Below are positions 1-64,000 of a DNA stretch of 64,000 nt, piece after piece. The notes beneath the pieces were generated by a model. The model saw nothing but the letters and a program-made list of their open reading frames with translations. It made no database searches and had not been told where the DNA came from. Origin of the DNA: Clostridia bacterium (GTDB lineage: Bacteria > Bacillota > Clostridia > Peptostreptococcales > JAAYPU01); NCBI GenBank assembly GCA_028279945.1, contig JANQMT010000006.1:26091-90090 (forward strand), written 5' to 3'. The position numbers and the translations under genes are program-made. Positions within the stretch are counted from its first letter, which is position 1. Each line of letters opens with the position of its first letter.

Positions 1-1
1 T

Positions 2-331
2 ATTGGAATATCTAATCTATCTTTTTCTTTAATGGCAAAGCAAAAAGGTCTTGAAATTAATCCCACTGTGGAGGGGGCAATACTCCTTCCGCAAGTATTG
101 GTATTCAAAAAGAACAGTAACCCAAAGCTTACCAAAATTGCGGACTTGTTGATCAAGAAGGAGTTTCAGCGTTATTTGGGAGAACAGGGGTTTTGGCCGG
201 TCTATGATACTGCTCAAATAGATATATTACCTGACGGAGAGTGGAAAAAGGATTGGAAAGGCTGGAAGAGATTTTTAGAAGAGCTTCAAGAACTGGAAGC
301 TCATTCACAAAATCATTCAGACCATCAATAA
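2..331 (+). CDS. ABC transporter substrate-binding protein, C-terminal part (5' truncated by window edge)
   Basis: Frame is open from base 2 (IGISNLSFSLMAKQK...). The EGAILLPQVLVFKK...ADLL...EFQRYLGEQGFWP...W.GW ending resembles clostridial solute-binding protein C-termini. Confidence 0.6.
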   Translation: MGISNLSFSLMAKQKGLEINPTVEGAILLPQVLVFKKNSNPKLTKIADLLIKKEFQRYLGEQGFWPVYDTAQIDILPDGEWKKDWKGWKRFLEELQELEAHSQNHSDHQ

Positions 332-362
332 ATACAAATGCTTTTATGATTTCATTCTGATG

Positions 363-391
363 TTGACAAATGCAATTAAGCAGAATATAAT
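363..391 (+). promoter_or_regulatory. sigma-A (sigma70-type) promoter
   Basis: Perfect TTGACA (363-368), 17-bp spacer, TATAAT (386-391). Confidence 0.85.
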
Positions 392-484
392 TTAATTAAC
401 ATGACACTTAATCAAAATATTGCTTTGTGCTATCTTATAATATAAATAGTCATGACTGTTATGTTGATAAGGAGGGGAATGGTG

Positions 485-613
485 ATGAGTGAAAACAACC
501 AAACGTGTATGCACCCTGAATTAAGACCTGAGGATGGAAAATGCAGTGAAGAGCAAATTCAGAAATGTCACGGCAATAAAAATGAGCACCCATGTGATTC
601 GGAAGAAGAATAG
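485..613 (+). CDS. 42-aa Cys/His-rich small protein (not in ORF track)
   Basis: MSENNQTCMHPELRPEDGKCSEEQIQKCHGNKNEHPCDSEEE*. RBS AAGGAGGG at 469-476, consensus promoter upstream, terminator downstream. Confidence 0.8.
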   Translation: MSENNQTCMHPELRPEDGKCSEEQIQKCHGNKNEHPCDSEEE

Positions 614-624
614 AATAATAAACT

Positions 625-676
625 AAAACAAGCAGCTACCTTTTGCTTTAATCAATAGGTAACTGCTTGTTTTTTT
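625..676 (+). terminator. Rho-independent terminator
   Basis: AAAACAAGCAGCTACCT...AGGTAACTGCTTGTTTT stem followed by a T-run. Confidence 0.8.
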
Positions 677-693
677 ATATAATATCAATGCAT

Positions 694-721
694 TGTACAA
701 AATCTTGAACACTTTTGTACA
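694..721. promoter_or_regulatory. Putative enhancer (UAS) for a sigma54 activator
   Basis: Inverted repeat TGTACAAAA...TTTTGTACA about 85-110 bp upstream of the -24 element at 806. Confidence 0.5.
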
Positions 722-804
722 TATTTAAGATAGAGTATTTAATCAAAAAAAAGGGAAATGTGTATTTTTCAAGGTATTTTATTTAAAATTTTTTGTTAAA
801 TTTT

Positions 805-820
805 TGGCATACCCTTTGCA
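805..820 (+). promoter_or_regulatory. sigma54 (-24/-12) promoter of the moxR-VWA operon
   Basis: TGGCATACCCTTTGCA = GG-N10-GC, close to consensus TGGCACG-N4-TTGC. Confidence 0.8.
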
Positions 821-924
821 ACTCTAATTTTTAAAGGTATTATATAGGTGGTATACACATACCGCCATATTATGCAAAGATAAATCAATCAAGGTGGATG
901 TTAATATAGGAGGAAAGATAGCAT

Positions 925-1773
925 ATGATCAATAATATAGCAAAATTCAAAGGAAGTAATGAATATGTGGTAACAGACCAGCTCATGCATTCTGTTAATG
1001 TAGCCATAGCATTACAAAAACCATTACTGATAAAAGGTGAACCGGGAACAGGAAAAACCATGCTGGCAAAAGCCATATCAGATTCCCTTGATAAAGAACT
1101 TATCATATGGAATATCAAATCTACCACAAAAGCCCAAGATGGCCTTTACGTATACGATACGGTACAAAGACTGTACGACAGTCAATTTGAAACAGAAAAT
1201 GTTGCAGACATTAAGCAATATATCAAGTTAGGAAAGCTTGGAGAAGCCTTTACGTCTGAAAAACAAGTCGTATTGTTAATTGATGAAATTGACAAAGCTG
1301 ATTTAGAATTCCCAAATGATCTGCTTTGGGAATTGGATAAAATGGAATTCTATATTCCCGAAACCAAAGAACTTATTGGAGCAAAGGAAAGACCTATCGT
1401 TATCATTACTTCAAATGCAGAAAAGGAGTTGCCGGATGCATTCCTAAGACGCTGTATCTTTCATTATATAGAATTTCCGGATGAAGTAAAAATGGAAGAA
1501 ATCGTAAGGGTACACTATCCGGATATTCAAAGCAAGCTGCTCAATCAAGCTATGGAAACCTTCTACTGGATAAGAGGGCTGAAAGAAATACAAAAGAAAC
1601 CCAGTACATCAGAGCTTTTAGATTGGCTGCAGGCTTTAGTTGTGGGAGGCATTAGAATAGAACAAATCAAAAAAGAGATTCCTTTTATAGGGGTATTGCT
1701 TAAGAAAAATCAAGATATCGATGCTATGTTCGATATCAAAGATAAAGGTTATACCATGAAAAGATGGGGATAA
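925..1773 (+). CDS. MoxR-family AAA+ ATPase (CoxD-like)
   Basis: Walker A GEPGTGKT, Walker B LLIDEIDKAD, EFPNDLL, ITSNAEKELPDAFLRRC. Confidence 0.92.
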   Translation: MINNIAKFKGSNEYVVTDQLMHSVNVAIALQKPLLIKGEPGTGKTMLAKAISDSLDKELIIWNIKSTTKAQDGLYVYDTVQRLYDSQFETENVADIKQYIKLGKLGEAFTSEKQVVLLIDEIDKADLEFPNDLLWELDKMEFYIPETKELIGAKERPIVIITSNAEKELPDAFLRRCIFHYIEFPDEVKMEEIVRVHYPDIQSKLLNQAMETFYWIRGLKEIQKKPSTSELLDWLQALVVGGIRIEQIKKEIPFIGVLLKKNQDIDAMFDIKDKGYTMKRWG

Positions 1774-1777
1774 ATCA

Positions 1778-2974
1778 ATGTTTACGACTTTTTTTTATTT
1801 GTTAAGAGATAAAGGCCTGGATGTATCCTTAAATGAATGGCTTTCACTGATTCAGGCTCTTGATCAAGGGTTGTGCGGTTCTAGTCTGCTGGATTTTTAC
1901 CATCTTTGCAGAAGCATCTTAGTTAAAAGCGAAGCGGACTATGACAAATTTGATCTGGCCTTTGCTCAATACTTTGAAGGCATTCATACACCGGAAGACT
2001 TACCGGATCAGGTATGGAAATGGCTGGATAAAGAGATTAAAAAAGTAGACCACCTTGAAGCTCAAGATATGGAGTTCCAAAAACATAGCTTAGAAGAACT
2101 CCAGGAGATGTTGAAACAGCGTCTCTGTGAGCAAAAAGAAGAACATAATGGAGGCAATTACTGGATAGGAACAGGAGGAACCTCTGTATTGGGTCATTCC
2201 GGATATAACCCGGCAGGCATTAGAATAGGCGGAGAATCACAACATAAATCTGCGGTTCAAGTTGCAGGCGAAAGAAAGTTTAAAGATTTTAGAGAAGATA
2301 CAACACTGGAAATTCGCCATTTTCAAATGGCCTTTCGAAAACTAAGACAGTTCTCAAGCCGTTTAGATGGGCCTAAGACGGAGCTGGATTTAGATGAAAG
2401 CATTAAAGAAACCTGTGACAATGCAGGGCATTTAAAATTGGTTTGGGATAGACCAAGACAAAATACCGTAAAGTTATTGTTGTTGTTCGATTCGGACGGT
2501 TCTATGATGCCTTATATGAATCTTTGTAACCGCTTGTTTCAAGCAGTCAACAAATCCAACCATTTCAACGATTTAAAAGTTTTTTATTTTCATAACTGTA
2601 TTTATGAGCATCTCTATACGGACCCTTATTGCACAAGGGGCAGATGGATAGATACGGAATGGGTTTTTAATAACTTAGGCAGCGACTATAAAGTGATTCT
2701 TATCGGGGATGCTGCAATGGCACCTTCTGAGCTAATGAGCAGAGGCGGCAATGCATACGTAGGATTATTCAATGATGTTCCCGGAATAGAATGGCTTAAA
2801 AGAATCCGAGATCGTTATAAGCACAGCGTATGGTACAATCCCATCCCAGAATATGATTGGCCTTATGCCTATGGAAATTTTACCATAGAAGAAGTAGGAG
2901 ATATATTCCCAATGTATGACCTGACATTAAGCGGATTAGAAGCAGGGATTAAGAAACTGCTTGTACGTAAATAA
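1778..2974 (+). CDS. VWA domain protein (CoxE-like), partner of MoxR
   Basis: MIDAS-like DSDGSM, WIGTGGTS, YFHNC, IGDAAMAPSEL; lies directly after moxR. Confidence 0.88.
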   Translation: MFTTFFYLLRDKGLDVSLNEWLSLIQALDQGLCGSSLLDFYHLCRSILVKSEADYDKFDLAFAQYFEGIHTPEDLPDQVWKWLDKEIKKVDHLEAQDMEFQKHSLEELQEMLKQRLCEQKEEHNGGNYWIGTGGTSVLGHSGYNPAGIRIGGESQHKSAVQVAGERKFKDFREDTTLEIRHFQMAFRKLRQFSSRLDGPKTELDLDESIKETCDNAGHLKLVWDRPRQNTVKLLLLFDSDGSMMPYMNLCNRLFQAVNKSNHFNDLKVFYFHNCIYEHLYTDPYCTRGRWIDTEWVFNNLGSDYKVILIGDAAMAPSELMSRGGNAYVGLFNDVPGIEWLKRIRDRYKHSVWYNPIPEYDWPYAYGNFTIEEVGDIFPMYDLTLSGLEAGIKKLLVRK

Positions 2975-3039
2975 ATTTAAAGATTTAAGATATTAAATTG
3001 AAGGAAGGTTATGCTAAAGCAAAATCTTCTTTCAATTTT

Positions 3040-3119
3040 GTAGGGTTGGGTCCCCGTGCCCAACCAAATCCCAATGGCCTCACATACAATGAGAGAGCGA
3101 CCACAGAGAGTACTCCTAC
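3040..3119. repeat. GTAG-family REP doublet between convergent genes
   Basis: GTAG-GGTTGGG-TCCCCGTG-CCCAACC at 3040-3065, plus an inverted degenerate copy ending CTCCTAC at 3119. A near-identical copy lies at 45139-45164. Confidence 0.7.
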
Positions 3120-3134
3120 ATTTATATACATATA

Positions 3135-4517
3135 TCAAGTAATGGAATACTTCTCCATCTTCCTCTTCAAAGTAAACCTACTAATCCCTAAAATTGCAGA
3201 TGCCTTTGTCTGATTCCAATCCATCTTCTCTAAAGCCTCCAAAATATATTGTCTTTCTATACACTGCATTTTATCCTCTAACGACAGCTGATCACATTCT
3301 GAAACATTTTGATTTAAATTTTCTTGTACAGCCACCATACGTAACTTATAATTTTGAATCTCAATAGGCAAATGATGGGTCTTAATATGATCATCATCAA
3401 TTAAGATCACAATTCTTTCAATGACATTTCTTAATTCCCTAATATTACCCGGCCAATTATAATTTAACAACTTGAATTTTACCTCTGAATCATAACCTAT
3501 AATTTTCTTTTTGAATTTTTTATTAAACCTATCTAAAAAATACTGTGTGATCAGTAATATATCAGTGCCTCTTTCACGTAGAGGAGGCAGGTCAATAGGA
3601 ACGACATTGATGCGATAATATAGGTCTTCTCTGAACTCCTTATTTTTTACCGCTTCTTCTAAATTTTTATTGGTAGCTGCAATGATTCGAATGTCAACTT
3701 GAATATCTTCTAATCCACCAATTCTTCTAAACTTTCTTTCCTCTAGGAAACGAAGTAATTTCGTTTGAATATCCAATGGCAGTTCACCCAATTCATCTAA
3801 AAAAACGGTACCCCCATCAGCTATTTCAAAAAGTCCTTTCTTTTGAGAAACAGCACCGGTGAAAGCATTTCTTTCAAATCCAAACAACTCACTTTCTACC
3901 AAGTGATGCGGTATGGCACTGCAATTAATTCTGACCATGGGTGATGACTTGCGAGGGCTGTTATTATGCAGTGCTTCAGCAATCAATTCTTTTCCGGTAC
4001 CCGTTTCACCTCTAATGAGAATGGTAACATCATCATTTTGGGATAGGGGTTTGATTTTCTTTAAGATTGTATTCATCTTTTCACAATGACCAATAAGATT
4101 TTCTCCTGAATGCTGCTTTTCTTTTTCTAATAAATAAATCTTATTTTTCAGCTTAAAATTCTCAAAAGCTCTAGCAATAACAATCCTAATTTGCTCTAAT
4201 TCAAAAGGCTTGTTGATGTAATCATAAGCCCCTTTCTTTATGGCTAAAACAGCACTTTGGATATCGCTGTAAGCGGTCATAACAATGACTTCTATTTCTT
4301 TATCCAGCTTTTTGATATCATCAATCAAATCAATACCATTTTCATCCCCCAGCTTCATATCTGTCAAGACAATATGGGGGTTAAAATTTTGTACTAAGCG
4401 CAATGCTTCAGTACCTGATTCAGCGGTACAGACATGGTAGCCAAAGTCACTTAACCCTGCATCCAGTGATTTGCATATCATTTTTTCATCGTCAATAACT
4501 AAAACTCTAACCTTCAT
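3135..4517 (-). CDS. sigma54-dependent response regulator (NtrC/AtoC family)
   Basis: REC domain (IDDE...D...K), GETGTGKE, GAFTGA-like NAFTGA, DELGE, WPGNIREL, C-terminal Fis HTH. Confidence 0.95.
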   Translation of the reverse strand: MKVRVLVIDDEKMICKSLDAGLSDFGYHVCTAESGTEALRLVQNFNPHIVLTDMKLGDENGIDLIDDIKKLDKEIEVIVMTAYSDIQSAVLAIKKGAYDYINKPFELEQIRIVIARAFENFKLKNKIYLLEKEKQHSGENLIGHCEKMNTILKKIKPLSQNDDVTILIRGETGTGKELIAEALHNNSPRKSSPMVRINCSAIPHHLVESELFGFERNAFTGAVSQKKGLFEIADGGTVFLDELGELPLDIQTKLLRFLEERKFRRIGGLEDIQVDIRIIAATNKNLEEAVKNKEFREDLYYRINVVPIDLPPLRERGTDILLITQYFLDRFNKKFKKKIIGYDSEVKFKLLNYNWPGNIRELRNVIERIVILIDDDHIKTHHLPIEIQNYKLRMVAVQENLNQNVSECDQLSLEDKMQCIERQYILEALEKMDWNQTKASAILGISRFTLKRKMEKYSIT

Positions 4518-6249
4518 GGTGCTCCTCCGTATAGATGGGAAAAAGAATTCTCAACTTTGTTCCAACATCTTTAATGCTTTCTATCTCTATTTTTCCATTA
4601 TTTTCTTCAATTAAACTGGATACGACAGACAGCCCTAAGCCTGTACCCTTTGATTTTGTTGTGAAGAATGGATCAAATACTTTTTCGACAATTTCAGGCT
4701 CAATACCAATACCATTATCTGTAAAAGCAGTGGATACAAACGGAACATTGTCCAGTACGGTATATTTCATTTCAATATCAAGCCTGCCGTTTTCCATCAT
4801 GGCATCGGTGGCATTAGTGATGATATTAATAAATATTTGCTCGACTTGATCTTTGTCTACCAATACAAAGAAAGGGGTATCAGCAGCCTTCATTTTCACA
4901 CTTATTTTTTTCTGATGCATCCCTTTATGAGTTAAATCCAAAGCTTTTTTTAAGATATCCATGATGCTGGTCACTTCATAATTGGTTTGTTTTGGTTTAG
5001 AAAAATCCAAAAGCTCAGTAATGAGATGGTTGATTCTATCGATTTCATATGTGATACCATTGACTAACCCAATACTAGAGGTATCCTTACTGGTATTCAT
5101 CCGATTTTTGATTACCTGAATACTTGTTTTGATCCCTGTGAGAGGATTACGTATCTCGTGGGCTAGTCCTGCGGCAAAGTTGCCCACAGAGGCCAGACGA
5201 TCCACTCTTACGATATTATTTTCCAAGGTCTTTCTTCTGGTAATATCATTAAAACTGCATATGGCACCTTTAATCTGGTGATCCGTTTTTAATAAGGAAG
5301 TACTGACATCCAAGTAAATGGTTTTGCCGCCATTTGAAGCCAGCTTTATAGCAATAACAGTATTGATATTTTTATCTTCTTTTATGGTTTGAAGTATTTG
5401 GTCATTTAGCGGCTTATAAATATCATCATAGTTATAGTATTCAAATATCTTTTTGTCGGTATGATTAACAGAGACAACGCCGGCATTTTTATCAGTGGTC
5501 ATAATACCTATATAAACATTTTCTAATATGTCTTCATTAAACTTTTTCATGTAAATGAGCTCGTCTGTACTGGCATTTAACTGGTCAATCATACGATTAA
5601 ACGCGTTGGCCAATACACCTATTTCATCACTTCTATTAATCTTAATCTTTTCTAGATTGTTAATTTCAATGGTTTCACAAACTTCAGCAAACTTTTTAAT
5701 AGGCTTAGAAATACTGTGCGCAATAAAAACAATCGCCTGCATGGCGATAACCAAAAAGATAATGGCCATAAGCAGAATGTATTTTTGTATATCCAGCAAT
5801 TCATCTAAGAAATAAGTTTTATCAATGCCCAGAATAATAGTCCAACCCCACGGCTCATATGAATCAAAATAGAAGGTCATATGATCATTTTCAAGAGTTT
5901 GAAGATTGGCATCAATTTTAGGTATTAAGCTTTCATCATCCTCATTAAAATGATTCATGATAAAAGTTTCATTTTCAATTACAGCCATATTTTCTTTATT
6001 GACCTTGTTAAAATATTGAATAGCCTTCTCTTTGCCTTCATCTATCGTCATATATTTATTTCCAATATCCTCATCAACCATTTCTATATAAGTCATGATT
6101 TCTGTAAAGGAAGCTTTTAAGTTTTTGGTTTTATGGTTCATAAGAAGTTGATAGCCGTTTAAATAGGATACAATTCCAAGGATGGTTATAGGCAGTATGG
6201 TCAATATCATAAACGGGATTAATATTTTGTTTTCAATATCCAACTTCAT
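4507..6249 (-). CDS. Sensor histidine kinase (2 TM, extracellular Cache-like, HAMP, PAS-like, HisKA, HATPase)
   Basis: H-box AHEIRNPL, N-box NIITNA, DNGIG, FDPFFTTK, GTGLGL; HAMP DEIGVLANAFN. Confidence 0.95.
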   Translation of the reverse strand: MKLDIENKILIPFMILTILPITILGIVSYLNGYQLLMNHKTKNLKASFTEIMTYIEMVDEDIGNKYMTIDEGKEKAIQYFNKVNKENMAVIENETFIMNHFNEDDESLIPKIDANLQTLENDHMTFYFDSYEPWGWTIILGIDKTYFLDELLDIQKYILLMAIIFLVIAMQAIVFIAHSISKPIKKFAEVCETIEINNLEKIKINRSDEIGVLANAFNRMIDQLNASTDELIYMKKFNEDILENVYIGIMTTDKNAGVVSVNHTDKKIFEYYNYDDIYKPLNDQILQTIKEDKNINTVIAIKLASNGGKTIYLDVSTSLLKTDHQIKGAICSFNDITRRKTLENNIVRVDRLASVGNFAAGLAHEIRNPLTGIKTSIQVIKNRMNTSKDTSSIGLVNGITYEIDRINHLITELLDFSKPKQTNYEVTSIMDILKKALDLTHKGMHQKKISVKMKAADTPFFVLVDKDQVEQIFINIITNATDAMMENGRLDIEMKYTVLDNVPFVSTAFTDNGIGIEPEIVEKVFDPFFTTKSKGTGLGLSVVSSLIEENNGKIEIESIKDVGTKLRILFPIYTEEHHEG

Positions 6250-7712
6250 CTTGCATCACCTAGTCTTTTATATGTGTGTGAACTTATGACATAAAACAAT
6301 ATAAATGCAACAATCAAACTGGGGAATACAGGATGAATCAAAGATTTATTAAAGGGACTGTTTATGTCAATAAAATAAAATATGAATAAGGCGATTATAC
6401 CGCCAATAGACGATAATACAGCCCCTTCTTTTGTAGCCTTTTTCCAATACAATCCTCCGTAAAGAGGAAACAAGAAAGATACTGCGAAAACACTCCAAAC
6501 ATAGCTGCCATAAATCAATAAAGTTTCCGGTGGATTAATGGACATCAACAACGAAATGGTCCCTGATATGAATATAATCACTCTGTTTAAGTTCAGGAAT
6601 CCATCATCATTCATATCTTTATTAAAAATATTTTTATAAATATCATAGCTAAAGCTGCTGGCCAATATCAATAATTGAGAATTAGCTGTAGAGATAGCTG
6701 CAGCCATAATACTGATAAAAATAAAACCACTTACTTTGGAGTATATCCGACTGTCAATAATGTACGGTAGTACTTGGTCAACGGAATGAATAGAGCTGAT
6801 GGAAGGTTCTAAAACTCTTGAACCGATACCAATAATGATTAACCCTAGATACAACAGGCCTAAAGCAAAGGCTGAAATGCATATCATCTGTATACCTGTT
6901 TTTTTACTTTTAGCAGATGATATACGAATAATATACTGAGGGTTTGCAGCAGTACCTAAACCCCATGCAAGGCTGGTTGTCATAATCATTAATGGACTAA
7001 ACAGATGATTAGCAGAGGGGTCTAAGAGTGCACCTTTTGTAATAGAGGGCTGAAATTTGGGCAAAGATTCTATAACAGCAGCCCGTTCGTGCATCAAAGT
7101 AATGCTCCCAATATCCTTAACAATATATACAGCGGTAATCAAAATACCGATTGCTACCAGCATAAAGTTAAGCTCATCTGTTTTGGAAACAGAAAACAAC
7201 CCGCCAAAGCTTGTATAGACCACAAATAAGTATATTAAAAAAATAGCAATGCTGTAATCAATATCTAATAGCTCAGATACCACAATGCCAAAGCCTTTAA
7301 TTTGAATAATAATATACAAGATGTAACATATAAAAATCGTCAAACCGGTTAAAGCTTGATAGTATTTGCTGTCATAGCGTAATCTAAAATATTCCGGAAT
7401 GGTGACAATATCATAGGATTTGATTTTATAAGCGATAAAGACTAAGCAAGAGGCACCTAATAACCATCCAACCACAGAGTATAAGATTGTCGAATAACCA
7501 AAAGCATAAACAGAACCGGTTACGCTTTGCATGGATACCGCACTAAACCATGTAACCGTAAAAGTACAAACACTGGGCAAAAGACCAAGGCTGTTACCCG
7601 CAACGCAGAAATCTTTAATGTTGTTGGTTTTTTTCATGCCGTTTTTACCTAGCAATAAAAGAATGATGGTGTAAAAAGTAAAGTACAGCATATAAATGAT
7701 GACTCTATTCAT
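6246..7712 (-). CDS. Sodium:solute symporter (SSS/SLC5) family protein
   Basis: Many TM helices; DFCVAGNSLG, TIPEYFRLRY, YTSFGG, AAAISTANSQLL, GLYWKKATKEGA. Stop overlaps the kinase start (ATGA). Confidence 0.9.
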   Translation of the reverse strand: MNRVIIYMLYFTFYTIILLLLGKNGMKKTNNIKDFCVAGNSLGLLPSVCTFTVTWFSAVSMQSVTGSVYAFGYSTILYSVVGWLLGASCLVFIAYKIKSYDIVTIPEYFRLRYDSKYYQALTGLTIFICYILYIIIQIKGFGIVVSELLDIDYSIAIFLIYLFVVYTSFGGLFSVSKTDELNFMLVAIGILITAVYIVKDIGSITLMHERAAVIESLPKFQPSITKGALLDPSANHLFSPLMIMTTSLAWGLGTAANPQYIIRISSAKSKKTGIQMICISAFALGLLYLGLIIIGIGSRVLEPSISSIHSVDQVLPYIIDSRIYSKVSGFIFISIMAAAISTANSQLLILASSFSYDIYKNIFNKDMNDDGFLNLNRVIIFISGTISLLMSINPPETLLIYGSYVWSVFAVSFLFPLYGGLYWKKATKEGAVLSSIGGIIALFIFYFIDINSPFNKSLIHPVFPSLIVAFILFYVISSHTYKRLGDAR

Positions 7713-7839
7713 TGTCTTTCTCCTTTTTGTTTAATATTAGGGCTATAATGGTAGGAAGACAAACGGCAAAAACAAACAAACCACCCACTATGATGAAAGT
7801 ATCCAAAGGAAGTCCCATAATTAAGATTTCTTCTTTCAT
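7705..7839 (-). CDS. 44-aa single-TM symporter accessory peptide (not in ORF track)
   Basis: MKEEILIMGLPLDTFIIVGGLFVFAVCLPTIIALILNKKEKDNE*. Hydrophobic helix plus charged tail; stop overlaps the SSS start. Confidence 0.75.
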   Translation of the reverse strand: MKEEILIMGLPLDTFIIVGGLFVFAVCLPTIIALILNKKEKDNE

Positions 7840-7872
7840 AAACACCGTTCCTTATTTTTATAAAATCAAACA

Positions 7873-7895
7873 GTAGGGGCGTATCGCACACACCC
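7873..7895 (+). repeat. Degenerate GTAG-family REP
   Basis: GTAGGGGCGTATCGCACACACCC: GTAG tail plus imperfect palindrome. Confidence 0.5.
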
Positions 7896-7998
7896 GAAAT
7901 TAATAAATATAATACCATTTCAATACTACTCCAATATTCTACATTTTCAAAGCATTTCCTTTAATTTTTTTCAAATAAAGGTTGAAAAATGAAGCTTT

Positions 7999-8056
7999 TG
8001 AGCGATTTTGAACAGTTGTATCAAAATCGCACACTTTAACTGTTCGATATTGCACC
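7999..8056. promoter_or_regulatory. Putative sigma54-activator binding sites (UAS)
   Basis: TGAGCGATTTTGAACA (7999-8014), its near-inverse TGTATCAAAATCGCACA (8017-8033) and TGTTCGATATTGCACC (8041-8056), 60-120 bp upstream of the -24 box. Confidence 0.6.
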
Positions 8057-8115
8057 AAATAAAAAACCAATCAACAAAAACATAATAAAATCAATGCTTT
8101 AGTATTGGTCTAAAC

Positions 8116-8131
8116 TGGTATTATTATTGCA
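8116..8131 (+). promoter_or_regulatory. sigma54 (-24/-12) promoter
   Basis: TGGTATTATTATTGCA = GG-N10-GC. Confidence 0.7.
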
Positions 8132-8141
8132 AATAGAAATT

Positions 8142-8246
8142 GCAAGTATCAAAAAGAACACTCATTGTGGCAAACAATGGTGCTCTAATTCAAATTTCCG
8201 TTACATTTCCAAGGGCTTCTTAACTTGATTAGGAAGCCATCTTTTT
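8142..8246 (+). ncRNA. Candidate sigma54-dependent small RNA (or terminated leader)
   Basis: Starts at the expected +1 of the sigma54 promoter. 5' hairpin AGAACACTCATTGT-GGCAA-ACAATGGTGCTCT, single-stranded TTTCC-rich linker, terminator GGCTTCTTAA-CTTGA-TTAGGAAGCC-ATCTTTTT. No ORF with an RBS. Confidence 0.5.
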
Positions 8247-8460
8247 GCTGGAACAACTCGCATACGCCTCAAACATATTATGCACTCCTATCCCAAAATA
8301 GTTTTCGAGGCACTGTTAGACTAAACTCCAATTTCTCTCTAAAAATAGCAAAAAAAAAGAAAATATCTGGCAAATACTTGTTTATTTTATTATATCCATA
8401 TAGTATAATTGAAAGGAAATACAAATTCGAGGCGTTCTATATAAAGGGGGATGTACAAGC

Positions 8461-10746
8461 ATGAAAAGAAGAATGTCAATTATTCTAGTCGCAATGCTGA
8501 TTATGTCTATGATACCTAGTTTTGCATTTGCGGTAGATTTACAAGATGAAGCTGATCGATTGGAAAAAGTATTTGCTAAATTAACAGATGAGGAAAAAGC
8601 ATATCTATCCAGTGCTAAAGCAAAAATATATGATTTAGCACAGGATGCTGAAAATGATGTTTGGGACGATGTATTTGAAAAGGTTCCTGTAACAAATGAA
8701 GCTTTCAAAGATGTATTTGGTAGTCCAGAGGAAGCTGAAGAATTTGTCAGAGATTTCATTTCAGAATTTACAATGATATACTTTACAGGTTCGGATGACT
8801 TAGCAAAGGAGTTAGAAGATTTTATAAAAAAACACAAAGAAAAGTTTACTGATATATTCAAAAGTGATGGTGAGGATCTTTTACGTGATTTGCATGAATT
8901 AATGTTAGGTGCTTTGGATGACCCCGATGAGTATATAGACTATTCCGATATGCTTCTATTATCTAATGCTAAAACAACTTCAGATTTAATTGAAGAAGTC
9001 AAAATGCTTTTAAAAGAAGCTGTAAGTGAAAAAGCAGAAGTAAAGGGCAATATTAAAGAGCAATTGGCTTCCGTAGGTTGGGAAGCTGGAAAAATCGTTG
9101 AAGCAGTATTTATCCTACTTGAAGCTGCTGATCCAGATTTAGATGCAAGTTTAGCATTAGCCAATGCTTTTGTCAGAAGCAATGGGGAACTGGTATCTGG
9201 TAATACAAAACCAAAAGTAGGACAAGAAACATCATATACTGTAAGTTTTTTTGAAATAGAAACCGATTATGTAAAATTCGCACTTGCCGATTCAAGTGAA
9301 GGTGAAGGCAGCTTTTCGGGAGATAAATTTACACCTTCTAAAGAAGGTGAAGCAACAGTCTATGTTTATAGAAGAGGAGTAGATCCTGAAAATGAAGCTT
9401 TAAATTATATATTTAAGTTCGATATTAGTATTAAGAGCGATGATGACGATGATGGTGGCGGTTCAGGAGGAGGGTCACCTCCAGAAGAAAAGCCTCCAGC
9501 CTCAGATACTGTAAAAGAAGTTGGTAGCGATAGTATTGAAACTGAAGTTAAAAAAGTAGATGGTCAGAACGTAGCTGAAGTTTCAGTGGATGATGATGCT
9601 ATTAAAAATGTAGTTGAAGAAAGTGAAGAAGGAACAACGGTTGTTATTAATGTTGATGCAGATGCAGATGTTGTTCAAGCTGGATTTGGCGGAGATATGA
9701 TTTCTTTGATGGAGAAGAATGATATTTCCATATCTATTAAGACAGAAACAGCTTCCTATAGCGTACCGGCAAAAGACTTGAATATTAGTGCGTTAGCCAA
9801 AGAATTGGGAGAAAATGTAGAGGTTTCTGATGTACAAATCTCTATAGTCATTGGCCAACCTACTGCTGAAGAAATCAAAGTCGTTGAAGATCAAGCTGTT
9901 AAGGCTGGGGTTCAGTTAGTTATACCGCCAATTGAATTCAACGTGGTATGTACGGATGGAGAAAACAGTGTAAAAGTAAGCAAATTTAATAGATTTGTGG
10001 AAAGAAGCATAAAAGTTCCCGAAGGTGTTGATCCAAAAACAATCACAACTGCTGTTGTTCAGGATAAAAAAGGCAATTTGACCCCTGTTCCAACTGAAGT
10101 AGTGAAAATAGATGGTGCATACTATGTCAGAATCAAGAGTATGACAAACAGTGTGTATACAGTAATCAATAATATTAAAAAGTTTGCAGATGTTGCCAAT
10201 CATTGGGCTAAAGATGATGTAAACGATATGGGATCAAGATTAATCATCAATGGTGTATCGGATACAACTTTTGAGCCTGACAGAGATATCACCAGAGCAG
10301 AGTTTATGACAATTGTTGTAAGAGCACTTGGAATCATGAGAAGCGGCGAAGGTGTAGATGCATTTGATGATGTAAAAGCAGATGATTGGTATTATGATGC
10401 AGTATCTATTGCTAAAGATTATGGTTTAACCAATGGAAACGGCGATGGTACATTTGCTCCAAATAGTAAAATAACAAGAGAAGAAGCTATGGCTATAATC
10501 GCACGAGCTATGAAAATGGCAGGAATGGATACAGCTGTAAATGCAAGCGAAATCAGTACAGTGCTAAGTACATTTGTTGACAATGGTAATGTATCTGAAT
10601 GGGCAAAAGAATCTGTTTCAGCATGTGTTAAAAACGGTATTGTAGGCGGTTATGCCGGAAAAATATCTGCTAAAAACAATATTACAAGAGCAGAATGCGC
10701 TGCTATCGTAAAACGAATGCTGTTTAAAGCGGATTTGATAGATTAA
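8461..10746 (+). CDS. S-layer homology (SLH) domain surface protein
   Basis: Signal peptide, acidic helical N-domain, DDDDDGGGSGGGS linker, three C-terminal SLH repeats (FADVANHWAK, ITRAEF, ITREEA, ITRAEC). Confidence 0.92.
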   Translation: MKRRMSIILVAMLIMSMIPSFAFAVDLQDEADRLEKVFAKLTDEEKAYLSSAKAKIYDLAQDAENDVWDDVFEKVPVTNEAFKDVFGSPEEAEEFVRDFISEFTMIYFTGSDDLAKELEDFIKKHKEKFTDIFKSDGEDLLRDLHELMLGALDDPDEYIDYSDMLLLSNAKTTSDLIEEVKMLLKEAVSEKAEVKGNIKEQLASVGWEAGKIVEAVFILLEAADPDLDASLALANAFVRSNGELVSGNTKPKVGQETSYTVSFFEIETDYVKFALADSSEGEGSFSGDKFTPSKEGEATVYVYRRGVDPENEALNYIFKFDISIKSDDDDDGGGSGGGSPPEEKPPASDTVKEVGSDSIETEVKKVDGQNVAEVSVDDDAIKNVVEESEEGTTVVINVDADADVVQAGFGGDMISLMEKNDISISIKTETASYSVPAKDLNISALAKELGENVEVSDVQISIVIGQPTAEEIKVVEDQAVKAGVQLVIPPIEFNVVCTDGENSVKVSKFNRFVERSIKVPEGVDPKTITTAVVQDKKGNLTPVPTEVVKIDGAYYVRIKSMTNSVYTVINNIKKFADVANHWAKDDVNDMGSRLIINGVSDTTFEPDRDITRAEFMTIVVRALGIMRSGEGVDAFDDVKADDWYYDAVSIAKDYGLTNGNGDGTFAPNSKITREEAMAIIARAMKMAGMDTAVNASEISTVLSTFVDNGNVSEWAKESVSACVKNGIVGGYAGKISAKNNITRAECAAIVKRMLFKADLID

Positions 10747-10776
10747 TAATATTATAAATGTTGAAAAATGTTGAAA

Positions 10777-10812
10777 AAAAAGGAAAGATTCCAATAGGAA
10801 ATCTTTCCTTTT
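10777..10812 (+). terminator. Rho-independent terminator
   Basis: AAAAGGAAAGATT-CCAATAGGA-AATCTTTCCTTTT. Confidence 0.75.
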
Positions 10813-10877
10813 CTAATTGTATAATACATATTATTGTGCTAAAATGAGTGGTATAGGTGTGTTTCAAGGAGGATTTT

Positions 10878-12509
10878 ATGAAGAAAATTATAATATCTTT
10901 GGTTTTAGTAATGTTTTTTGTCAATTTTTCGTATGCGTCAAGCTATCAGGATATATATGATTCTATGAAAGATGATTATCCTGAACTTGTTAACAGAATG
11001 TTAGAATATGGAGTAACTGAAAAAGAGATATTTAACTTTCTAGATGATTTGAGTGATGAAGTCGATAACGCCTCAGATCTTACAGAAGAAAATTTTAATT
11101 CTATTATGTATAAGGCTGTAAAGGAACTATTGTATGTGATCGAAGATGGAAAGTTTATTGTAAAAGATAAGCATGAAAATTTTGCTTATATGTTGCTTGA
11201 TGAATTTGGTTTAGAAATATCACAAGCCTTAGAAACCAAAACTCTTGAAGGAGATCTTAAAGGTTTGAATGAATCTGTAAGATCAGTTCTTTTAGACCAA
11301 GAAAATAGTGATGGCGGAGCAGGTGGAGGAGGCGCAGTATCAGAAGAACCAGATGAAATAATTCTAGATGAAATAATAATGGATATGGATACTTTAAATA
11401 TTCCTGTCAAGACCCTTTCAGATGGTCAAATACAAATAACTATTTCTCAAAATGATATTTTAAAAAATATTAACAAAGAACTAAATGATGTTAGTGACAA
11501 AGGAGGAACTGTATCTGATAGTTTATGTGGCATATTAGATTTAAGATTAGATAAAGACGAAAAATCTTATAAAGTTCAACTACCTCCTCTAACAGAAATT
11601 TTTAATAAAGTAGATAATTTATCTATACTTACTGACTTAGGCGGTATAACAGTTGAAAAAGACTTTCTTACTGAGGAACAATCAAATAGTAATCTCAATT
11701 TTATAATATCTCAAGATATTAACGTATTTGATGTTCAATTGGCAGATGAAAGTCAAGAAATCAACTCATTTTCAAAGCCTGTAATTTTATCATTACCTTA
11801 CAAATTATTGCAAGATCAGAATAAAGAATATGTGACAGCTGTATATATTGACGATAATGGGAATGAGATACCTATGGGAGGTATCTATAACGACGGAAAT
11901 ATTAGATTCTATACAAGCCATTTTTCAAAATATAAAGTAGTTTATGATTTAAAGTCATTTACAGATACATCAGAGATTGATTGGGCTAAAGATAAAATAG
12001 CAGCCCTTGCTTCCAAAGGAATCATCAATGGAAGAAGAGAAAGTATATTTGATCCTAATGCCTACATCACAAGAGCAGAATTTACAGCACTTGCAGTAAG
12101 GGCTATGAAGCTGCAAGGAGATAAAGCAATCAATCAATTTCCGGATGTCAGTTTAGATGTATGGTATGCAGACAGTGTGGCAGCTGCTTATCAAAATGGC
12201 ATTATAAAAGGAAGAACTGTTACTACTTTTGACCCTAACGGTAAAGTGACCATTGAAGAAGCATTGGTCATATTAGCAAGGATTATGAATACAAAAGGCT
12301 ACCCCAAAGTAGATTATTCTGAATTAGAGCAGACTATGGATGAAGACAATATATCTGAATGGACTAAATCCGAAATAGGAACAGCTCTAAACAGTAACCT
12401 ACATAAAGATATACCGGTAATCGATCTTGTACTAAATCAATATGCAACTCGTGCACAAGTAGCCAGTGTTATATATGAATTTTATAATAAAATTCTGGGA
12501 GAGAATTAG
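10878..12509 (+). CDS. Second SLH domain surface protein
   Basis: ATG after AAGGAGG; signal peptide; GGAGGGG linker; HFSKY motif; SLH repeats (FTDTSEIDWAK, ITRAEF, ATRAQ). Confidence 0.9.
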   Translation: MKKIIISLVLVMFFVNFSYASSYQDIYDSMKDDYPELVNRMLEYGVTEKEIFNFLDDLSDEVDNASDLTEENFNSIMYKAVKELLYVIEDGKFIVKDKHENFAYMLLDEFGLEISQALETKTLEGDLKGLNESVRSVLLDQENSDGGAGGGGAVSEEPDEIILDEIIMDMDTLNIPVKTLSDGQIQITISQNDILKNINKELNDVSDKGGTVSDSLCGILDLRLDKDEKSYKVQLPPLTEIFNKVDNLSILTDLGGITVEKDFLTEEQSNSNLNFIISQDINVFDVQLADESQEINSFSKPVILSLPYKLLQDQNKEYVTAVYIDDNGNEIPMGGIYNDGNIRFYTSHFSKYKVVYDLKSFTDTSEIDWAKDKIAALASKGIINGRRESIFDPNAYITRAEFTALAVRAMKLQGDKAINQFPDVSLDVWYADSVAAAYQNGIIKGRTVTTFDPNGKVTIEEALVILARIMNTKGYPKVDYSELEQTMDEDNISEWTKSEIGTALNSNLHKDIPVIDLVLNQYATRAQVASVIYEFYNKILGEN

Positions 12510-12511
12510 TT

Positions 12512-13225
12512 TTGAAGATTATAAAAAAAGTTTTAATCGTAATCTTAGCATTAGCTTTACTATTGTTTTTAGCGTATAAAATATGGGTTGCCAATGATGA
12601 AGACAATCAAATATATATTGAGGAGACGAGAGAAGAATTAGAAAACTTTGAAAAGGACCTCATGGAGAATATTGAAGCAGATAAGACAGATGAAAAGAAA
12701 AACGATGAACCAATTGCAGAAACCGATAATACAAAGGAAGATAATGATGAACAAATCGTAGAAACAAATAATACAAATGAAGTTGAAAATGATGAACCAG
12801 ATGAAGAGATAGACAGCAATATAGAAAATAAAGAACAAGCTGAAGAAGAAACTGAGAGTAAAAAAGAACTCTCAGAAATACAAAATATATATGATGATGC
12901 TCTCAGTAATCTAGAAATAAAAGCAAATCAATTATTAGAAGACCTAATTTCACAAGCAAAAACAGAATATTCCAACCTTTCTTCGGAAGAAAAGGAATCT
13001 TGTGCAGTATTGTCAAAAATGGCATCCGATTACTTAAATAGATCAAAAGAGCTGGAGAACCAAATCGATGAAATATTTTATAACCTTTTATCTAAGATGG
13101 AGGATGAATTAATTGCTAATGACTTAGATAAAAGCATTATAAAACAATATGAAGACGATTATGGTGCAAGAAAAAAAGCTAGAAGAAGAGAGCTTATGGA
13201 AAAAGCTTTAGCAGCACAAGAATAA
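12512..13225 (+). CDS. Membrane-anchored acidic helical hypothetical protein
   Basis: N-terminal TM helix, E/D/N-rich linker, coiled-coil-like C-terminus; TTG start 2 nt after the upstream stop. Confidence 0.75.
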   Translation: MKIIKKVLIVILALALLLFLAYKIWVANDEDNQIYIEETREELENFEKDLMENIEADKTDEKKNDEPIAETDNTKEDNDEQIVETNNTNEVENDEPDEEIDSNIENKEQAEEETESKKELSEIQNIYDDALSNLEIKANQLLEDLISQAKTEYSNLSSEEKESCAVLSKMASDYLNRSKELENQIDEIFYNLLSKMEDELIANDLDKSIIKQYEDDYGARKKARRRELMEKALAAQE

Positions 13226-13257
13226 CTATAACTCAGTTGTAAGTTCAGGGGGACAAT

Positions 13258-15222
13258 ATGCAAATGAAAGTTAAGGTTTTATCATTATTAGGATTAGATG
13301 TGTTTTTATTGCATCTATCCTATTTTTTGGCTTTTTTATTAAGATTTGATGGTCAAATACCTATGGACTATTATCAAAACTATAAAGAAATTATGGTGGT
13401 GTTAATAGCCATTAAAGTAATCACCTTTTTCTTTTTTAAGCTCTATAAGAGCCTTTGGCGTTATGCCAGCATTGAAGAGCTTCTTAATATCTGCATATCA
13501 GTAGTTCTTTCTAATTTGGTGATTATTGCCACAATTAAATTGGTACATTCTAGCTATTTACCAAGAAGTATATATCTAATCAGCATCTTATTAGACCTTA
13601 TTTTTATTGGAGGTGTTCGCTTTACTTATAGAGCATTACGAAGATATAAAATTAAGGATATTCTATTAAAGAATACTGCTAAAAAAAATGTCCTTGTGGT
13701 TGGTGGTGGTTCAGCCGGTGCCACTGTTGTAAAAGAACTTCGAATACATAATGAGTTAAACTTAAAAGTTATAGGAATCATAGATGATAATACTTATAAA
13801 CACGGTCAAAGAATTAATGGTGTAAAAATACTAGGGAATCGTTTCCAGATAGCTAAAATAGTAGAAAAATATAGAGTGAATGAAATTATAATAGCTATAC
13901 CCTCAGCTCCCCAAAATACTATTCGAGAAATTGTGGATGAATGCAAATCGACAAAGGTAAAGGTTAAAATTCTCCCTGGTGTTTACGAACTTATAGATGA
14001 AAAGGTCACCGTTAACCAAATCAGGCCGGTTAAAATAGAGGACTTATTAGGAAGGGAAACAATACAATTAGACAATCACGCAATTGATGAGTATATAGAA
14101 GGAAAATCTGTCCTTGTGACAGGTGGCGGTGGGTCCATAGGCTCTGAACTTTGCAGGCAAATAGCAAAATACAACCCTAGAGAACTAGTTATTTTAGACA
14201 TCTATGAAAACAATGCCTATGAACTCCAAAATGAATTAAACCGAACTTACAATAAACTTGGCTCAGATAACCAACTTAATTTAAAAGTGATGATTGCTTC
14301 GGTAAGAGATATTGATAGGGTTGATCAAATCGTCTCTACTGTGAGGCCAAATATTATTTTCCATGCAGCAGCACACAAACATGTCCCTCTTATGGAAGAT
14401 AACCCTTGTGAAGCTGTGAAAAACAATGTTTTGGGCACGAATAATATGGCTAAGGTTTCACACAAGCATGGGGTGGAAAAATTTGTATTAATATCTACAG
14501 ATAAGGCAGTCAATCCAACAAATGTGATGGGTGCTACAAAGAGAATGTGCGAAATGATCGTTCAATCCTTTGATACAGAAAGTAAAACAGAATTTTCAAT
14601 TGTTAGATTTGGAAATGTTTTAGGCAGTAATGGTAGTGTTATACCTTTGCTTAAAAAACAAATAGAAGAAGGTGGCCCTGTAACTGTTACTCACGCGGAA
14701 ATCACTCGATACTTCATGACCATTCCAGAAGCAGTCCGGCTAGTACTCCAAGCAGCGACTATGGCCTGCGGTGGCGAAATCTTTGTCTTAGATATGGGTA
14801 AGCCGGTGAAAATTATGGATTTAGCGAAAGATTTGATCAAATTATCAGGGTTTCAACCAGGTAAAGATATCCAAATCGAAGTAACAGGTCTTAGGCCAGG
14901 AGAGAAACTCTATGAGGAGCTATTATTAGATGAAGAGGGGATCCAAAAAACCTTACATGAAAAAATTTACATAGGGTCACCACTATCGGTAGATTTTGAT
15001 TCTATCCAAAATAGTATCAACTTGTTTAAGACTATTACAAAGAATCAGAACTCAGAAGCAGTCATAGATGAGCTTAAGAGAGTAGTTACAACTTATAAAT
15101 GTGATAAAGAAATTAATGATCTTTACATATATCGTAAATCTAAAGGAAGTAAACAAGAAGGAGCTTATAAGAAGACTGGTGAGAGTGTTGTTGAGAGGAA
15201 GTTGGAGGAAGTTGTGGTTTAG
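13258..15222 (+). CDS. capD: Membrane-bound UDP-GlcNAc 4,6-dehydratase (CapD/PglF/WbpM family)
   Basis: Four N-terminal TMs, IEDLLGR, GGGGSIGSEL, HAAAHKHVP, STDKAVNPTNVMGATK. Confidence 0.92.
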   Translation: MQMKVKVLSLLGLDVFLLHLSYFLAFLLRFDGQIPMDYYQNYKEIMVVLIAIKVITFFFFKLYKSLWRYASIEELLNICISVVLSNLVIIATIKLVHSSYLPRSIYLISILLDLIFIGGVRFTYRALRRYKIKDILLKNTAKKNVLVVGGGSAGATVVKELRIHNELNLKVIGIIDDNTYKHGQRINGVKILGNRFQIAKIVEKYRVNEIIIAIPSAPQNTIREIVDECKSTKVKVKILPGVYELIDEKVTVNQIRPVKIEDLLGRETIQLDNHAIDEYIEGKSVLVTGGGGSIGSELCRQIAKYNPRELVILDIYENNAYELQNELNRTYNKLGSDNQLNLKVMIASVRDIDRVDQIVSTVRPNIIFHAAAHKHVPLMEDNPCEAVKNNVLGTNNMAKVSHKHGVEKFVLISTDKAVNPTNVMGATKRMCEMIVQSFDTESKTEFSIVRFGNVLGSNGSVIPLLKKQIEEGGPVTVTHAEITRYFMTIPEAVRLVLQAATMACGGEIFVLDMGKPVKIMDLAKDLIKLSGFQPGKDIQIEVTGLRPGEKLYEELLLDEEGIQKTLHEKIYIGSPLSVDFDSIQNSINLFKTITKNQNSEAVIDELKRVVTTYKCDKEINDLYIYRKSKGSKQEGAYKKTGESVVERKLEEVVV

Positions 15223-15228
15223 CTGCTA

Positions 15229-15294
15229 AGCAGTAGTTGAGTAATAGTTAAATTATTGTTGAGCATTAGTTCAACAATAATTTAATTATGGTTA
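15229..15294. repeat. Degenerate 11-bp tandem array containing a 15-bp perfect inverted repeat
   Basis: Units AGCAGTAGTTG/AGTAATAGTTA/AATTATTGTTG/AGCATTAGTTC/AACAATAATTT/AATTATGGTTA; TTAAATTATTGTTGA...TCAACAATAATTTAA at 15248-15285. Confidence 0.65.
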
Positions 15295-15431
15295 CCCAAT
15301 TGTAACTTTTAGGTTAGAGTATGCTTAGAAATGATATTCTAAATATAAGTAATTCTAATCTTTTAAGATATTGGAGTTAAATTAAGTACTTGATGTTGAA
15401 GTTTAATATATTGCATAAGTGAGGTATAAAG

Positions 15432-16112
15432 ATGAATTATTTAGTTGTTGTAGCACATCCAGATGATGAGGTTTTAGGTGCAGGTGCCACTATGTATAAA
15501 TTAGCTCAGGAAGGCTATACCGTGAATGTATGTATAATATCTGGAGAAGTGAAAGCTAGAAATCATAGGCCGGAAACAGAAAAACTTCATGAGGATGTCA
15601 ATAACTCATTAAGCCTATTAGGCGTTAAAAGAGTCATTAAAGGGGAATTCCCAAATATCGAATTTAATACAGTACCTCATCTCAAATTAGTACAATTCAT
15701 AGAAAAAGCAATCAAAGAAACTGGATCAGAAGTTGTTTTTACACATCATCCGGCTGATTTAAATAATGATCACTTACATACGTCCCTAGCATGTCAAGCT
15801 GCAGTGAGACTTTTTCAACGAAGGCCAGAAGGCAGTCCTTTAAAGGAACTACTCTTTATGGAGGTGCCTTCGGCAACTGAGTGGGCACTTAATAAAGCAA
15901 TGAATCAGTTTAATCCTAATACATTTATTGAAGTAGGAGAAGAAGCTGTAGATAAGAAGATAGAAGCTTTATCAATGTATAGAGGAGTAATGAGACCATA
16001 TCCACATCCAAGAAGTAATAAAGCTTTAAAAGGTCTTGCAGCATATAGAGGTGGACAAGCTGGTATGGTTTATGCTGAAAGTTTTGAAAGTGTATTTAGA
16101 AGAGGGTTTTAA
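15432..16112 (+). CDS. PIG-L/LmbE family N-acetyl-sugar deacetylase
   Basis: AHPDDE and DLNNDH metal-binding motifs. Confidence 0.9.
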   Translation: MNYLVVVAHPDDEVLGAGATMYKLAQEGYTVNVCIISGEVKARNHRPETEKLHEDVNNSLSLLGVKRVIKGEFPNIEFNTVPHLKLVQFIEKAIKETGSEVVFTHHPADLNNDHLHTSLACQAAVRLFQRRPEGSPLKELLFMEVPSATEWALNKAMNQFNPNTFIEVGEEAVDKKIEALSMYRGVMRPYPHPRSNKALKGLAAYRGGQAGMVYAESFESVFRRGF

Positions 16113-16179
16113 TTAAGTAGGTGAAGTAATTGAGCAGGTCTATAGACCTTTTTAATTTAAATAGAGAGGACCCATAAAC

Positions 16180-17001
16180 ATGAAGAAGAAAATTGCATTC
16201 ACAACTTGTGTCCAGCTGGGTTTAAGTTGTATTGAAGAAATATATAGAATTGGCAGCAAACTAGAGCTTCTCATCACATTGAAAGATGAAAAGGCTAAGA
16301 ATAAGTCAGGAAGAATTTATCTTGATAAAATTGCAGAAAGAGATAATATACCTCTACTTAAAATTAATAACATCAACGATCCAGAAGTTAGTGAAGCTCT
16401 AAGGAAGCATGAGATTGATTGGCTTTTCATTATTGGTTGGTCACAAATTGCAAAGAAAGAAGTTCTTGAGACACCTAAGAATGGTTGCATAGGAATGCAT
16501 CCAACACTTCTACCTGTTGGTAGAGGAAGAGCAGCTATTCCTTGGGCTATTATCAAAGGATTTGATGAGACTGGTGTTACCATGTTCAAGCTTGCTGAAG
16601 GCGTAGATACTGGTGAAATTATCGGCCAAGGTGTTATTGCAGTTAATAAGAACACTACAGCGGCAGATCTTTATAAGAAGGTTGATGAGATGCATGTTGA
16701 GTTGATCTCAAAATATTGGGATGACATTGTGAATGATCGAGTAGCTCTTATAAAGCAAGATGAGTCTAAAGCTACAGAGTGGCCAGCAAGAAAACCAGAA
16801 GATGGCGAGCTTTTAAATTTAATGACCATGGATGAAGCAGATAAACTGGTTAGAGCTGTCACACGTCCATATCCAGGAGTTTTTTATAATGATGACAATA
16901 AGACCATTAGAATCTGGTCAGCGAAGACTGATAAAAATGAAGGTGAAATAAAACTAAGCGATGGGTATTTAACACCACTCGATTATGATATAGAGGGATA
17001 G
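16180..17001 (+). CDS. Sugar N-formyltransferase (Fmt-like)
   Basis: HPTLLPVGRG, GVTMF, GVDTGEI, RAVTRPYPG. Confidence 0.88.
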   Translation: MKKKIAFTTCVQLGLSCIEEIYRIGSKLELLITLKDEKAKNKSGRIYLDKIAERDNIPLLKINNINDPEVSEALRKHEIDWLFIIGWSQIAKKEVLETPKNGCIGMHPTLLPVGRGRAAIPWAIIKGFDETGVTMFKLAEGVDTGEIIGQGVIAVNKNTTAADLYKKVDEMHVELISKYWDDIVNDRVALIKQDESKATEWPARKPEDGELLNLMTMDEADKLVRAVTRPYPGVFYNDDNKTIRIWSAKTDKNEGEIKLSDGYLTPLDYDIEG

Positions 17002-17002
17002 T

Positions 17003-17623
17003 ATGCAGAAGGCAATTAAAAGGTTAATAGATATCACTCTTTCTTTAATAGTACTAATAGTATTTTTGCCTGTATGGGTTACTGTTGTAATTCTCATTAA
17101 AGTAACTTCAAAAGGACCTATTTTCTTTTTGCAAAATAGACCTGGGCAGCACAAGAAGATCTTTAAAGTATATAAGTTTAGAACAATGAAGCCAGGTTCA
17201 GAGAAGATGGTTAAGGGTCAAGAAGTTTTGAAGGATGATAACCGAATTACATCCATAGGTAAGTTCTTAAGGAGAAGTAAAATTGATGAGATCCCGCAGA
17301 TTCTAAATGTACTCAAAGGAGAAATGAGTCTTGTTGGCCCAAGACCAGAGAGAATAGCTTCTCTTGAAGAATATGATGATGAGGTTTCAAAAAGACTCAA
17401 CATGAAGCCAGGTATGACTGGACTTGCCCAGGTGAGTGGTAATATTTATCTGGATCTTCAGGATAGGTATAAGTTTGATGTTTTTTATGTGGAACATTAC
17501 AGTTTATGGCTAGATATAAAGATTATCTTTAGAACAGTTGGTGTAGTATTGTTTGGTGAAGACAGATATGTAGACAATTGTTTAGTTGAATTAAATTCTG
17601 CTCAGAGAGGTACATCAATATGA
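17003..17623 (+). CDS. Initiating phosphoglycosyltransferase (Bac_transf, CapM-like)
   Basis: KRLIDI, KFRTM, DEIPQILNVLKGEMSLVGPRP, KPGMTGLAQV. Confidence 0.93.
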   Translation: MQKAIKRLIDITLSLIVLIVFLPVWVTVVILIKVTSKGPIFFLQNRPGQHKKIFKVYKFRTMKPGSEKMVKGQEVLKDDNRITSIGKFLRRSKIDEIPQILNVLKGEMSLVGPRPERIASLEEYDDEVSKRLNMKPGMTGLAQVSGNIYLDLQDRYKFDVFYVEHYSLWLDIKIIFRTVGVVLFGEDRYVDNCLVELNSAQRGTSI

Positions 17624-18486
17624 AAAGAATTCTAATAACTGGAGTAGGAAGTTACATAGGTACTTCATTTGAGAATTGGCTTTGCCAGTGGCCTGAGAAG
17701 TATAAAGTGGAGACTATTATTGTACGTGGTGATGAGTGGAAAAATGGAGACTTTGGCACATATGACTCTATTTTTCATGTTGCAGGTATAGCTCATGTGG
17801 ATGCCAAAGCTGAAATGGAAGAGGTCTATTATCAAGTAAATAGAGATCTAACAATAGAGGTGGCAAAGAAAGCTAAAGCTGATGGTGTTAAACAGTTTAT
17901 TTTTATGAGCAGTATTATTGTCTACGGTGATAGTAGTGAGATAGGAAAGAAAAGAGTTATTACAAAAGACACTGTACCTACGCCAGCGAATTTCTATGGA
18001 AATAGTAAGCTTACTGCTGAGCAGGGAATTATCCCTTTAGAATCTGAAAAATTCAAAGTTGCTATATTGAGACCGCCAATGATTTATGGTAAAGGATCAA
18101 GAGGGAATTATCCTAAATTGGCTAAATTGGCTCAAGAGATTCCTGTTTTCCCGGATATTGAAAATGAACGCAGTATGCTTCATGTTGACAATCTGTGCGA
18201 ATTTGTTCGTTTGGCAATTGATAATGAAGACTCAGGAATATTTTTCCCTCAGAATAAAGAGTTTGTGAGAACCAGTGAAATGGTTTATTTGATAGGTGAA
18301 GTTTATGGCAAAAATATTAAACTCACCAAACTATTTAATCCTACAATAAGAGTTTTAGCAAGGAAGATAGGATTAATAAATAAGGTATTTGGTAATTTGG
18401 TTTATGAGAAGTCTATGAGTGACTACGATAAGGCGAATTATCGAATAAGATCATTTGAAGAATCTATAGAGTTGACGGAGAAATAA
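17620..18486 (+). CDS. NAD-dependent epimerase/reductase (CapN-like)
   Basis: ITGVGSYIG, HVAGIAH, YGNSK, LRPPMIYG. Confidence 0.82.
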   Translation: MKRILITGVGSYIGTSFENWLCQWPEKYKVETIIVRGDEWKNGDFGTYDSIFHVAGIAHVDAKAEMEEVYYQVNRDLTIEVAKKAKADGVKQFIFMSSIIVYGDSSEIGKKRVITKDTVPTPANFYGNSKLTAEQGIIPLESEKFKVAILRPPMIYGKGSRGNYPKLAKLAQEIPVFPDIENERSMLHVDNLCEFVRLAIDNEDSGIFFPQNKEFVRTSEMVYLIGEVYGKNIKLTKLFNPTIRVLARKIGLINKVFGNLVYEKSMSDYDKANYRIRSFEESIELTEK

Positions 18487-18495
18487 TTAGGAAGG

Positions 18496-19740
18496 GTGGA
18501 TAAAAGCTTGAAAAAACACATATTAGTAATCGCGCAATATTTCTACCCTGAGCAGTTCCGTATCAATGATATATGTACTGAGTGGGTGAAGAGAGGATAC
18601 AAAGTAACGGTAGTTACGGGCATTCCAAACTACCCTCAAGGCAAATATTATGATGGGTATGGGCTCTTCAAGAAAAGAAAAGAAACCTATAATGGTATGG
18701 ATATCATAAGAATCCCTCTCATTCCAAGAGGAAACAATACAATTATGTTAGCTCTTAATTATTTGTCATTTGTTGTGTCAGGGTTCTTTTGGAAGGCATT
18801 TACAAAGATTAAAGCTGATTATGTATTTATATTTGAAGTGTCACCAATGACACAAGCACTTCCTGGTGTTTGGTATGCAAAGAAGAGGAAGATTCCATGT
18901 TACCTATATGTTCAAGACCTATGGCCAGAGAATGTTAAAATTATTACTGGAATAACAAATAAGAGTTTTATCGGTACTATTGGTAAAATGGTGGATTACA
19001 TATATAGGGGATGTACTATGATATTTACAACGTCAGAGAGTTATATTCAGTCTATACATGACCGAGGTGTTCCGCTTAACAAAATTGAGTACTGGCCACA
19101 GTACGCCGAAGATTTCTATGTCCATCTTGAAGAATATGATATTGATGAGATATCAAAGGATAATTCATTCAATGTTATTTTTGCAGGTAATATTGGGTTT
19201 TCTCAGGGATTAGATGTTTTACCTGAAGCAGCTGAGATTATACAAACAAGATTTGACAAAAAGATAAGATTCAACATCGTTGGAGATGGCAGATATAAAA
19301 ATGAACTTGTAAACAAAGTAAATTCAAAAGGGTTAAATGACATGTTTAATTTTATTCCAAACCAACCGGCAACTAGAATACCGGAGTTTATGGCTGCTAG
19401 TGATGTTGCCTTTCTTAGTTTGACGGATAGCCCCTTATTTGCAATGACTATACCGGCTAAGCTTCAATCTTATATGGCTTGTGGAATTCCAAACATTGCA
19501 TCTGCAACTGGTGAAACAGCAAAGATTATCAAGGAATCTAATTCGGGTTTATGTGGGAGACCAGGGAATGCAGAAGAGCTTGCTGATAACATAATTAATC
19601 TAGCGAGCAAGTCAAAAGAAGAGCTTATGCAATTAGGGGATAATGCTCGGAAGTATTATGAAGAAAACTTTAATAAACAAGCCCTATTAAATAGAATGGA
19701 TCTTCATTTTGGACATAGAGCAGCATTGGAGGATAAATAA
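18496..19740 (+). CDS. GT4 glycosyltransferase (WbuB/CapL-like, probable L-FucNAc transferase)
   Basis: QYFYPE, PNYP, QDLWPE, AGNIG..QGL, PAKLQSYMA; adjacent to fnlABC. Confidence 0.85.
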   Translation: MDKSLKKHILVIAQYFYPEQFRINDICTEWVKRGYKVTVVTGIPNYPQGKYYDGYGLFKKRKETYNGMDIIRIPLIPRGNNTIMLALNYLSFVVSGFFWKAFTKIKADYVFIFEVSPMTQALPGVWYAKKRKIPCYLYVQDLWPENVKIITGITNKSFIGTIGKMVDYIYRGCTMIFTTSESYIQSIHDRGVPLNKIEYWPQYAEDFYVHLEEYDIDEISKDNSFNVIFAGNIGFSQGLDVLPEAAEIIQTRFDKKIRFNIVGDGRYKNELVNKVNSKGLNDMFNFIPNQPATRIPEFMAASDVAFLSLTDSPLFAMTIPAKLQSYMACGIPNIASATGETAKIIKESNSGLCGRPGNAEELADNIINLASKSKEELMQLGDNARKYYEENFNKQALLNRMDLHFGHRAALEDK

Positions 19741-20795
19741 TGTTTAAGGACAAAACTTTGTTAATAACAGGTGGAACCGGATCTTTTGGAAATGCAGTTA
19801 TGAAAAAATTTCTAGATACAGATATTAAAGAAATCCGGATTTTTTCTCGTGATGAGAAGAAACAGGATGATATGAGAAAACTCTATAAGAACGATAAATT
19901 AAAGTTTTATATAGGAGATGTTAGGGATCTTTCTAGTATTAAAAACGCAATGTATGGAGTAGATTATATCTTTCATGCGGCTGCTCTTAAGCAAGTACCA
20001 TCTTGCGAGTTTTTTCCATTAGAGGCAGTAAAGACGAATGTATTAGGAACTGATAATGTCCTTACTGGGGCAATTGAGATGGGCGTTAAAAAAGTTATTT
20101 GTCTTTCTACAGATAAAGCTGCTTATCCGATTAACGCTATGGGAATATCCAAAGCTATGATGGAAAAAGTGTTTGTTGCAAAAGCAAAGACTATAGATCC
20201 TGAAAGAACACTTATCTGCGGTACAAGATATGGCAACGTGATGGTATCTAGAGGGTCTGTAGTACCTTTGTTTATTGAGCAAATAAAAAGAGGACAACCT
20301 TTGACGGTAACAGACCCAAATATGACAAGATTTCTTATGAGTTTAGAAGAAGCTGTTGAACTTGTTGTGTTTGCATTTAAAAATGCAGAAGCCGGAGATA
20401 TTATGGTGCAAAAATCGCCTGCATCTACTATTGGTGATTTGGCTCAAGCAGTTAAGGAATTGTTTAATGCAGAGAATGAAATCAAGATTATTGGCACACG
20501 TCACGGAGAGAAACGATATGAGACCCTTCTTACTAAAGAAGAATACGTAGTAGCAGAAGATATGAGCGGGTTCTTTAGAGTGCCAGCAGATAATAGAGAA
20601 CTTAACTATGATAAATATTTTATAGAAGGAGATTATAAACTATCTTCTGAGGACGAGTATAACTCTGATAATACAGAAAGACTTAATATAGAACAGATAA
20701 AAGAAAAACTGATATCACTTGACTATGTCAGAAAGAAGTTGATAGATATGGCTGTTATTGATGAAGTGGCTGCTACTACTGACGTGACTAAATAA
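19740..20795 (+). CDS. fnlA: UDP-GlcNAc 4,6-dehydratase/5-epimerase FnlA (CapE)
   Basis: GGTGSFG, SRDEKKQDDMR, HAAALKQVPSCEFFP, STDKAAYPINAMG. Confidence 0.93.
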   Translation: MFKDKTLLITGGTGSFGNAVMKKFLDTDIKEIRIFSRDEKKQDDMRKLYKNDKLKFYIGDVRDLSSIKNAMYGVDYIFHAAALKQVPSCEFFPLEAVKTNVLGTDNVLTGAIEMGVKKVICLSTDKAAYPINAMGISKAMMEKVFVAKAKTIDPERTLICGTRYGNVMVSRGSVVPLFIEQIKRGQPLTVTDPNMTRFLMSLEEAVELVVFAFKNAEAGDIMVQKSPASTIGDLAQAVKELFNAENEIKIIGTRHGEKRYETLLTKEEYVVAEDMSGFFRVPADNRELNYDKYFIEGDYKLSSEDEYNSDNTERLNIEQIKEKLISLDYVRKKLIDMAVIDEVAATTDVTK

Positions 20796-20823
20796 GTAAA
20801 AAGTGGAAAGGCTGAAATAAATA

Positions 20824-21981
20824 ATGAAGATACTTGTTACAGGAGCGAAGGGTTTCGTAGGTAGAAACCTTATAGCTGAACTCAAAAACAAAGGACTTAA
20901 AGATATATATGAATTTGATATAGATACAGATAAAGCCTTACTAGACAGATATACAAAAGAATGTCAGTTTGTATTTCATCTTGCTGGTGTAAATCGACCT
21001 ACAAATGAGAAAGAGTTTATGGAAGGAAATTTTGGTTTCACTTCAGAGCTGATAACTTTACTTAAAAAGCATAATAATAAGACATCTGTGCTTATAACAT
21101 CTTCTATTCAAGCAGAACTAAATAACAGTTATGGTAAAAGTAAAAAGGCAGGAGAAGATTTATTATTTAATTATAGTAAAGAAACTGGTGCAAAGGTTTA
21201 CATCTATAGATTACCTAATTTATTTGGTAAATGGAGTAGACCAAATTACAATACTGTTGTAGCAACATTTTGTTACAATATAGCAAGAAATTTAGATATA
21301 CAAATTAATAATCCTGATGCAGATTTATGTCTTTGCTATATAGATGATGTAATAAAAGAATTTATAAATGCATTAGAAGGAAACCCAACAAAAAAAGAGA
21401 ATTACTGTATAGTTCCTAAATCTTATTATATAAAACTTGGGGAATTAGCAGAGAAAATAAAAAGCTTTAAAGATAACAGAAAAGACTTAAGTATTTCAGA
21501 TATGAAGAATGAAATCACTAAGAAGCTGTATAGTACATATTTAAGTTTCTTACCAGAAGATGACTTTGCATATGATCTTAAAATGAATGTAGATCATAGA
21601 GGATCTTTTACAGAATTTATTAGAACAATTGAAAGAGGTCAAGTATCTATAAATATATCAAAGCCAGGAATTACAAAAGGTAATCACTGGCATCATACAA
21701 AAAATGAAAAGTTCTTGGTGGTTAGTGGAGAAGGACTTATTAGATTTAGGAGAATAGATAAAAATGAAATAATTGAGTATAGAGTAAGTGGAGATAAATT
21801 ACAAGTAGTTGACATACCTACCGGATATACCCACTCCATAGTTAATGTTGGAGAAAAAGATCTTGTAACGGTTATATGGGCTAATGAAATATTTAACCCT
21901 AAAGAGCCAGATACTTTTTATATGGAGGTTGTTGAGAATGACAAGATTAAAAGTTATGACTATTATAGGTACTCGTCCTGA
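20824..21981 (+). CDS. fnlB: FnlB (CapF) reductase with C-terminal cupin
   Basis: GAKGFVG, HLAGVNRP, FGKWSRPNYN, KGNHWHHTK. Confidence 0.93.
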   Translation: MKILVTGAKGFVGRNLIAELKNKGLKDIYEFDIDTDKALLDRYTKECQFVFHLAGVNRPTNEKEFMEGNFGFTSELITLLKKHNNKTSVLITSSIQAELNNSYGKSKKAGEDLLFNYSKETGAKVYIYRLPNLFGKWSRPNYNTVVATFCYNIARNLDIQINNPDADLCLCYIDDVIKEFINALEGNPTKKENYCIVPKSYYIKLGELAEKIKSFKDNRKDLSISDMKNEITKKLYSTYLSFLPEDDFAYDLKMNVDHRGSFTEFIRTIERGQVSINISKPGITKGNHWHHTKNEKFLVVSGEGLIRFRRIDKNEIIEYRVSGDKLQVVDIPTGYTHSIVNVGEKDLVTVIWANEIFNPKEPDTFYMEVVENDKIKSYDYYRYSS

Positions 21982-23062
21982 AATTATAAGATTATCAGCT
22001 GTTATTAATAAACTAGACTTATCAGAAGCAGTTGAGCATGTTCTTGTACATACAGGCCAAAATTACGATTATGAGTTAAATGAAGTGTTTTTTAAAGATT
22101 TTAATTTAAGAAAACCAGATTATTTTCTTAATGCTGCCACTAGAAAAGCAGTAGAGACAATAGGTAATATTCTTATTAACATAGACCCTATTTTGGAAAA
22201 AGTAAAACCAGATGCTTTCTTGGTACTTGGAGATACTAATAGTTGCCTATGCGCTATAGCAGCTAAGAGAAGGCATATACCTATATTCCACATGGAAGCA
22301 GGTAACAGATGTTTTGATCAACGAGTACCTGAAGAAACTAATAGAAAAATTGTAGATCACATTGCAGATATTAATTTAACTTATAGTGATATAGCTAGAG
22401 AGTATCTATTAAGAGAAGGTCTTCCGGCAGATCAAGTAATAAAAACAGGTAGTCCAATGTTTGAGGTTCTATATTCCAGTAAAGATGATATTAAAAAATC
22501 AGATGTGCTTAAAAGATTAGATTTAATAGAAGAACAATATTTTGTAGTATCAGCTCATAGAGAAGAGAACATTAATTCAGAAGTGAACTTTTTAGATTTA
22601 GTCGAGAGTTTAAATGCAATAGCTGAAAAATACAAAATTCCTGTAATAATGAGTACACATCCTAGGACTAGAAAAATGATTGAAGATAAAGGAGTAGAAT
22701 TTAATCCACTTATACAAACTATGAAACCACTTGGATTTAATGATTATGTAAAACTTCAAATAAAAGCTAAAGCTGTACTTAGTGACAGTGGCACAATTAG
22801 TGAAGAATCATCTATTCTTGGATTTAAAGCACTTAATATCAGACAAGCACATGAAAGACCTGAAGCGATGGAAGAAGCATCAGTTATGATGGTAGGGCTT
22901 AAGAAAGAAAGAATCCTTCAGGGGCTTGAAGTGTTAGAAACTCAAGAGAAAAATACATTAAGATTGGTAGCAGATTATAGTATGCTAAATGTATCTGATA
23001 AAGTGCTGAGGATTATTTTATCTTATACAGATTATGTAAATAGAGTGGTTTGGGGGAAATAG
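21938..23062 (+). CDS. fnlC: FnlC (CapG) non-hydrolysing UDP-HexNAc 2-epimerase
   Basis: GTRPEIIR, HTGQNYDYEL, EAGNRCFD, SDSGTISEE. Start moved to ATG 21938 after GGAGG. Confidence 0.93.
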   Translation: MTRLKVMTIIGTRPEIIRLSAVINKLDLSEAVEHVLVHTGQNYDYELNEVFFKDFNLRKPDYFLNAATRKAVETIGNILINIDPILEKVKPDAFLVLGDTNSCLCAIAAKRRHIPIFHMEAGNRCFDQRVPEETNRKIVDHIADINLTYSDIAREYLLREGLPADQVIKTGSPMFEVLYSSKDDIKKSDVLKRLDLIEEQYFVVSAHREENINSEVNFLDLVESLNAIAEKYKIPVIMSTHPRTRKMIEDKGVEFNPLIQTMKPLGFNDYVKLQIKAKAVLSDSGTISEESSILGFKALNIRQAHERPEAMEEASVMMVGLKKERILQGLEVLETQEKNTLRLVADYSMLNVSDKVLRIILSYTDYVNRVVWGK

Positions 23063-23065
23063 CAA

Positions 23066-24457
23066 TTGAACGTATTGTTTATACAAGGAAATAAATTTAA
23101 ATATAATAATACAATTTATGAATTAGACGATATGTTTAGTGCTCACTTATTTGAAGAATGCAATGAGATAGCTGAACAATACGATGCTGAAATATGGGTT
23201 GTTAATGAAGTGTTTTTAAATCGAGTGCTACCATATAAAGCAATAGAACTCTTTTTATCTGGATTTGATATAAAAATCATTAAGCTTGAAAATCCTGATC
23301 ATAGACTAGTACCACTGATTTTAGATTTCGCAGAGAATAAAAGAATTACAGTAAAAGGAACCCCTTATTTTTATAAGATGAAAAATGTGTTAGGTGGTCA
23401 AATTAATTTAATGCTATCATCGATTTATTTGATTTTTAAAATGATAAAAATCCCTCATACATCAGAAACCAGTTCTAACAAAGAAAAAATATCTTTAATA
23501 CGAACTCCTGCATCTAAGAAAAAGCTTGCTTTTTTAAATGACATTGATTTTAGATATGAAGGTTTTAATGATAAGAATTCTGTTTATAATTGTTTCAGCA
23601 AAAGTAAAAGAGTATATTGGGTTGCAAAATCCTGGATAACTTCTTACAAAGAAATGAAAAAGTATAGTAATTATATACAAAATATCATTGGGTCTTATAG
23701 CTCAGCCAATGCTTATAAATATTATGGTAAAAGAGTTGTACATACTGTTTTATACTCAATAATTATTGGTAAATTTTTTGCTAATAATGTAGGTAAGAAA
23801 TTCTACACAGGAAATAACTTAGACCGATTTGCTTTAATAGAAGAAAAAACTGCAAGAAAATATAATATTGTTACTGTTTGTATACCACATGGGTTAGAGT
23901 ACGGATTTAAATTTCCACATTGTTTCATTGGAGACGAGTTTTATACAACTAGTTTTAATGCTTCAGTGCATCTTAATAAATTATATAATACGACGAAGTT
24001 TATTTACAGTCAGGACATAGCTTCAAATATGTTCTCAGTGAATTGTGAAAATAAGAAAAGTGTGAGAAATATTATATTTTTTACAGAACCGAGAGAAGTT
24101 GAAGTAAATTTCAAAATTATAGAAGAATTAATTCCTCTACTCAACTCTAAGAAGCTCCAATTGTTTATTAAGCTACATCCAAAAGACAAGAAATTGGATT
24201 ATGAAAAGTATTCAGAAGATATAAAGTTTATTGATTACTTTAATGCATCCGTAACAGAGAATATATGCATTTCAAGGAAATCTACAACTTTATTAGAAGC
24301 TGTCTACAACAATTCAGATGCTGCTGCGATTTTGATAAACAAGAAGGATAAAGTAATATTTAATACCTTCCCGTCTTTACAAGACAAAAGAATAAGAGCA
24401 TTCAATTCGGTGGATAAATTATATGAATGGATTTTAGAAAAGACAAAAATAAATTAG
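23066..24457 (+). CDS. Putative CMP-ulosonic-acid glycosyltransferase (GT-B, HP motif)
   Basis: IKLHPKD (HP motif) and SRKSTT (S-T motif) as in CMP-Neu5Ac/CMP-Kdo transferases; directly precedes the kdsB-like gene. Confidence 0.55.
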   Translation: MNVLFIQGNKFKYNNTIYELDDMFSAHLFEECNEIAEQYDAEIWVVNEVFLNRVLPYKAIELFLSGFDIKIIKLENPDHRLVPLILDFAENKRITVKGTPYFYKMKNVLGGQINLMLSSIYLIFKMIKIPHTSETSSNKEKISLIRTPASKKKLAFLNDIDFRYEGFNDKNSVYNCFSKSKRVYWVAKSWITSYKEMKKYSNYIQNIIGSYSSANAYKYYGKRVVHTVLYSIIIGKFFANNVGKKFYTGNNLDRFALIEEKTARKYNIVTVCIPHGLEYGFKFPHCFIGDEFYTTSFNASVHLNKLYNTTKFIYSQDIASNMFSVNCENKKSVRNIIFFTEPREVEVNFKIIEELIPLLNSKKLQLFIKLHPKDKKLDYEKYSEDIKFIDYFNASVTENICISRKSTTLLEAVYNNSDAAAILINKKDKVIFNTFPSLQDKRIRAFNSVDKLYEWILEKTKIN

Positions 24458-24470
24458 GAGGTTTTGACAA

Positions 24471-25217
24471 ATGAAAATTATAGGAGTAATCCCGGCACGT
24501 TATAAATCAAGTAGATTTGAAGGAAAGCCGTTAGCAGAAATAAGTGGTAAGCCAATGATCTGGTGGGTCTATCAACTAGCTATTAAAGTTAAAGAATTTG
24601 AAGCTGTTTACGTCGCTACTGAAGATGATAGGATAAAAATTGCTTGTGAAGAACTTGGGATCAATGTAATAATGACCTCTGATGTGCATAAAACAGGAAC
24701 TGATCGTATAGGTGAAGTTGCTAAAAAGGTTAAGGCAGATTTATATGTAAACATTCAGGGAGATGAACCGATGATCGAGCCTGAAACAATTGTTGAAGCA
24801 ATTAAACCATTTTATGAAAACAAGGAACTTCAGGTTTCTAATTTAATGACAGTTATCAAGGATCCTGTTGACGTAGTGAATTTTACAGTGCCAAAAGTGA
24901 TAACGAATAAAGATGGCATTGGGATTTACCTTACAAGAAGTGCTGCGCCATATCCCAAAGGAAGTATCGATTATTCTTATTATAAGCAAGTATGCGTATA
25001 TGGCTTTACTCCTAAGGCATTAGAGTTTTATTGTAGTAATCCTAGAGGGAAAGTAGAAAGCATTGAAGATATTGAAATATTGAGGTTTATCGAAAGTGGC
25101 TATAAAGTTCAATTTATAGAAGTTGATTCAGACACTGTAGCTGTTGACACTCCTAATGATTTAGAAAAAGTAAGAAAAATAATGAAAGAAATCAAAGGAG
25201 ATGGTGCTAATGAATAA
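24471..25217 (+). CDS. kdsB: CMP-Kdo synthetase-like cytidylyltransferase
   Basis: IPARYKSSRFEGKPL, GTDR, NIQGDEP, VDTPNDL. Confidence 0.88.
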   Translation: MKIIGVIPARYKSSRFEGKPLAEISGKPMIWWVYQLAIKVKEFEAVYVATEDDRIKIACEELGINVIMTSDVHKTGTDRIGEVAKKVKADLYVNIQGDEPMIEPETIVEAIKPFYENKELQVSNLMTVIKDPVDVVNFTVPKVITNKDGIGIYLTRSAAPYPKGSIDYSYYKQVCVYGFTPKALEFYCSNPRGKVESIEDIEILRFIESGYKVQFIEVDSDTVAVDTPNDLEKVRKIMKEIKGDGANE

Positions 25218-26802
25218 AATTAATGTCCTTGACTGTACTTTGCGTGATGGTGGATACATTAACCAATGGCAGTTTGGTGAAAACAATATAAAAAAGATTA
25301 TAAGTAGTCTCATTGATTCAAAAATAGATATTGTAGAATGTGGATTCTTAACAGAAAAAAAAGAACGGAATCAAGATTCATCATTGTTTGATAGTATTGA
25401 AAGAGTCGCACAATATCTTCCGGTTCATAGAAAAGATAGTATGACAGTGGGTATGATTAATTTTGGAGAGTACGAAGTTGAGAATTTACCTCAAAATGAT
25501 GGAACATCAATAGATGGAATAAGAGTAGCATTTCATAAAAAAGACCTTGATGAAGCCTTAAAGATGTGTCAAATAATAATTAATAAAGGCTATAAGCTAT
25601 TCATGCAACCCATGGTATCAGTATCTTATACAGATGAAGAGTTCATTAACTTAATTAATTGGTCTAATGAGTTAAACCCGTATGCATTTTATATTGTAGA
25701 TAGTTTTGGAGTAATGAAAAGAAAAGATTTAATGAGATTATATTATTTAGTAGATCATAACCTTTCAAATGATATTTTTGTTGGTTACCATTCTCATAAT
25801 AATATTCAAATGGCATACTCGAATGCGCAGGCACTAGTTGATCTTAAAACGAAAAGAAAGCTCATCATTGACTCAAGTGTTTTTGGCATGGGGCGTGGTG
25901 CTGGGAATTTGAATACAGAGCTATTTATAGAATATCTTAATGAATTGAATGGTAGCAAGTATAAAATTAAACCCTTGTTAAAGATTATTGATCAAGTTTT
26001 AAATCCTATTTATGCGAGTAACTTCTGGGGATATTCATTACCTCACTATGTATCTGCTATGAATAACTGTCATCCTAACTATGCTTCTTATTTAGATGAT
26101 AAGAGCACTTTAACTGTTGAGAACATTAATGAAATTCTTGAAGGGCTTGAAGAATCTACGAGAAACAATTTTGACAAAGATTATATTGAAAAACTTTATG
26201 TTCAATATCAGAATAGAGTAATTGCTGATGATAAAGCTAAAAAACAGCTTGAATCTCGTCTCAAGAATAAAACTGTTGTCATTATTGCACCAGGAAGTAG
26301 TATCAATGAAGAAAAAGAAAAAATTTCTGATATTATATCTTGTGAAAATTACCATACAATTGCAATAAACTTCAAGCCAGAAATGTTTGATTGTGATTAT
26401 GTTTTTGTTAGTAATTTGAGACGTTATGAAGATTTCAAAAATAGTCGTAACTTAAAATTGATAAAAACATCAAATATTAAAAATGGAAATGTTGAAGGGA
26501 TTGTAGTTAACTATTCGGATTTACTGAATGATGTTGAAGCTGTTGAAGATAATGCTGGTATGATGCTAATAAAACTCTTAATAGATATTGGAGTAGAGAA
26601 AATTAAATTGGCTGGACTGGATGGTTATTCGCATGATATCTATGATAACTTTGCTAAAAAAGATTTGGCTTTCATTAAGAGCTCTTCCGTCATGGACGCT
26701 ATGAATTCAGGCATGGAAAAGATATTGAATAGATTTGCAGAATTAATTGACATTGAGTTTATAACAACACCAAGATTTGTTAAGTTAGGAGGCTCTCAAT
26801 GA
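25210..26802 (+). CDS. HMGL-like (DRE-TIM) aldolase with extra C-terminal alpha/beta domain
   Basis: DCTLRDGG, VDSFG, HSHNN, GMGRGAGNLNTE; C-domain IIAPGSS...LAGLDGY. Confidence 0.8.
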   Translation: MNKINVLDCTLRDGGYINQWQFGENNIKKIISSLIDSKIDIVECGFLTEKKERNQDSSLFDSIERVAQYLPVHRKDSMTVGMINFGEYEVENLPQNDGTSIDGIRVAFHKKDLDEALKMCQIIINKGYKLFMQPMVSVSYTDEEFINLINWSNELNPYAFYIVDSFGVMKRKDLMRLYYLVDHNLSNDIFVGYHSHNNIQMAYSNAQALVDLKTKRKLIIDSSVFGMGRGAGNLNTELFIEYLNELNGSKYKIKPLLKIIDQVLNPIYASNFWGYSLPHYVSAMNNCHPNYASYLDDKSTLTVENINEILEGLEESTRNNFDKDYIEKLYVQYQNRVIADDKAKKQLESRLKNKTVVIIAPGSSINEEKEKISDIISCENYHTIAINFKPEMFDCDYVFVSNLRRYEDFKNSRNLKLIKTSNIKNGNVEGIVVNYSDLLNDVEAVEDNAGMMLIKLLIDIGVEKIKLAGLDGYSHDIYDNFAKKDLAFIKSSSVMDAMNSGMEKILNRFAELIDIEFITTPRFVKLGGSQ

Positions 26803-27824
26803 AAGTAGTTACTTTAGGTGAAATACTGTTAAGATTAGCTCCGCAAGGATACAAGAAACTCTTTCAGAATGATGTTTTTGAAACCTCTTTTTGCGGTGCA
26901 GAGGCGAATGTTGCAGTATCATTAGCCAATTATGGGATAGATTCATGTTTTGTTACAAAAGTTCCAGATAATGAAGTAGGACAAGCTGCAATTAATTCTC
27001 TTAGATATTTCGGAGTGGATACTTCAAAAGTGATTAAGAGTGGAGAGCGTTTAGGTTTATATTATCTAGAAAAAGGTGCGAGTCAAAGACCTTCTAAGGT
27101 TCTCTATGATAGAGCTTTTTCAGCAATAGCTAATTCAAATGTTGAAGATTATAATTGGGATCATATATTTGATGGTGCAAAATGGTTTCACTTTACAGGT
27201 ATAAATCCAGCATTAAGTGAAGAAATGTCAAAGATATCTTTAGAAGCATGTAAGGCTGCTAAGGAAAAAGGCATTACGATAAGTTGTGATATTAACTACA
27301 GAAGCAAGTTATGGACAAAAGATGAGGCAAGAGAAACAATGACAAAACTCATGAAGTATGTAGACGCTTGTATTGGAAATGAAGAGGATGCAGAGAATGT
27401 TTTCGGAATAAAAGCGGAAAATACCGATGTTTTAAGTGGCGATATAGATCATAAAAGTTATGATAAGGTTGCTAAGAAGATTAGTGATGCATTTGGTTGC
27501 AAATATGTTGCTATGTCCTTAAGATCAAGCTTAACAGCATCTACGAATAAATGGGCAGGTATGCTCTATTCAAAGGACGATGATAAGTATTTTCTTTCAA
27601 AAGAATACCTGATTGATATAGTAGATAGAGTTGGTAGTGGTGATAGTTTTGCTGCTGGGATAATTTTCTCATTGGCTAATAAAATAGAAGGACAAGATAC
27701 AATTGATTTTGCAGTTGCTGCTAGTTGCTTGAAACATACTCAAGAGGGCGACTATAATCGGGTAAACGTTGAGGATGTATTGGCACTAGTAAATGGTGAT
27801 AGTTCTGGAAGAGTAAAAAGATAA
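26799..27824 (+). CDS. kdgK: PfkB sugar kinase, 2-keto-3-deoxygluconate kinase-like
   Basis: GEILLRL, GAEANVA, LEKGASQRPSKVLYDR, DINYRSKLW, DRVGSGDSFAAG. Confidence 0.82.
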   Translation: MKVVTLGEILLRLAPQGYKKLFQNDVFETSFCGAEANVAVSLANYGIDSCFVTKVPDNEVGQAAINSLRYFGVDTSKVIKSGERLGLYYLEKGASQRPSKVLYDRAFSAIANSNVEDYNWDHIFDGAKWFHFTGINPALSEEMSKISLEACKAAKEKGITISCDINYRSKLWTKDEARETMTKLMKYVDACIGNEEDAENVFGIKAENTDVLSGDIDHKSYDKVAKKISDAFGCKYVAMSLRSSLTASTNKWAGMLYSKDDDKYFLSKEYLIDIVDRVGSGDSFAAGIIFSLANKIEGQDTIDFAVAASCLKHTQEGDYNRVNVEDVLALVNGDSSGRVKR

Positions 27825-27847
27825 AAATGAGTTGAGGAGTTATAGAT

Positions 27848-29029
27848 ATGAAAATTGTTCATGTTTGTCTGGCGGGTATCGGTGTCAATGATGGCTGGAC
27901 TTATCAAGAAAACTTACTAACAAAATATCATAAAAAGCTGGGTCATGATGTTACAATAGTAACTTCTCAATGGGTAAGAAATCAAAAAGGTGGCGTGAAA
28001 ATAGATAATCGTAGTGATTATTATGATGATAATGGATGTAAGGTGTTAAGGTTAGAAATAAAGAATAATCGCAAACAATCATTTAGGTTTAAGAGGTATC
28101 GAGACGTATACAAGACTATGACAGAAGAATCTCCAGATGTTTTATTTATTCATAATATCCAATTTATGGACATTTATGAAATTATAAAGTACCTTAAAGT
28201 GAACTCTAAGATAAAAGTATATGTAGATAGTCATACGGACTTTTCGAACAGTGCATCAAATTGGATTTCTAAAAATGTACTTCATAGAGTAATTTGGAGA
28301 TTTTGTGCTAAAAGCATAGAGCCTTATACTAGAAAATTTTACGGCGTTCTACCAGCAAGAGTGGATTTTTTGAAAAATGTGTATAGAATTCCATCAGAAA
28401 AAACGGAACTTCTGGTTATGGGGGCAGATGATGAAAGAGTTAGTACAGCTTTAGATGATAAGGTAAATTTGAGAATAAGAAATAAGTTTAATATTGATAT
28501 AGATGATTTTTTGATTGTAACAGGTGGTAAGATAGATTTGGCAAAAAGGCAAACAATTCTTTTAATGGAAGCAGTTAAAAAAATTGATAATCCAAAAGTG
28601 AAATTACTAGTATTTGGGTCAGTTGTTGATGAATTAAAAGATCAAGTCACACAAATGTGTGATGGCGAAAAAATCCAGTATATAGGTTGGGCAAACGAAG
28701 AACAAAGTTATGAATATTTTGCTTCGTCAGATTTGGTGATATTCCCAGGGAGGCATTCTGTATACTGGGAGTTAGTGGCAGGACTTGGGAAGCCTATGGT
28801 AGTCAAATTTTGGAATGGTACCACGCATATTGATGTAGGAGGAAATTGTGAATTCCTTTATGAAGATACAGTAGAAGAACTTATTCAGAAAATTAATTTA
28901 TTAATAAAAGATAATAAAAAGTTCGAAAATATGAAACATAACGCAAAAAATAAGGCATCAGTAATATTTTTATATAAAAATATTGCACTTCACAGTATTA
29001 ATTATGAACCTAAAATAGATAACAAATAA
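27848..29029 (+). CDS. GT4 family glycosyltransferase
   Basis: YQEN, LGHDV, GGKID..K, FPGRHSVYWE. Confidence 0.82.
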   Translation: MKIVHVCLAGIGVNDGWTYQENLLTKYHKKLGHDVTIVTSQWVRNQKGGVKIDNRSDYYDDNGCKVLRLEIKNNRKQSFRFKRYRDVYKTMTEESPDVLFIHNIQFMDIYEIIKYLKVNSKIKVYVDSHTDFSNSASNWISKNVLHRVIWRFCAKSIEPYTRKFYGVLPARVDFLKNVYRIPSEKTELLVMGADDERVSTALDDKVNLRIRNKFNIDIDDFLIVTGGKIDLAKRQTILLMEAVKKIDNPKVKLLVFGSVVDELKDQVTQMCDGEKIQYIGWANEEQSYEYFASSDLVIFPGRHSVYWELVAGLGKPMVVKFWNGTTHIDVGGNCEFLYEDTVEELIQKINLLIKDNKKFENMKHNAKNKASVIFLYKNIALHSINYEPKIDNK

Positions 29030-29401
29030 ACGATGTTCATTTAATGAGGCTGTTCGAAAATTGAAATATAATATCTGAGATTATACTTAGTGTTTTGTAA
29101 TACTTTTATAAAAATATTAAATCGCAAATTGCAATAAAGCAGTAAAATTTTGTAGTAAAGAAAAAATGCTTATCCACCATAGATGAAAACATTTAAGGTT
29201 TTATATTTTTCTAAATTAAACCCATGCTATATAATATATAATTCAAGCTAAGATTTAACAAGAAATTTTTTACAACAGTTAGTGTAGCACTTTATTTTCT
29301 ATTTACACAGAATAATTTAAAATGAATGTACAGGGATAGGTTAGAAAAATGAATAGTTGTATATGTTGAAAAAATTTTATTAGAAAGAAGTAGGTGATAA
29401 A

Positions 29402-30709
29402 ATGGAAGACACATTTATTATAGTATTTGACACCATAACACTAATTATTTCATTAGTTCTTCTTATAAAATCATATATGAGGATGACTCGAACAAAAAAA
29501 ACGGTTTATTTAGTACATTTTGTTTTCTTTGCTATATATGTTTTTCCAATTGCGTTAGATATTTTTTATGATTACCCTAACTATGGAGCGAATCGAGCTT
29601 ACTATGGTTTTTATATCTCACATAAAGACTCATACGTAAGATTAGTTTATGATGTTATTATAATTATTAGTCAATTAATTATTCTTTATATAGGTAATAG
29701 AAAACCAAAACTGAAAAAAAACAGAAATTCTGATACGACAGATAATAAAGAAATCTTAATCACTAAATTTGATTCACCCATAACAAATATAGTGCTGTTT
29801 TTCCTTGGCTCTTTTACAGTATTATCAGTATTATTGTCCCCGCTACCAAAGCAAATGCTGTATATAATATCATGGAGAGAGACCGGTTTAGTAATTCTAT
29901 CAGAGCAAATGAAGGTTTATTATTATTTTGTAGAGCGTTTTGCATTTATTAGTCTGGTTTCAGCAGTAATTTTTATCTTAGCAAATAAACATAAGCATAG
30001 ATTGTTAAAAATATTAACGGTATTATTTATGATGATGACTATTTGTGTACAATCCAAACGCGCAATTGTAGTTGTATTATTTTTTGTAATACTAAGTTTT
30101 ATTGTATTTAATAAAAAAGGTATAAATACAAAAAAATTTACAATTATTTTAGGCTTAATGGCACTTGTAACATTATATTATAGTATGTTTATTCTTATAA
30201 GCAATAGGGGTTATACCATAGGTAGTGATGGAAGATTATATACATTGTTAAGGATAGATTTTTTTCGCGATGATAGATTGAGGATGGTTATATATTCTTT
30301 ACTCTATCCCGCTAATATGAATATAATTGAATATCCATTTCAAAGTTTTATTAACCAAATTGGTGCTTTATTCCCTTTAGAATACTTAGGATTACAGGTA
30401 ACAGGATACAATTCTTTTTTTACATCTGCATTAAGAGGTATTCCATTTACGAAAAGTGTAAATTCAATGACAACATCTTTTTTTGATGAAAGTTTAGCTA
30501 ATTTTGGATTTTTGGGGTTTTGGATAGCACCTTCAATTTATGGGAAGATATGTCATGTTGCTGATGAATATACGAGCTTAATCAGACCGCTCGTTGTTTC
30601 AACTTTACTTTTTATGCTTATGTTACCTTTGAACTATATATTTTGGTTTATTCAAACTTGTATTATTATTTTATTTATCGAAAAACGAATTAGAAGAATT
30701 AATGATTAG
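29402..30709 (+). CDS. wzy: Probable Wzy polysaccharide polymerase
   Basis: Many TM segments with a large late loop, AT-rich, within a Wzx-containing locus. Confidence 0.7.
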   Translation: MEDTFIIVFDTITLIISLVLLIKSYMRMTRTKKTVYLVHFVFFAIYVFPIALDIFYDYPNYGANRAYYGFYISHKDSYVRLVYDVIIIISQLIILYIGNRKPKLKKNRNSDTTDNKEILITKFDSPITNIVLFFLGSFTVLSVLLSPLPKQMLYIISWRETGLVILSEQMKVYYYFVERFAFISLVSAVIFILANKHKHRLLKILTVLFMMMTICVQSKRAIVVVLFFVILSFIVFNKKGINTKKFTIILGLMALVTLYYSMFILISNRGYTIGSDGRLYTLLRIDFFRDDRLRMVIYSLLYPANMNIIEYPFQSFINQIGALFPLEYLGLQVTGYNSFFTSALRGIPFTKSVNSMTTSFFDESLANFGFLGFWIAPSIYGKICHVADEYTSLIRPLVVSTLLFMLMLPLNYIFWFIQTCIIILFIEKRIRRIND

Positions 30710-30978
30710 TATAATGTAAACCTAAAATAAAAAAAAAGTATGAAAGATGATCTGAAAATGATTGCTTGAGATATGAAGAGTATATCTGATGAGAATAACA
30801 ATAATGATTAGATTGAAAAATACAACATAATTTATTGTTATAATTATTTAGTAGTAAATGCTTTATAGTAATAAAATGACAATGACATATTCCTTTGCTT
30901 TAAATCAAAACGTTTTTATTAATTTAAAATATGATTTAGAACTTTTACACAAAAAATCAAGTCAAGGGGGAGATATTG

Positions 30979-32053
30979 ATGAAAATAACAATAGCTGGAA
31001 CAGGATATGTTGGTTTGTCCAATGCAATACTATTAGCACAGCACAATGAGGTAATTTCAGTAGACCTCGTTAAAGAAAAAGTTGATATGATTAATAATAA
31101 AAAAGCTCCAATTGTTGACTCGGAAATCGAAGAGTATCTTGCTACTAAAGATCTTAATTTAAGAGCAACTACTGATAATAACGAGGCCTATAAAGAGGCT
31201 GACTATGTAATTATTTCAACTCCAACAAACTATGACCCAGAGAAGAACTGCTTTAATACAAGAACAGTTGAAGCTGTAATCGCAAATGTTCTTTCAATAA
31301 ATCCAGAAGCAGTAATGATTATAAAGTCTACAGTGCCAGTAGGATATACAGAATCAATCAAAAAAAAGCTTGATACTAAGAATGTCATCTTTTCGCCAGA
31401 GTTCTTGAGAGAAGGAAAAGCACTATATGACAATCTTTATCCTTCTAGAATTGTAGTTGGTGAGAAATCGGAGAGGGCAATAGTGTTCGCTGAACTGCTT
31501 GCTCAAGGAGCTATCAAAGAAAATATTGACATTCTTTACACGGGTGCTTCTGAAGCAGAAGCCATCAAACTTTTTGCTAATACTTATTTTGCAATGAGAG
31601 TTGCGTTTTTCAATGAACTAGGTTCTTACTCAGAAGTAAGGGGCTTGGATTCAAAACAAATCATTGAAGGTGTAGGACTGGATCTGCGTATAGGTACTCA
31701 CTATAATAACCCTTCATTTGGTTATGGCGGATACTGCTTGCCAAAGGATACAAAGCAATTATTAGCAAATTACTAGGATGTCCCTCAAAACAATGACAGC
31801 TATAGTTGATGCTAACAGAACAAGAAAAGATCATGTGGCTGATATGATAATTAAGAGACAACCAAAGATTGTAGGAATCTACAGACTCACAATGAAGATG
31901 GACTCTGATAACTTCCGTCAGTCTGCGATTCAAGGTGTAATGAAGCGTATTAAAGCCAAAGGTATTGATGTTATAGTAGTGAACAGACTATCGAATGAAA
32001 TAAAAGATGTAGTTGACAAGGTCTATACAAGAGATTTATTTAGTAGATATTAA
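30979..32053 (+). pseudogene. ugd: UDP-glucose 6-dehydrogenase pseudogene
   Basis: [23 protein letters not shown]. In-frame TAG at 31774-31776, frameshift near 31792, and a shortened C-terminus (KGIDVI joined to VVNRL). Confidence 0.9.
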
Positions 32054-32236
32054 GTTGATAAATTAGAGGCAAAATAATTGAATATTGTTTAATGCTTATT
32101 TCTCTGTAATTAAATTGTAAATATTTACAACAATAACATTTCATATAAACAAATAAAAAGTATTTTTATTATCCTAACAGCACCGCTTACTATTTAAGCT
32201 TAAAAATAATGTGAACGCGAAAAGAGGAGTTGCTTT

Positions 32237-33331
32237 ATGAACATATGTTATTTATTAGCTGGTTTTTCTGGCACTGGAGGTATAGGTAGAGTTACATCGA
32301 TTTTAGTAAATGAGTTACAAAAAAATTCGAATTATAAAATTTTTACTTTGTGTTACGCTAAAACTAAAAAAGAAGATGTTTATGAGCTGAAATCTAATAT
32401 TACTAAAGAATATCTTCTAGAAAAAAAAGTTAGCATGCTAAAAAGTTTATTGAAGGGCTCTTTTATCAAATCAAGACAATATTTAGTCAATAATGAAATT
32501 GATATTTTAATTGCTTGTGGTACTATTTATTATCTAATTGCAGTAATTAGTACTATAGGATTAAAAACTAAAGTTATCTGTTGGGAACATTCAAATGTTC
32601 AAAATAATAATGATCATGCTTTTCAAGCATATACCAGAAAATTTGGTGCTATTAGGTCGAACCTTATTGTAACTTTGACAAAGCATGATAAGGCTAGTTT
32701 TATTAATGAATATGGAGTTACTAAGGTTAAACAGGTTTATAATCCCATAGATAATGCTATTCTTGATAGTATTAGTGATTATTGTTTAGAATCTAAAAAA
32801 ATTATTAGTGTTGGTAGGCTTTCATATCCGAAGAACTTTGAGAATTTAATTGAGGTTGCTCAAATTATATTTAAGAAGCATCCAGATTGGGAATGGCATA
32901 TCTATGGTGAAGGGGAACTAAAAGATGATCTGCAATATAAAATAAATCAATATAATATTCAAAATAATTTGTTTTTAAAAGGTAAAGTATATAATTTGTA
33001 TGAATTGTATAATGAGTATTCTTTTTTAGTAATGACATCAAGATATGAAGGGTTTCCGATGACTCTTCTTGAAGGATTAGCGAACGGATTGCCATTAATA
33101 AGCTATGATGTATTAACGGGACCTAATGAAATTATAACTAATAATGAGAATGGATTTTTGATTTCTCCTTTTGATATTGAGGAAATGGCCAATAAAATTT
33201 TAGAGTTGATTAGCAATGCAGAGCTTAGATTAAAAATTTCAAATAATAATGCTGAAAAGTCTAAAGAATATAGCTTGGACAGTATTGTAAAACAATGGGA
33301 GCATATATTTGAGGAAATGGTAAATTCCTAA
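32237..33331 (+). CDS. GT4 family glycosyltransferase
   Basis: GGIGRV, WEH, VGRLSYPK, SRYEGFPMTLLE. Confidence 0.9.
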   Translation: MNICYLLAGFSGTGGIGRVTSILVNELQKNSNYKIFTLCYAKTKKEDVYELKSNITKEYLLEKKVSMLKSLLKGSFIKSRQYLVNNEIDILIACGTIYYLIAVISTIGLKTKVICWEHSNVQNNNDHAFQAYTRKFGAIRSNLIVTLTKHDKASFINEYGVTKVKQVYNPIDNAILDSISDYCLESKKIISVGRLSYPKNFENLIEVAQIIFKKHPDWEWHIYGEGELKDDLQYKINQYNIQNNLFLKGKVYNLYELYNEYSFLVMTSRYEGFPMTLLEGLANGLPLISYDVLTGPNEIITNNENGFLISPFDIEEMANKILELISNAELRLKISNNNAEKSKEYSLDSIVKQWEHIFEEMVNS

Positions 33332-33376
33332 CTATTAGTGGAAAACTGACTTAATTAGTTCGAGAGGAGAACATTA

Positions 33377-34561
33377 ATGGATAAAATTGCAATTTTTAAT
33401 TCAACTGGTGTGAAGCAGAATAAAGGTGGGCCAAGCGGATATCTGTTCAATCTTAGTTCTGGCTTAAACCAAATAGGATCAAGCTTAAAAATTTTTACAT
33501 TGGATGAAGAGAGTAAGCCAATGAGAATACCGAAAGTAAACTTTAAGACATCTAATAATCAAATATTAAATGAGATGAGAAACATTTTGTACTTTTTTAA
33601 AAGAGGATTTATTTGTAAAAAAAATATTGATCTTTCAATACATGAATACTCAGTTATTCATACGCATAGTTGTGAGGATGTTTTTTATTTAAGAAAATTT
33701 GTAAATTATAAAGGGAAAATAATTCTTACTTCACATAGACCAGAACCCTTATATAAAGAAATAATTGAGGGTCTGAAAGTTAAGCATAAAACTAAATGGA
33801 AATACAGCATATTAAAAATTGCATTAATGAAAATTGAAAAGCTTGGGTATAGAGAGAGCGATGGTTATATTTTTCCAAGTACAGCAGCGATGGAAATATA
33901 CAGTGAATTTCCTGGTTTTATTGACGCTTCTGAAAATAAACCAACAGAATTTGTCTTTACAGGGACAGTAAAAAAAGAACCAGATATTAGCAGAGCTGAA
34001 TATAGATACAAATTAGGAATAAGTGAGAAAAATAAAGTAGTGTGTTTTATTGGAAGGCATAATGCAATAAAAGGATATGATTTATTGACATCTCTTTCAG
34101 ACCGCCTTAAAGCGGAAGATATACACGTTGTTTGCGCAGGGCCTAACAATATGCTGGCATCTCCTGAAAATTCACATTGGATTGAATTAGGCTTTATAAG
34201 TGACCCATTTAACTTAATTAATGCTGCGGATATAGTCGTAATACCAAATAGGAATACTTATTTTGATTTAATAATCGTCGAAATTTTATCTCAAGGCCGA
34301 ATAGTAATCACATCAGATACAGGTGGAAATTTAGACATCGCAAAATGTACGAGAGGATTAATACTTTTTAAAAGCGGTGATAAAGAATCTTTATATGACA
34401 CTATTAAAAGTACATTTAAGCTATCTGATGTTAATTTAGATTCTCTATCACAGGGAAATATGGATTTTTATGATAGTTATTGTTCTGTAGATAAATTTGC
34501 TAATAATTATATAAATGCGGTAAGAGTGTTAGTAAAAAAAATATTGAACAACAAAGGATAA
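33377..34561 (+). CDS. GT4-like glycosyltransferase
   Basis: GGPSGY, FIGRHNAIKG, TYFDLIIVE, SDTGG. Confidence 0.8.
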   Translation: MDKIAIFNSTGVKQNKGGPSGYLFNLSSGLNQIGSSLKIFTLDEESKPMRIPKVNFKTSNNQILNEMRNILYFFKRGFICKKNIDLSIHEYSVIHTHSCEDVFYLRKFVNYKGKIILTSHRPEPLYKEIIEGLKVKHKTKWKYSILKIALMKIEKLGYRESDGYIFPSTAAMEIYSEFPGFIDASENKPTEFVFTGTVKKEPDISRAEYRYKLGISEKNKVVCFIGRHNAIKGYDLLTSLSDRLKAEDIHVVCAGPNNMLASPENSHWIELGFISDPFNLINAADIVVIPNRNTYFDLIIVEILSQGRIVITSDTGGNLDIAKCTRGLILFKSGDKESLYDTIKSTFKLSDVNLDSLSQGNMDFYDSYCSVDKFANNYINAVRVLVKKILNNKG

Positions 34562-34566
34562 ATATT

Positions 34567-36033
34567 GTGATTACAAAACAAAAATCAATTAAAAAAAATT
34601 TTATGTATAGTTCAGTTCTCAAAGTATTAAATATAATTTTTCCATTAATTACGTTCCCTTATGTGGCAAGAATATTATCGCCTACAGGTATTGGAAAGAT
34701 TGATTTTTCTTTATCTATTGTTCAGTATTTTGTATTAATTGCTCAAGTAGGAATTCCTACATATGCTATAAGAGAGTGCTCAAGAGTAAGGGATGATAAG
34801 GCTAAACTAACTCAAACTGTTCAAGAAATTTTACTAATTAATTTTTTTACAATGATTTTTTCTTATATAATATTTTTTACTACGGTTTTCAATGTTGAAA
34901 CTTTGAGTTCATATAAAACGTTATTGATAATAACAAGTATTAATATTCTGTCAACAAGTATAGGAGTAGAATGGTTTTATCAGTCTATTGAAGAATACAA
35001 ATATATTACTATTCGTAGCTTGTTAGTGAAATTGGTCTCATTATTTTTAATATTTGCATTCATAAGGCATGAAAACGATTTTATCATATATGGAGCAATA
35101 GTAGTTTTATCAAATTCACTTGGATATGTATATAATTTTTTTCATATTCAAGAACATATAAAGATTTTTACAAAGCAAGATAATTATAATTTTAAGAGGC
35201 ATATAAAGCCTGTGATTATTCTGTTTGCGATGAGCATTTCTGTTAGTGTGTACATTAATTTAGATAAAGTAATGTTAGGACTGATATGTGGAGATTCTTC
35301 TGTAGGATTGTATTCAGCTGCGAATAAGTTGGTAAAAATAATATTGACGCTTGTTACTTCTCTTGGTGTCGTTCTTTTTCCAAGGATGTCGTATTATATT
35401 GAAAGTAATGAAGTCCTTCAAGTACAAAAATTAATAAGTAATGCATTAAACTTCATTATTATGATATCGCTTCCTGCAACGGTAGGTATTATAATGCTTG
35501 CTACTCCAACTATTCAGATATTTGCTGGCTATGAATATATTGAAGCAATTACAACAATAAGAATTATTAGTCCAATAATTATTGCCATCGCTTTAAGTAA
35601 TTTAATTGGTATACAAATATTAGTCTCACATGGGAAAGAGAAAATTACATTAGTATCAACTATATTAGGTGCGGTTATTAATTTATCCCTAAATTTGATT
35701 TTAATTCCAATTCTAAAGCAAAATGGTGCAGCTATTGGAACACTTGTAGCTGAAACATCTGTTATGACTTTTCAATTGTTTTATGCATATTCATACATTA
35801 AAGGAAATATAAAATTAAAGAATATTGCATCTTATTTTTTTGGAAGCTCGCTTATTATTATCGTAATACTAACTTTAAATTTACTTGTATCTAATATGAT
35901 TATTTTTACTAGCTTATCAGTGATTCTGTCAGTAGTCGTCTACTTTGGGTTTCTGTATTTTATAAGAAATGAACTTGTGTATGAAATGTCAAAAAAAGCA
36001 CTAATGAAATTAAAAAGAAAAAGCAAGAACTAA
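34567..36033 (+). CDS. wzx: Wzx flippase
   Basis: FPLITFPYVARIL, EWFYQ..EEY, NLDKVMLG, VGLYSAA, multiple TMs. Confidence 0.92.
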   Translation: MITKQKSIKKNFMYSSVLKVLNIIFPLITFPYVARILSPTGIGKIDFSLSIVQYFVLIAQVGIPTYAIRECSRVRDDKAKLTQTVQEILLINFFTMIFSYIIFFTTVFNVETLSSYKTLLIITSINILSTSIGVEWFYQSIEEYKYITIRSLLVKLVSLFLIFAFIRHENDFIIYGAIVVLSNSLGYVYNFFHIQEHIKIFTKQDNYNFKRHIKPVIILFAMSISVSVYINLDKVMLGLICGDSSVGLYSAANKLVKIILTLVTSLGVVLFPRMSYYIESNEVLQVQKLISNALNFIIMISLPATVGIIMLATPTIQIFAGYEYIEAITTIRIISPIIIAIALSNLIGIQILVSHGKEKITLVSTILGAVINLSLNLILIPILKQNGAAIGTLVAETSVMTFQLFYAYSYIKGNIKLKNIASYFFGSSLIIIVILTLNLLVSNMIIFTSLSVILSVVVYFGFLYFIRNELVYEMSKKALMKLKRKSKN

Positions 36034-36052
36034 TCAAAGAGAGGAGAACTAA

Positions 36053-37189
36053 ATGACTAAAAAGTATGATTATCTTATTGTTGGGGCAGGTTTATTCGGA
36101 GCAACATTTGCTTTTGAAGCAAAAAAGAGAGGTAAAAAGTGCCTAGTTATTGATCGTCGTAATCATATAGGTGGAAATGTTTATTGTGAGAATATCGAAG
36201 GAATCAATGTACATAAGTATGGGGCGCATATCTTCCACACGAGCTATAAACAAATTTGGGAGTATGTTAACCAATTTACTGAGTTTAACAGATATACAAA
36301 CTCTCCAATTGCCAATTATAACGGAGAAATTTACAATCTCCCATTCAATATGAATACATTTAATAAACTTTGGGGAGTAGTAACACCAGAAGAGGCTAGA
36401 AAGAAAATAGAGGAGCAAAAGAAAGATTCGGGCATAGAAGAGCCTAAGAATTTAGAAGAACAAGCAATTTCACTTGTAGGTACTGATATTTATGAAAAAT
36501 TAATCAAGTATTATACTGAGAAACAATGGGGAAGAAAAGCAATTGATCTTCCTGCATTTATAATCAAACGATTACCAGTTAGATTTACTTATAACAATAA
36601 TTATTTTAATGATAAATATCAAGGAATTCCTGAAGGTGGATATAATGTTATTGTTGAAAAAATGCTTGAAGGTATAGACGTTCTGTTAAACAAAGATTAT
36701 TTTTCAGATAAAGAAAACCTTGATAATTTAGCAGGCAAAGTGGTTTTTACAGGAATGATTGACGAATACTTTAACCACAAGTATGGACGCTTAGAATATA
36801 GAAGTTTGGTATTTGAAAATGAAATCCTAGATATTGAAAATTATCAAGGGAATGCAGTTGTAAACTATACCGACGATAAAACACCTTATACAAGGATTAT
36901 TGAACATAAACATTTTGAATTTGGGACACAACCTAAAACAGTTATAACTAAAGAATATCCGGTAGAATGGAAACCTGGCGATGAACCATACTACCCTGTA
37001 AATGATGAAAAGAACTCAATGCTATATCAAAAGTATAAAGAGTTGGCGGATCAAATAGATATTGTTATTTTCGGTGGCAGGCTAGCTGAATATAAGTACT
37101 ATGATATGCATCATATTATCTATCATGCTCTTGAAACAGTCAAAGGAGAATTTGATAAGACCAGGGGGACGGTTCTTTCGGTTGACTAA
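36053..37189 (+). CDS. glf: UDP-galactopyranose mutase
   Basis: GAGLFG, HKYGAHIFHT, YQGIP, EPYYPVND, GRLAEYKYYDM. Confidence 0.95.
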   Translation: MTKKYDYLIVGAGLFGATFAFEAKKRGKKCLVIDRRNHIGGNVYCENIEGINVHKYGAHIFHTSYKQIWEYVNQFTEFNRYTNSPIANYNGEIYNLPFNMNTFNKLWGVVTPEEARKKIEEQKKDSGIEEPKNLEEQAISLVGTDIYEKLIKYYTEKQWGRKAIDLPAFIIKRLPVRFTYNNNYFNDKYQGIPEGGYNVIVEKMLEGIDVLLNKDYFSDKENLDNLAGKVVFTGMIDEYFNHKYGRLEYRSLVFENEILDIENYQGNAVVNYTDDKTPYTRIIEHKHFEFGTQPKTVITKEYPVEWKPGDEPYYPVNDEKNSMLYQKYKELADQIDIVIFGGRLAEYKYYDMHHIIYHALETVKGEFDKTRGTVLSVD

Positions 37190-37240
37190 TAATGATATGA
37201 ATGATAAGATAAAAACAAAATATATTTAAGTGGGAGATGG
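37166..37240 (+). repeat. Left direct repeat of the TA cassette (REP half-site plus AT-rich motif)
   Basis: GGGACGGTTCTTT (37166-37178) and AAATATATTTAAGTGGGAGATGG (37218-37240), both repeated at 38081-38118. Confidence 0.75.
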
Positions 37241-37363
37241 TAAAATTGAGTGGAAAAGGTCAAGGGCATATGGTTTTGAAATTAAGATGAAAAAATAGTT
37301 ATTAACAACAAAAAATATTGCTACCTATGAACATTAGGGTAGCTATTAACAATGTTGTTCAAT

Positions 37364-37786
37364 TTATAGATTATCATAAAATTCATTTAAAAATTCTTTA
37401 GGAGTAATTGCTTTAACTGATGAGTGTGTAAAGTCTTTTTTATTCCGTGTAATAATATAATCAACTTTTGCACGTTTTGCACAAACACAGATGAGTTCAT
37501 CTTCAAAGTCAATGACACCTGAATGAAAGGCTTCTTTAATATCCAATGCGGTAACATCAATAATATCAACTAGTTTTTGGAGGATTTCTATAATAGAATA
37601 TAGTCTTTGTTTATCCTTTATATATTTGTTTAAAACGTAGTAAATATCAGTTATGGAATTAGCAGTAATGAATCCTTTGAGGTGGTTTGTCTCGACCAGA
37701 CGCAAAACTTTTGAAGAATGTTGTACAAAAGGTTCACGATTTTGAAAAACGTCTAAGATGACATTATTATCAATGATCGCTTTCAT
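37364..37786 (-). CDS. PIN-domain (VapC-like) toxin
   Basis: IDNNVILD, DFED, IITRNKKDF. Confidence 0.88.
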   Translation of the reverse strand: MKAIIDNNVILDVFQNREPFVQHSSKVLRLVETNHLKGFITANSITDIYYVLNKYIKDKQRLYSIIEILQKLVDIIDVTALDIKEAFHSGVIDFEDELICVCAKRAKVDYIITRNKKDFTHSSVKAITPKEFLNEFYDNL

Positions 37787-38003
37787 CTTCTAGTAATCGC
37801 TCCTTTCGTGCATCTTCAATTGTATAATCATCATTAGGTATTACGCCAATAAGTTGACTTACTAAACTCATTTCTTTTTCTTTTGGAATGCTTAGTTTGG
37901 CAACAGGGATACCATTGCGAGTGATGATAATTTCTTCTTTATTTACAATAGAGAGATACTTACCTAAATTTTGTTTTAATTCTGTAGCTGTAATTTGTAA
38001 CAT
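37770..38003 (-). CDS. Phd/YefM family antitoxin
   Basis: ITATELKQNLGKYL...IIITRNGIPVAKL; overlaps the toxin start. Confidence 0.9.
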   Translation of the reverse strand: MLQITATELKQNLGKYLSIVNKEEIIITRNGIPVAKLSIPKEKEMSLVSQLIGVIPNDDYTIEDARKERLLEDESDH

Positions 38004-38027
38004 GAAAACACCTCCTATAAAAGATTA

Positions 38028-38073
38028 TGTACAATCTTTACTATATTATACTATATATTGTGCGATTTGTACA
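38028..38073. promoter_or_regulatory. Putative TA autoregulatory operator
   Basis: Two TGTACA palindromes (38028-38033, 38068-38073) upstream of the antitoxin; TGTACA is the core of YefM-type operators. Confidence 0.5.
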
Positions 38074-38080
38074 CGCCAAA

Positions 38081-38118
38081 GGGACGGTTCTTTTAAATAT
38101 ATTTAAGTTGGGAGATGG
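38081..38118 (+). repeat. Right direct repeat of the TA cassette
   Basis: GGGACGGTTCTTT-T-AAATATATTTAAGTTGGGAGATGG. Confidence 0.75.
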
Positions 38119-38139
38119 AGATCGACCGATCAAAGGTAT

Positions 38140-38205
38140 AACGATGGTTGAACAATGGTGTAAGCATGGTTGAGCGATAGCTTAACAATGGTAGAACAAT
38201 AGTAA
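38140..38205 (+). repeat. 11-bp tandem array (6 units, AACRATGGTTG-like)
   Basis: AACGATGGTTG AACAATGGTGT AAGCATGGTTG AGCGATAGCTT AACAATGGTAG AACAATAGTAA. Confidence 0.85.
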
Positions 38206-38235
38206 AGGTGTAGTAACAAGTAACAGTCTTGTGGA

Positions 38236-38361
38236 AGATAGTTGGATAGAGGATAGAGTGGATGAATAATTGAATTATCAATTATCATTAAACAAAAGCC
38301 CAAAACCCAAAATATGTGTATTTTTCCTATCTGCTAGCCAACTATCTACTACCAAACTATC
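38236..38361. repeat. GATAG/CTATC short-period repeat hairpin
   Basis: AGATAGTTGGATAGAGGATAG ... CTATCTGCTAGCCAACTATCT; the 21-mer is identical at 40334-40354. Confidence 0.7.
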
Positions 38362-38381
38362 TCCCCAAAAAGGTGATTAGA

Positions 38382-39218
38382 ATGCCAAGAACAGCTAGAA
38401 AAAAAAGTGAAAGTGGAATATATCATATAATATTAAGAGGTATTAATAAACAGACCATATTTGAAGATGAAGAAGATTCGATAAAGTTCTTAGAGACGTT
38501 AGTAACATATAAAGAAATAAGTGGATATAAGATATATGCATATTGTTTGATGGGGAACCATATTCATTTGCTTCTTAAGGAAGAGAATGAAGATTTGGGA
38601 ATTGTTATGAGGCGAATAGGTGCAAGTTATGTATATTGGTATAATTTAAAGTATGGACGTTGTGGACACTTGTTTCAAGATAGATATAAGAGTGAACCGG
38701 TTGAAGATGAGAACTATTTTTTGACAGTGCTTAGATATATACATCAGAATCCTTTGAAGACTGGGGTTGTTAAAGACATTGCTTCTTATACATGGAGTAG
38801 TTATTGTGAGTATGTGGAAACAACCAGTGGGGACAGTTCTTATGGTTGCCAAAAGCAGCAACTACAAAAACCGTCCCCACTGGTTTGCCAAAAACCGCTC
38901 CTACTGGTTTGTGATGTTGGCTATGCTTTAGGGCTGTTTGAAGAGGATAGAGAAAAAGGGATGGATAGTTTTAAGAGGTTTCATGAAGTTGAAAGTGATG
39001 ACAAATGTTTGGATATAGATGATAAAAAGAGAATTACAGATAAAGAAGCCATAGAGATCGTTAAAAGAATATGTCATATAACTCATTGTACAGATATTAA
39101 AGGATTCAAAAAGGATAAGAGAGATAGATGTTTGAAAGCTTTGAAAAAAGAAGGCCTTTCAATGAGGCAAATTGCTAGAGTTACGGGGATAAGCAGGGGA
39201 ACTATAATGAAAGTTTAA
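38382..39218 (+). mobile_element. REP-associated tyrosine transposase (RAYT, IS200/Y1 HUH family)
   Basis: MPRTAR..., YHIILRG, HUH motif NHIHLL, GHLFQDRYKS, catalytic YIHQNP, WSSY, C-terminal HTH. Start at ATG 38382 after AAGGTG. Confidence 0.9.
38822..38911. repeat. REP/REPIN hairpin inside the RAYT coding sequence
   Basis: 28-bp arms 38822-38849 and 38858-38885 (4 mismatches) with GGGGACAGTTCT/AAAACCGTCCCC core; degenerate duplicate of the right arm at 38889-38911. Confidence 0.85.
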
Positions 39219-39219
39219 T

Positions 39220-39307
39220 AACGATGGTTTAACAATTGTGTAGCGATGGTTGAGCAATAGTTTAACAATTGTTTAGCTATGGTTTGGCAACTGTTTAACT
39301 ATTGTTC
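39220..39307 (+). repeat. 11-bp tandem array (8 units)
   Basis: AACGATGGTTT AACAATTGTGT AGCGATGGTTG AGCAATAGTTT AACAATTGTTT AGCTATGGTTT GGCAACTGTTT AACTATTGTTC. Confidence 0.85.
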
Positions 39308-39326
39308 AAAAGGAGGTACAATTAAC

Positions 39327-40310
39327 ATGAACATACTAGTAACCGGAGGGACAGGTTATATAGGCTCACATACATGTGTGGCTTTGCTTGAAGCAGGGCA
39401 TACGGTTATTGTTGCGGATAATCTTTGTAACAGTAAGGCTGAGACTATTGATAGGGTAAAGCAAATAACCAATAAAGAAGTCTTATTTCATAAGATCGAT
39501 GTGACAGATGAGTTAGCTGTAGATGAAGTGTTTTGTGAGCATAAATTGGATGGTGTTATTCATTTTGCAGGGTTAAAAGCTGTAGGTGAATCTGTAGAAA
39601 AACCAATTGCTTATTATTATAACAATTTAGTAAGTACCATGACTCTTTCAAAAGTATGTCAGAAATATGGTGTGAACAAATTTGTATTTAGTTCTTCTGC
39701 AACTGTGTATGGAGATAATACTGCACCATTTGTTGAGACCATGGCGCTTTTGCCTACTACAAATCCTTATGGTGAAACAAAAGCGATGAGTGAGAGGATT
39801 CTCATGGATGTTGTAAAAGCAAATCCTGATTTTTCTGTGTCACTCCTTCGGTATTTTAATCCGGTAGGCGCACATGAAAGCGGACTAATTGGAGAAGCAC
39901 CTAACGGTATTCCAAACAATCTTATGCCTTACGTGACACAAGTAGCAAAAGGTAAGCTGGCGATGTTACGAGTTTTTGGAAATGATTATCCAACTGTAGA
40001 TGGGACAGGTGTAAGGGATTATATTCATGTAATGGATTTGGCAGAAGGACATGTTGCTGCATTGAATCATTTAACAAAGGGAGTACATATCTATAACCTT
40101 GGTACAGGTCAAGGTACCTCAGTATTACAGCTAGTACAAGCTTTTGAAGAAGCAAATGATATTGAAGTACCTTATCAAATCGTAAACCGAAGAGCTGGAG
40201 ATATAGCAGAATGCTATGCTGATGCAAGTAAAGCTGAAAAGGAATTGGGTTGGACAGCTAAAAGAGGGATAGTGGATATGTGTCGGGATGCTTGGAAATT
40301 TGAGGAGTAA
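39327..40310 (+). CDS. galE: UDP-glucose 4-epimerase
   Basis: GGTGYIGSH, HFAGLKAVGES, YGETK, LRYFNPVGAH, GTGVRDYIHV. Start after AAGGAGG. Confidence 0.95.
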   Translation: MNILVTGGTGYIGSHTCVALLEAGHTVIVADNLCNSKAETIDRVKQITNKEVLFHKIDVTDELAVDEVFCEHKLDGVIHFAGLKAVGESVEKPIAYYYNNLVSTMTLSKVCQKYGVNKFVFSSSATVYGDNTAPFVETMALLPTTNPYGETKAMSERILMDVVKANPDFSVSLLRYFNPVGAHESGLIGEAPNGIPNNLMPYVTQVAKGKLAMLRVFGNDYPTVDGTGVRDYIHVMDLAEGHVAALNHLTKGVHIYNLGTGQGTSVLQLVQAFEEANDIEVPYQIVNRRAGDIAECYADASKAEKELGWTAKRGIVDMCRDAWKFEE

Positions 40311-40320
40311 TAGCGCTGCT

Positions 40321-40411
40321 ATAGTTGGGTAGCAGATAGTTGGATAGAGGATAGGTGGACGAAGAATTGAGTGTTTTTCCTATCTACTACCTAACTATCC
40401 ACTATCTAACT
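40321..40411. repeat. GATAG/CTATC repeat hairpin between galE and vanZ
   Basis: ATAGTTGGGTAGCAGATAG... pairs with ...CTATCTACTACCTAACTAT. Confidence 0.7.
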
Positions 40412-40429
40412 AAACAGGAGGTAGATGAC

Positions 40430-40921
40430 TTGGAAGTACGGAAAGTAATGATTGCTATTTTATATTGGATCGCAGTTCTCCTTTGGCTTATTTTCATATA
40501 TACTCTGTCTGATCAGCCGGCGGTACAGTCTAGTGAACTTAGTAAGAAGATTACAGAAGTTATTGTTAAGACCGTTGAACGAATAATTCCTCAAAATTAT
40601 GGAGATGATTCTAATATTAATTTAGTGGAAGAATTTCATCATCTTGTAAGAAAAAATGCACATTTTTTTATTTATCTTGTGCTTGGGATATTGACGATAG
40701 GTGCCATAAGATGGAGCGGTGTCTTAGGCCTTAAAGCTTTTGTTTTAACTTTAAGTATTTGTGTTCTTTATGCTATAAGCGATGAAATTCACCAGCTATT
40801 TGTACCTGGACGAAGTGCGGAGGTAATGGATGTTTTCATTGATAGTGCCGGTGCGATTGTTGGGATAGGAATGTATAGAGGAATAGCTTTTTTGTTAGAT
40901 AAAAGATTATGTAGAAGATAG
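40430..40921 (+). CDS. vanZ: VanZ family membrane protein
   Basis: RKNAHFFIY, YAISDEIHQLFVPGRS, DVFID. Likely TTG start after AGGAGG. Confidence 0.88.
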   Translation: MEVRKVMIAILYWIAVLLWLIFIYTLSDQPAVQSSELSKKITEVIVKTVERIIPQNYGDDSNINLVEEFHHLVRKNAHFFIYLVLGILTIGAIRWSGVLGLKAFVLTLSICVLYAISDEIHQLFVPGRSAEVMDVFIDSAGAIVGIGMYRGIAFLLDKRLCRR

Positions 40922-40960
40922 TTAGATATATCTAGAAGATAGTTAGATAGAGGATAGGAT
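40911..40960 (+). repeat. GATAG-type repeat after vanZ
   Basis: TAGAAGATAGTTAGATA duplicated, then GAGGATAG. Confidence 0.6.
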
Positions 40961-41051
40961 TAATTGCTAACTAACGATCTATCTATTGATTAAATAATGG
41001 AAATTGTTTATAATGAAGTAGTTGTATTTTGTATTATATAGGGAGGTTATC

Positions 41052-41738
41052 ATGGAATATGAAGAAATAGATTTGCGGCAATTATTGGATATAATAAGGA
41101 AAAGATTCGTTCTGATTGTTTTAATTGTTTTAATATCGGTTATAACAGCTTCTATATTAAGTTTTTTTGTATTGGACAAAGAGTATGAAGCTTCTACTTC
41201 ATTGATAATAGGGAACTCAAAAGATTATCGCAGTGAAAACTCCCTTGAGTACAGTGAAGTCTTAATGTATCAGAAGCTGATAAAGACCTTTGGTGAGATC
41301 GCAAAGAGTAGAATGGTCTCAGAAGAAGTCATCGATACTTTGAAATTAAATTATTCTGTGTCAAACCTTCAGAACAGGATATCGATACAACCTGTGGGAG
41401 ATACCCAAATGATAAATATTAAAGTGAGGGACAATGATCCTAAGCTTGCTGCTTCTATAGCAAACCAGCTTGCTCGTATGTTTAAAAATAAAGTTGGAGC
41501 GATTATGAAGGTGGATAATATTGAAGTGATCGATACAGCAAGAGTTCCTGTAGCACCTGTTAAACCAAAACCACTTTTAAATATTGCCATTACATTCATA
41601 CTATCTCTGATGATTGGAATTGGGTTATGTTTCTTGTTGGAGTTTTTAGATCAAACAGTTAAAACACCTAGTGATGTAGAAAAATATTTAGAGTTGCCGG
41701 TAATCGGTGCGATACCTGATACCACACATGTAAATTAG
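41052..41738 (+). CDS. cpsC: Polysaccharide chain-length regulator / tyrosine kinase modulator (CpsC/CapA)
   Basis: EIDLRQL, two TMs, PVKPKP, LELPVIGAIP. Confidence 0.9.
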   Translation: MEYEEIDLRQLLDIIRKRFVLIVLIVLISVITASILSFFVLDKEYEASTSLIIGNSKDYRSENSLEYSEVLMYQKLIKTFGEIAKSRMVSEEVIDTLKLNYSVSNLQNRISIQPVGDTQMINIKVRDNDPKLAASIANQLARMFKNKVGAIMKVDNIEVIDTARVPVAPVKPKPLLNIAITFILSLMIGIGLCFLLEFLDQTVKTPSDVEKYLELPVIGAIPDTTHVN

Positions 41739-41749
41739 GGGAGTAGAGC

Positions 41750-42478
41750 ATGAATCGAGATGAATTAATTTTAAACAAAGGTTCTAAATCGGTAGTTGCA
41801 GAGGCCTATAGGGTTCTAAGAACCAATATAATGTATGCAAGTATTGACAAAAAGATAAAGACCATTGCGGTTACAAGTTCGGGCCCGGCAGAAGGAAAAA
41901 GCAGCACGGTAGCTAATTTTGCTATTGCTTTAGCCCATGCGGGAAGCCGTGTATTGATCATTGATTCAGACCTGAGAAAACCAAGAATTCATAAAATATT
42001 TGGAATTTCAAATCGTGTAGGGCTTACAAATATAGTTGTAGAAGATTTGGATTGGAAGGAAAACGTACATACGTTAGAAGAACTTCCTGAGCTAAGTATT
42101 ATTCCCAGCGGGCCTATTCCGCCTAACCCATCCGAGCTATGCGGATCTGCCAAGATGAAAAATTTTATCAACAGTATTAAGGAAGAATTTGATTATGTCA
42201 TAATAGATACGCCGCCTTCAGGTGTTGTAACGGATGGTACGCTGGTTGCGTCTTATGTGGATGGTACGATATTAGTAGTCGCTTCTGGGAATGTAGAGAT
42301 TGAAGCTGTGAAGAGGACGAAAAATTTATTAAATAATGTCAATGCAAATATTCTAGGAGTAGTTTTAAATAAGATTCCTGTTAATGATAGTGGATATTAT
42401 AAATATTATTATTATAGTTATTATCATGATGATGAAAAGGGTAAGAAGAAGAGAAAGAAAAGGACAAAAGCAATATGA
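41750..42478 (+). CDS. cpsD: BY-kinase (CpsD/CapB)
   Basis: AEAYRVLRTN, EGKS, IDSDLRKP, IIDTPP, C-terminal tyrosine cluster. Confidence 0.93.
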   Translation: MNRDELILNKGSKSVVAEAYRVLRTNIMYASIDKKIKTIAVTSSGPAEGKSSTVANFAIALAHAGSRVLIIDSDLRKPRIHKIFGISNRVGLTNIVVEDLDWKENVHTLEELPELSIIPSGPIPPNPSELCGSAKMKNFINSIKEEFDYVIIDTPPSGVVTDGTLVASYVDGTILVVASGNVEIEAVKRTKNLLNNVNANILGVVLNKIPVNDSGYYKYYYYSYYHDDEKGKKKRKKRTKAI

Positions 42479-43251
42479 TCGATATTCATTGCCATGTACT
42501 GTTTGAAGCAGATGATGGCGCTCAAGATATTGAAACTTCAATAGAAATGTGCAAAATTGCTCATGATGACGGCGTAAAGGCGATTATTGCTACGCCGCAT
42601 TTTATTATTGGGGAAAATAATGAGGAAAATGTACTTGAAAAAGTGAATCAATTAAACGAAATCCTAGAGGAAAAAGAAATAGATATCAAGATTTTTCCTG
42701 GGAATGAGATATTTATGGGCTTTCATATTGAAGACAATCTGTCACTAGGAGAATGCTATAGTTTGAACAACTCTAGGTATGCTTTAGTGGAGTTTCCCAT
42801 GATGGAAGTGCCCAAGTTTTCTTCAGATACATTATATGAACTGCAGATAAAAGGTTATGTTCCGGTTATAGCCCATCCTGAGCGCAACAGAACGCTTCAG
42901 GAGAAGTTTGAGCTCCTGTATGAATTTGTAGCTACCGGTTGTTTGGTTCAGATGAACAGCTCGAGTATTACCGGCATACATGGAGATATTGTAAAGAAAA
43001 CGGCGTTAACTTTTCTCAGGCACAATCTGGTGCATTTTGTTGCATCGGATGCACATTCGGCTGGTAGGAGAAGTCCTTTGCTGTCACCTTCTAGAAGTAT
43101 TGTTGAAGAGATGCTTGGTACAGAGTGGGCAAATGATCTTTATTATAATAATCCCAATAAAGTCATTAGAAATGAGTATATAACTATTAAAGAGCCTATG
43201 CCCATGAAGAAAAAACGGATGTTTCAGAGATTGTTTAGTTACGTCAAATAG
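42475..43251 (+). CDS. cpsB: PHP-family tyrosine phosphatase (CpsB/CapC)
   Basis: DIHCH, DDGA, ATPH, AHPERN, ASDAH. Confidence 0.93.
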   Translation: MIDIHCHVLFEADDGAQDIETSIEMCKIAHDDGVKAIIATPHFIIGENNEENVLEKVNQLNEILEEKEIDIKIFPGNEIFMGFHIEDNLSLGECYSLNNSRYALVEFPMMEVPKFSSDTLYELQIKGYVPVIAHPERNRTLQEKFELLYEFVATGCLVQMNSSSITGIHGDIVKKTALTFLRHNLVHFVASDAHSAGRRSPLLSPSRSIVEEMLGTEWANDLYYNNPNKVIRNEYITIKEPMPMKKKRMFQRLFSYVK

Positions 43252-43354
43252 AAATTTTAACATAAGTTGAATAGTATTTTCGATTTTTTTGTCAAAAAAA
43301 GTCTTTTTTTTCTAGTAATTTTATTATATAATTTTGTTTAAAGGGGGCTTGCAT

Positions 43355-43525
43355 ATGAAAGAGTACACTTTAAATTTTAGATCTGCTATAAGAAAGATTA
43401 GATTTGGGAACAATAATGAGGTTAGTAATAAGCTTACACCTAAGGAAAGGCAAGCGTTAACCATTACTTATATCGTGACAATGATGCCCGTTCTGATTAT
43501 TTTAGTTACTCTTGTACTTAATTAA
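43355..43525 (+). CDS. Small protein with C-terminal TM helix
   Basis: MKEYTLNF...ALTITYIVTMMPVLIILVTLVLN; RBS AAGGGGG. Confidence 0.6.
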   Translation: MKEYTLNFRSAIRKIRFGNNNEVSNKLTPKERQALTITYIVTMMPVLIILVTLVLN

Positions 43526-43629
43526 AGTTAAAGGCAGAATTTATTAATTTGAAAAATACATAAAGGTGTAGGCTGTCACAGTCATATACCAATTATGATG
43601 ATAAGATAGATTTTAAACAATACCAAATT

Positions 43630-43664
43630 AAAAAGCAAAAGGCATTTGTTCCTTTTGCTTTTTT
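43630..43664. terminator. Bidirectional terminator
   Basis: AAAAAGCAAAAGG-CATTTGTT-CCTTTTGCTTTTT between convergent genes. Confidence 0.8.
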
Positions 43665-43674
43665 ACGTCAAATA

Positions 43675-44025
43675 TTAAATAGATAATACGCTCCACTCAG
43701 GGTCTTGGAGACATTGTGTCAGAGGTTCACCCATGAGTTGGACATCAATACCCAGAGCTTTTATTTTATCCACTAACCCATATCTTTCTGCACATCTTTG
43801 GCAGGCATAGACTTGAACATTTTCAGCTTGGATTTCTTTTATAAGTGCTTGGACTTCAGGATCTTTGCATAACAATTGGTTGGAAGGTCCCCAAGTGACT
43901 AATTTGCATTCTTTCCACCAGTTGTTTTGGTTTGATTTGAGTGTATACATTAAAATCATATTTAAAGCGGTTTCTTTATTGTCGGAAGTCCATAGGATGA
44001 ATAATTTATCTTTTTTCATAGACAT
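43675..44025 (-). CDS. DsrE family protein
   Basis: ILWTS, W...LVTWGPS, ACQRCA. Confidence 0.8.
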   Translation of the reverse strand: MSMKKDKLFILWTSDNKETALNMILMYTLKSNQNNWWKECKLVTWGPSNQLLCKDPEVQALIKEIQAENVQVYACQRCAERYGLVDKIKALGIDVQLMGEPLTQCLQDPEWSVLSI

Positions 44026-44048
44026 TTCCTTTCAATTTGTATTAATTA

Positions 44049-44717
44049 TTATTGCAGCTTTCTAAATACGCCTTTTACTAGACCTAGGATCTGAATGTCT
44101 TTTACAATGATGGGTTCCATTTCTGAGTTTTCCGGTTGTAGCCGAATATGGTCTGCTTCTTTGTAAAAGGTTTTAACGGTTGCTTCGGCTTCGAAATCTA
44201 GAATTGAAGCTACTACGATGTCACCATTTTGTGCAATGTTTTGTTGTTCTACTAATATATAATCTCCGTCAAAAATGCCTGCTTCAATCATGCTGTCGCC
44301 TTTTACAGTCAGCATGAAATGATTGCCGCGTCCCATAAAATGAGAAGGAACCGGGAAGTTATCTTCAATATTTTGTTCGGCTAAAATGGGCTGTCCGGCT
44401 GCGATTTTTCCTACTACAGGAATTTCTACAACATTGGTGTGCTCTACATTGGCAATGGTATTTGGATTAATGAGCTGCTCTTCTTCCGTGGGATATTGGG
44501 CTGAATCCAATATTTCTATAGCTCTTGGTTTTGAAGGGTCTTTTCGTATGTAGCCTTTTTTTTCTAACTGATCAATGTCCTTATGAGCTGTAGAGGTAGA
44601 TTTAATACCTAAAGAACTGCACATTTCCCTAACGGTTGGGGGATATCCTTTGACCTTGATTGCTTGCTTCATATATTCTAAAATTTTCTGTTCTCGATCA
44701 GATAAATCGTATTTCAT
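44049..44717 (-). CDS. lexA: SOS repressor LexA
   Basis: GYPPTVRE, IAAGQP cleavage site, GDSM Ser, TVK Lys, RLQPEN. Confidence 0.96.
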   Translation of the reverse strand: MKYDLSDREQKILEYMKQAIKVKGYPPTVREMCSSLGIKSTSTAHKDIDQLEKKGYIRKDPSKPRAIEILDSAQYPTEEEQLINPNTIANVEHTNVVEIPVVGKIAAGQPILAEQNIEDNFPVPSHFMGRGNHFMLTVKGDSMIEAGIFDGDYILVEQQNIAQNGDIVVASILDFEAEATVKTFYKEADHIRLQPENSEMEPIIVKDIQILGLVKGVFRKLQ

Positions 44718-44822
44718 AGCTTTACCTCCAAATTTTTAGGGGACAGGTTACTATCTTCTATCCGCTATCTTCTATCCAACTAACTATACCTTACTTCATT
44801 ATATCACAGTATTGGGATAAGT

Positions 44823-44834
44823 AAACATATGTTC
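44823..44834. promoter_or_regulatory. SOS (Cheo) box
   Basis: AAAC-ATAT-GTTC, one mismatch from GAAC-N4-GTTC, upstream of lexA. Confidence 0.75.
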
Positions 44835-45138
44835 TGTTGATTTTTGAGGGTTCTTGGGTAGGGGATTTGGGAGGTAGAAATTGTCGAATAAAAAAGAAAA
44901 AAATAAGAGGATTATTTTGATTTTTACAGAATATAAATTAAATATAAGAGAGGTTTTTGTGATGATAAGAAATAATAATAAATTAACATCTTCTATTAAG
45001 ATGGATAAAAGAACGCGTGAAATTATTAAAAAAATAATAAAGCTATTGAAGTTGAAAGAGGATCAAGGGGTTGATTCTAAGTTGTTTTATGTGAGTAACA
45101 CTGAATGTAAGTATTTGAACTAGGTTTGTTGGTTATCA

Positions 45139-45164
45139 GGTTGGGCACTGGGACCCAACCTTAC
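45139..45164 (-). repeat. GTAG-family REP copy
   Basis: Reverse complement GTAAGGTTGGGTCCCAGTGCCCAACC, 2 differences from 3040-3065. Confidence 0.75.
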
Positions 45165-45215
45165 AATTTGGGATTGTGTTTTTTTACAATTCATGATGAT
45201 ACCATGATCTAAGCT

Positions 45216-45929
45216 TTAAGAATTGACTTCTAGGTTATGGTTGAATTTATAGCCTACACCTCTGACGGTGAGTATAAATTTTGGGTTGGATGGGTCGGGT
45301 TCGATTTTTTTTCTGATGTTGCCGATGTAAACGATAATGGTTCGTGAATCGCCTTCAAGTACATTTTCTTTCCATACTGCTTCGTAGAGCTGTTCCACGC
45401 TGTATATTCTTTTGGGGTCTTTTATGAGTAGTGCTAGGATATCGAACTCTTTGGCAGATATAGAAACCAGTTCGTTATTAACGAATACTTCGTGGGTATC
45501 CAAATGGACTTCCAATTCACCATATTTAATGACGTTGTCATTATCTTTTTTTTGTTCCACCATACGATTTCTTCTTAAATGTGCCTTGATTCTTGCAACC
45601 AATTCAAGGGTTGAAAAAGGCTTTGTTAAATAGTCGTCGCCGCCGGCAGATAAGGCAAGTACTTTGTCAATATCACTGGATTTACAGCTAATAAATAATA
45701 TGGGACAATCCGATATTTTTCTTATGTTGAGGCATAATTCGATACCATCAATATCCGGAAGCATAACATCTAATACGATGAGTGAAGGATCTTCGATTTT
45801 AAGCTTTTGGAGTGCCTCTTCACCATTTGCTGCCCAAGATACCTTGAAGTTTTCTTCAAGGAGATACATTTTAATAATATCTATGATTTCAGGTTCGTCG
45901 TCAACGATTAAAATATGTTCTCCAGCCAT
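45216..45929 (-). CDS. OmpR-family response regulator
   Basis: VDDE, LDVMLP, GGDDYLTKPF, TVRGVGY. Confidence 0.94.
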   Translation of the reverse strand: MAGEHILIVDDEPEIIDIIKMYLLEENFKVSWAANGEEALQKLKIEDPSLIVLDVMLPDIDGIELCLNIRKISDCPILFISCKSSDIDKVLALSAGGDDYLTKPFSTLELVARIKAHLRRNRMVEQKKDNDNVIKYGELEVHLDTHEVFVNNELVSISAKEFDILALLIKDPKRIYSVEQLYEAVWKENVLEGDSRTIIVYIGNIRKKIEPDPSNPKFILTVRGVGYKFNHNLEVNS

Positions 45930-45944
45930 GTGCCACCTCCGTAT

Positions 45945-47645
45945 CTATTGACTCACAGGTAAGATAATACTAAAAGTTGTCCCTTTATTTAATTGACTTT
46001 TGACATGTATTTCTCCAAAATGTTTGTTAATAATTTCTTTGGTAATGGCCAGTCCTAAGCCACTGCCTTTCTTAGTATTACTGCTGCCTTTGTAAAATCT
46101 TTCAAATACATGGGGCAAATCTTTTTCATAAATACCCACTCCGGTATCCATCACCTCTATAATAACTTTATCCGATTTACTCAGATGACATTTTAGAGAT
46201 ATATGGCCACCTTCTTTTGTATGTTTAATAGCGTTATAGATTAAATTATAAAACGCTTGGCCTAATCTTTCAACATCTGCGATGATTTCTAACTTTTTTT
46301 CAATGATGGCAGGGTCTATATCAACATGAAATATTAATCCGGCATGCTCGATATCATTCGAAAATTTATTTTGAATATCTTCAATGAGCGCTTGAACCGG
46401 TACTTGAAAAAATTTGAATTGTATTTGATTGCTTTCAAATTGAGAAAGCTCAAAGAGGTCGTTAATCAGGAGCTCAAGCATATGGGTTTTGCTTTGTATA
46501 TTGATCAAATATTTATTAGGTGATTCAGCTTTTGGTATCTTATTGTCTAAAATTGCATCGACATAACCACGAATGGTTGTAATAGGTGTCTTTAATTCAT
46601 GGGATATATTAGATAATAGATCTAGACGCTCTTTTTCTGTTTGTTTGATTTTGTGGTCTATTAATATTTTGTCAGAGATATCTCGAATAATACCTTCTAT
46701 GCCAAAATGGTTGCCATATTTATCATATATAATAGTAGTATATTCATTGACCCATACATATTGCCCGCTTTTATGCTGATAACGTAAAGTAACAGATTCT
46801 TTTGGAGATAGTTTTGGATTTACAGAGAGATCAAAGAACTCTTTGTCTTCCGGATGAACAATATCATCCAACAAGTAAGGGTTGCTGTAGAATTCTTCTT
46901 GGGAATATCCTATGATTTTTTCACAGTTTGGACTGACATATTCAAAGTTTGGTTCAGGCGTATATTTACAAAGATAAATGAGATCTTGAGAATTTTCTGT
47001 TAGTAATCTAAAAATCTGTTCGTTCTTAATCAAATTGATTCTATTTTTTTGAAGATACGTGAGTATTAAGCATGAGTTTAATGCAATGATTAATAAGATT
47101 TCGGTGATATAGCTGGTTGGGGAAATAGAATATTCGGGTTGAAGATAAAAATAATAGGATTTGTGTACCCCCCACAGTAGGAATACAATACCTGTAGCAA
47201 TCTTTTCATTTCCTTCAAATTCCCAATTTTGAAGAAATATAATACCGGTATATATGGAAATAATACTAAATGAAATAGAAAGGGGAAGGACCGTAATGGC
47301 ATAAGCAAAGTTAAATAGCAAACAAATAATACCCCAAGCCACATTAAATAATACAATATAGAACCATTTACGGGGAAATTTCCTATTGCTAAAGGCATAA
47401 GTGCCGCAGAGCAATAAATAAATGCTGAAGGAATATATCATTTGCTGAGCGATGAGAATATAGGTTAAAGGAATATTTTGATAGACCAAAATATCCATCA
47501 AGATACCAATGCCATACAAAACCCAGCTTAATCCCCAATAGCCGATATACTTTTCGTGAGTTTTTCTAAAGATGTACAAGTATATAATGGCAAAAGCAAA
47601 TACAGAAATATTTAATATTATCAAAGAATACATGATCCAAAACAT
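45945..47645 (-). CDS. Multi-TM/PAS sensor histidine kinase
   Basis: About 7 N-terminal TMs, PAS (VHPED, RDIS), SHELKTP, NAIKHT, GSGLGL. Confidence 0.93.
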   Translation of the reverse strand: MFWIMYSLIILNISVFAFAIIYLYIFRKTHEKYIGYWGLSWVLYGIGILMDILVYQNIPLTYILIAQQMIYSFSIYLLLCGTYAFSNRKFPRKWFYIVLFNVAWGIICLLFNFAYAITVLPLSISFSIISIYTGIIFLQNWEFEGNEKIATGIVFLLWGVHKSYYFYLQPEYSISPTSYITEILLIIALNSCLILTYLQKNRINLIKNEQIFRLLTENSQDLIYLCKYTPEPNFEYVSPNCEKIIGYSQEEFYSNPYLLDDIVHPEDKEFFDLSVNPKLSPKESVTLRYQHKSGQYVWVNEYTTIIYDKYGNHFGIEGIIRDISDKILIDHKIKQTEKERLDLLSNISHELKTPITTIRGYVDAILDNKIPKAESPNKYLINIQSKTHMLELLINDLFELSQFESNQIQFKFFQVPVQALIEDIQNKFSNDIEHAGLIFHVDIDPAIIEKKLEIIADVERLGQAFYNLIYNAIKHTKEGGHISLKCHLSKSDKVIIEVMDTGVGIYEKDLPHVFERFYKGSSNTKKGSGLGLAITKEIINKHFGEIHVKSQLNKGTTFSIILPVSQ

Positions 47646-47791
47646 GACATCAACCCTTGATTTTTAACTTATTATAACATTTAGTATGTCACCTTTGAGA
47701 AATATAAATTATTTTTTATTAAATATTGATGCAATTTTGACTTTTCTGTTATAGCTTTATAATAATGAATTGATAAAATTGTCGTAGGGAT

Positions 47792-49249
47792 GTGAAAACA
47801 ATGAAATGGAAGATCAGCAGCAAGATTATGGTTGCTATCATGATAAGCTCCGCTGCTTTAGCAGCAATCATTGGAAGTATTGCATTGTTTCAAGCCAGCA
47901 ATGTTATAGAGAAGAGTGCTCTTAACAACTTGCAGGCTATTGCAAAATCTTATGCAAAAGAATTCAGTATTACAACCGTTAAGGTAGAAAGTGTATTGGA
48001 TTCCTATATAGCATCTATTACTTCAACCATAGATTACCAAGCCCTAAAAGAAGAGAAGGATGAATATGCTTTTAAATTCCAAGAAGAAGAATTATTGCCC
48101 TTAACCAAGAAGTTTGCTGAAAATACCGAAGGGATTTTAGGTATTTATCTTGATATTGATCCTGCCATAACCCCTAATTTAAGAGAAGATCAAAGCGTGT
48201 ATGGGGCATGGTATTTGGACAAATACTTAGACGGCACTATTGTACGAGAGCCTATGGAATTAAAGAAGAATTTTTATCCTAGTAATAAAGAACTGCAATG
48301 GTATTATGACCCCATTATGAAAAATTCAGGTGTATGGAGTAAGCCTTATAAAGATATATATACGGACCACTATATGATTTCTTATAACAAGCCTGTTTAT
48401 ATGAAGAATACACTGATTGGCGTTGCCGGTATCGACATTATATTTGAAGATATTATTTCCATGGTGGAATCGGTAACCGTGTTCGAATCAGGGTATGCTT
48501 TTTTGTTAAACGAAGATCTGGATTTTATTGTTCATCCGGAAATAGAAATGAGCGTGGATAGAGAATATAAGAATCTATCTGATTTTGAAGGCACAGCATA
48601 TGCACCTTTGGCCAAAGAAATTTCCAAAAACCATTCAGGTATTGCAGAAATGGGACAGGGCTACAATAAAAAGCTGGCCGGATTTGCTCATATGGACAAT
48701 GGATACCTGGTGGTTATCGAGGTAAATGCGCTTGAAATATTAGAGGACCTAAATAAGGTAAGAAGTATTATTGACGCTATTATTCTGGTGGGAATTTTGG
48801 TTTCCGCTATTGCGGCTTACACCTTAGGAAAGTTTATTTCAAAGCCGGTAGAGCGATTAGGGAAAATGATAAAAAGAATGATGCATTATGATTTCTCTTC
48901 AGAAATTGATGATACTCAATTGGTTAATATTCATAGTGACAGCGGAAGAATGATTAAAGAATTATCCAAACTAAGAGAATCAGTGAACCATGCCATTACA
49001 AAGATTCGTGATAATTCAAGTAAAATGCATGTTTCGGAAGAAAAAATAGAAAAGTTAATGGAAAATAGTAAAGCGCTTCTAGAAAAAATTGAGCTTTTAT
49101 ACCATATGGAGTCAACACCAAACAGTACCATATCTAAGGATATAGAACAACAAAAAATACTCATTTTGGAAATAGAAACATTGGTTAAAGACATTAAAAC
49201 ACTCAATGAAGAAAATACCAAAATTGCTGATTTGTTTAAGATTGATTAA
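47792..49249 (+). CDS. dCache/HAMP membrane sensor lacking a recognisable output domain
   Basis: TM - Cache (WYYDP, WSKPYKD, GVAGID, GYAFLL) - TM - HAMP-like - short coiled coil; no MCP signalling hairpin and no kinase motifs. Confidence 0.75.
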   Translation: MKTMKWKISSKIMVAIMISSAALAAIIGSIALFQASNVIEKSALNNLQAIAKSYAKEFSITTVKVESVLDSYIASITSTIDYQALKEEKDEYAFKFQEEELLPLTKKFAENTEGILGIYLDIDPAITPNLREDQSVYGAWYLDKYLDGTIVREPMELKKNFYPSNKELQWYYDPIMKNSGVWSKPYKDIYTDHYMISYNKPVYMKNTLIGVAGIDIIFEDIISMVESVTVFESGYAFLLNEDLDFIVHPEIEMSVDREYKNLSDFEGTAYAPLAKEISKNHSGIAEMGQGYNKKLAGFAHMDNGYLVVIEVNALEILEDLNKVRSIIDAIILVGILVSAIAAYTLGKFISKPVERLGKMIKRMMHYDFSSEIDDTQLVNIHSDSGRMIKELSKLRESVNHAITKIRDNSSKMHVSEEKIEKLMENSKALLEKIELLYHMESTPNSTISKDIEQQKILILEIETLVKDIKTLNEENTKIADLFKID

Positions 49250-49312
49250 CGAAAGGAGGGTTAGTCGGGTTTAGGTTGTTTCCAAAATTAAATTTTTATA
49301 GGAGGTTTTCAT

Positions 49313-50674
49313 ATGGACAATTTTGGCATTATAAGTTTATTGCCGGTAATATCTGTTGTTGTTCTCGCATTTGTAACTAAGAGAACATTGGAACCACTGC
49401 TTTTAGGTTCTATTGTTGGGTTTGTTATTTTACATGGAGCCGGATTTTTTATGCCGTGGCTGGATGCCGTATATACGGTCATGATGGATGGCACAACGGT
49501 ATGGATTATCTTAGTATGTGGCTTGTTTGGCAGCCTCGTTGCATTATTAGAAAAATCAGGTGGGGCCCTGGGATTTTCAGATATTGCAACAAAAGCCGCC
49601 AAAACAAGAGGTATATCACTTATTATAACATGGATTTTAGGAATCATAATATTTATTGATGATTACTTAAATGCATTAGCAGTAGGAACAGCTATGAGAA
49701 AAGTGACAGACGAATACAAAGTACCCAGAGAGATGTTAGCATATGTGGTTAACTCAACTGGGGCTGCTGTTTGTGTATTGATACCATTTTCTACTTGGTC
49801 AGCTTTCATGGCGGGTCAGTTAGAAGCAAGCGGAGTAGCTGAAGCCGGTGCCGGAACGGCAGCATATATTTCTACAATTCCTTATATGTTTTATCCTTGG
49901 GTAGCAGTATTGATCGTACCATTATTTGCATTAAAAATCTTACCTAGAATTGGACCTATGAAAGCAGCTGAAAAACGTGCAGAAGAAACCGGTCAACTTT
50001 TACCAAACAGTATGTTGGATAAAGAAGACGAATTTGCAGCTGCAGAAACAATGGAAAAGAAGCCAAACGCATTGAACTTTATTTTACCTATGGTTATTTT
50101 AGCCATTGTAACCGTTGTTACAGAAGACATGCTGCAAGGTGTTATCATTTCAATCGTAACCTGCGGTGTATTATATTTCCCACAAAAGCTTATGGGTCTC
50201 AATGAGTTCTGTGACAGTACCCTCAATGGTTTTAAGGATATGGTACAGGTGCTGGGGATTATCGTAGCAGCATTTTTCCTACAACAAGCCAATGATGCTT
50301 TAGGACTAACGCCTTTTGTTATTGACAGTGTTCAATCATTTTTAAGCCCAGCATTACTGCCGGCTGTTACTTTTGTGATCATTGCATTCTTAGCTTTTGC
50401 TACAGGAAGTTTCTGGGGAATCGCAGCCATTGCGTTTCCAATTATTATTCCTTTGGCACAGTCAATGGATGTTAGTGTATTCTTGGCAAGTGGTGCCATC
50501 ATTTCTTCAGCAGCATTTGGAAGCCATACCTGTTTCTATGGCGATGCGGTAACACTATCTTGTGCATCCAGCCAGATTCAGAATTTGGATTATGCTAAGA
50601 CATCTATACCTTTGATTGCAGTACCTAGTGTAATCGGTATCGTATTATTCTTAATAGCTGGATTCATGGCATAA
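49313..50674 (+). CDS. NhaC-family transporter
   Basis: FIDDYLNAL, PFSTW, AFATGSFWG, AFGSHTC. Confidence 0.88.
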   Translation: MDNFGIISLLPVISVVVLAFVTKRTLEPLLLGSIVGFVILHGAGFFMPWLDAVYTVMMDGTTVWIILVCGLFGSLVALLEKSGGALGFSDIATKAAKTRGISLIITWILGIIIFIDDYLNALAVGTAMRKVTDEYKVPREMLAYVVNSTGAAVCVLIPFSTWSAFMAGQLEASGVAEAGAGTAAYISTIPYMFYPWVAVLIVPLFALKILPRIGPMKAAEKRAEETGQLLPNSMLDKEDEFAAAETMEKKPNALNFILPMVILAIVTVVTEDMLQGVIISIVTCGVLYFPQKLMGLNEFCDSTLNGFKDMVQVLGIIVAAFFLQQANDALGLTPFVIDSVQSFLSPALLPAVTFVIIAFLAFATGSFWGIAAIAFPIIIPLAQSMDVSVFLASGAIISSAAFGSHTCFYGDAVTLSCASSQIQNLDYAKTSIPLIAVPSVIGIVLFLIAGFMA

Positions 50675-50680
50675 TAGTGA

Positions 50681-50784
50681 AACGATAGTGGGAACAATAG
50701 CGAAACGATAGTTAAACGGTAGTGAAACAATAGTGGAACGATCGTTCAACCACTGTTCAACCATTGTTTAACCATTGTTCAACT
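50681..50784. repeat. 11-bp tandem array that inverts around a central palindrome
   Basis: AACGATAGTGG/AACAATAGCGA/... then GAACGATCGTTC (50736-50747), then AACCACTGTTC/AACCATTGTTT/AACCATTGTTC. Confidence 0.85.
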
Positions 50785-50807
50785 ATAATTTATATTGGAG
50801 GTTTAAA

Positions 50808-51689
50808 ATGAATAAAGGAAAAGTCGTAATAGGTATGACTCAGCACGCGTGCGGTGTTGATCGAGAAGCAAATGTAGATAAAGTAGAAAAATTAATCAGA
50901 GAAGCAGCAGAAAAAGGTGCTAAAGTCATATGTACGCAAGAGCTTTTTAAAGGACAATACTTTTGCCAAATCATTGATGTTACGAAGTATGATTGGGCAG
51001 AGCCTCTTGATGGACCTACCAACAAGAGAATGTCGGCATTAGCAAAAGAGTTAGACGTAGTCATTGTAAGCTGTTACTACGAATATGCCATGGATGGCGT
51101 ATACTATAACAGTGCGGCAGTATTTGATGCCGATGGTTCTTTGCTTGGAAACTATAGAAAACATCACATTCCTGAAGGACCACAGTATATTGAAAAATAC
51201 TACTTTACACCTGGAGATTCTCCATATATTGTTTTCAAATCAAAGTACGGTACATTCGGTGTATTGATATGCTGGGATGAGTGGTTCCCAGAGCCGTCAA
51301 GAATTTTAGCCCTTAAGGGAGCAGATTTTGTATTCTATCCATCTGCTATCGGTTCAGAGCCGGATAATCCAGACCTAGATACTTCTCAATCTTGGGTAGA
51401 TGGTGTTAAGGCACATGGTATCCATAACAACATGTATATCTGCGCGGTTAACAGAGTGGGTAGAGAAGATGCAGTGGATGGCAGTGGATTTATGTCATTC
51501 TACGGCAGAAGTTTTGTAAGTGATCCTTGGGGAAATGTCATAACAGAAGGCAGCAGAGATAAAGAAGAAGTGATCATTGCAGAATTAGATTTAGATGAGA
51601 TCAAAAAAGCAAGAGATATTTTACAATTCCATAGAGATAGACGTGTTGACACTTATGAAGAGATCTTAAAGCTTTCTATTACTGAATAA
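50808..51689 (+). CDS. aguB: Carbon-nitrogen hydrolase, N-carbamoylputrescine amidase-like
   Basis: QELF, YRKHHIP.GP.Y.EKYYFTPGD, ICWDEWFPE, YPSAIGSEP. Confidence 0.8.
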   Translation: MNKGKVVIGMTQHACGVDREANVDKVEKLIREAAEKGAKVICTQELFKGQYFCQIIDVTKYDWAEPLDGPTNKRMSALAKELDVVIVSCYYEYAMDGVYYNSAAVFDADGSLLGNYRKHHIPEGPQYIEKYYFTPGDSPYIVFKSKYGTFGVLICWDEWFPEPSRILALKGADFVFYPSAIGSEPDNPDLDTSQSWVDGVKAHGIHNNMYICAVNRVGREDAVDGSGFMSFYGRSFVSDPWGNVITEGSRDKEEVIIAELDLDEIKKARDILQFHRDRRVDTYEEILKLSITE

Positions 51690-51753
51690 TGTATGGATGA
51701 CTGGCAGGGTTGAATCAACACTGCCAGTTTTACTAGAGGGAGGCAAAACGTTG

Positions 51754-53169
51754 ATGACTGAATTTAAAATTCAAGATCGACTTAAAATGGAATACGATTA
51801 TGTGATTGAAAATGGGACGGTGATTGATCCCAAGACTGAAAAACGTACCATTGCAAGCGTTGGTATTAACGAGGATAAAATAGGTATTATTACCAGAATG
51901 CCTTTAAACACTAAAAATAGAATAGATGCATCGGGCTGTATTGTGTGCCCGGGCTTTATTGACCCACACTGTCATGTAGATGGATATCTATACAATGGAC
52001 AATGTTATGCCAAAATGGGTGTCACCACAGCTATTACAGGAAATTGTGGGTTTGGGCCTTATCCAATAAAAGATTTTGTTGATAGAATTGGGCAAGAAGG
52101 ATTTCCTATCAATCATGGTACTCTGATAGGACATTCTTTTGACATGCGAAAGATGGTGGGGCTTGAAGACCCATTTAAAAAAGCCAATCCAAAAGAAATC
52201 AATGAGATGGTAGCCATTGCAGAAGAAGCTATGAGCCAAGGGGCATTGGGTATTTCATTAGGATTGGAATATGCGCCTGCTACTACTAGGGAAGAGATAT
52301 ATGCCCTGGCAAAAGCAGCTGCCAAATATGATAAAGTGATGCCGGTACATTCCAGAAGCGACAGCTGGGGATCTGTAAAGGCTTTACGGGAAATCGTTAA
52401 GATACAAGAAGATACGGGTGTTCGGGTATTGGTATCTCACTTGACGTATCAGAATGGTATGGGAATGATGAGAGAATCCCTTCCTATTATAGAAAAAGCT
52501 TATGAACAAGGCTATGAAATTGCAGTAGACAGCGGCGCTTATGATGCCTTTGCAACTTATATCGGTTCTGAAGTGTTCTGTGAGGGCTGGTTAGAAAAGT
52601 ACGACTGCATTTATGAAGATGTGCTGGTTTCCAGCGGTCCCTATATTGGCAAAAGGTTAAATGAAGCGTTGTATAAAGAGCTTCTTAAAACAGATCCTAA
52701 AACATTATGTACAGCCTTTGTAGGAAAAGAATACGAGGTCATTGAAGCCATGCGGCAGCCTTATACCATGGTATCTACAGATGGCGCAGTAGGCTCTCAT
52801 CAGCCGGGGACAGGTCACCCACAAGATGCAGGCACTTATCCTAAAGTGTTTGGAAGATTTGTCAGAGAAATGAATGAATTTTCTATGATGGATGCTGTAA
52901 AAAAGTGTACTTGGATGCCGGCGAAATTCTTTGGATTAGAAAATAAAGGCTGGATGGGTTCCGGTGCCGATGCAGACATCGTTGTTTTTAATCCTAAGAC
53001 CATAATAGACCGTGCTGAGTATTCTGGGATAGGGATTCCCGACGCTGAGCCTGAAGGCATCAATTGGGTATTTGTAAATGGCAAACCTGTTATTAAAGAC
53101 GGAAAATTAGATGAGCAAGCTATGTCCGGTAAAATCATTGCTCAAGAAAACAAAGCTTGGTGGATGTAA
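51754..53169 (+). CDS. Amidohydrolase, N-acyl-D-amino acid deacylase-like
   Basis: PGFIDPHCH, GNCG, GLEYAP, STDG, GHP..AGTYP, GADADIVVF. Start chosen after GAGGGAGG. Confidence 0.8.
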   Translation: MTEFKIQDRLKMEYDYVIENGTVIDPKTEKRTIASVGINEDKIGIITRMPLNTKNRIDASGCIVCPGFIDPHCHVDGYLYNGQCYAKMGVTTAITGNCGFGPYPIKDFVDRIGQEGFPINHGTLIGHSFDMRKMVGLEDPFKKANPKEINEMVAIAEEAMSQGALGISLGLEYAPATTREEIYALAKAAAKYDKVMPVHSRSDSWGSVKALREIVKIQEDTGVRVLVSHLTYQNGMGMMRESLPIIEKAYEQGYEIAVDSGAYDAFATYIGSEVFCEGWLEKYDCIYEDVLVSSGPYIGKRLNEALYKELLKTDPKTLCTAFVGKEYEVIEAMRQPYTMVSTDGAVGSHQPGTGHPQDAGTYPKVFGRFVREMNEFSMMDAVKKCTWMPAKFFGLENKGWMGSGADADIVVFNPKTIIDRAEYSGIGIPDAEPEGINWVFVNGKPVIKDGKLDEQAMSGKIIAQENKAWWM

Positions 53170-53222
53170 ATCATAGAATAATATTGGATGTTTACCACCA
53201 AAAATAGCATCAATTTTATATT

Positions 53223-53258
53223 AAAAGGCTGTCTTGAAAAAATGCTGAGACAGCTTTT
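53223..53258. terminator. Bidirectional terminator
   Basis: AAAAGGCTGTCTT...GAGACAGCTTTT. Confidence 0.75.
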
Positions 53259-53280
53259 TATGTATGCGTTTCCAAAATGC

Positions 53281-54009
53281 TTATGTCTCCTCTAAGATAA
53301 GTTTATAACCCATACCTTTAATCGTAATGATTTGGGGGAAATCATGATTAGGGGTTTTAATCTTTTTCCTTAAATTGCTAATATGCACCATTATAGTATT
53401 GATATCGGTTTCTAAAATTTGATCTTTCCATATCAATTCAAATATTTCTTCTTTTGAAAAAATTCTCTCAGGGTTTTTTACAAATAGGATAAGGATGCTA
53501 AATTCTTTAGGCAAGAGATTAACCAATTGGCCGTTAATAGATACTTTTTTTGTTAGTAAGTTAATGGTTATATTTTGCAATGAGATCATATAATGTGCTT
53601 CATTTTTAATGGAGTAATCTCGTGAACGACGAATATTTGATTTGATACGCGCCATTAGTTCTCCGGGTAAAAATGGCTTTGTAATATAATCATCTCCACC
53701 AACTGAAAGTCCCACGACTTTATCCAGTTCTTCATTCTTACAGCTTAAAAAAATAATAGGAGAAGTAGTAATTTTTCTTAAATTTAAACAAATTTCAAAT
53801 CCGTCAATATTGGGTAATAGAACATCTAATAATATTAAATCAATGTGATGATTATTTACAATACTTAATGCATCTTGATTATTTGATGCTGTAAAAATGT
53901 TGAATTGCTCATTTTCAAGATAAATCTTTAGAAAAGTAATAATGTCTTCATCATCATCTATTATAAGTATATTTTCGCCTGCCATTATCTTCTTCCTTTC
54001 ATAATCCAT
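53281..54009 (-). CDS. OmpR-family response regulator (start may be 53985)
   Basis: IDDD, LDVLLP, GGDDYITKPF, TIKGMGY; paralog of 45216-45929. Confidence 0.93.
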   Translation of the reverse strand: MDYERKKIMAGENILIIDDDEDIITFLKIYLENEQFNIFTASNNQDALSIVNNHHIDLILLDVLLPNIDGFEICLNLRKITTSPIIFLSCKNEELDKVVGLSVGGDDYITKPFLPGELMARIKSNIRRSRDYSIKNEAHYMISLQNITINLLTKKVSINGQLVNLLPKEFSILILFVKNPERIFSKEEIFELIWKDQILETDINTIMVHISNLRKKIKTPNHDFPQIITIKGMGYKLILEET

Positions 54010-54027
54010 GTATTTGAATATAGCAAA

Positions 54028-55806
54028 CTATTTTTCAATAGGCAAAATAATATATATTTTTGTCCCAACATTTTCTTTGCTAAATGCCCATATTTCACCA
54101 TTATGTTTTTTTACTATTTCTTTTGAGATACTTAAACCTAAGCCGGTTCCTTCCTTTATTCCAGCTGTTTTTTTTCTATAAAACCTTTCAAATATATTGG
54201 GTAAATCGTTTTTAGAGATGCCTATTCCGTTGTCTTTGATAGTAAAAAGTATATAGTCGTTAATAGGGTTGGTGCTGATAGGTTTAGGCAAAATGGTAGG
54301 GTTAAAATCTTTGCAGCTAATGGTTATTTTACCGTCATTCGTAATGTTATTGATGGAATTATGGATTAGGTTTCTAAATACTTGTATGATTCTTGTTTTA
54401 TCAATCCATATATTAGGGCACAAACCATCAGGCGTATTGTATGGTATTAATGTGAATTTAATATTTATATTTTCAACATCAAATTTGAATTCATTATATA
54501 TTTCAGTCATTAAATCATTAACGTCTATCTTTTTAAAATCAAAAAGTAATTGATCTGCCTCAAGCTTAGACAGTTCAAATAAATCTTCAATGAGAACGTT
54601 TAATGTCATTGATTTATCTAAGCAGATTTTAATATAGTCTAGTTGTTCTTTAGGATGGGTTATGATGTTATCCACTATTAAAGATAAATAACCAATTATG
54701 GAGGTAATAGGGGTTCTGAGTTCATGAGAAATGTTGGCTAATAGTTGTCTTCTCGAAGTTTCAGATTTAAATACTTTTTCTTCATTTTCTTTTACTTGGG
54801 TAATATCACGCAAAATTGCTTCAAAAGAAATCGGCTTATTTTCTTCATCACATATAATGGTTGTATGCTGCTCAATCCATATGATTTTAGAATCTTTCTT
54901 AACCATGCGGAATACCAATGATAGATTTGATTCATCTAGATTTTTGATAAAGTTTAAATAAAGATATTTATCATCATCATAAATTATATCATAAAAATGA
55001 TGATAATCCTTATAGAAAAAATCCTTTGAATAGCCAGTTATTGGGAGCACGGATGGACTTATATATGAAAATGTTTTTTGGGGATAAACATTAAATTTAA
55101 TGATTAAATCCTGAGAGTGTTCTGCTAATAACCGATAAAGCTGCTCTCGCTTTGCTAACTCAATGTTATTTTGCTGTGTTGAGGTTAAAATGATAGAAAT
55201 ATTCAATATATTGGTTAAAATGATTGAACTGATATAATTCCAAGAAGAAAAAAAGAAATCTGGATTGACAAAAGAATAGTAGCCCTTATGCATGCCCCAT
55301 ATTATAAACATCCAACCTGTAAAATCTTTTATAATGCCCACAATAAATAAGTTGTTTTCAATTTGGTGATTAGGCGCATCATGAACTAGAAAAACGATTC
55401 CGGTGAAAATTGAAATGATAGAAACCATGAGGGATACAGGTAAAGATAATAAGTGATGAATGGTGGTTATATCATGTACTCTAAATATAATTAAGATGCT
55501 GACGGCTATCAAAATACTGGTCATAACTAATGCTCTGCGCAAAACAGGATAAAAGGAATAATTAAGCAATTGTAATGTCCCCAACAGTAAGAAGGCGCTG
55601 CTCATAATGGAACAGGAATACTTGAAAAGCATTGCTTCAAATCCAAAATTATAGGAGAACAAATATCCAAGAGAGTAGATAATCCAGCCAAATCCCCATA
55701 TGGCAAGGTATCTATGCTTATTTTGAATGTAAATGTAAAAATAGAAAAAAGAATATATTAATGAGATGGATACTAAGGTAATGATGGATTGAGTAAGTGA
55801 ATTCAT
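54028..55806 (-). CDS. Multi-TM/PAS sensor histidine kinase
   Basis: N-terminal TMs, PAS (RDIT), SHELRTP, DNGIG, GTGLGL; paralog of 45945-47645. Confidence 0.93.
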   Translation of the reverse strand: MNSLTQSIITLVSISLIYSFFYFYIYIQNKHRYLAIWGFGWIIYSLGYLFSYNFGFEAMLFKYSCSIMSSAFLLLGTLQLLNYSFYPVLRRALVMTSILIAVSILIIFRVHDITTIHHLLSLPVSLMVSIISIFTGIVFLVHDAPNHQIENNLFIVGIIKDFTGWMFIIWGMHKGYYSFVNPDFFFSSWNYISSIILTNILNISIILTSTQQNNIELAKREQLYRLLAEHSQDLIIKFNVYPQKTFSYISPSVLPITGYSKDFFYKDYHHFYDIIYDDDKYLYLNFIKNLDESNLSLVFRMVKKDSKIIWIEQHTTIICDEENKPISFEAILRDITQVKENEEKVFKSETSRRQLLANISHELRTPITSIIGYLSLIVDNIITHPKEQLDYIKICLDKSMTLNVLIEDLFELSKLEADQLLFDFKKIDVNDLMTEIYNEFKFDVENINIKFTLIPYNTPDGLCPNIWIDKTRIIQVFRNLIHNSINNITNDGKITISCKDFNPTILPKPISTNPINDYILFTIKDNGIGISKNDLPNIFERFYRKKTAGIKEGTGLGLSISKEIVKKHNGEIWAFSKENVGTKIYIILPIEK

Positions 55807-55905
55807 TCGTAAAAACCTCCAAAGCTAGTGGCAAAGTGTAATGAATTTAAAACCATTATATATGATTTCTTAAATTATTTAAATTTTTTGAACCATTAAA
55901 AAAAT

Positions 55906-55934
55906 TTAAGGTTGCTTAAACTAGATTAAGGTTT
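55906..55934 (+). promoter_or_regulatory. Putative OmpR-family binding direct repeat
   Basis: TTAAGGTT at 55906 and 55927 (two helical turns apart), upstream of the amidohydrolase operon. Confidence 0.45.
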
Positions 55935-55998
55935 ACTTTATAGTAGCTTTAATTTTACAGTCTATAATGTAAGAAAATATAAAGAAAGGAGTGAGGCA

Positions 55999-57528
55999 AT
56001 GGGTTATGATTTATTACTAAAGAATGGGAATATTATCACAATGGATACGACTTTACCACGGACGGAATGGGTTGGCGTAAAAGATGGCATAATTGCAGCA
56101 ACCGGAAATTCGGAGCATGTACCGGAAAGCGCTAAAAAAATAATTGACTTAAAAGGAAAAACAGTGCTCCCAGGACTTATTGACAGCCATGTACACGTGA
56201 TGTTATCCGGATTGTATTTGAATGCAGTCAATTTAGAAAATGCCAAAAGTATTGATGAAATACTCAGGATGATGGAAGAAGCTTGTAAAGGCCAAGAGAA
56301 TGATACATGGGTTTTCGGTGTGGGACTGCTTGTGCCCAATATTAAAGAAGGCAGGTTTCCTACTAAATGGGAGTTGGACAGGGTTTCCGGTAAACATCCT
56401 GTCGCTATTTTTGCGGCTACGCTGCACGGGTGCGGCGTGAACAGCAAAGGATTAGAGTACGCAGATGTCCCATTGGATACGCCGGGTGTAGAGATTGAAA
56501 ATGGGGAAGTAATAGGGACGTTTTTATCCGATGAGTCTTCTTTTTTAGCAACCGCCAATATTATGGGAAAATTATCGGATGAAGCATTACTGGGGTTTAT
56601 TCAAGATTGTACAAAACACGCTAGTAGTAAAGGCGTAACGACGATACATGGTTTATATGGACAATTTGTTAAAGGTGATAAGGATTTACACTTATCTTTA
56701 ACTAATGAAAAATCATTTCCTGTTGATATAGTCACTTTTTATCAAACTTGGAATATTGAAGACGTAAAAAAATTAAACTTACCCAGAATTGGAGGGTGTT
56801 TAACTTTGGACGGAGCACTTTTTGAAAATACAATGGCAATGTTTGAGCCATATCTTGATCGACCTGAACTAAGAGGGATACTGTATCATACGGATGAAGA
56901 GGTATACCAATTAGCATCTCAGGCTAATTCTGAAGGGATACAATGCGCAATGCATGCTGTTGGAGAACGTGCAATCGATCAGTTGATTTATGCATATGAC
57001 AGGGTGATAAAAGAACAAGGGGATAAAGGATTGCGGCATAGGATTGAACATTTCTGTCAGCCAACCCCTAGGCATATTGAGATGGCAGCTGAGCTTGGAA
57101 TTATTTTATCTATGCAGCCGGGATTTACATATTTATGGGATCGATCAGAAGGTGGACCTTTTGAAATGGCAATAGGCAGAGAAAGAGCAGATCAAATGGA
57201 TCCTTTTAACAAAATAATTGAAAAAGGTTGTATGGTGTGTGGTGGATCAGATTCACCTGTTACGAAAATTGAACCTTTGGTTGACATTGCTGCTTGTGTA
57301 AACAATCCTAACCCGGTAAGAAATATTTCATTAACGGATGCAATTAAAATGTTTACTATAAATGGTGCTTATGCAGGACATTTAGAAGAAACAAAAGGAA
57401 GTATTGAAGTGAAGAAAGATGCGGATATGGTGGTCATTGATTGTGATCCGTATAATCTTGAGAATAATATTTACGACATGAATGTAGAAATGACAATTAA
57501 AGGCGGATCTGTAGTTTATGAAAAGTAG
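55999..57528 (+). CDS. Amidohydrolase 3 family (YtcJ-like)
   Basis: PGLIDSHVH, DGAL, HAVGERA, RHRIEH, GGSDSPV, FTINGAY. Confidence 0.9.
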   Translation: MGYDLLLKNGNIITMDTTLPRTEWVGVKDGIIAATGNSEHVPESAKKIIDLKGKTVLPGLIDSHVHVMLSGLYLNAVNLENAKSIDEILRMMEEACKGQENDTWVFGVGLLVPNIKEGRFPTKWELDRVSGKHPVAIFAATLHGCGVNSKGLEYADVPLDTPGVEIENGEVIGTFLSDESSFLATANIMGKLSDEALLGFIQDCTKHASSKGVTTIHGLYGQFVKGDKDLHLSLTNEKSFPVDIVTFYQTWNIEDVKKLNLPRIGGCLTLDGALFENTMAMFEPYLDRPELRGILYHTDEEVYQLASQANSEGIQCAMHAVGERAIDQLIYAYDRVIKEQGDKGLRHRIEHFCQPTPRHIEMAAELGIILSMQPGFTYLWDRSEGGPFEMAIGRERADQMDPFNKIIEKGCMVCGGSDSPVTKIEPLVDIAACVNNPNPVRNISLTDAIKMFTINGAYAGHLEETKGSIEVKKDADMVVIDCDPYNLENNIYDMNVEMTIKGGSVVYEK

Positions 57529-57569
57529 TAGATTTTTTAAAAAAATAAAACACTGAGAGGTGAAATTTT

Positions 57570-57806
57570 ATGAGTAGAAAAAAGCTGTACACGACAGCAG
57601 TCATCTATTTTCTGATTGTAATAGGGTTTATTACAATGCCTCCAACGGTCAACCTGATAAATAGAATTGAGCCGTATATTTTAGGTTTTCCTTGTTTTCA
57701 ATTCTTCATTCTTTTAACGGCAGTTCTCATTGGCGTTGGACTAATGGCATGGTTTAAGCTGGAAGAAAAAATCGACAATAAAGAAAACATGGGAGGTGAA
57801 CAATAA
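57570..57806 (+). CDS. Small two-TM symporter accessory protein (DUF3311-like)
   Basis: NRIEPYILGFP motif; translationally coupled to the SSS gene. Confidence 0.78.
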   Translation: MSRKKLYTTAVIYFLIVIGFITMPPTVNLINRIEPYILGFPCFQFFILLTAVLIGVGLMAWFKLEEKIDNKENMGGEQ

Positions 57807-59287
57807 TGAATAAGGCCGTCATTGTAATCGGTATAATAGCGATATATTTCATAATTAATGCATTAATAATAAGAAAATGCCATACTAAACAAGATTCGTT
57901 AGAAGAATTTAGTGTAGGCAGTCGGAATTTTGGATGGTTATTATCATGTTTTTCTTATCTTGGAGGTTGGTATGTAGGCTCCATTTATACGGGTTGGTTT
58001 GCTGCATCAGCAGGATTAGGGATCTTTGCTCAATATTTGGTCATTTACTCTGTAGCAAGTCTAGTCATTATGTATTTAATGGCACGTCCTGTTTGGATAT
58101 GGGGAAAAGTATTTGATTTAGAAACACAAGCAGACATGATCGGCCTGAGATATGGGAATAAAAAGTTTAAAGTTTTATTTTCTTTAGCTACGTTTTTATT
58201 CTGGTTTCCTTGGCTTATTTTAGAGATGAAAACAATAGGTTATATTGTTGCAGCAGCAACATATCATTCGATCAATTTTAATATTGGCATGATCATTGTC
58301 AGTTTATTTGTAGTGATATATAGCTTCTATGGAGGCGCAAGGGCAACTGCAATCGGCAACTTAGTTCAGGGAATCACATTTACAGTTATAGGAACGATTA
58401 CGGTATATTATTTGATACGAAAAATTTATGGAGGCGTTTTTGCTATCTATCCGGTGCTTCAAGAGCTTAAGCCGGAGCTGTTGACTTTACAAGGCGGATT
58501 TGGTGGAAATTATTGGGCTTCGGTTATTATTACCTGCACATTAGGGGCGTTTACTCTGCCGGGTATTTTCAATAGAATTTACATGGCAGATAGTCCAAAA
58601 GCAGTAAAAAAATCAGTTTTTATTGCGCCGCTGGCAGGCGTTTTTATTGGATTTTTGACACTGGCATTGGGGTTAGGAGCAGGACTTTTAGAAGGATTTC
58701 CTGCTGATGCACAATCAGCGATATTTTGGATGGCTGATCATTACGGGGGACCATTTGTTCTGGCTCTGATTGGAATATTTGCTTTATCGGCTTGCATGTC
58801 AACGATTTCTGCTGTTATTAACACGGCATCGGTTTTAATCGCTAAGGATTTGGCATCATCCGTTGTTAAAAATCTTTCTAGAGAAACCATGTTGAAATAC
58901 GCAAAAGGTTTAACGATTGGAGTAGGTTTGATTTCCCTTTATATTGCCACAATAGACCTTCCTAACCTTATGATGATTGCACTTGTCATGTACGATTGTA
59001 TTGTTCAAGCATTTATACCTTTATTTGTTGGTTTGTTTTGGAGGAAGAGTAACTTGCCCGGCGCATTTGCAGGCATGTTGATAGGCGTTGTTATTGCACT
59101 TTATGGAAACCTGAATCCTCAATCAATTGCATGGACAGGAGGATGGTCTGCAGGAATGGTAGGAATGGGTGTGAATTTCATCGTTCATATTATTTGTGGA
59201 TTTGCCTTTGGTAAACAAAAACATGTAGATGAAATTTTTAAGGTTGTGAACAATTATAAACAAACTGAGGGATCAAAACTTATTTAG
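57806..59287 (+). CDS. Sodium:solute symporter family protein
   Basis: EFSVGSR, TQADMIGLRY, YGGARA, SACMSTI, GLFWRK. Confidence 0.9.
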   Translation: MNKAVIVIGIIAIYFIINALIIRKCHTKQDSLEEFSVGSRNFGWLLSCFSYLGGWYVGSIYTGWFAASAGLGIFAQYLVIYSVASLVIMYLMARPVWIWGKVFDLETQADMIGLRYGNKKFKVLFSLATFLFWFPWLILEMKTIGYIVAAATYHSINFNIGMIIVSLFVVIYSFYGGARATAIGNLVQGITFTVIGTITVYYLIRKIYGGVFAIYPVLQELKPELLTLQGGFGGNYWASVIITCTLGAFTLPGIFNRIYMADSPKAVKKSVFIAPLAGVFIGFLTLALGLGAGLLEGFPADAQSAIFWMADHYGGPFVLALIGIFALSACMSTISAVINTASVLIAKDLASSVVKNLSRETMLKYAKGLTIGVGLISLYIATIDLPNLMMIALVMYDCIVQAFIPLFVGLFWRKSNLPGAFAGMLIGVVIALYGNLNPQSIAWTGGWSAGMVGMGVNFIVHIICGFAFGKQKHVDEIFKVVNNYKQTEGSKLI

Positions 59288-59310
59288 ATGACCAAGCATC
59301 AATTATATAT

Positions 59311-59347
59311 AAAACTCCATGATAAATATACATGTCATGGAGTTTTT
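59311..59347. terminator. Bidirectional terminator
   Basis: AAAACTCCATGAT...GTCATGGAGTTTT. Confidence 0.8.
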
Positions 59348-59363
59348 AAGCTCAAAGTTATAG

Positions 59364-59510
59364 TTATTTTCTTTCTAAATTTAAATCATAAGTCTCTTCT
59401 TGTTTGTCCTCTTTTTTGGTTCTGGTATGAATAATAATAGAGGATACGATCCATATAATAGGCCAAATAGCAAGTATGCAAAAGTCAGCAGATGGCATGC
59501 CGAATATCAT
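59364..59510 (-). CDS. 48-aa single-TM peptide (not in ORF track)
   Basis: MIFGMPSADFCILAIWPIIWIVSSIIIHTRTKKEDKQEETYDLNLERK*; RBS AAGGAG upstream; ends at the bidirectional terminator. Confidence 0.7.
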   Translation of the reverse strand: MIFGMPSADFCILAIWPIIWIVSSIIIHTRTKKEDKQEETYDLNLERK

Positions 59511-59741
59511 TTCCAATTCTCCTTTTTTAACCTAATCCGAACAATTTTATTATATCTATTATTTTATTATAATATAAAATGGTTGTATTAACTTAGACAA
59601 TCGTACAACATTAAAGTACATAAATAGACAATAAATCCCTTTTGAATGGTTTCGAATTGAATAAGAAAAGAGCAGGATATTTGCTGGATTTAAATAAGGA
59701 GTTGAGAAAATTCGTTGCTGTTGAAATAATTTGAAAAAAAG

Positions 59742-59763
59742 AAAAGCTCCAAATAGGAGCTTT
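59742..59763 (-). terminator. Terminator of the aminotransferase operon
   Basis: AAAGCTCC-AAATA-GGAGCTTT with an A-run on the left (U-tract on the minus strand). Confidence 0.75.
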
Positions 59764-59787
59764 ATTTTGGGTTGCATAGAATTTTTT

Positions 59788-61113
59788 TTATCTAATCATG
59801 TTGTCAACAGAATCCAGAACGTTATCCATGATTTTCATTGCTTCTCTTAACTCTTCTTCGGTTATGATAAGAGGTGGAGAGACAGCAAGCATGTTATTCA
59901 TTTTATACGTTACAAAGCCTTCTGATTTGAGCATACCAATGATTTTTGCCATTGTACCGTCTGGGTCTTGACCGAAAGGAACCATAGGCTCTTTTGTTTC
60001 TTTGTCTTTTACAAGTTCAATCATACTGAATAGGCCAACGTATCTTACATCACCTACGCAGGCATGTTTTTCCTTGATTTCTTCAAGAATTTCACCAAGT
60101 ACGCCGCTTAATTGATTGACATTATCGAAAATGTTTTCTTCGATATAAGCATCGATGGTGGCGATAGCTGCAGCACATCCCAGTGGATGACCATTGTAAG
60201 TAAGGCCGCATCCTAAGATGTTTTCATCAAAATGCTTAGCAATTTTATCACTAACGATAACGCCGCCTAGAGGTGCATATCCGCAAGTAGAACCTTTAGC
60301 AAAAGTAATTAGGTCAGGCTTACCATTATAGTTTTCAAATGCAAACATTGTACCTGTTCTTCCAAATCCAGCCATTACTTCGTCAAAAACCATTAGGATA
60401 CCATACTTGTCACAGATTTCTCTAACGCCTTCATAATATCCTTTAGGAGGTATCAAGACACCGTTACTTCCTACGACTGTTTCAAAGAAGATAGCAGCAA
60501 CTTTATCAGTACCTTCATAAATGATTTGGTTTTCAAGTATTTCTAAGTAATAAGCTGCAACGTCTGCTTCAGATTCGAATTTAACTTGCTTAGGCGCTCT
60601 ATATGCATAAGGACCTTCAAATTTAATGAATCCTGGTATTCCCGGCTCAGCATATTGTCTTCTGGCTTCACCGGTTAAGTTTGCTGCGCCGTAAGTCGCA
60701 CCATGATAGGATCTGTATGCGGAGAAGATTTTATTTCTTCCAGTGTACATTCTTGCCATTTTGATAGCATTTTCATTAGCTTCTGCGCCGGCATTTGTGA
60801 AGAATACTTTTGACATATAATCCGGAGCCAATTCAACCAATTTCTTAGCAGCTTCAGAACGAACGTCACATGCATATGAAGGTGCAATGAAAGCAAGTTT
60901 TTCTGCTTGATCTTTTATAGCTTGGATAACTTTTTTATGGCCATGTCCAAGGTTCATGTTAACCAATTGAGCAGACATGTCATAGAATCGTTTGCCTTCT
61001 TCATTCCAAAGGTAGATACCTTCGGCTTTAGTAATAACTTCTGGTTTTAAACCTGATTGCTTGTTCCAAGAATGCAGGTTGTATTTTAAGTCCATTTCTC
61101 TTATTTTAGACAT
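59788..61113 (-). CDS. Class III PLP aminotransferase (omega-amino substrate: taurine/beta-alanine/diamine type)
   Basis: GAEANENA, SYHG, DEVMAGFGRTG, TFAKG, GLTYNGHP. Start at 61113 after GGAGG. Confidence 0.9.
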   Translation of the reverse strand: MSKIREMDLKYNLHSWNKQSGLKPEVITKAEGIYLWNEEGKRFYDMSAQLVNMNLGHGHKKVIQAIKDQAEKLAFIAPSYACDVRSEAAKKLVELAPDYMSKVFFTNAGAEANENAIKMARMYTGRNKIFSAYRSYHGATYGAANLTGEARRQYAEPGIPGFIKFEGPYAYRAPKQVKFESEADVAAYYLEILENQIIYEGTDKVAAIFFETVVGSNGVLIPPKGYYEGVREICDKYGILMVFDEVMAGFGRTGTMFAFENYNGKPDLITFAKGSTCGYAPLGGVIVSDKIAKHFDENILGCGLTYNGHPLGCAAAIATIDAYIEENIFDNVNQLSGVLGEILEEIKEKHACVGDVRYVGLFSMIELVKDKETKEPMVPFGQDPDGTMAKIIGMLKSEGFVTYKMNNMLAVSPPLIITEEELREAMKIMDNVLDSVDNMIR

Positions 61114-61158
61114 AATTAACATCCTCCAATAATCATTTTTGTAATGAATTGATATAAA

Positions 61159-62568
61159 TTACTTATTGAACTCAACAACTGCTGCTGGGAATAATTCTTC
61201 ATCTGTAGGTTGAGTAGACTCGATTGGATAAGAAACCCAAGTTGTATTGAGGAGATCTTTCCAAGTTACGTTATGAGATACACTGTTATTACCCCAAGTA
61301 CCGCAGCCAAGAGTCATTGACATTGGCATACCGTTTGTCCAAGCACCACTGTTAGCCAAGCATTGAGGTTGGTTAACCATGATTCTTGCAGCTTTTATTC
61401 TATCTGCTAATTGAAGTACTCTATAGTCATACTTAGTATGGATACCGCAAGAGTGTCCTTGGCCCATAAATTCAAGGATAGCGTCTAGTTTATCAAGAGC
61501 ATCTTCAAAGTCTGTATATTTGTGAAGTGTTGTGATAACCGATAATTTTTCAGCAGAGAATCTGTGATTTTCGCCGATGCCATCTTCTTCAACTACGATG
61601 AATTTTGTTCCTGCCGGAAGGGTTAAACCTGCAACCTCAGCAATTTTTTCAACAGATTGAGCTACGATGTGTCTGTTTAATGTATGTCCGTCCGGCCATA
61701 CACCATCTCTAAGTTGCGCTTTTTCAGGTGAATCATTAGAAATGAAGTATCCACCTTGCTTTTTCAGTGCTTCAACAAAATCATCATATACTTTTTCATC
61801 TATGATTAAGTTGTTTTCTGTAGAACAGCTCGTAGCATGATCAAAAGTTTTAGATCTCATAACCATGTCTGCCACCGTATCTAAGTTTGTAGAACCATCA
61901 ATGATAACAGAAGCGTTACCGGTTCCAACACCGATAGTAGGTGTTCCGGAGCTGTAAGCAGCTTTAACCATAGGCGTACCGCCGGTTGCAAGTACCATAT
62001 CGACTTGCTTCATTAATTCACCACTTACTTCAACACTTACATATTCAGGATCGATACCGATTACTAAATCTTCAGGAGCACCATACTTTTTCAAAGTAGC
62101 TCTGATAGCATCTCCTGCTACTTTATTTGTATTTTTTGCTTTTGGATGTGGTGCTAAGATGATAGCATTTCTACCTTTGATAGCTGAAATAGCTTTGCAG
62201 AAAGGCGTTGCTTCACCATTTGTTACAGGGATTAAAGCACCAACGACGCCTACAGGCTTACCCAGCTTAATAAGACCAAGGGCTTCGTTTCTTTCAATAA
62301 CGCCTACAGATTTTTCATTTTTCATATCTCTGTAAGTACCTTTGATTTTAGTCATCATTTTACCAAATTTGTGATCAACTAAACCCATACCGGATTCTTC
62401 AACTAGCATTTTAGATAAGTCCGTAGCGAATTCTTTTTTTGTACCATTATAAGCAATAGCGGCACACAATTCATCTACCTGCTCTTGTGAAAAATTTTCA
62501 GCAATCCCTTGAGCTTTCTTAGCTCTTTCAACTAAAGTTGCTACATATTCAGCAGCGTTCATAGACAT
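61159..62568 (-). CDS. CoA-acylating aldehyde dehydrogenase (SauS/EutE-like)
   Basis: PVGVVGALIPVTN, LATGG, GVGTGN, SKTFD..TSCSTEN, EKLS, TLGCGTWG. Confidence 0.88.
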   Translation of the reverse strand: MSMNAAEYVATLVERAKKAQGIAENFSQEQVDELCAAIAYNGTKKEFATDLSKMLVEESGMGLVDHKFGKMMTKIKGTYRDMKNEKSVGVIERNEALGLIKLGKPVGVVGALIPVTNGEATPFCKAISAIKGRNAIILAPHPKAKNTNKVAGDAIRATLKKYGAPEDLVIGIDPEYVSVEVSGELMKQVDMVLATGGTPMVKAAYSSGTPTIGVGTGNASVIIDGSTNLDTVADMVMRSKTFDHATSCSTENNLIIDEKVYDDFVEALKKQGGYFISNDSPEKAQLRDGVWPDGHTLNRHIVAQSVEKIAEVAGLTLPAGTKFIVVEEDGIGENHRFSAEKLSVITTLHKYTDFEDALDKLDAILEFMGQGHSCGIHTKYDYRVLQLADRIKAARIMVNQPQCLANSGAWTNGMPMSMTLGCGTWGNNSVSHNVTWKDLLNTTWVSYPIESTQPTDEELFPAAVVEFNK

Positions 62569-62647
62569 GTTAACATCCTCCTTTTATGTGTAGGCGGCTT
62601 ATACCACCTAATTTAAATTATTGTTATTGAATATGCTAAACCATTAA

Positions 62648-62663
62648 TGCAAAAATTATACCA
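62648..62663 (-). promoter_or_regulatory. sigma54 (-24/-12) promoter
   Basis: Minus strand TGGTATAATTTTTGCA = GG-N10-GC. Confidence 0.8.
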
Positions 62664-62726
62664 AAAAGTACAAACTGTGAATTTTAAATGAAATTCAATA
62701 AAAATGAACGGTTGGGCATGGACGAG

Positions 62727-62859
62727 TAGATTCTAAAATGAATCTAAAAAAAGGAGTATACAGGTGATTTTATAGTATATATGGTTTATAATATGTAAAA
62801 ATTACGTATAATCAACCCAAAAGGCAAAAAAAAGAGTTTGATTCACGGATGAATCAAAC
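62727..62859. promoter_or_regulatory. Two GATTC-N6-GAATC palindromes (putative activator sites)
   Basis: TAGATTCTAAAATGAATCTA (62727-62746) and GTTTGATTCACGGATGAATCAAAC (62836-62859). Confidence 0.65.
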
Positions 62860-62863
62860 GATA

Positions 62864-64000
62864 CTATTTTGCATCTATGCCATAACGCTGCATTTTACGT
62901 ACGATGGTAGGCTGGCTGACACCAAGGGCTTTAGCGATTTGACGGGTTGTCTTATATTTCTCTGCAGCATTTTTTATAATTTGCTTTTCTGTTTCATCTA
63001 ATGCCTTCTTTAGATTCATAATAGGAGATAAGGTGATTTCACCACCAGGGCTTCTGGTATTTTCAAATATATAGGAAGGTAAATTATCTGGAAGTATGAT
63101 GGTTCCTTTTGTGGTGATGATGAGTCTCTCTATAATATTTTCCAATTCTCTGACGTTACCGGGCCAGTGGTATTTAATAAGCATAGCAATGGTATTGGGA
63201 TCTATTCTTTTTTTCTCATTAAACTTCTTATTATATTTTTGCAGAAAATGTCTTACCATAGGAATGATATCTTCTTGTCTTTCTCTAAGAGGCGGTATAT
63301 TAATAGGAACAACGTAAAGACGGTAGTATAAATCTTCTCTGAATTTCCCCTCGTTAACCATGGATTGAAGATCTTTATTGGTAGCTGCTATAATTCTAAC
63401 GTTAACAGAAATGGTATCGACACTTCCAACACGTTGTATTTCTTTGTCTTGAATAACTTGAAGAATTTTGACTTGTAAGTGCAGAGGCAATTCAGCAATT
63501 TCATCTAAAAAGATAGTACCGTCTTGAGCCATTTCAAAGAGGCCTTTTTTTCCGTCTTTTCTGGACCCTGTAAAAGCACCGGGTTCATATCCGAACAATT
63601 CGGATTCTAATAGATTGTCGGGGATGGCGCCGCAGTTAACTTTAACAAAGGGGTGATTTTTGCGTTTACCGGTTTCGTGAAGGAGCTTAGCCACAACCCC
63701 TTTTCCCACACCGGATTCGCCTGTAATCAACACTGTAGAATCAATTTGTGCTAACCTTTTAGCCAATTGTATCACATTATACATGGTAGGGCTGTTGGCA
63801 ATGATATCACCAAAAAATACTCTCTTCTGGGATTTTAATTCATCCAAAGCCGTTTGCACATCTTCTATTCTATTCTTTAATTGAATAAGCTCTGTAATAT
63901 CTCTAGACGTACTGATGATTTTTTTAATCTTTTTATTTTCATCAAAGATAGGCGTACCTGTTGTTAACAGTTTCTTTCCTTCTACATTACTATGGAGGAT
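62864..64000 (-). CDS. PAS-domain sigma54-dependent activator (5' truncated by window edge)
   Basis: Frame is open to 64000 with a PAC motif (TGTPIFD...SRDIT); GESGVGK, GAFTGS, WPGNVREL, TyrR-like HTH. Confidence 0.93.
   Translation of the reverse strand: MLHSNVEGKKLLTTGTPIFDENKKIKKIISTSRDITELIQLKNRIEDVQTALDELKSQKRVFFGDIIANSPTMYNVIQLAKRLAQIDSTVLITGESGVGKGVVAKLLHETGKRKNHPFVKVNCGAIPDNLLESELFGYEPGAFTGSRKDGKKGLFEMAQDGTIFLDEIAELPLHLQVKILQVIQDKEIQRVGSVDTISVNVRIIAATNKDLQSMVNEGKFREDLYYRLYVVPINIPPLRERQEDIIPMVRHFLQKYNKKFNEKKRIDPNTIAMLIKYHWPGNVRELENIIERLIITTKGTIILPDNLPSYIFENTRSPGGEITLSPIMNLKKALDETEKQIIKNAAEKYKTTRQIAKALGVSQPTIVRKMQRYGIDAK

Follow-up and report, generated by a model that had tools for sequence, protein, structure and literature searches.

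A peptide-transporter-kinase-regulator module of Clostridia and a probably orphaned sigma-54 promoter at one of its loci

Gene content and regulatory elements of the locus

The analyzed stretch of DNA, hereafter called the window, comprises 64,000 nucleotides of contig JANQMT010000006.1 (forward strand, positions 26,091 to 90,090) from the Clostridia bacterium assembly GCA_028279945.1. On its minus strand, four ORFs are present, each overlapping the next one, which encode a small membrane peptide, a sodium:solute symporter (SSS), a sensor histidine kinase and a sigma-54-dependent response regulator (Table 1). The 3' end of the peptide gene shares 8 nt with the start of the SSS gene, and the following overlaps amount to 4 nt (SSS/kinase) and 11 nt (kinase/regulator). 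Divergently to these genes, enhancer units, a -24/-12 promoter and a terminator delimit a predicted non-coding transcript. ORF calling and Pfam results agree with the four genes named in the original prediction, and the three activator-binding-like sites, the promoter and the terminator about 105 nt downstream that it had described were all recovered.

Table 1. Features of the operon and of the divergent promoter region (coordinates refer to the window).
Feature	Coordinates	Strand	Basis
Sigma-54-dependent response regulator, 460 aa	3135-4517	-	REC + AAA+ + HTH_8 (Pfam, NCBIfam)
Sensor histidine kinase, 580 aa	4507-6249	-	HAMP + HisKA + HATPase_c (Pfam)
SSS transporter, 488 aa	6246-7712	-	Pfam SSF, PF00474, E 2.5e-50
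Single-helix membrane peptide, 44 aa	7705-7839	-	ORF, tblastn in relatives, strain differences
Leader hairpin of the peptide-SSS operon, terminator-like, weak T-run	7877-7895	-	Terminator scan
Enhancer, three 14-bp quasi-palindromic units	8000-8013, 8019-8032, 8042-8055		Motif scan; relatives
Sigma-54 promoter (-24/-12), TGGTATTATTATTGCA	8116-8131	+	Pattern scan; aligns with the relatives' permease promoter
Predicted non-coding stub RNA, ~105 nt	8142-8246	+	5' hairpin, U/C-rich linker, terminator; start set from the promoter position
Intrinsic terminator, 10-bp stem, 5-nt loop, T-run	Hairpin 8214-8238, T-run to 8246	+	Terminator scan

The regulator carries the Pfam domains Response_reg (REC, E-value 4e-27), Sigma54_activat (2.5e-69), AAA_lid_14 and HTH_8 (3.9e-13), a composition that places it in the NtrC class, and among NCBIfam models it resembles AtoC and NtrC at scores below all equivalog cut-offs. 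Its sigma-54 contact loop, which is of the GAFTGA type, reads ERNAFTGA. Asparagine as the first residue of this loop (N-AFTGA form) is the norm of the family, occurring in 43 of 55 orthologs, 38 of which have EKNAFTGA. The kinase is composed of a first transmembrane helix, an outside segment of ~125 aa, a second transmembrane helix, HAMP, HisKA and HATPase. In an alignment of 16 sequences its first helix is near-invariant: residues 5-33 comprise ten invariant columns, residues 34 to 135 none.

The transporter represents a full-length match to PF00474 (172 bits at a cut-off of 22.8; profile positions 1-406), scores just below the cut-off of TIGR00813 (177 versus 184, NCBIfam) and is represented in 60+ loci by orthologs with 40-74% identity. 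The peptide is without a family match in Pfam or NCBIfam; by tblastn it was detected in 31 of 66 related loci. Its start was assigned to the ATG at 7839 instead of the GTG at 7845 given in the ORF list, because one base at 7840 is missing in a strain variant, a loss that is tolerable for the ATG start only. Based on these sequence comparisons, the peptide is regarded as encoded by a real gene, predicted to be translationally coupled to the SSS gene.

The definition of a sigma-54 promoter required GG and GC at a distance of ten bases within the context TGGYAY-N5-TTGCW, plus activator sites that are repeated 70-150 bp upstream. The predicted promoter shows all of these features as well as orthology to the sites of relatives, and rpoN is encoded in the genome. 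In the window, the -24/-12 pattern was matched three times at an expectation of 0.44. The enhancer is located ~90 bp upstream of the -24/-12 element; its three-unit layout is also present in close relatives, and in distant relatives the promoters of pxp operons are preceded by copies of the unit motif. Since sequence, order and spacing are conserved in orthologous loci, enhancer and promoter are judged to be genuine. Moreover, among 160 sigma-54-like promoter matches in the 5.13-Mb, 96.5%-complete assembly, this enhancer cluster is the sole one of its kind, which marks it as the regulator's only recognizable target in the assembly.

For the predicted stub RNA, a fold z-score of -2.67 was obtained, and no plausible ORF was found in it. 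Rfam yielded no match near the gathering score; a scan of 7000-9500 at E <= 10 returned only eukaryotic snoRNA and miRNA matches at chance level. A search for RNA sequencing runs that contain the stretch found none. The terminator scan detected two terminator-like sites where 0.5 were expected. Upstream of the terminator at 8214-8246, no other gene on the plus strand comes to an end. Its interpretation as the displaced terminator of a VWA gene was rejected as unneeded, because that gene possesses its own hairpin and T-run after position 2974.

The module and its usual target in related Clostridia

The set of SSS, kinase and regulator genes was found in 54 of the 66 related Clostridia loci, and in 52 of these 54 it is colinear and tightly packed. 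Among the carriers of the module are cultured species such as Sinanaerobacter chloroacetimidivorans, Anaerovirgula multivorans and Natronincola peptidivorans. The orthologous enhancer and promoter, with units and spacing matching those of the window, precede a protein-coding operon by 13-160 nt, likewise in 54 of 66 loci; 53 of these were called by script (13 of permease type, 40 of pxp type) and one, L073, by eye. Ten of the other 11 loci are truncated, incomplete or too far removed for a call, and one (L070, treated below) is an exception. In most lineages, represented by 41 related loci, the target is a 5-oxoprolinase operon composed of pxpA/LamB_YcsF, an NRAMP-like transporter gene, pxpB, pxpC and often a DUF1445 gene. 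In the closest relatives (Anaerovoracaceae), it consists of genes for a 460-aa DUF3360/BenE-like permease and a small CC/Se-motif protein.

These results bear on the main claim of the original prediction, namely that a small RNA is the output of the system. A catabolic operon directly behind the orthologous promoter had been named there as the observation that would refute this, and such an arrangement is what most of the family displays. The synteny search that had been suggested thus recovered the gene set and the conserved promoter, whereas a short terminated RNA follows the orthologous promoter in none of the other loci among the 66 examined.

Peptide, SSS, kinase and regulator are proposed to be co-transcribed as a widespread Clostridia module. 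The phosphorylated regulator would bind the three 14-bp enhancer units and activate the single nearby -24/-12 promoter, which in turn would drive the 5-oxoprolinase operon in most lineages and the genes for the permease and the CC/Se-motif protein in Anaerovoracaceae. Judged by gene context, the module thus appears to control 5-oxoproline utilization genes or, in Anaerovoracaceae, a DUF3360-like permease gene, so that its signal is probably 5-oxoproline or a close analogue.

The ycsFGI-kipIA genes of Bacillus subtilis constitute a 5-oxoprolinase operon. The C. difficile counterpart, kipOTIA, is described as encoding a functional 5-oxoprolinase that supports growth (bioRxiv 10.1101/2024.05.01.592088). 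The same gene set makes up the target operon of the pxp-type loci; unlike in these loci, no link to a sigma-54 two-component system is made for kipOTIA in the portion of that report considered here. As far as our searches show, the module appears undescribed in Clostridia so far; the main text of PMC6615313 mentions neither oxoproline nor LamB nor a symporter.

Fate of the target and origin of the stub

The window contains the colinear peptide/SSS/kinase/regulator operon together with the 14-bp enhancer units, and an adjacent pxp-type or permease operon is absent from it. Where AGGAGG and the permease start occur in 12 of 13 close-relative loci, it offers neither a ribosome-binding site nor a gene. 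Unlike genomes with 5-oxoprolinase operons, that of the window has none of the corresponding genes (pxpA/B/C, NRAMP-like, DUF1445). PF03746 was likewise found in none of three genomes searched from the same family (G000, G001, G002) and in both of two genomes from another family.

The permease ortholog of this genome (82% identity) is located on another contig (C172:8771-10141). No enhancer unit or -24/-12 element was found upstream of it, and on this basis the promoter in the window is regarded as orphaned. A riboswitch was not detected there either. The relocated gene is directly preceded by a MITE-like hairpin repeat of ~175 nt (seven blast hits of at least 150 nt, self hits and palindrome reverse hits included) and followed by a 187-aa gene, homologs of which are neighbors of the regulator gene in the two closest relatives. 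A similar situation exists in Fusibacter sp. 3D3 (L070), where enhancer and promoter are followed by a DDE transposase gene and the permease is present at this place in a sister species; from this comparison, it is an independent case of orphaning.

Based on these findings, it is proposed that a rearrangement in this genome parted the promoter from the permease gene, while enhancer, promoter and ~105 nt ending in a terminator stayed behind. The stub would probably still be transcribed while the kinase is active, and the terminator would shield the neighboring S-layer and cell-envelope genes from this transcription. On balance, we favor this reading as the probable one: the module belongs to a Clostridia family, its target was moved away, and the supposed small RNA is thus the orphaned promoter-proximal stub. 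A purpose-built small RNA is unlikely, and a conserved riboregulatory function of the stub is not evident from the comparisons.

Several observations are at odds with simple decay. Neither the enhancer nor the GG/GC of the promoter is damaged, and the strain variant 8031 A>T brings enhancer unit 2 closer to the consensus. Strain differences are synonymous at 14 of 15 positions in the SSS gene and at both positions in the peptide gene; hence these two genes, on which the measurement was made as opposed to those for kinase and regulator, are under purifying selection (16 of 17). In sequencing run X4 from another study, a contig piece spanning 8080-8282 shows 0 differences in 203 nt, compared to 24 differences in ~770 nt (~3%) of three flanking pieces, nine of them within the intergenic stretch 7846-7999. 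The X4 contigs are short, of ~3x depth and possibly of mixed strains, and the single piece hints at constraint on promoter and stub. Furthermore, the regulator has kept its family-typical sigma-54 contact loop, and no other gene is present that the terminator could serve. The stub is not a simple deletion scar, because it does not resemble the relatives' operon or terminator to a significant degree: local alignments to relatives' operons scored 19 and 21 against shuffle means of 20.6 and 20.5. By tblastn, the intergenic region gave no trace of the permease gene or the CC/Se gene. A likeness of 8150-8180 to the relatives' ribosome-binding site and start codon was visual only and not significant.

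With the enhancer and promoter intact, the regulator's only recognizable target retained and the strain piece invariant, it is possible, though we would not expect it, that after loss of the target the stub and terminator were kept as a trans-acting, sigma-54-dependent riboregulator that serves here as the output of the peptide/SSS/kinase/regulator system. The original idea would thereby be recast as a young, lineage-specific invention instead of a family design. Because the enhancer cluster is the only one found in the assembly, the intact two-component system would have no output without the promoter at 8116-8131. The predicted anatomy of 5' hairpin, single-stranded U/C-rich linker and intrinsic terminator resembles that of small RNAs, and a terminator precedes any gene at only 5 of 157 sigma-54-like sites of the genome; the two of these with no gene within 400 nt (C38, C87) were discarded as chance matches lying antisense inside coding regions. 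Hfq and CsrA are encoded as well. However, neither conservation in relatives nor an identifiable target, either of which would mark a small RNA gene, emerged from the loci, the genome or the target scans. No stub homolog was found in 66 genome loci or 22 metagenome loci, and no second copy elsewhere in the genome. A metagenome scan for closer relatives returned nothing above 72% identity. For target prediction, duplex energies were computed with 4079 crude gene starts. Duplexes of the whole RNA were set aside as long pairings without meaning. With the 32-nt linker as seed, the best real energy (-25.3) equaled the best of the shuffled seeds (mean -24.8, run on a quarter of the genes), and the permease, its paralog and the S-layer-homology (SLH) gene ranked 1532, 2373 and 1187. 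Between the linker and the SLH leader, the pairing energy was -10.8 kcal/mol, a value that 53% of shuffles matched. In its fullest form, this scenario would describe a newborn sigma-54 small RNA: a mobile-element-associated rearrangement took the permease; enhancer, promoter, leader and terminator were selected; peptide and SSS co-sense via the kinase's invariant first helix; and a riboregulator of ~105 nt replaces the catabolic operon. As a whole it is considered the less expected outcome.

The promoter may also have been captured by the S-layer-homology/cell-envelope cluster downstream (from 8461), which it would drive by partial read-through of the terminator, the stub being a 5' leader or attenuator. 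The same-strand SLH gene begins 215 nt past the terminator, a consensus scan found no plus-strand sigma-70-type promoter in 8250-8460, and termination may be incomplete as the T-run, read from the sequence, starts 3 nt past the stem. This is nevertheless improbable: hairpin and T-run form a good terminator, a perfect TATAAT at 8404-8409 could be the SLH gene's own promoter, no outstanding antiterminator-type alternative pairing was found, and in none of the relatives is the regulator tied to envelope genes. Finally, the junction of promoter and envelope cluster could be a chimeric join in a metagenome-assembled genome, with the permease truly following the promoter. The assembly comprises 214 contigs with an estimated contamination of 5.7%, and the contig of run X3 breaks at 8238-8272. 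Such an artefact is very improbable, given that a 31.7-kb contig of run X2, possibly the source of this DNA, covers 7000-9500 with zero differences, that the X4 piece holds promoter, stub, terminator and a further 36 nt without the relatives' ribosome-binding site or permease start, and that the C172 permease has its own, different upstream sequence.

Relation to known systems and significance

The original prediction had interpreted the locus as a Firmicute version of the Pseudomonas CbrX-CbrA-CbrB-CrcZ logic built from separate genes. In terms of gene architecture this comparison stands, the small RNA as designed output of the family excepted. In both systems, a small membrane peptide gene lies immediately upstream of, and is translationally coupled to, an SLC5/SSS transporter gene (the coupling appears likely here), and the signal passes from a kinase to a sigma-54 activator of the NtrC type. 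In Pseudomonas, the SLC5 domain is bound by CbrX (PMC13488458), and translational coupling of cbrX and cbrA is reported (PMC6591292); by fair analogy, the peptide described here may play a CbrX-like role. Unlike CbrA, in which SLC5 is fused via STAC to the kinase, transporter and kinase are separate ORFs: SSF stands alone in one and HAMP/HisKA/HATPase_c in the other, no STAC domain was detected by Pfam, and the kinase is anchored in the membrane by two helices of its own, with an outside segment and HAMP. Unlike CbrB with CrcZ, the regulators of this family normally act on an operon for catabolism or transport. The analogy had been presented as architectural, not as one shown by sequence homology. 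Rfam gave no match to CrcZ or another sRNA family, and among eight solved structures matching the transporter at E <= 0.001 (choline, glucose, urea and sialic-type SSS), no chain bears the name CbrA.

AtoS/AtoC provides the best NCBIfam similarities (AtoC 440.6 bits, AtoS 309.6 bits), far under the equivalog cut-offs of 714 and 646, respectively. Domain orders (REC-AAA+-HTH_8 and HAMP-(PAS-like)-HisKA-HATPase) and the distance between enhancer and -24/-12 element are shared, whereas the present system is tied to an SSS transporter and a peptide, and its family acts on pxp genes or on the gene for a DUF3360-like permease instead of ato genes.

Transporter-dependent sensor kinases include DcuS with DctA or DcuB, and BtsS and YpdA with their transporters. 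The present system is similar in that a secondary transporter is encoded, or acts, with a membrane kinase and might serve as co-sensor; complex prediction and the near-invariant first kinase helix weakly suggest a transporter-kinase contact, as had been proposed. It differs in its protein families, in the fixed position of the transporter gene upstream of the kinase gene in the same operon, and in being known from sequence. Sigma-54-dependent small RNAs such as CrcZ, GlmY and Qrr show conservation across genera, and their partners are known. The locus resembles them in its NtrC-class activator, its -24/-12 promoter and its predicted short, terminated non-coding RNA; unlike them, the stub is confined to one lineage, occupies the gene position of relatives and has no partner found.

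The analysis defines a widespread regulatory module of Clostridia with a recognizable enhancer motif. As a counterpart of the CbrX-CbrA transceptor with split genes, it could allow the coupling of transporter and kinase to be dissected genetically. Moreover, the locus illustrates how a regulatory system may lose its target through rearrangement, and it is a candidate, as opposed to a demonstrated, case of new small RNAs arising from orphaned promoters. If true, the birth of a small RNA by promoter orphaning would have been caught in the act in Clostridia.

Four-gene operon and neighbouring sigma-54 promoters

ORF analysis, profile scans and pattern searches confirmed the layout described in the original prediction, namely four overlapping minus-strand genes, three enhancer-like sites, a -24/-12 element and a terminator. 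Coordinates of these and of related features are compiled in the table.

Features of the window locus and of related contigs and loci
Feature	Position	Strand	Remarks
MoxR/MadB-like AAA ATPase	925-1773		downstream of the 805-820 element
VWA-domain protein	1778-2974		downstream of the 805-820 element
Sigma-54 response regulator, NtrC/AtoC-like	3135-4517	-	REC, Sigma54_activat, AAA_lid_14, HTH_8
Membrane histidine kinase	4507-6249	-	HAMP, HisKA, HATPase_c
Sodium:solute symporter (SSS)	6246-7712	-	profile scans
Three 14-bp quasi-palindromic units (putative enhancer)	8000-8055		
-24/-12 element	8116-8131		pattern matches in window: 3 vs 0.44 expected
Terminator	8214-8246		
Permease ortholog	C172:8771-10141		82% identity
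Hairpin repeat, ~175 nt	C172:8578-8750 (L025 about 1308-1480)		
Permease paralog	C162:3734-5050 (-)		47%
Permease + ~109-aa NF041239-like pair	L014:5954-7693	-	
Permease + ~109-aa NF041239-like pair	L015:10634-12390	+	
Permease + ~109-aa NF041239-like pair	11 further loci		

The small ORF upstream of the SSS gene is a real gene, encoding a single hydrophobic helix that matched no family in Pfam and NCBIfam scans. The peptide was detected by tblastn in 31 of 66 related loci, and both strain differences inside the ORF are synonymous. Its start was assigned to ATG 7839 (44 aa) instead of GTG 7845 because base 7840 is missing in one strain variant. Across the SSS and peptide genes, the two genes measured in this respect, 16 of 17 strain differences are synonymous and purifying selection was observed. 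The regulator possesses a sigma-54 contact loop of family-typical form; nearest named relatives of kinase and regulator are AtoS/AtoC, with scores far under the respective cut-offs.

The genome encodes RpoN and an unusually large repertoire of about 64 sigma-54 activators in 5.1 Mb (70 PF00158 matches, the weakest few being partial or other AAA proteins). The three-unit enhancer occurs once in the 5.13-Mb assembly, and paired units accompany only one of 160 sigma-54-like promoter matches, the one at 8116-8131. The implied RNA of about 105 nt (8142-8246) folds better than shuffled sequences (z = -2.67), contains no credible ORF and retrieved no relative from Rfam.

Within a plus-strand stretch of the window, the two-component operon is the sole minus-strand block, and GC skew switches sign near 3000 and near 8000. 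The VWA-regulator intergenic region contains a GC-rich palindromic element of about 30 nt (about 3038-3070); it is a REP-like repeat with copies of at least 90% identity at no fewer than eight other genome places and lies at one edge of the block. A second, near-consensus -24/-12 element is located at 805-820, preceded by an inverted repeat (TGTACAAAA ... TTTTGTACA, about 694-721) of a different kind from the 14-bp units. The gene pair at 925-2974, convergent on the regulator gene, is the target of a different activator. Furthermore, the far window end harbors another -24/-12 match (62648-62663) and another sigma-54 activator (about 63302-63805), both on the minus strand.

The module and its targets in related Clostridia

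SSS orthologs were present in nine of 40 relatives searched, and a wider scan yielded 66 loci, mostly from Peptostreptococcales-type Clostridia as judged by record titles (Anaerovoracaceae, Natronincola, Anaerovirgula, Wukongibacter, Maledivibacter, Sedimentibacter, Acidaminobacter, Fusibacter, Tindallia and Geosporobacter). SSS, kinase and regulator genes co-occur in 54 loci, 52 of which are colinear and tightly packed. The 14-bp unit, G-[AT]-[GT]-C-[GA], five variable bases, G-[CA]-[AT]-C, also adjoins the -24/-12 promoter in related loci, in some genomes as a perfect palindrome; the window and its closest relatives have the three-unit layout in common.

The original prediction regarded an sRNA as output of the system. 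For the module family this view did not hold, since in nearly all related loci the orthologous promoter is directly followed, at a distance of 13-160 nt, by a protein-coding gene or operon, an outcome that the original prediction had itself named as refuting. In 13 loci it precedes a 460-aa membrane protein, usually together with a ~109-aa CC/Se-motif protein (NF041239, weak), and in 40 loci a pxp-type operon comprising pxpA/LamB_YcsF, an NRAMP-like transporter, pxpB, pxpC and often DUF1445. To these L073 is added, which the script missed as the match overlaps the promoter. L070 features the promoter without a permease, L090 was below threshold for SSS (34% match), and ten loci are cut short, incomplete or too distant, among them L063, where 574 nt following the regulator gave no pattern match. 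The permease and CC/Se-motif (seleno)protein pair is the module's target in Anaerovoracaceae-type genomes lacking pxpA. No Pfam or NCBIfam family was assigned to the 460-aa protein; as a lead only, language-model features suggest a resemblance to DUF3360/BenE/xanthine-uracil-type permeases.

The pxp gene set equals that of C. difficile kipOTIA, a 5-oxoprolinase which has been shown to support growth on 5-oxoproline (bioRxiv 10.1101/2024.05.01.592088). Because of this match, gene context leads us to infer a sensor for 5-oxoproline or a related compound. In some distant, Acidaminobacter-type relatives (L076, L078, L082, L084), the SSS gene is also immediately preceded by a -24/-12 element (about 9927-9962), suggesting that the sensor operon itself may be under sigma-54 control; no such element points toward the sensor operon in the window.

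The predicted CbrX-CbrA-CbrB-CrcZ-like logic is partly supported, the resemblance being one of gene architecture: a small peptide is coupled to an SSS/SLC5 transporter, and a kinase signals to a sigma-54 activator. For CbrX, binding to the SLC5 domain is reported (PMC13488458). No transporter kinship to CbrA was detected in a search of solved structures. The locus falls outside the CbrX-CbrA-CbrB system. Unlike in CbrA, transporter and kinase are unfused and without STAC domain; no CrcZ-like RNA was matched in an Rfam scan of 7000-9500, and the output of the module family is an operon, not an sRNA. Literature searches, term searches in the main text of PMC6615313 and the C. difficile preprint yielded no description of a peptide-SSS-kinase-regulator module, nor of pxp genes being controlled by sigma-54.

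The proposed co-sensing of the transporter with the kinase is plausible. In several families the order peptide-SSS-kinase-regulator is fixed and reading frames overlap, which argues for a functional link. In a 16-sequence alignment, ten invariant columns fall within residues 5-33 of the kinase (N-terminus plus first membrane helix) and none within the outside segment (34-135), contrary to the pattern expected of a conserved ligand-binding domain. Complex prediction for SSS and kinase residues 1-240 (16 alignment rows each) together with the peptide gave weak support for SSS-kinase contact. The score was 0.59 (best of three controls, 0.00), with contact agreement between runs of at least 88% and partner pLDDT of at least 72. 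Of 80 solved complexes, 58 reached the mark, versus two of 110 mismatched pairs; scores up to 0.60 among pairs reaching it comprise only seven of the 80 solved complexes and both passing mismatches.

Probable separation of the promoter from its target

AGGAGG and a permease start are located 40-70 nt past the promoter in 12 of 13 close-relative loci; neither was found at the corresponding place in the window. The permease ortholog resides on contig C172 of the same genome, and upstream of it neither enhancer unit nor -24/-12 element was matched. Immediately 5' of its ribosome-binding site, 175 nt form a long hairpin (z = -6.3), a MITE-like dispersed repeat with seven blast matches of at least 150 nt (including the copy itself and reverse-strand matches of the palindrome) and many partial ones, several at contig ends. 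The gene 3' of the permease encodes a 187-aa protein whose homologs, among the 66 loci, are confined to the two closest relatives and lie there in convergent orientation to the regulator gene. For this reason C172 looks like the old neighbourhood, from which the operon together with its promoter would since have been separated.

None of the pxp genes was found in the genome; PF03746 is absent from two same-family genomes searched but occurs in two from a different family. The paralog on contig C162 follows another gene, and the contig end carries a truncated sigma-54 activator. The product end of the preceding gene presumably resembles 4-hydroxybutyryl-CoA dehydratase. In Fusibacter sp. 3D3 (L070:7973-9548), a DDE transposase gene takes the place of the permease behind enhancer and promoter; F. 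ferrireducens (L064) has the permease there. The orthologous promoter was thus orphaned independently in Fusibacter sp. 3D3, in parallel to the window.

Fate of the predicted short RNA

Given the separation of the promoter from the permease gene, the predicted RNA most probably represents an orphaned stub, and we lean towards a stub without evolved function. No homolog was found in the genome, related loci or metagenome loci, and target prediction gave no outstanding candidate. Several observations count against simple decay: neither enhancer nor promoter is damaged, a variant in sequencing run X6 shifts unit 2 toward consensus, the sigma-54 contact loop and purifying selection on the SSS and peptide genes persist, and the terminator serves no other gene. 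Moreover, a contig piece (8080-8282) of run X4 from a different study shows no differences in 203 nt, versus 24 in about 770 nt over three flanking pieces; about six were expected at the flank rate (Poisson P(zero) about 0.002), for one short contig of about 3x depth with possibly mixed strains. That the stub has turned into a young sRNA is accordingly a real but unproven chance, albeit an unlikely one.

It is improbable that the promoter controls, by read-through, the S-layer/envelope cluster that follows the stub (8461-15222). This cluster codes for two SLH-domain proteins of 761 and 550 aa, a 237-aa protein without family assignment and a Polysacc_synt_2 (CapD-like) enzyme. An assembly artefact is very improbable: although an X3 contig breaks at 8238-8272, the region is spanned by a 31.7-kb contig from X2, a run that may be the source of the window DNA, and the X4 piece reaches across the promoter to 36 nt beyond the terminator. 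The locus is a transporter-associated sigma-54 two-component system that lost its adjacent target.
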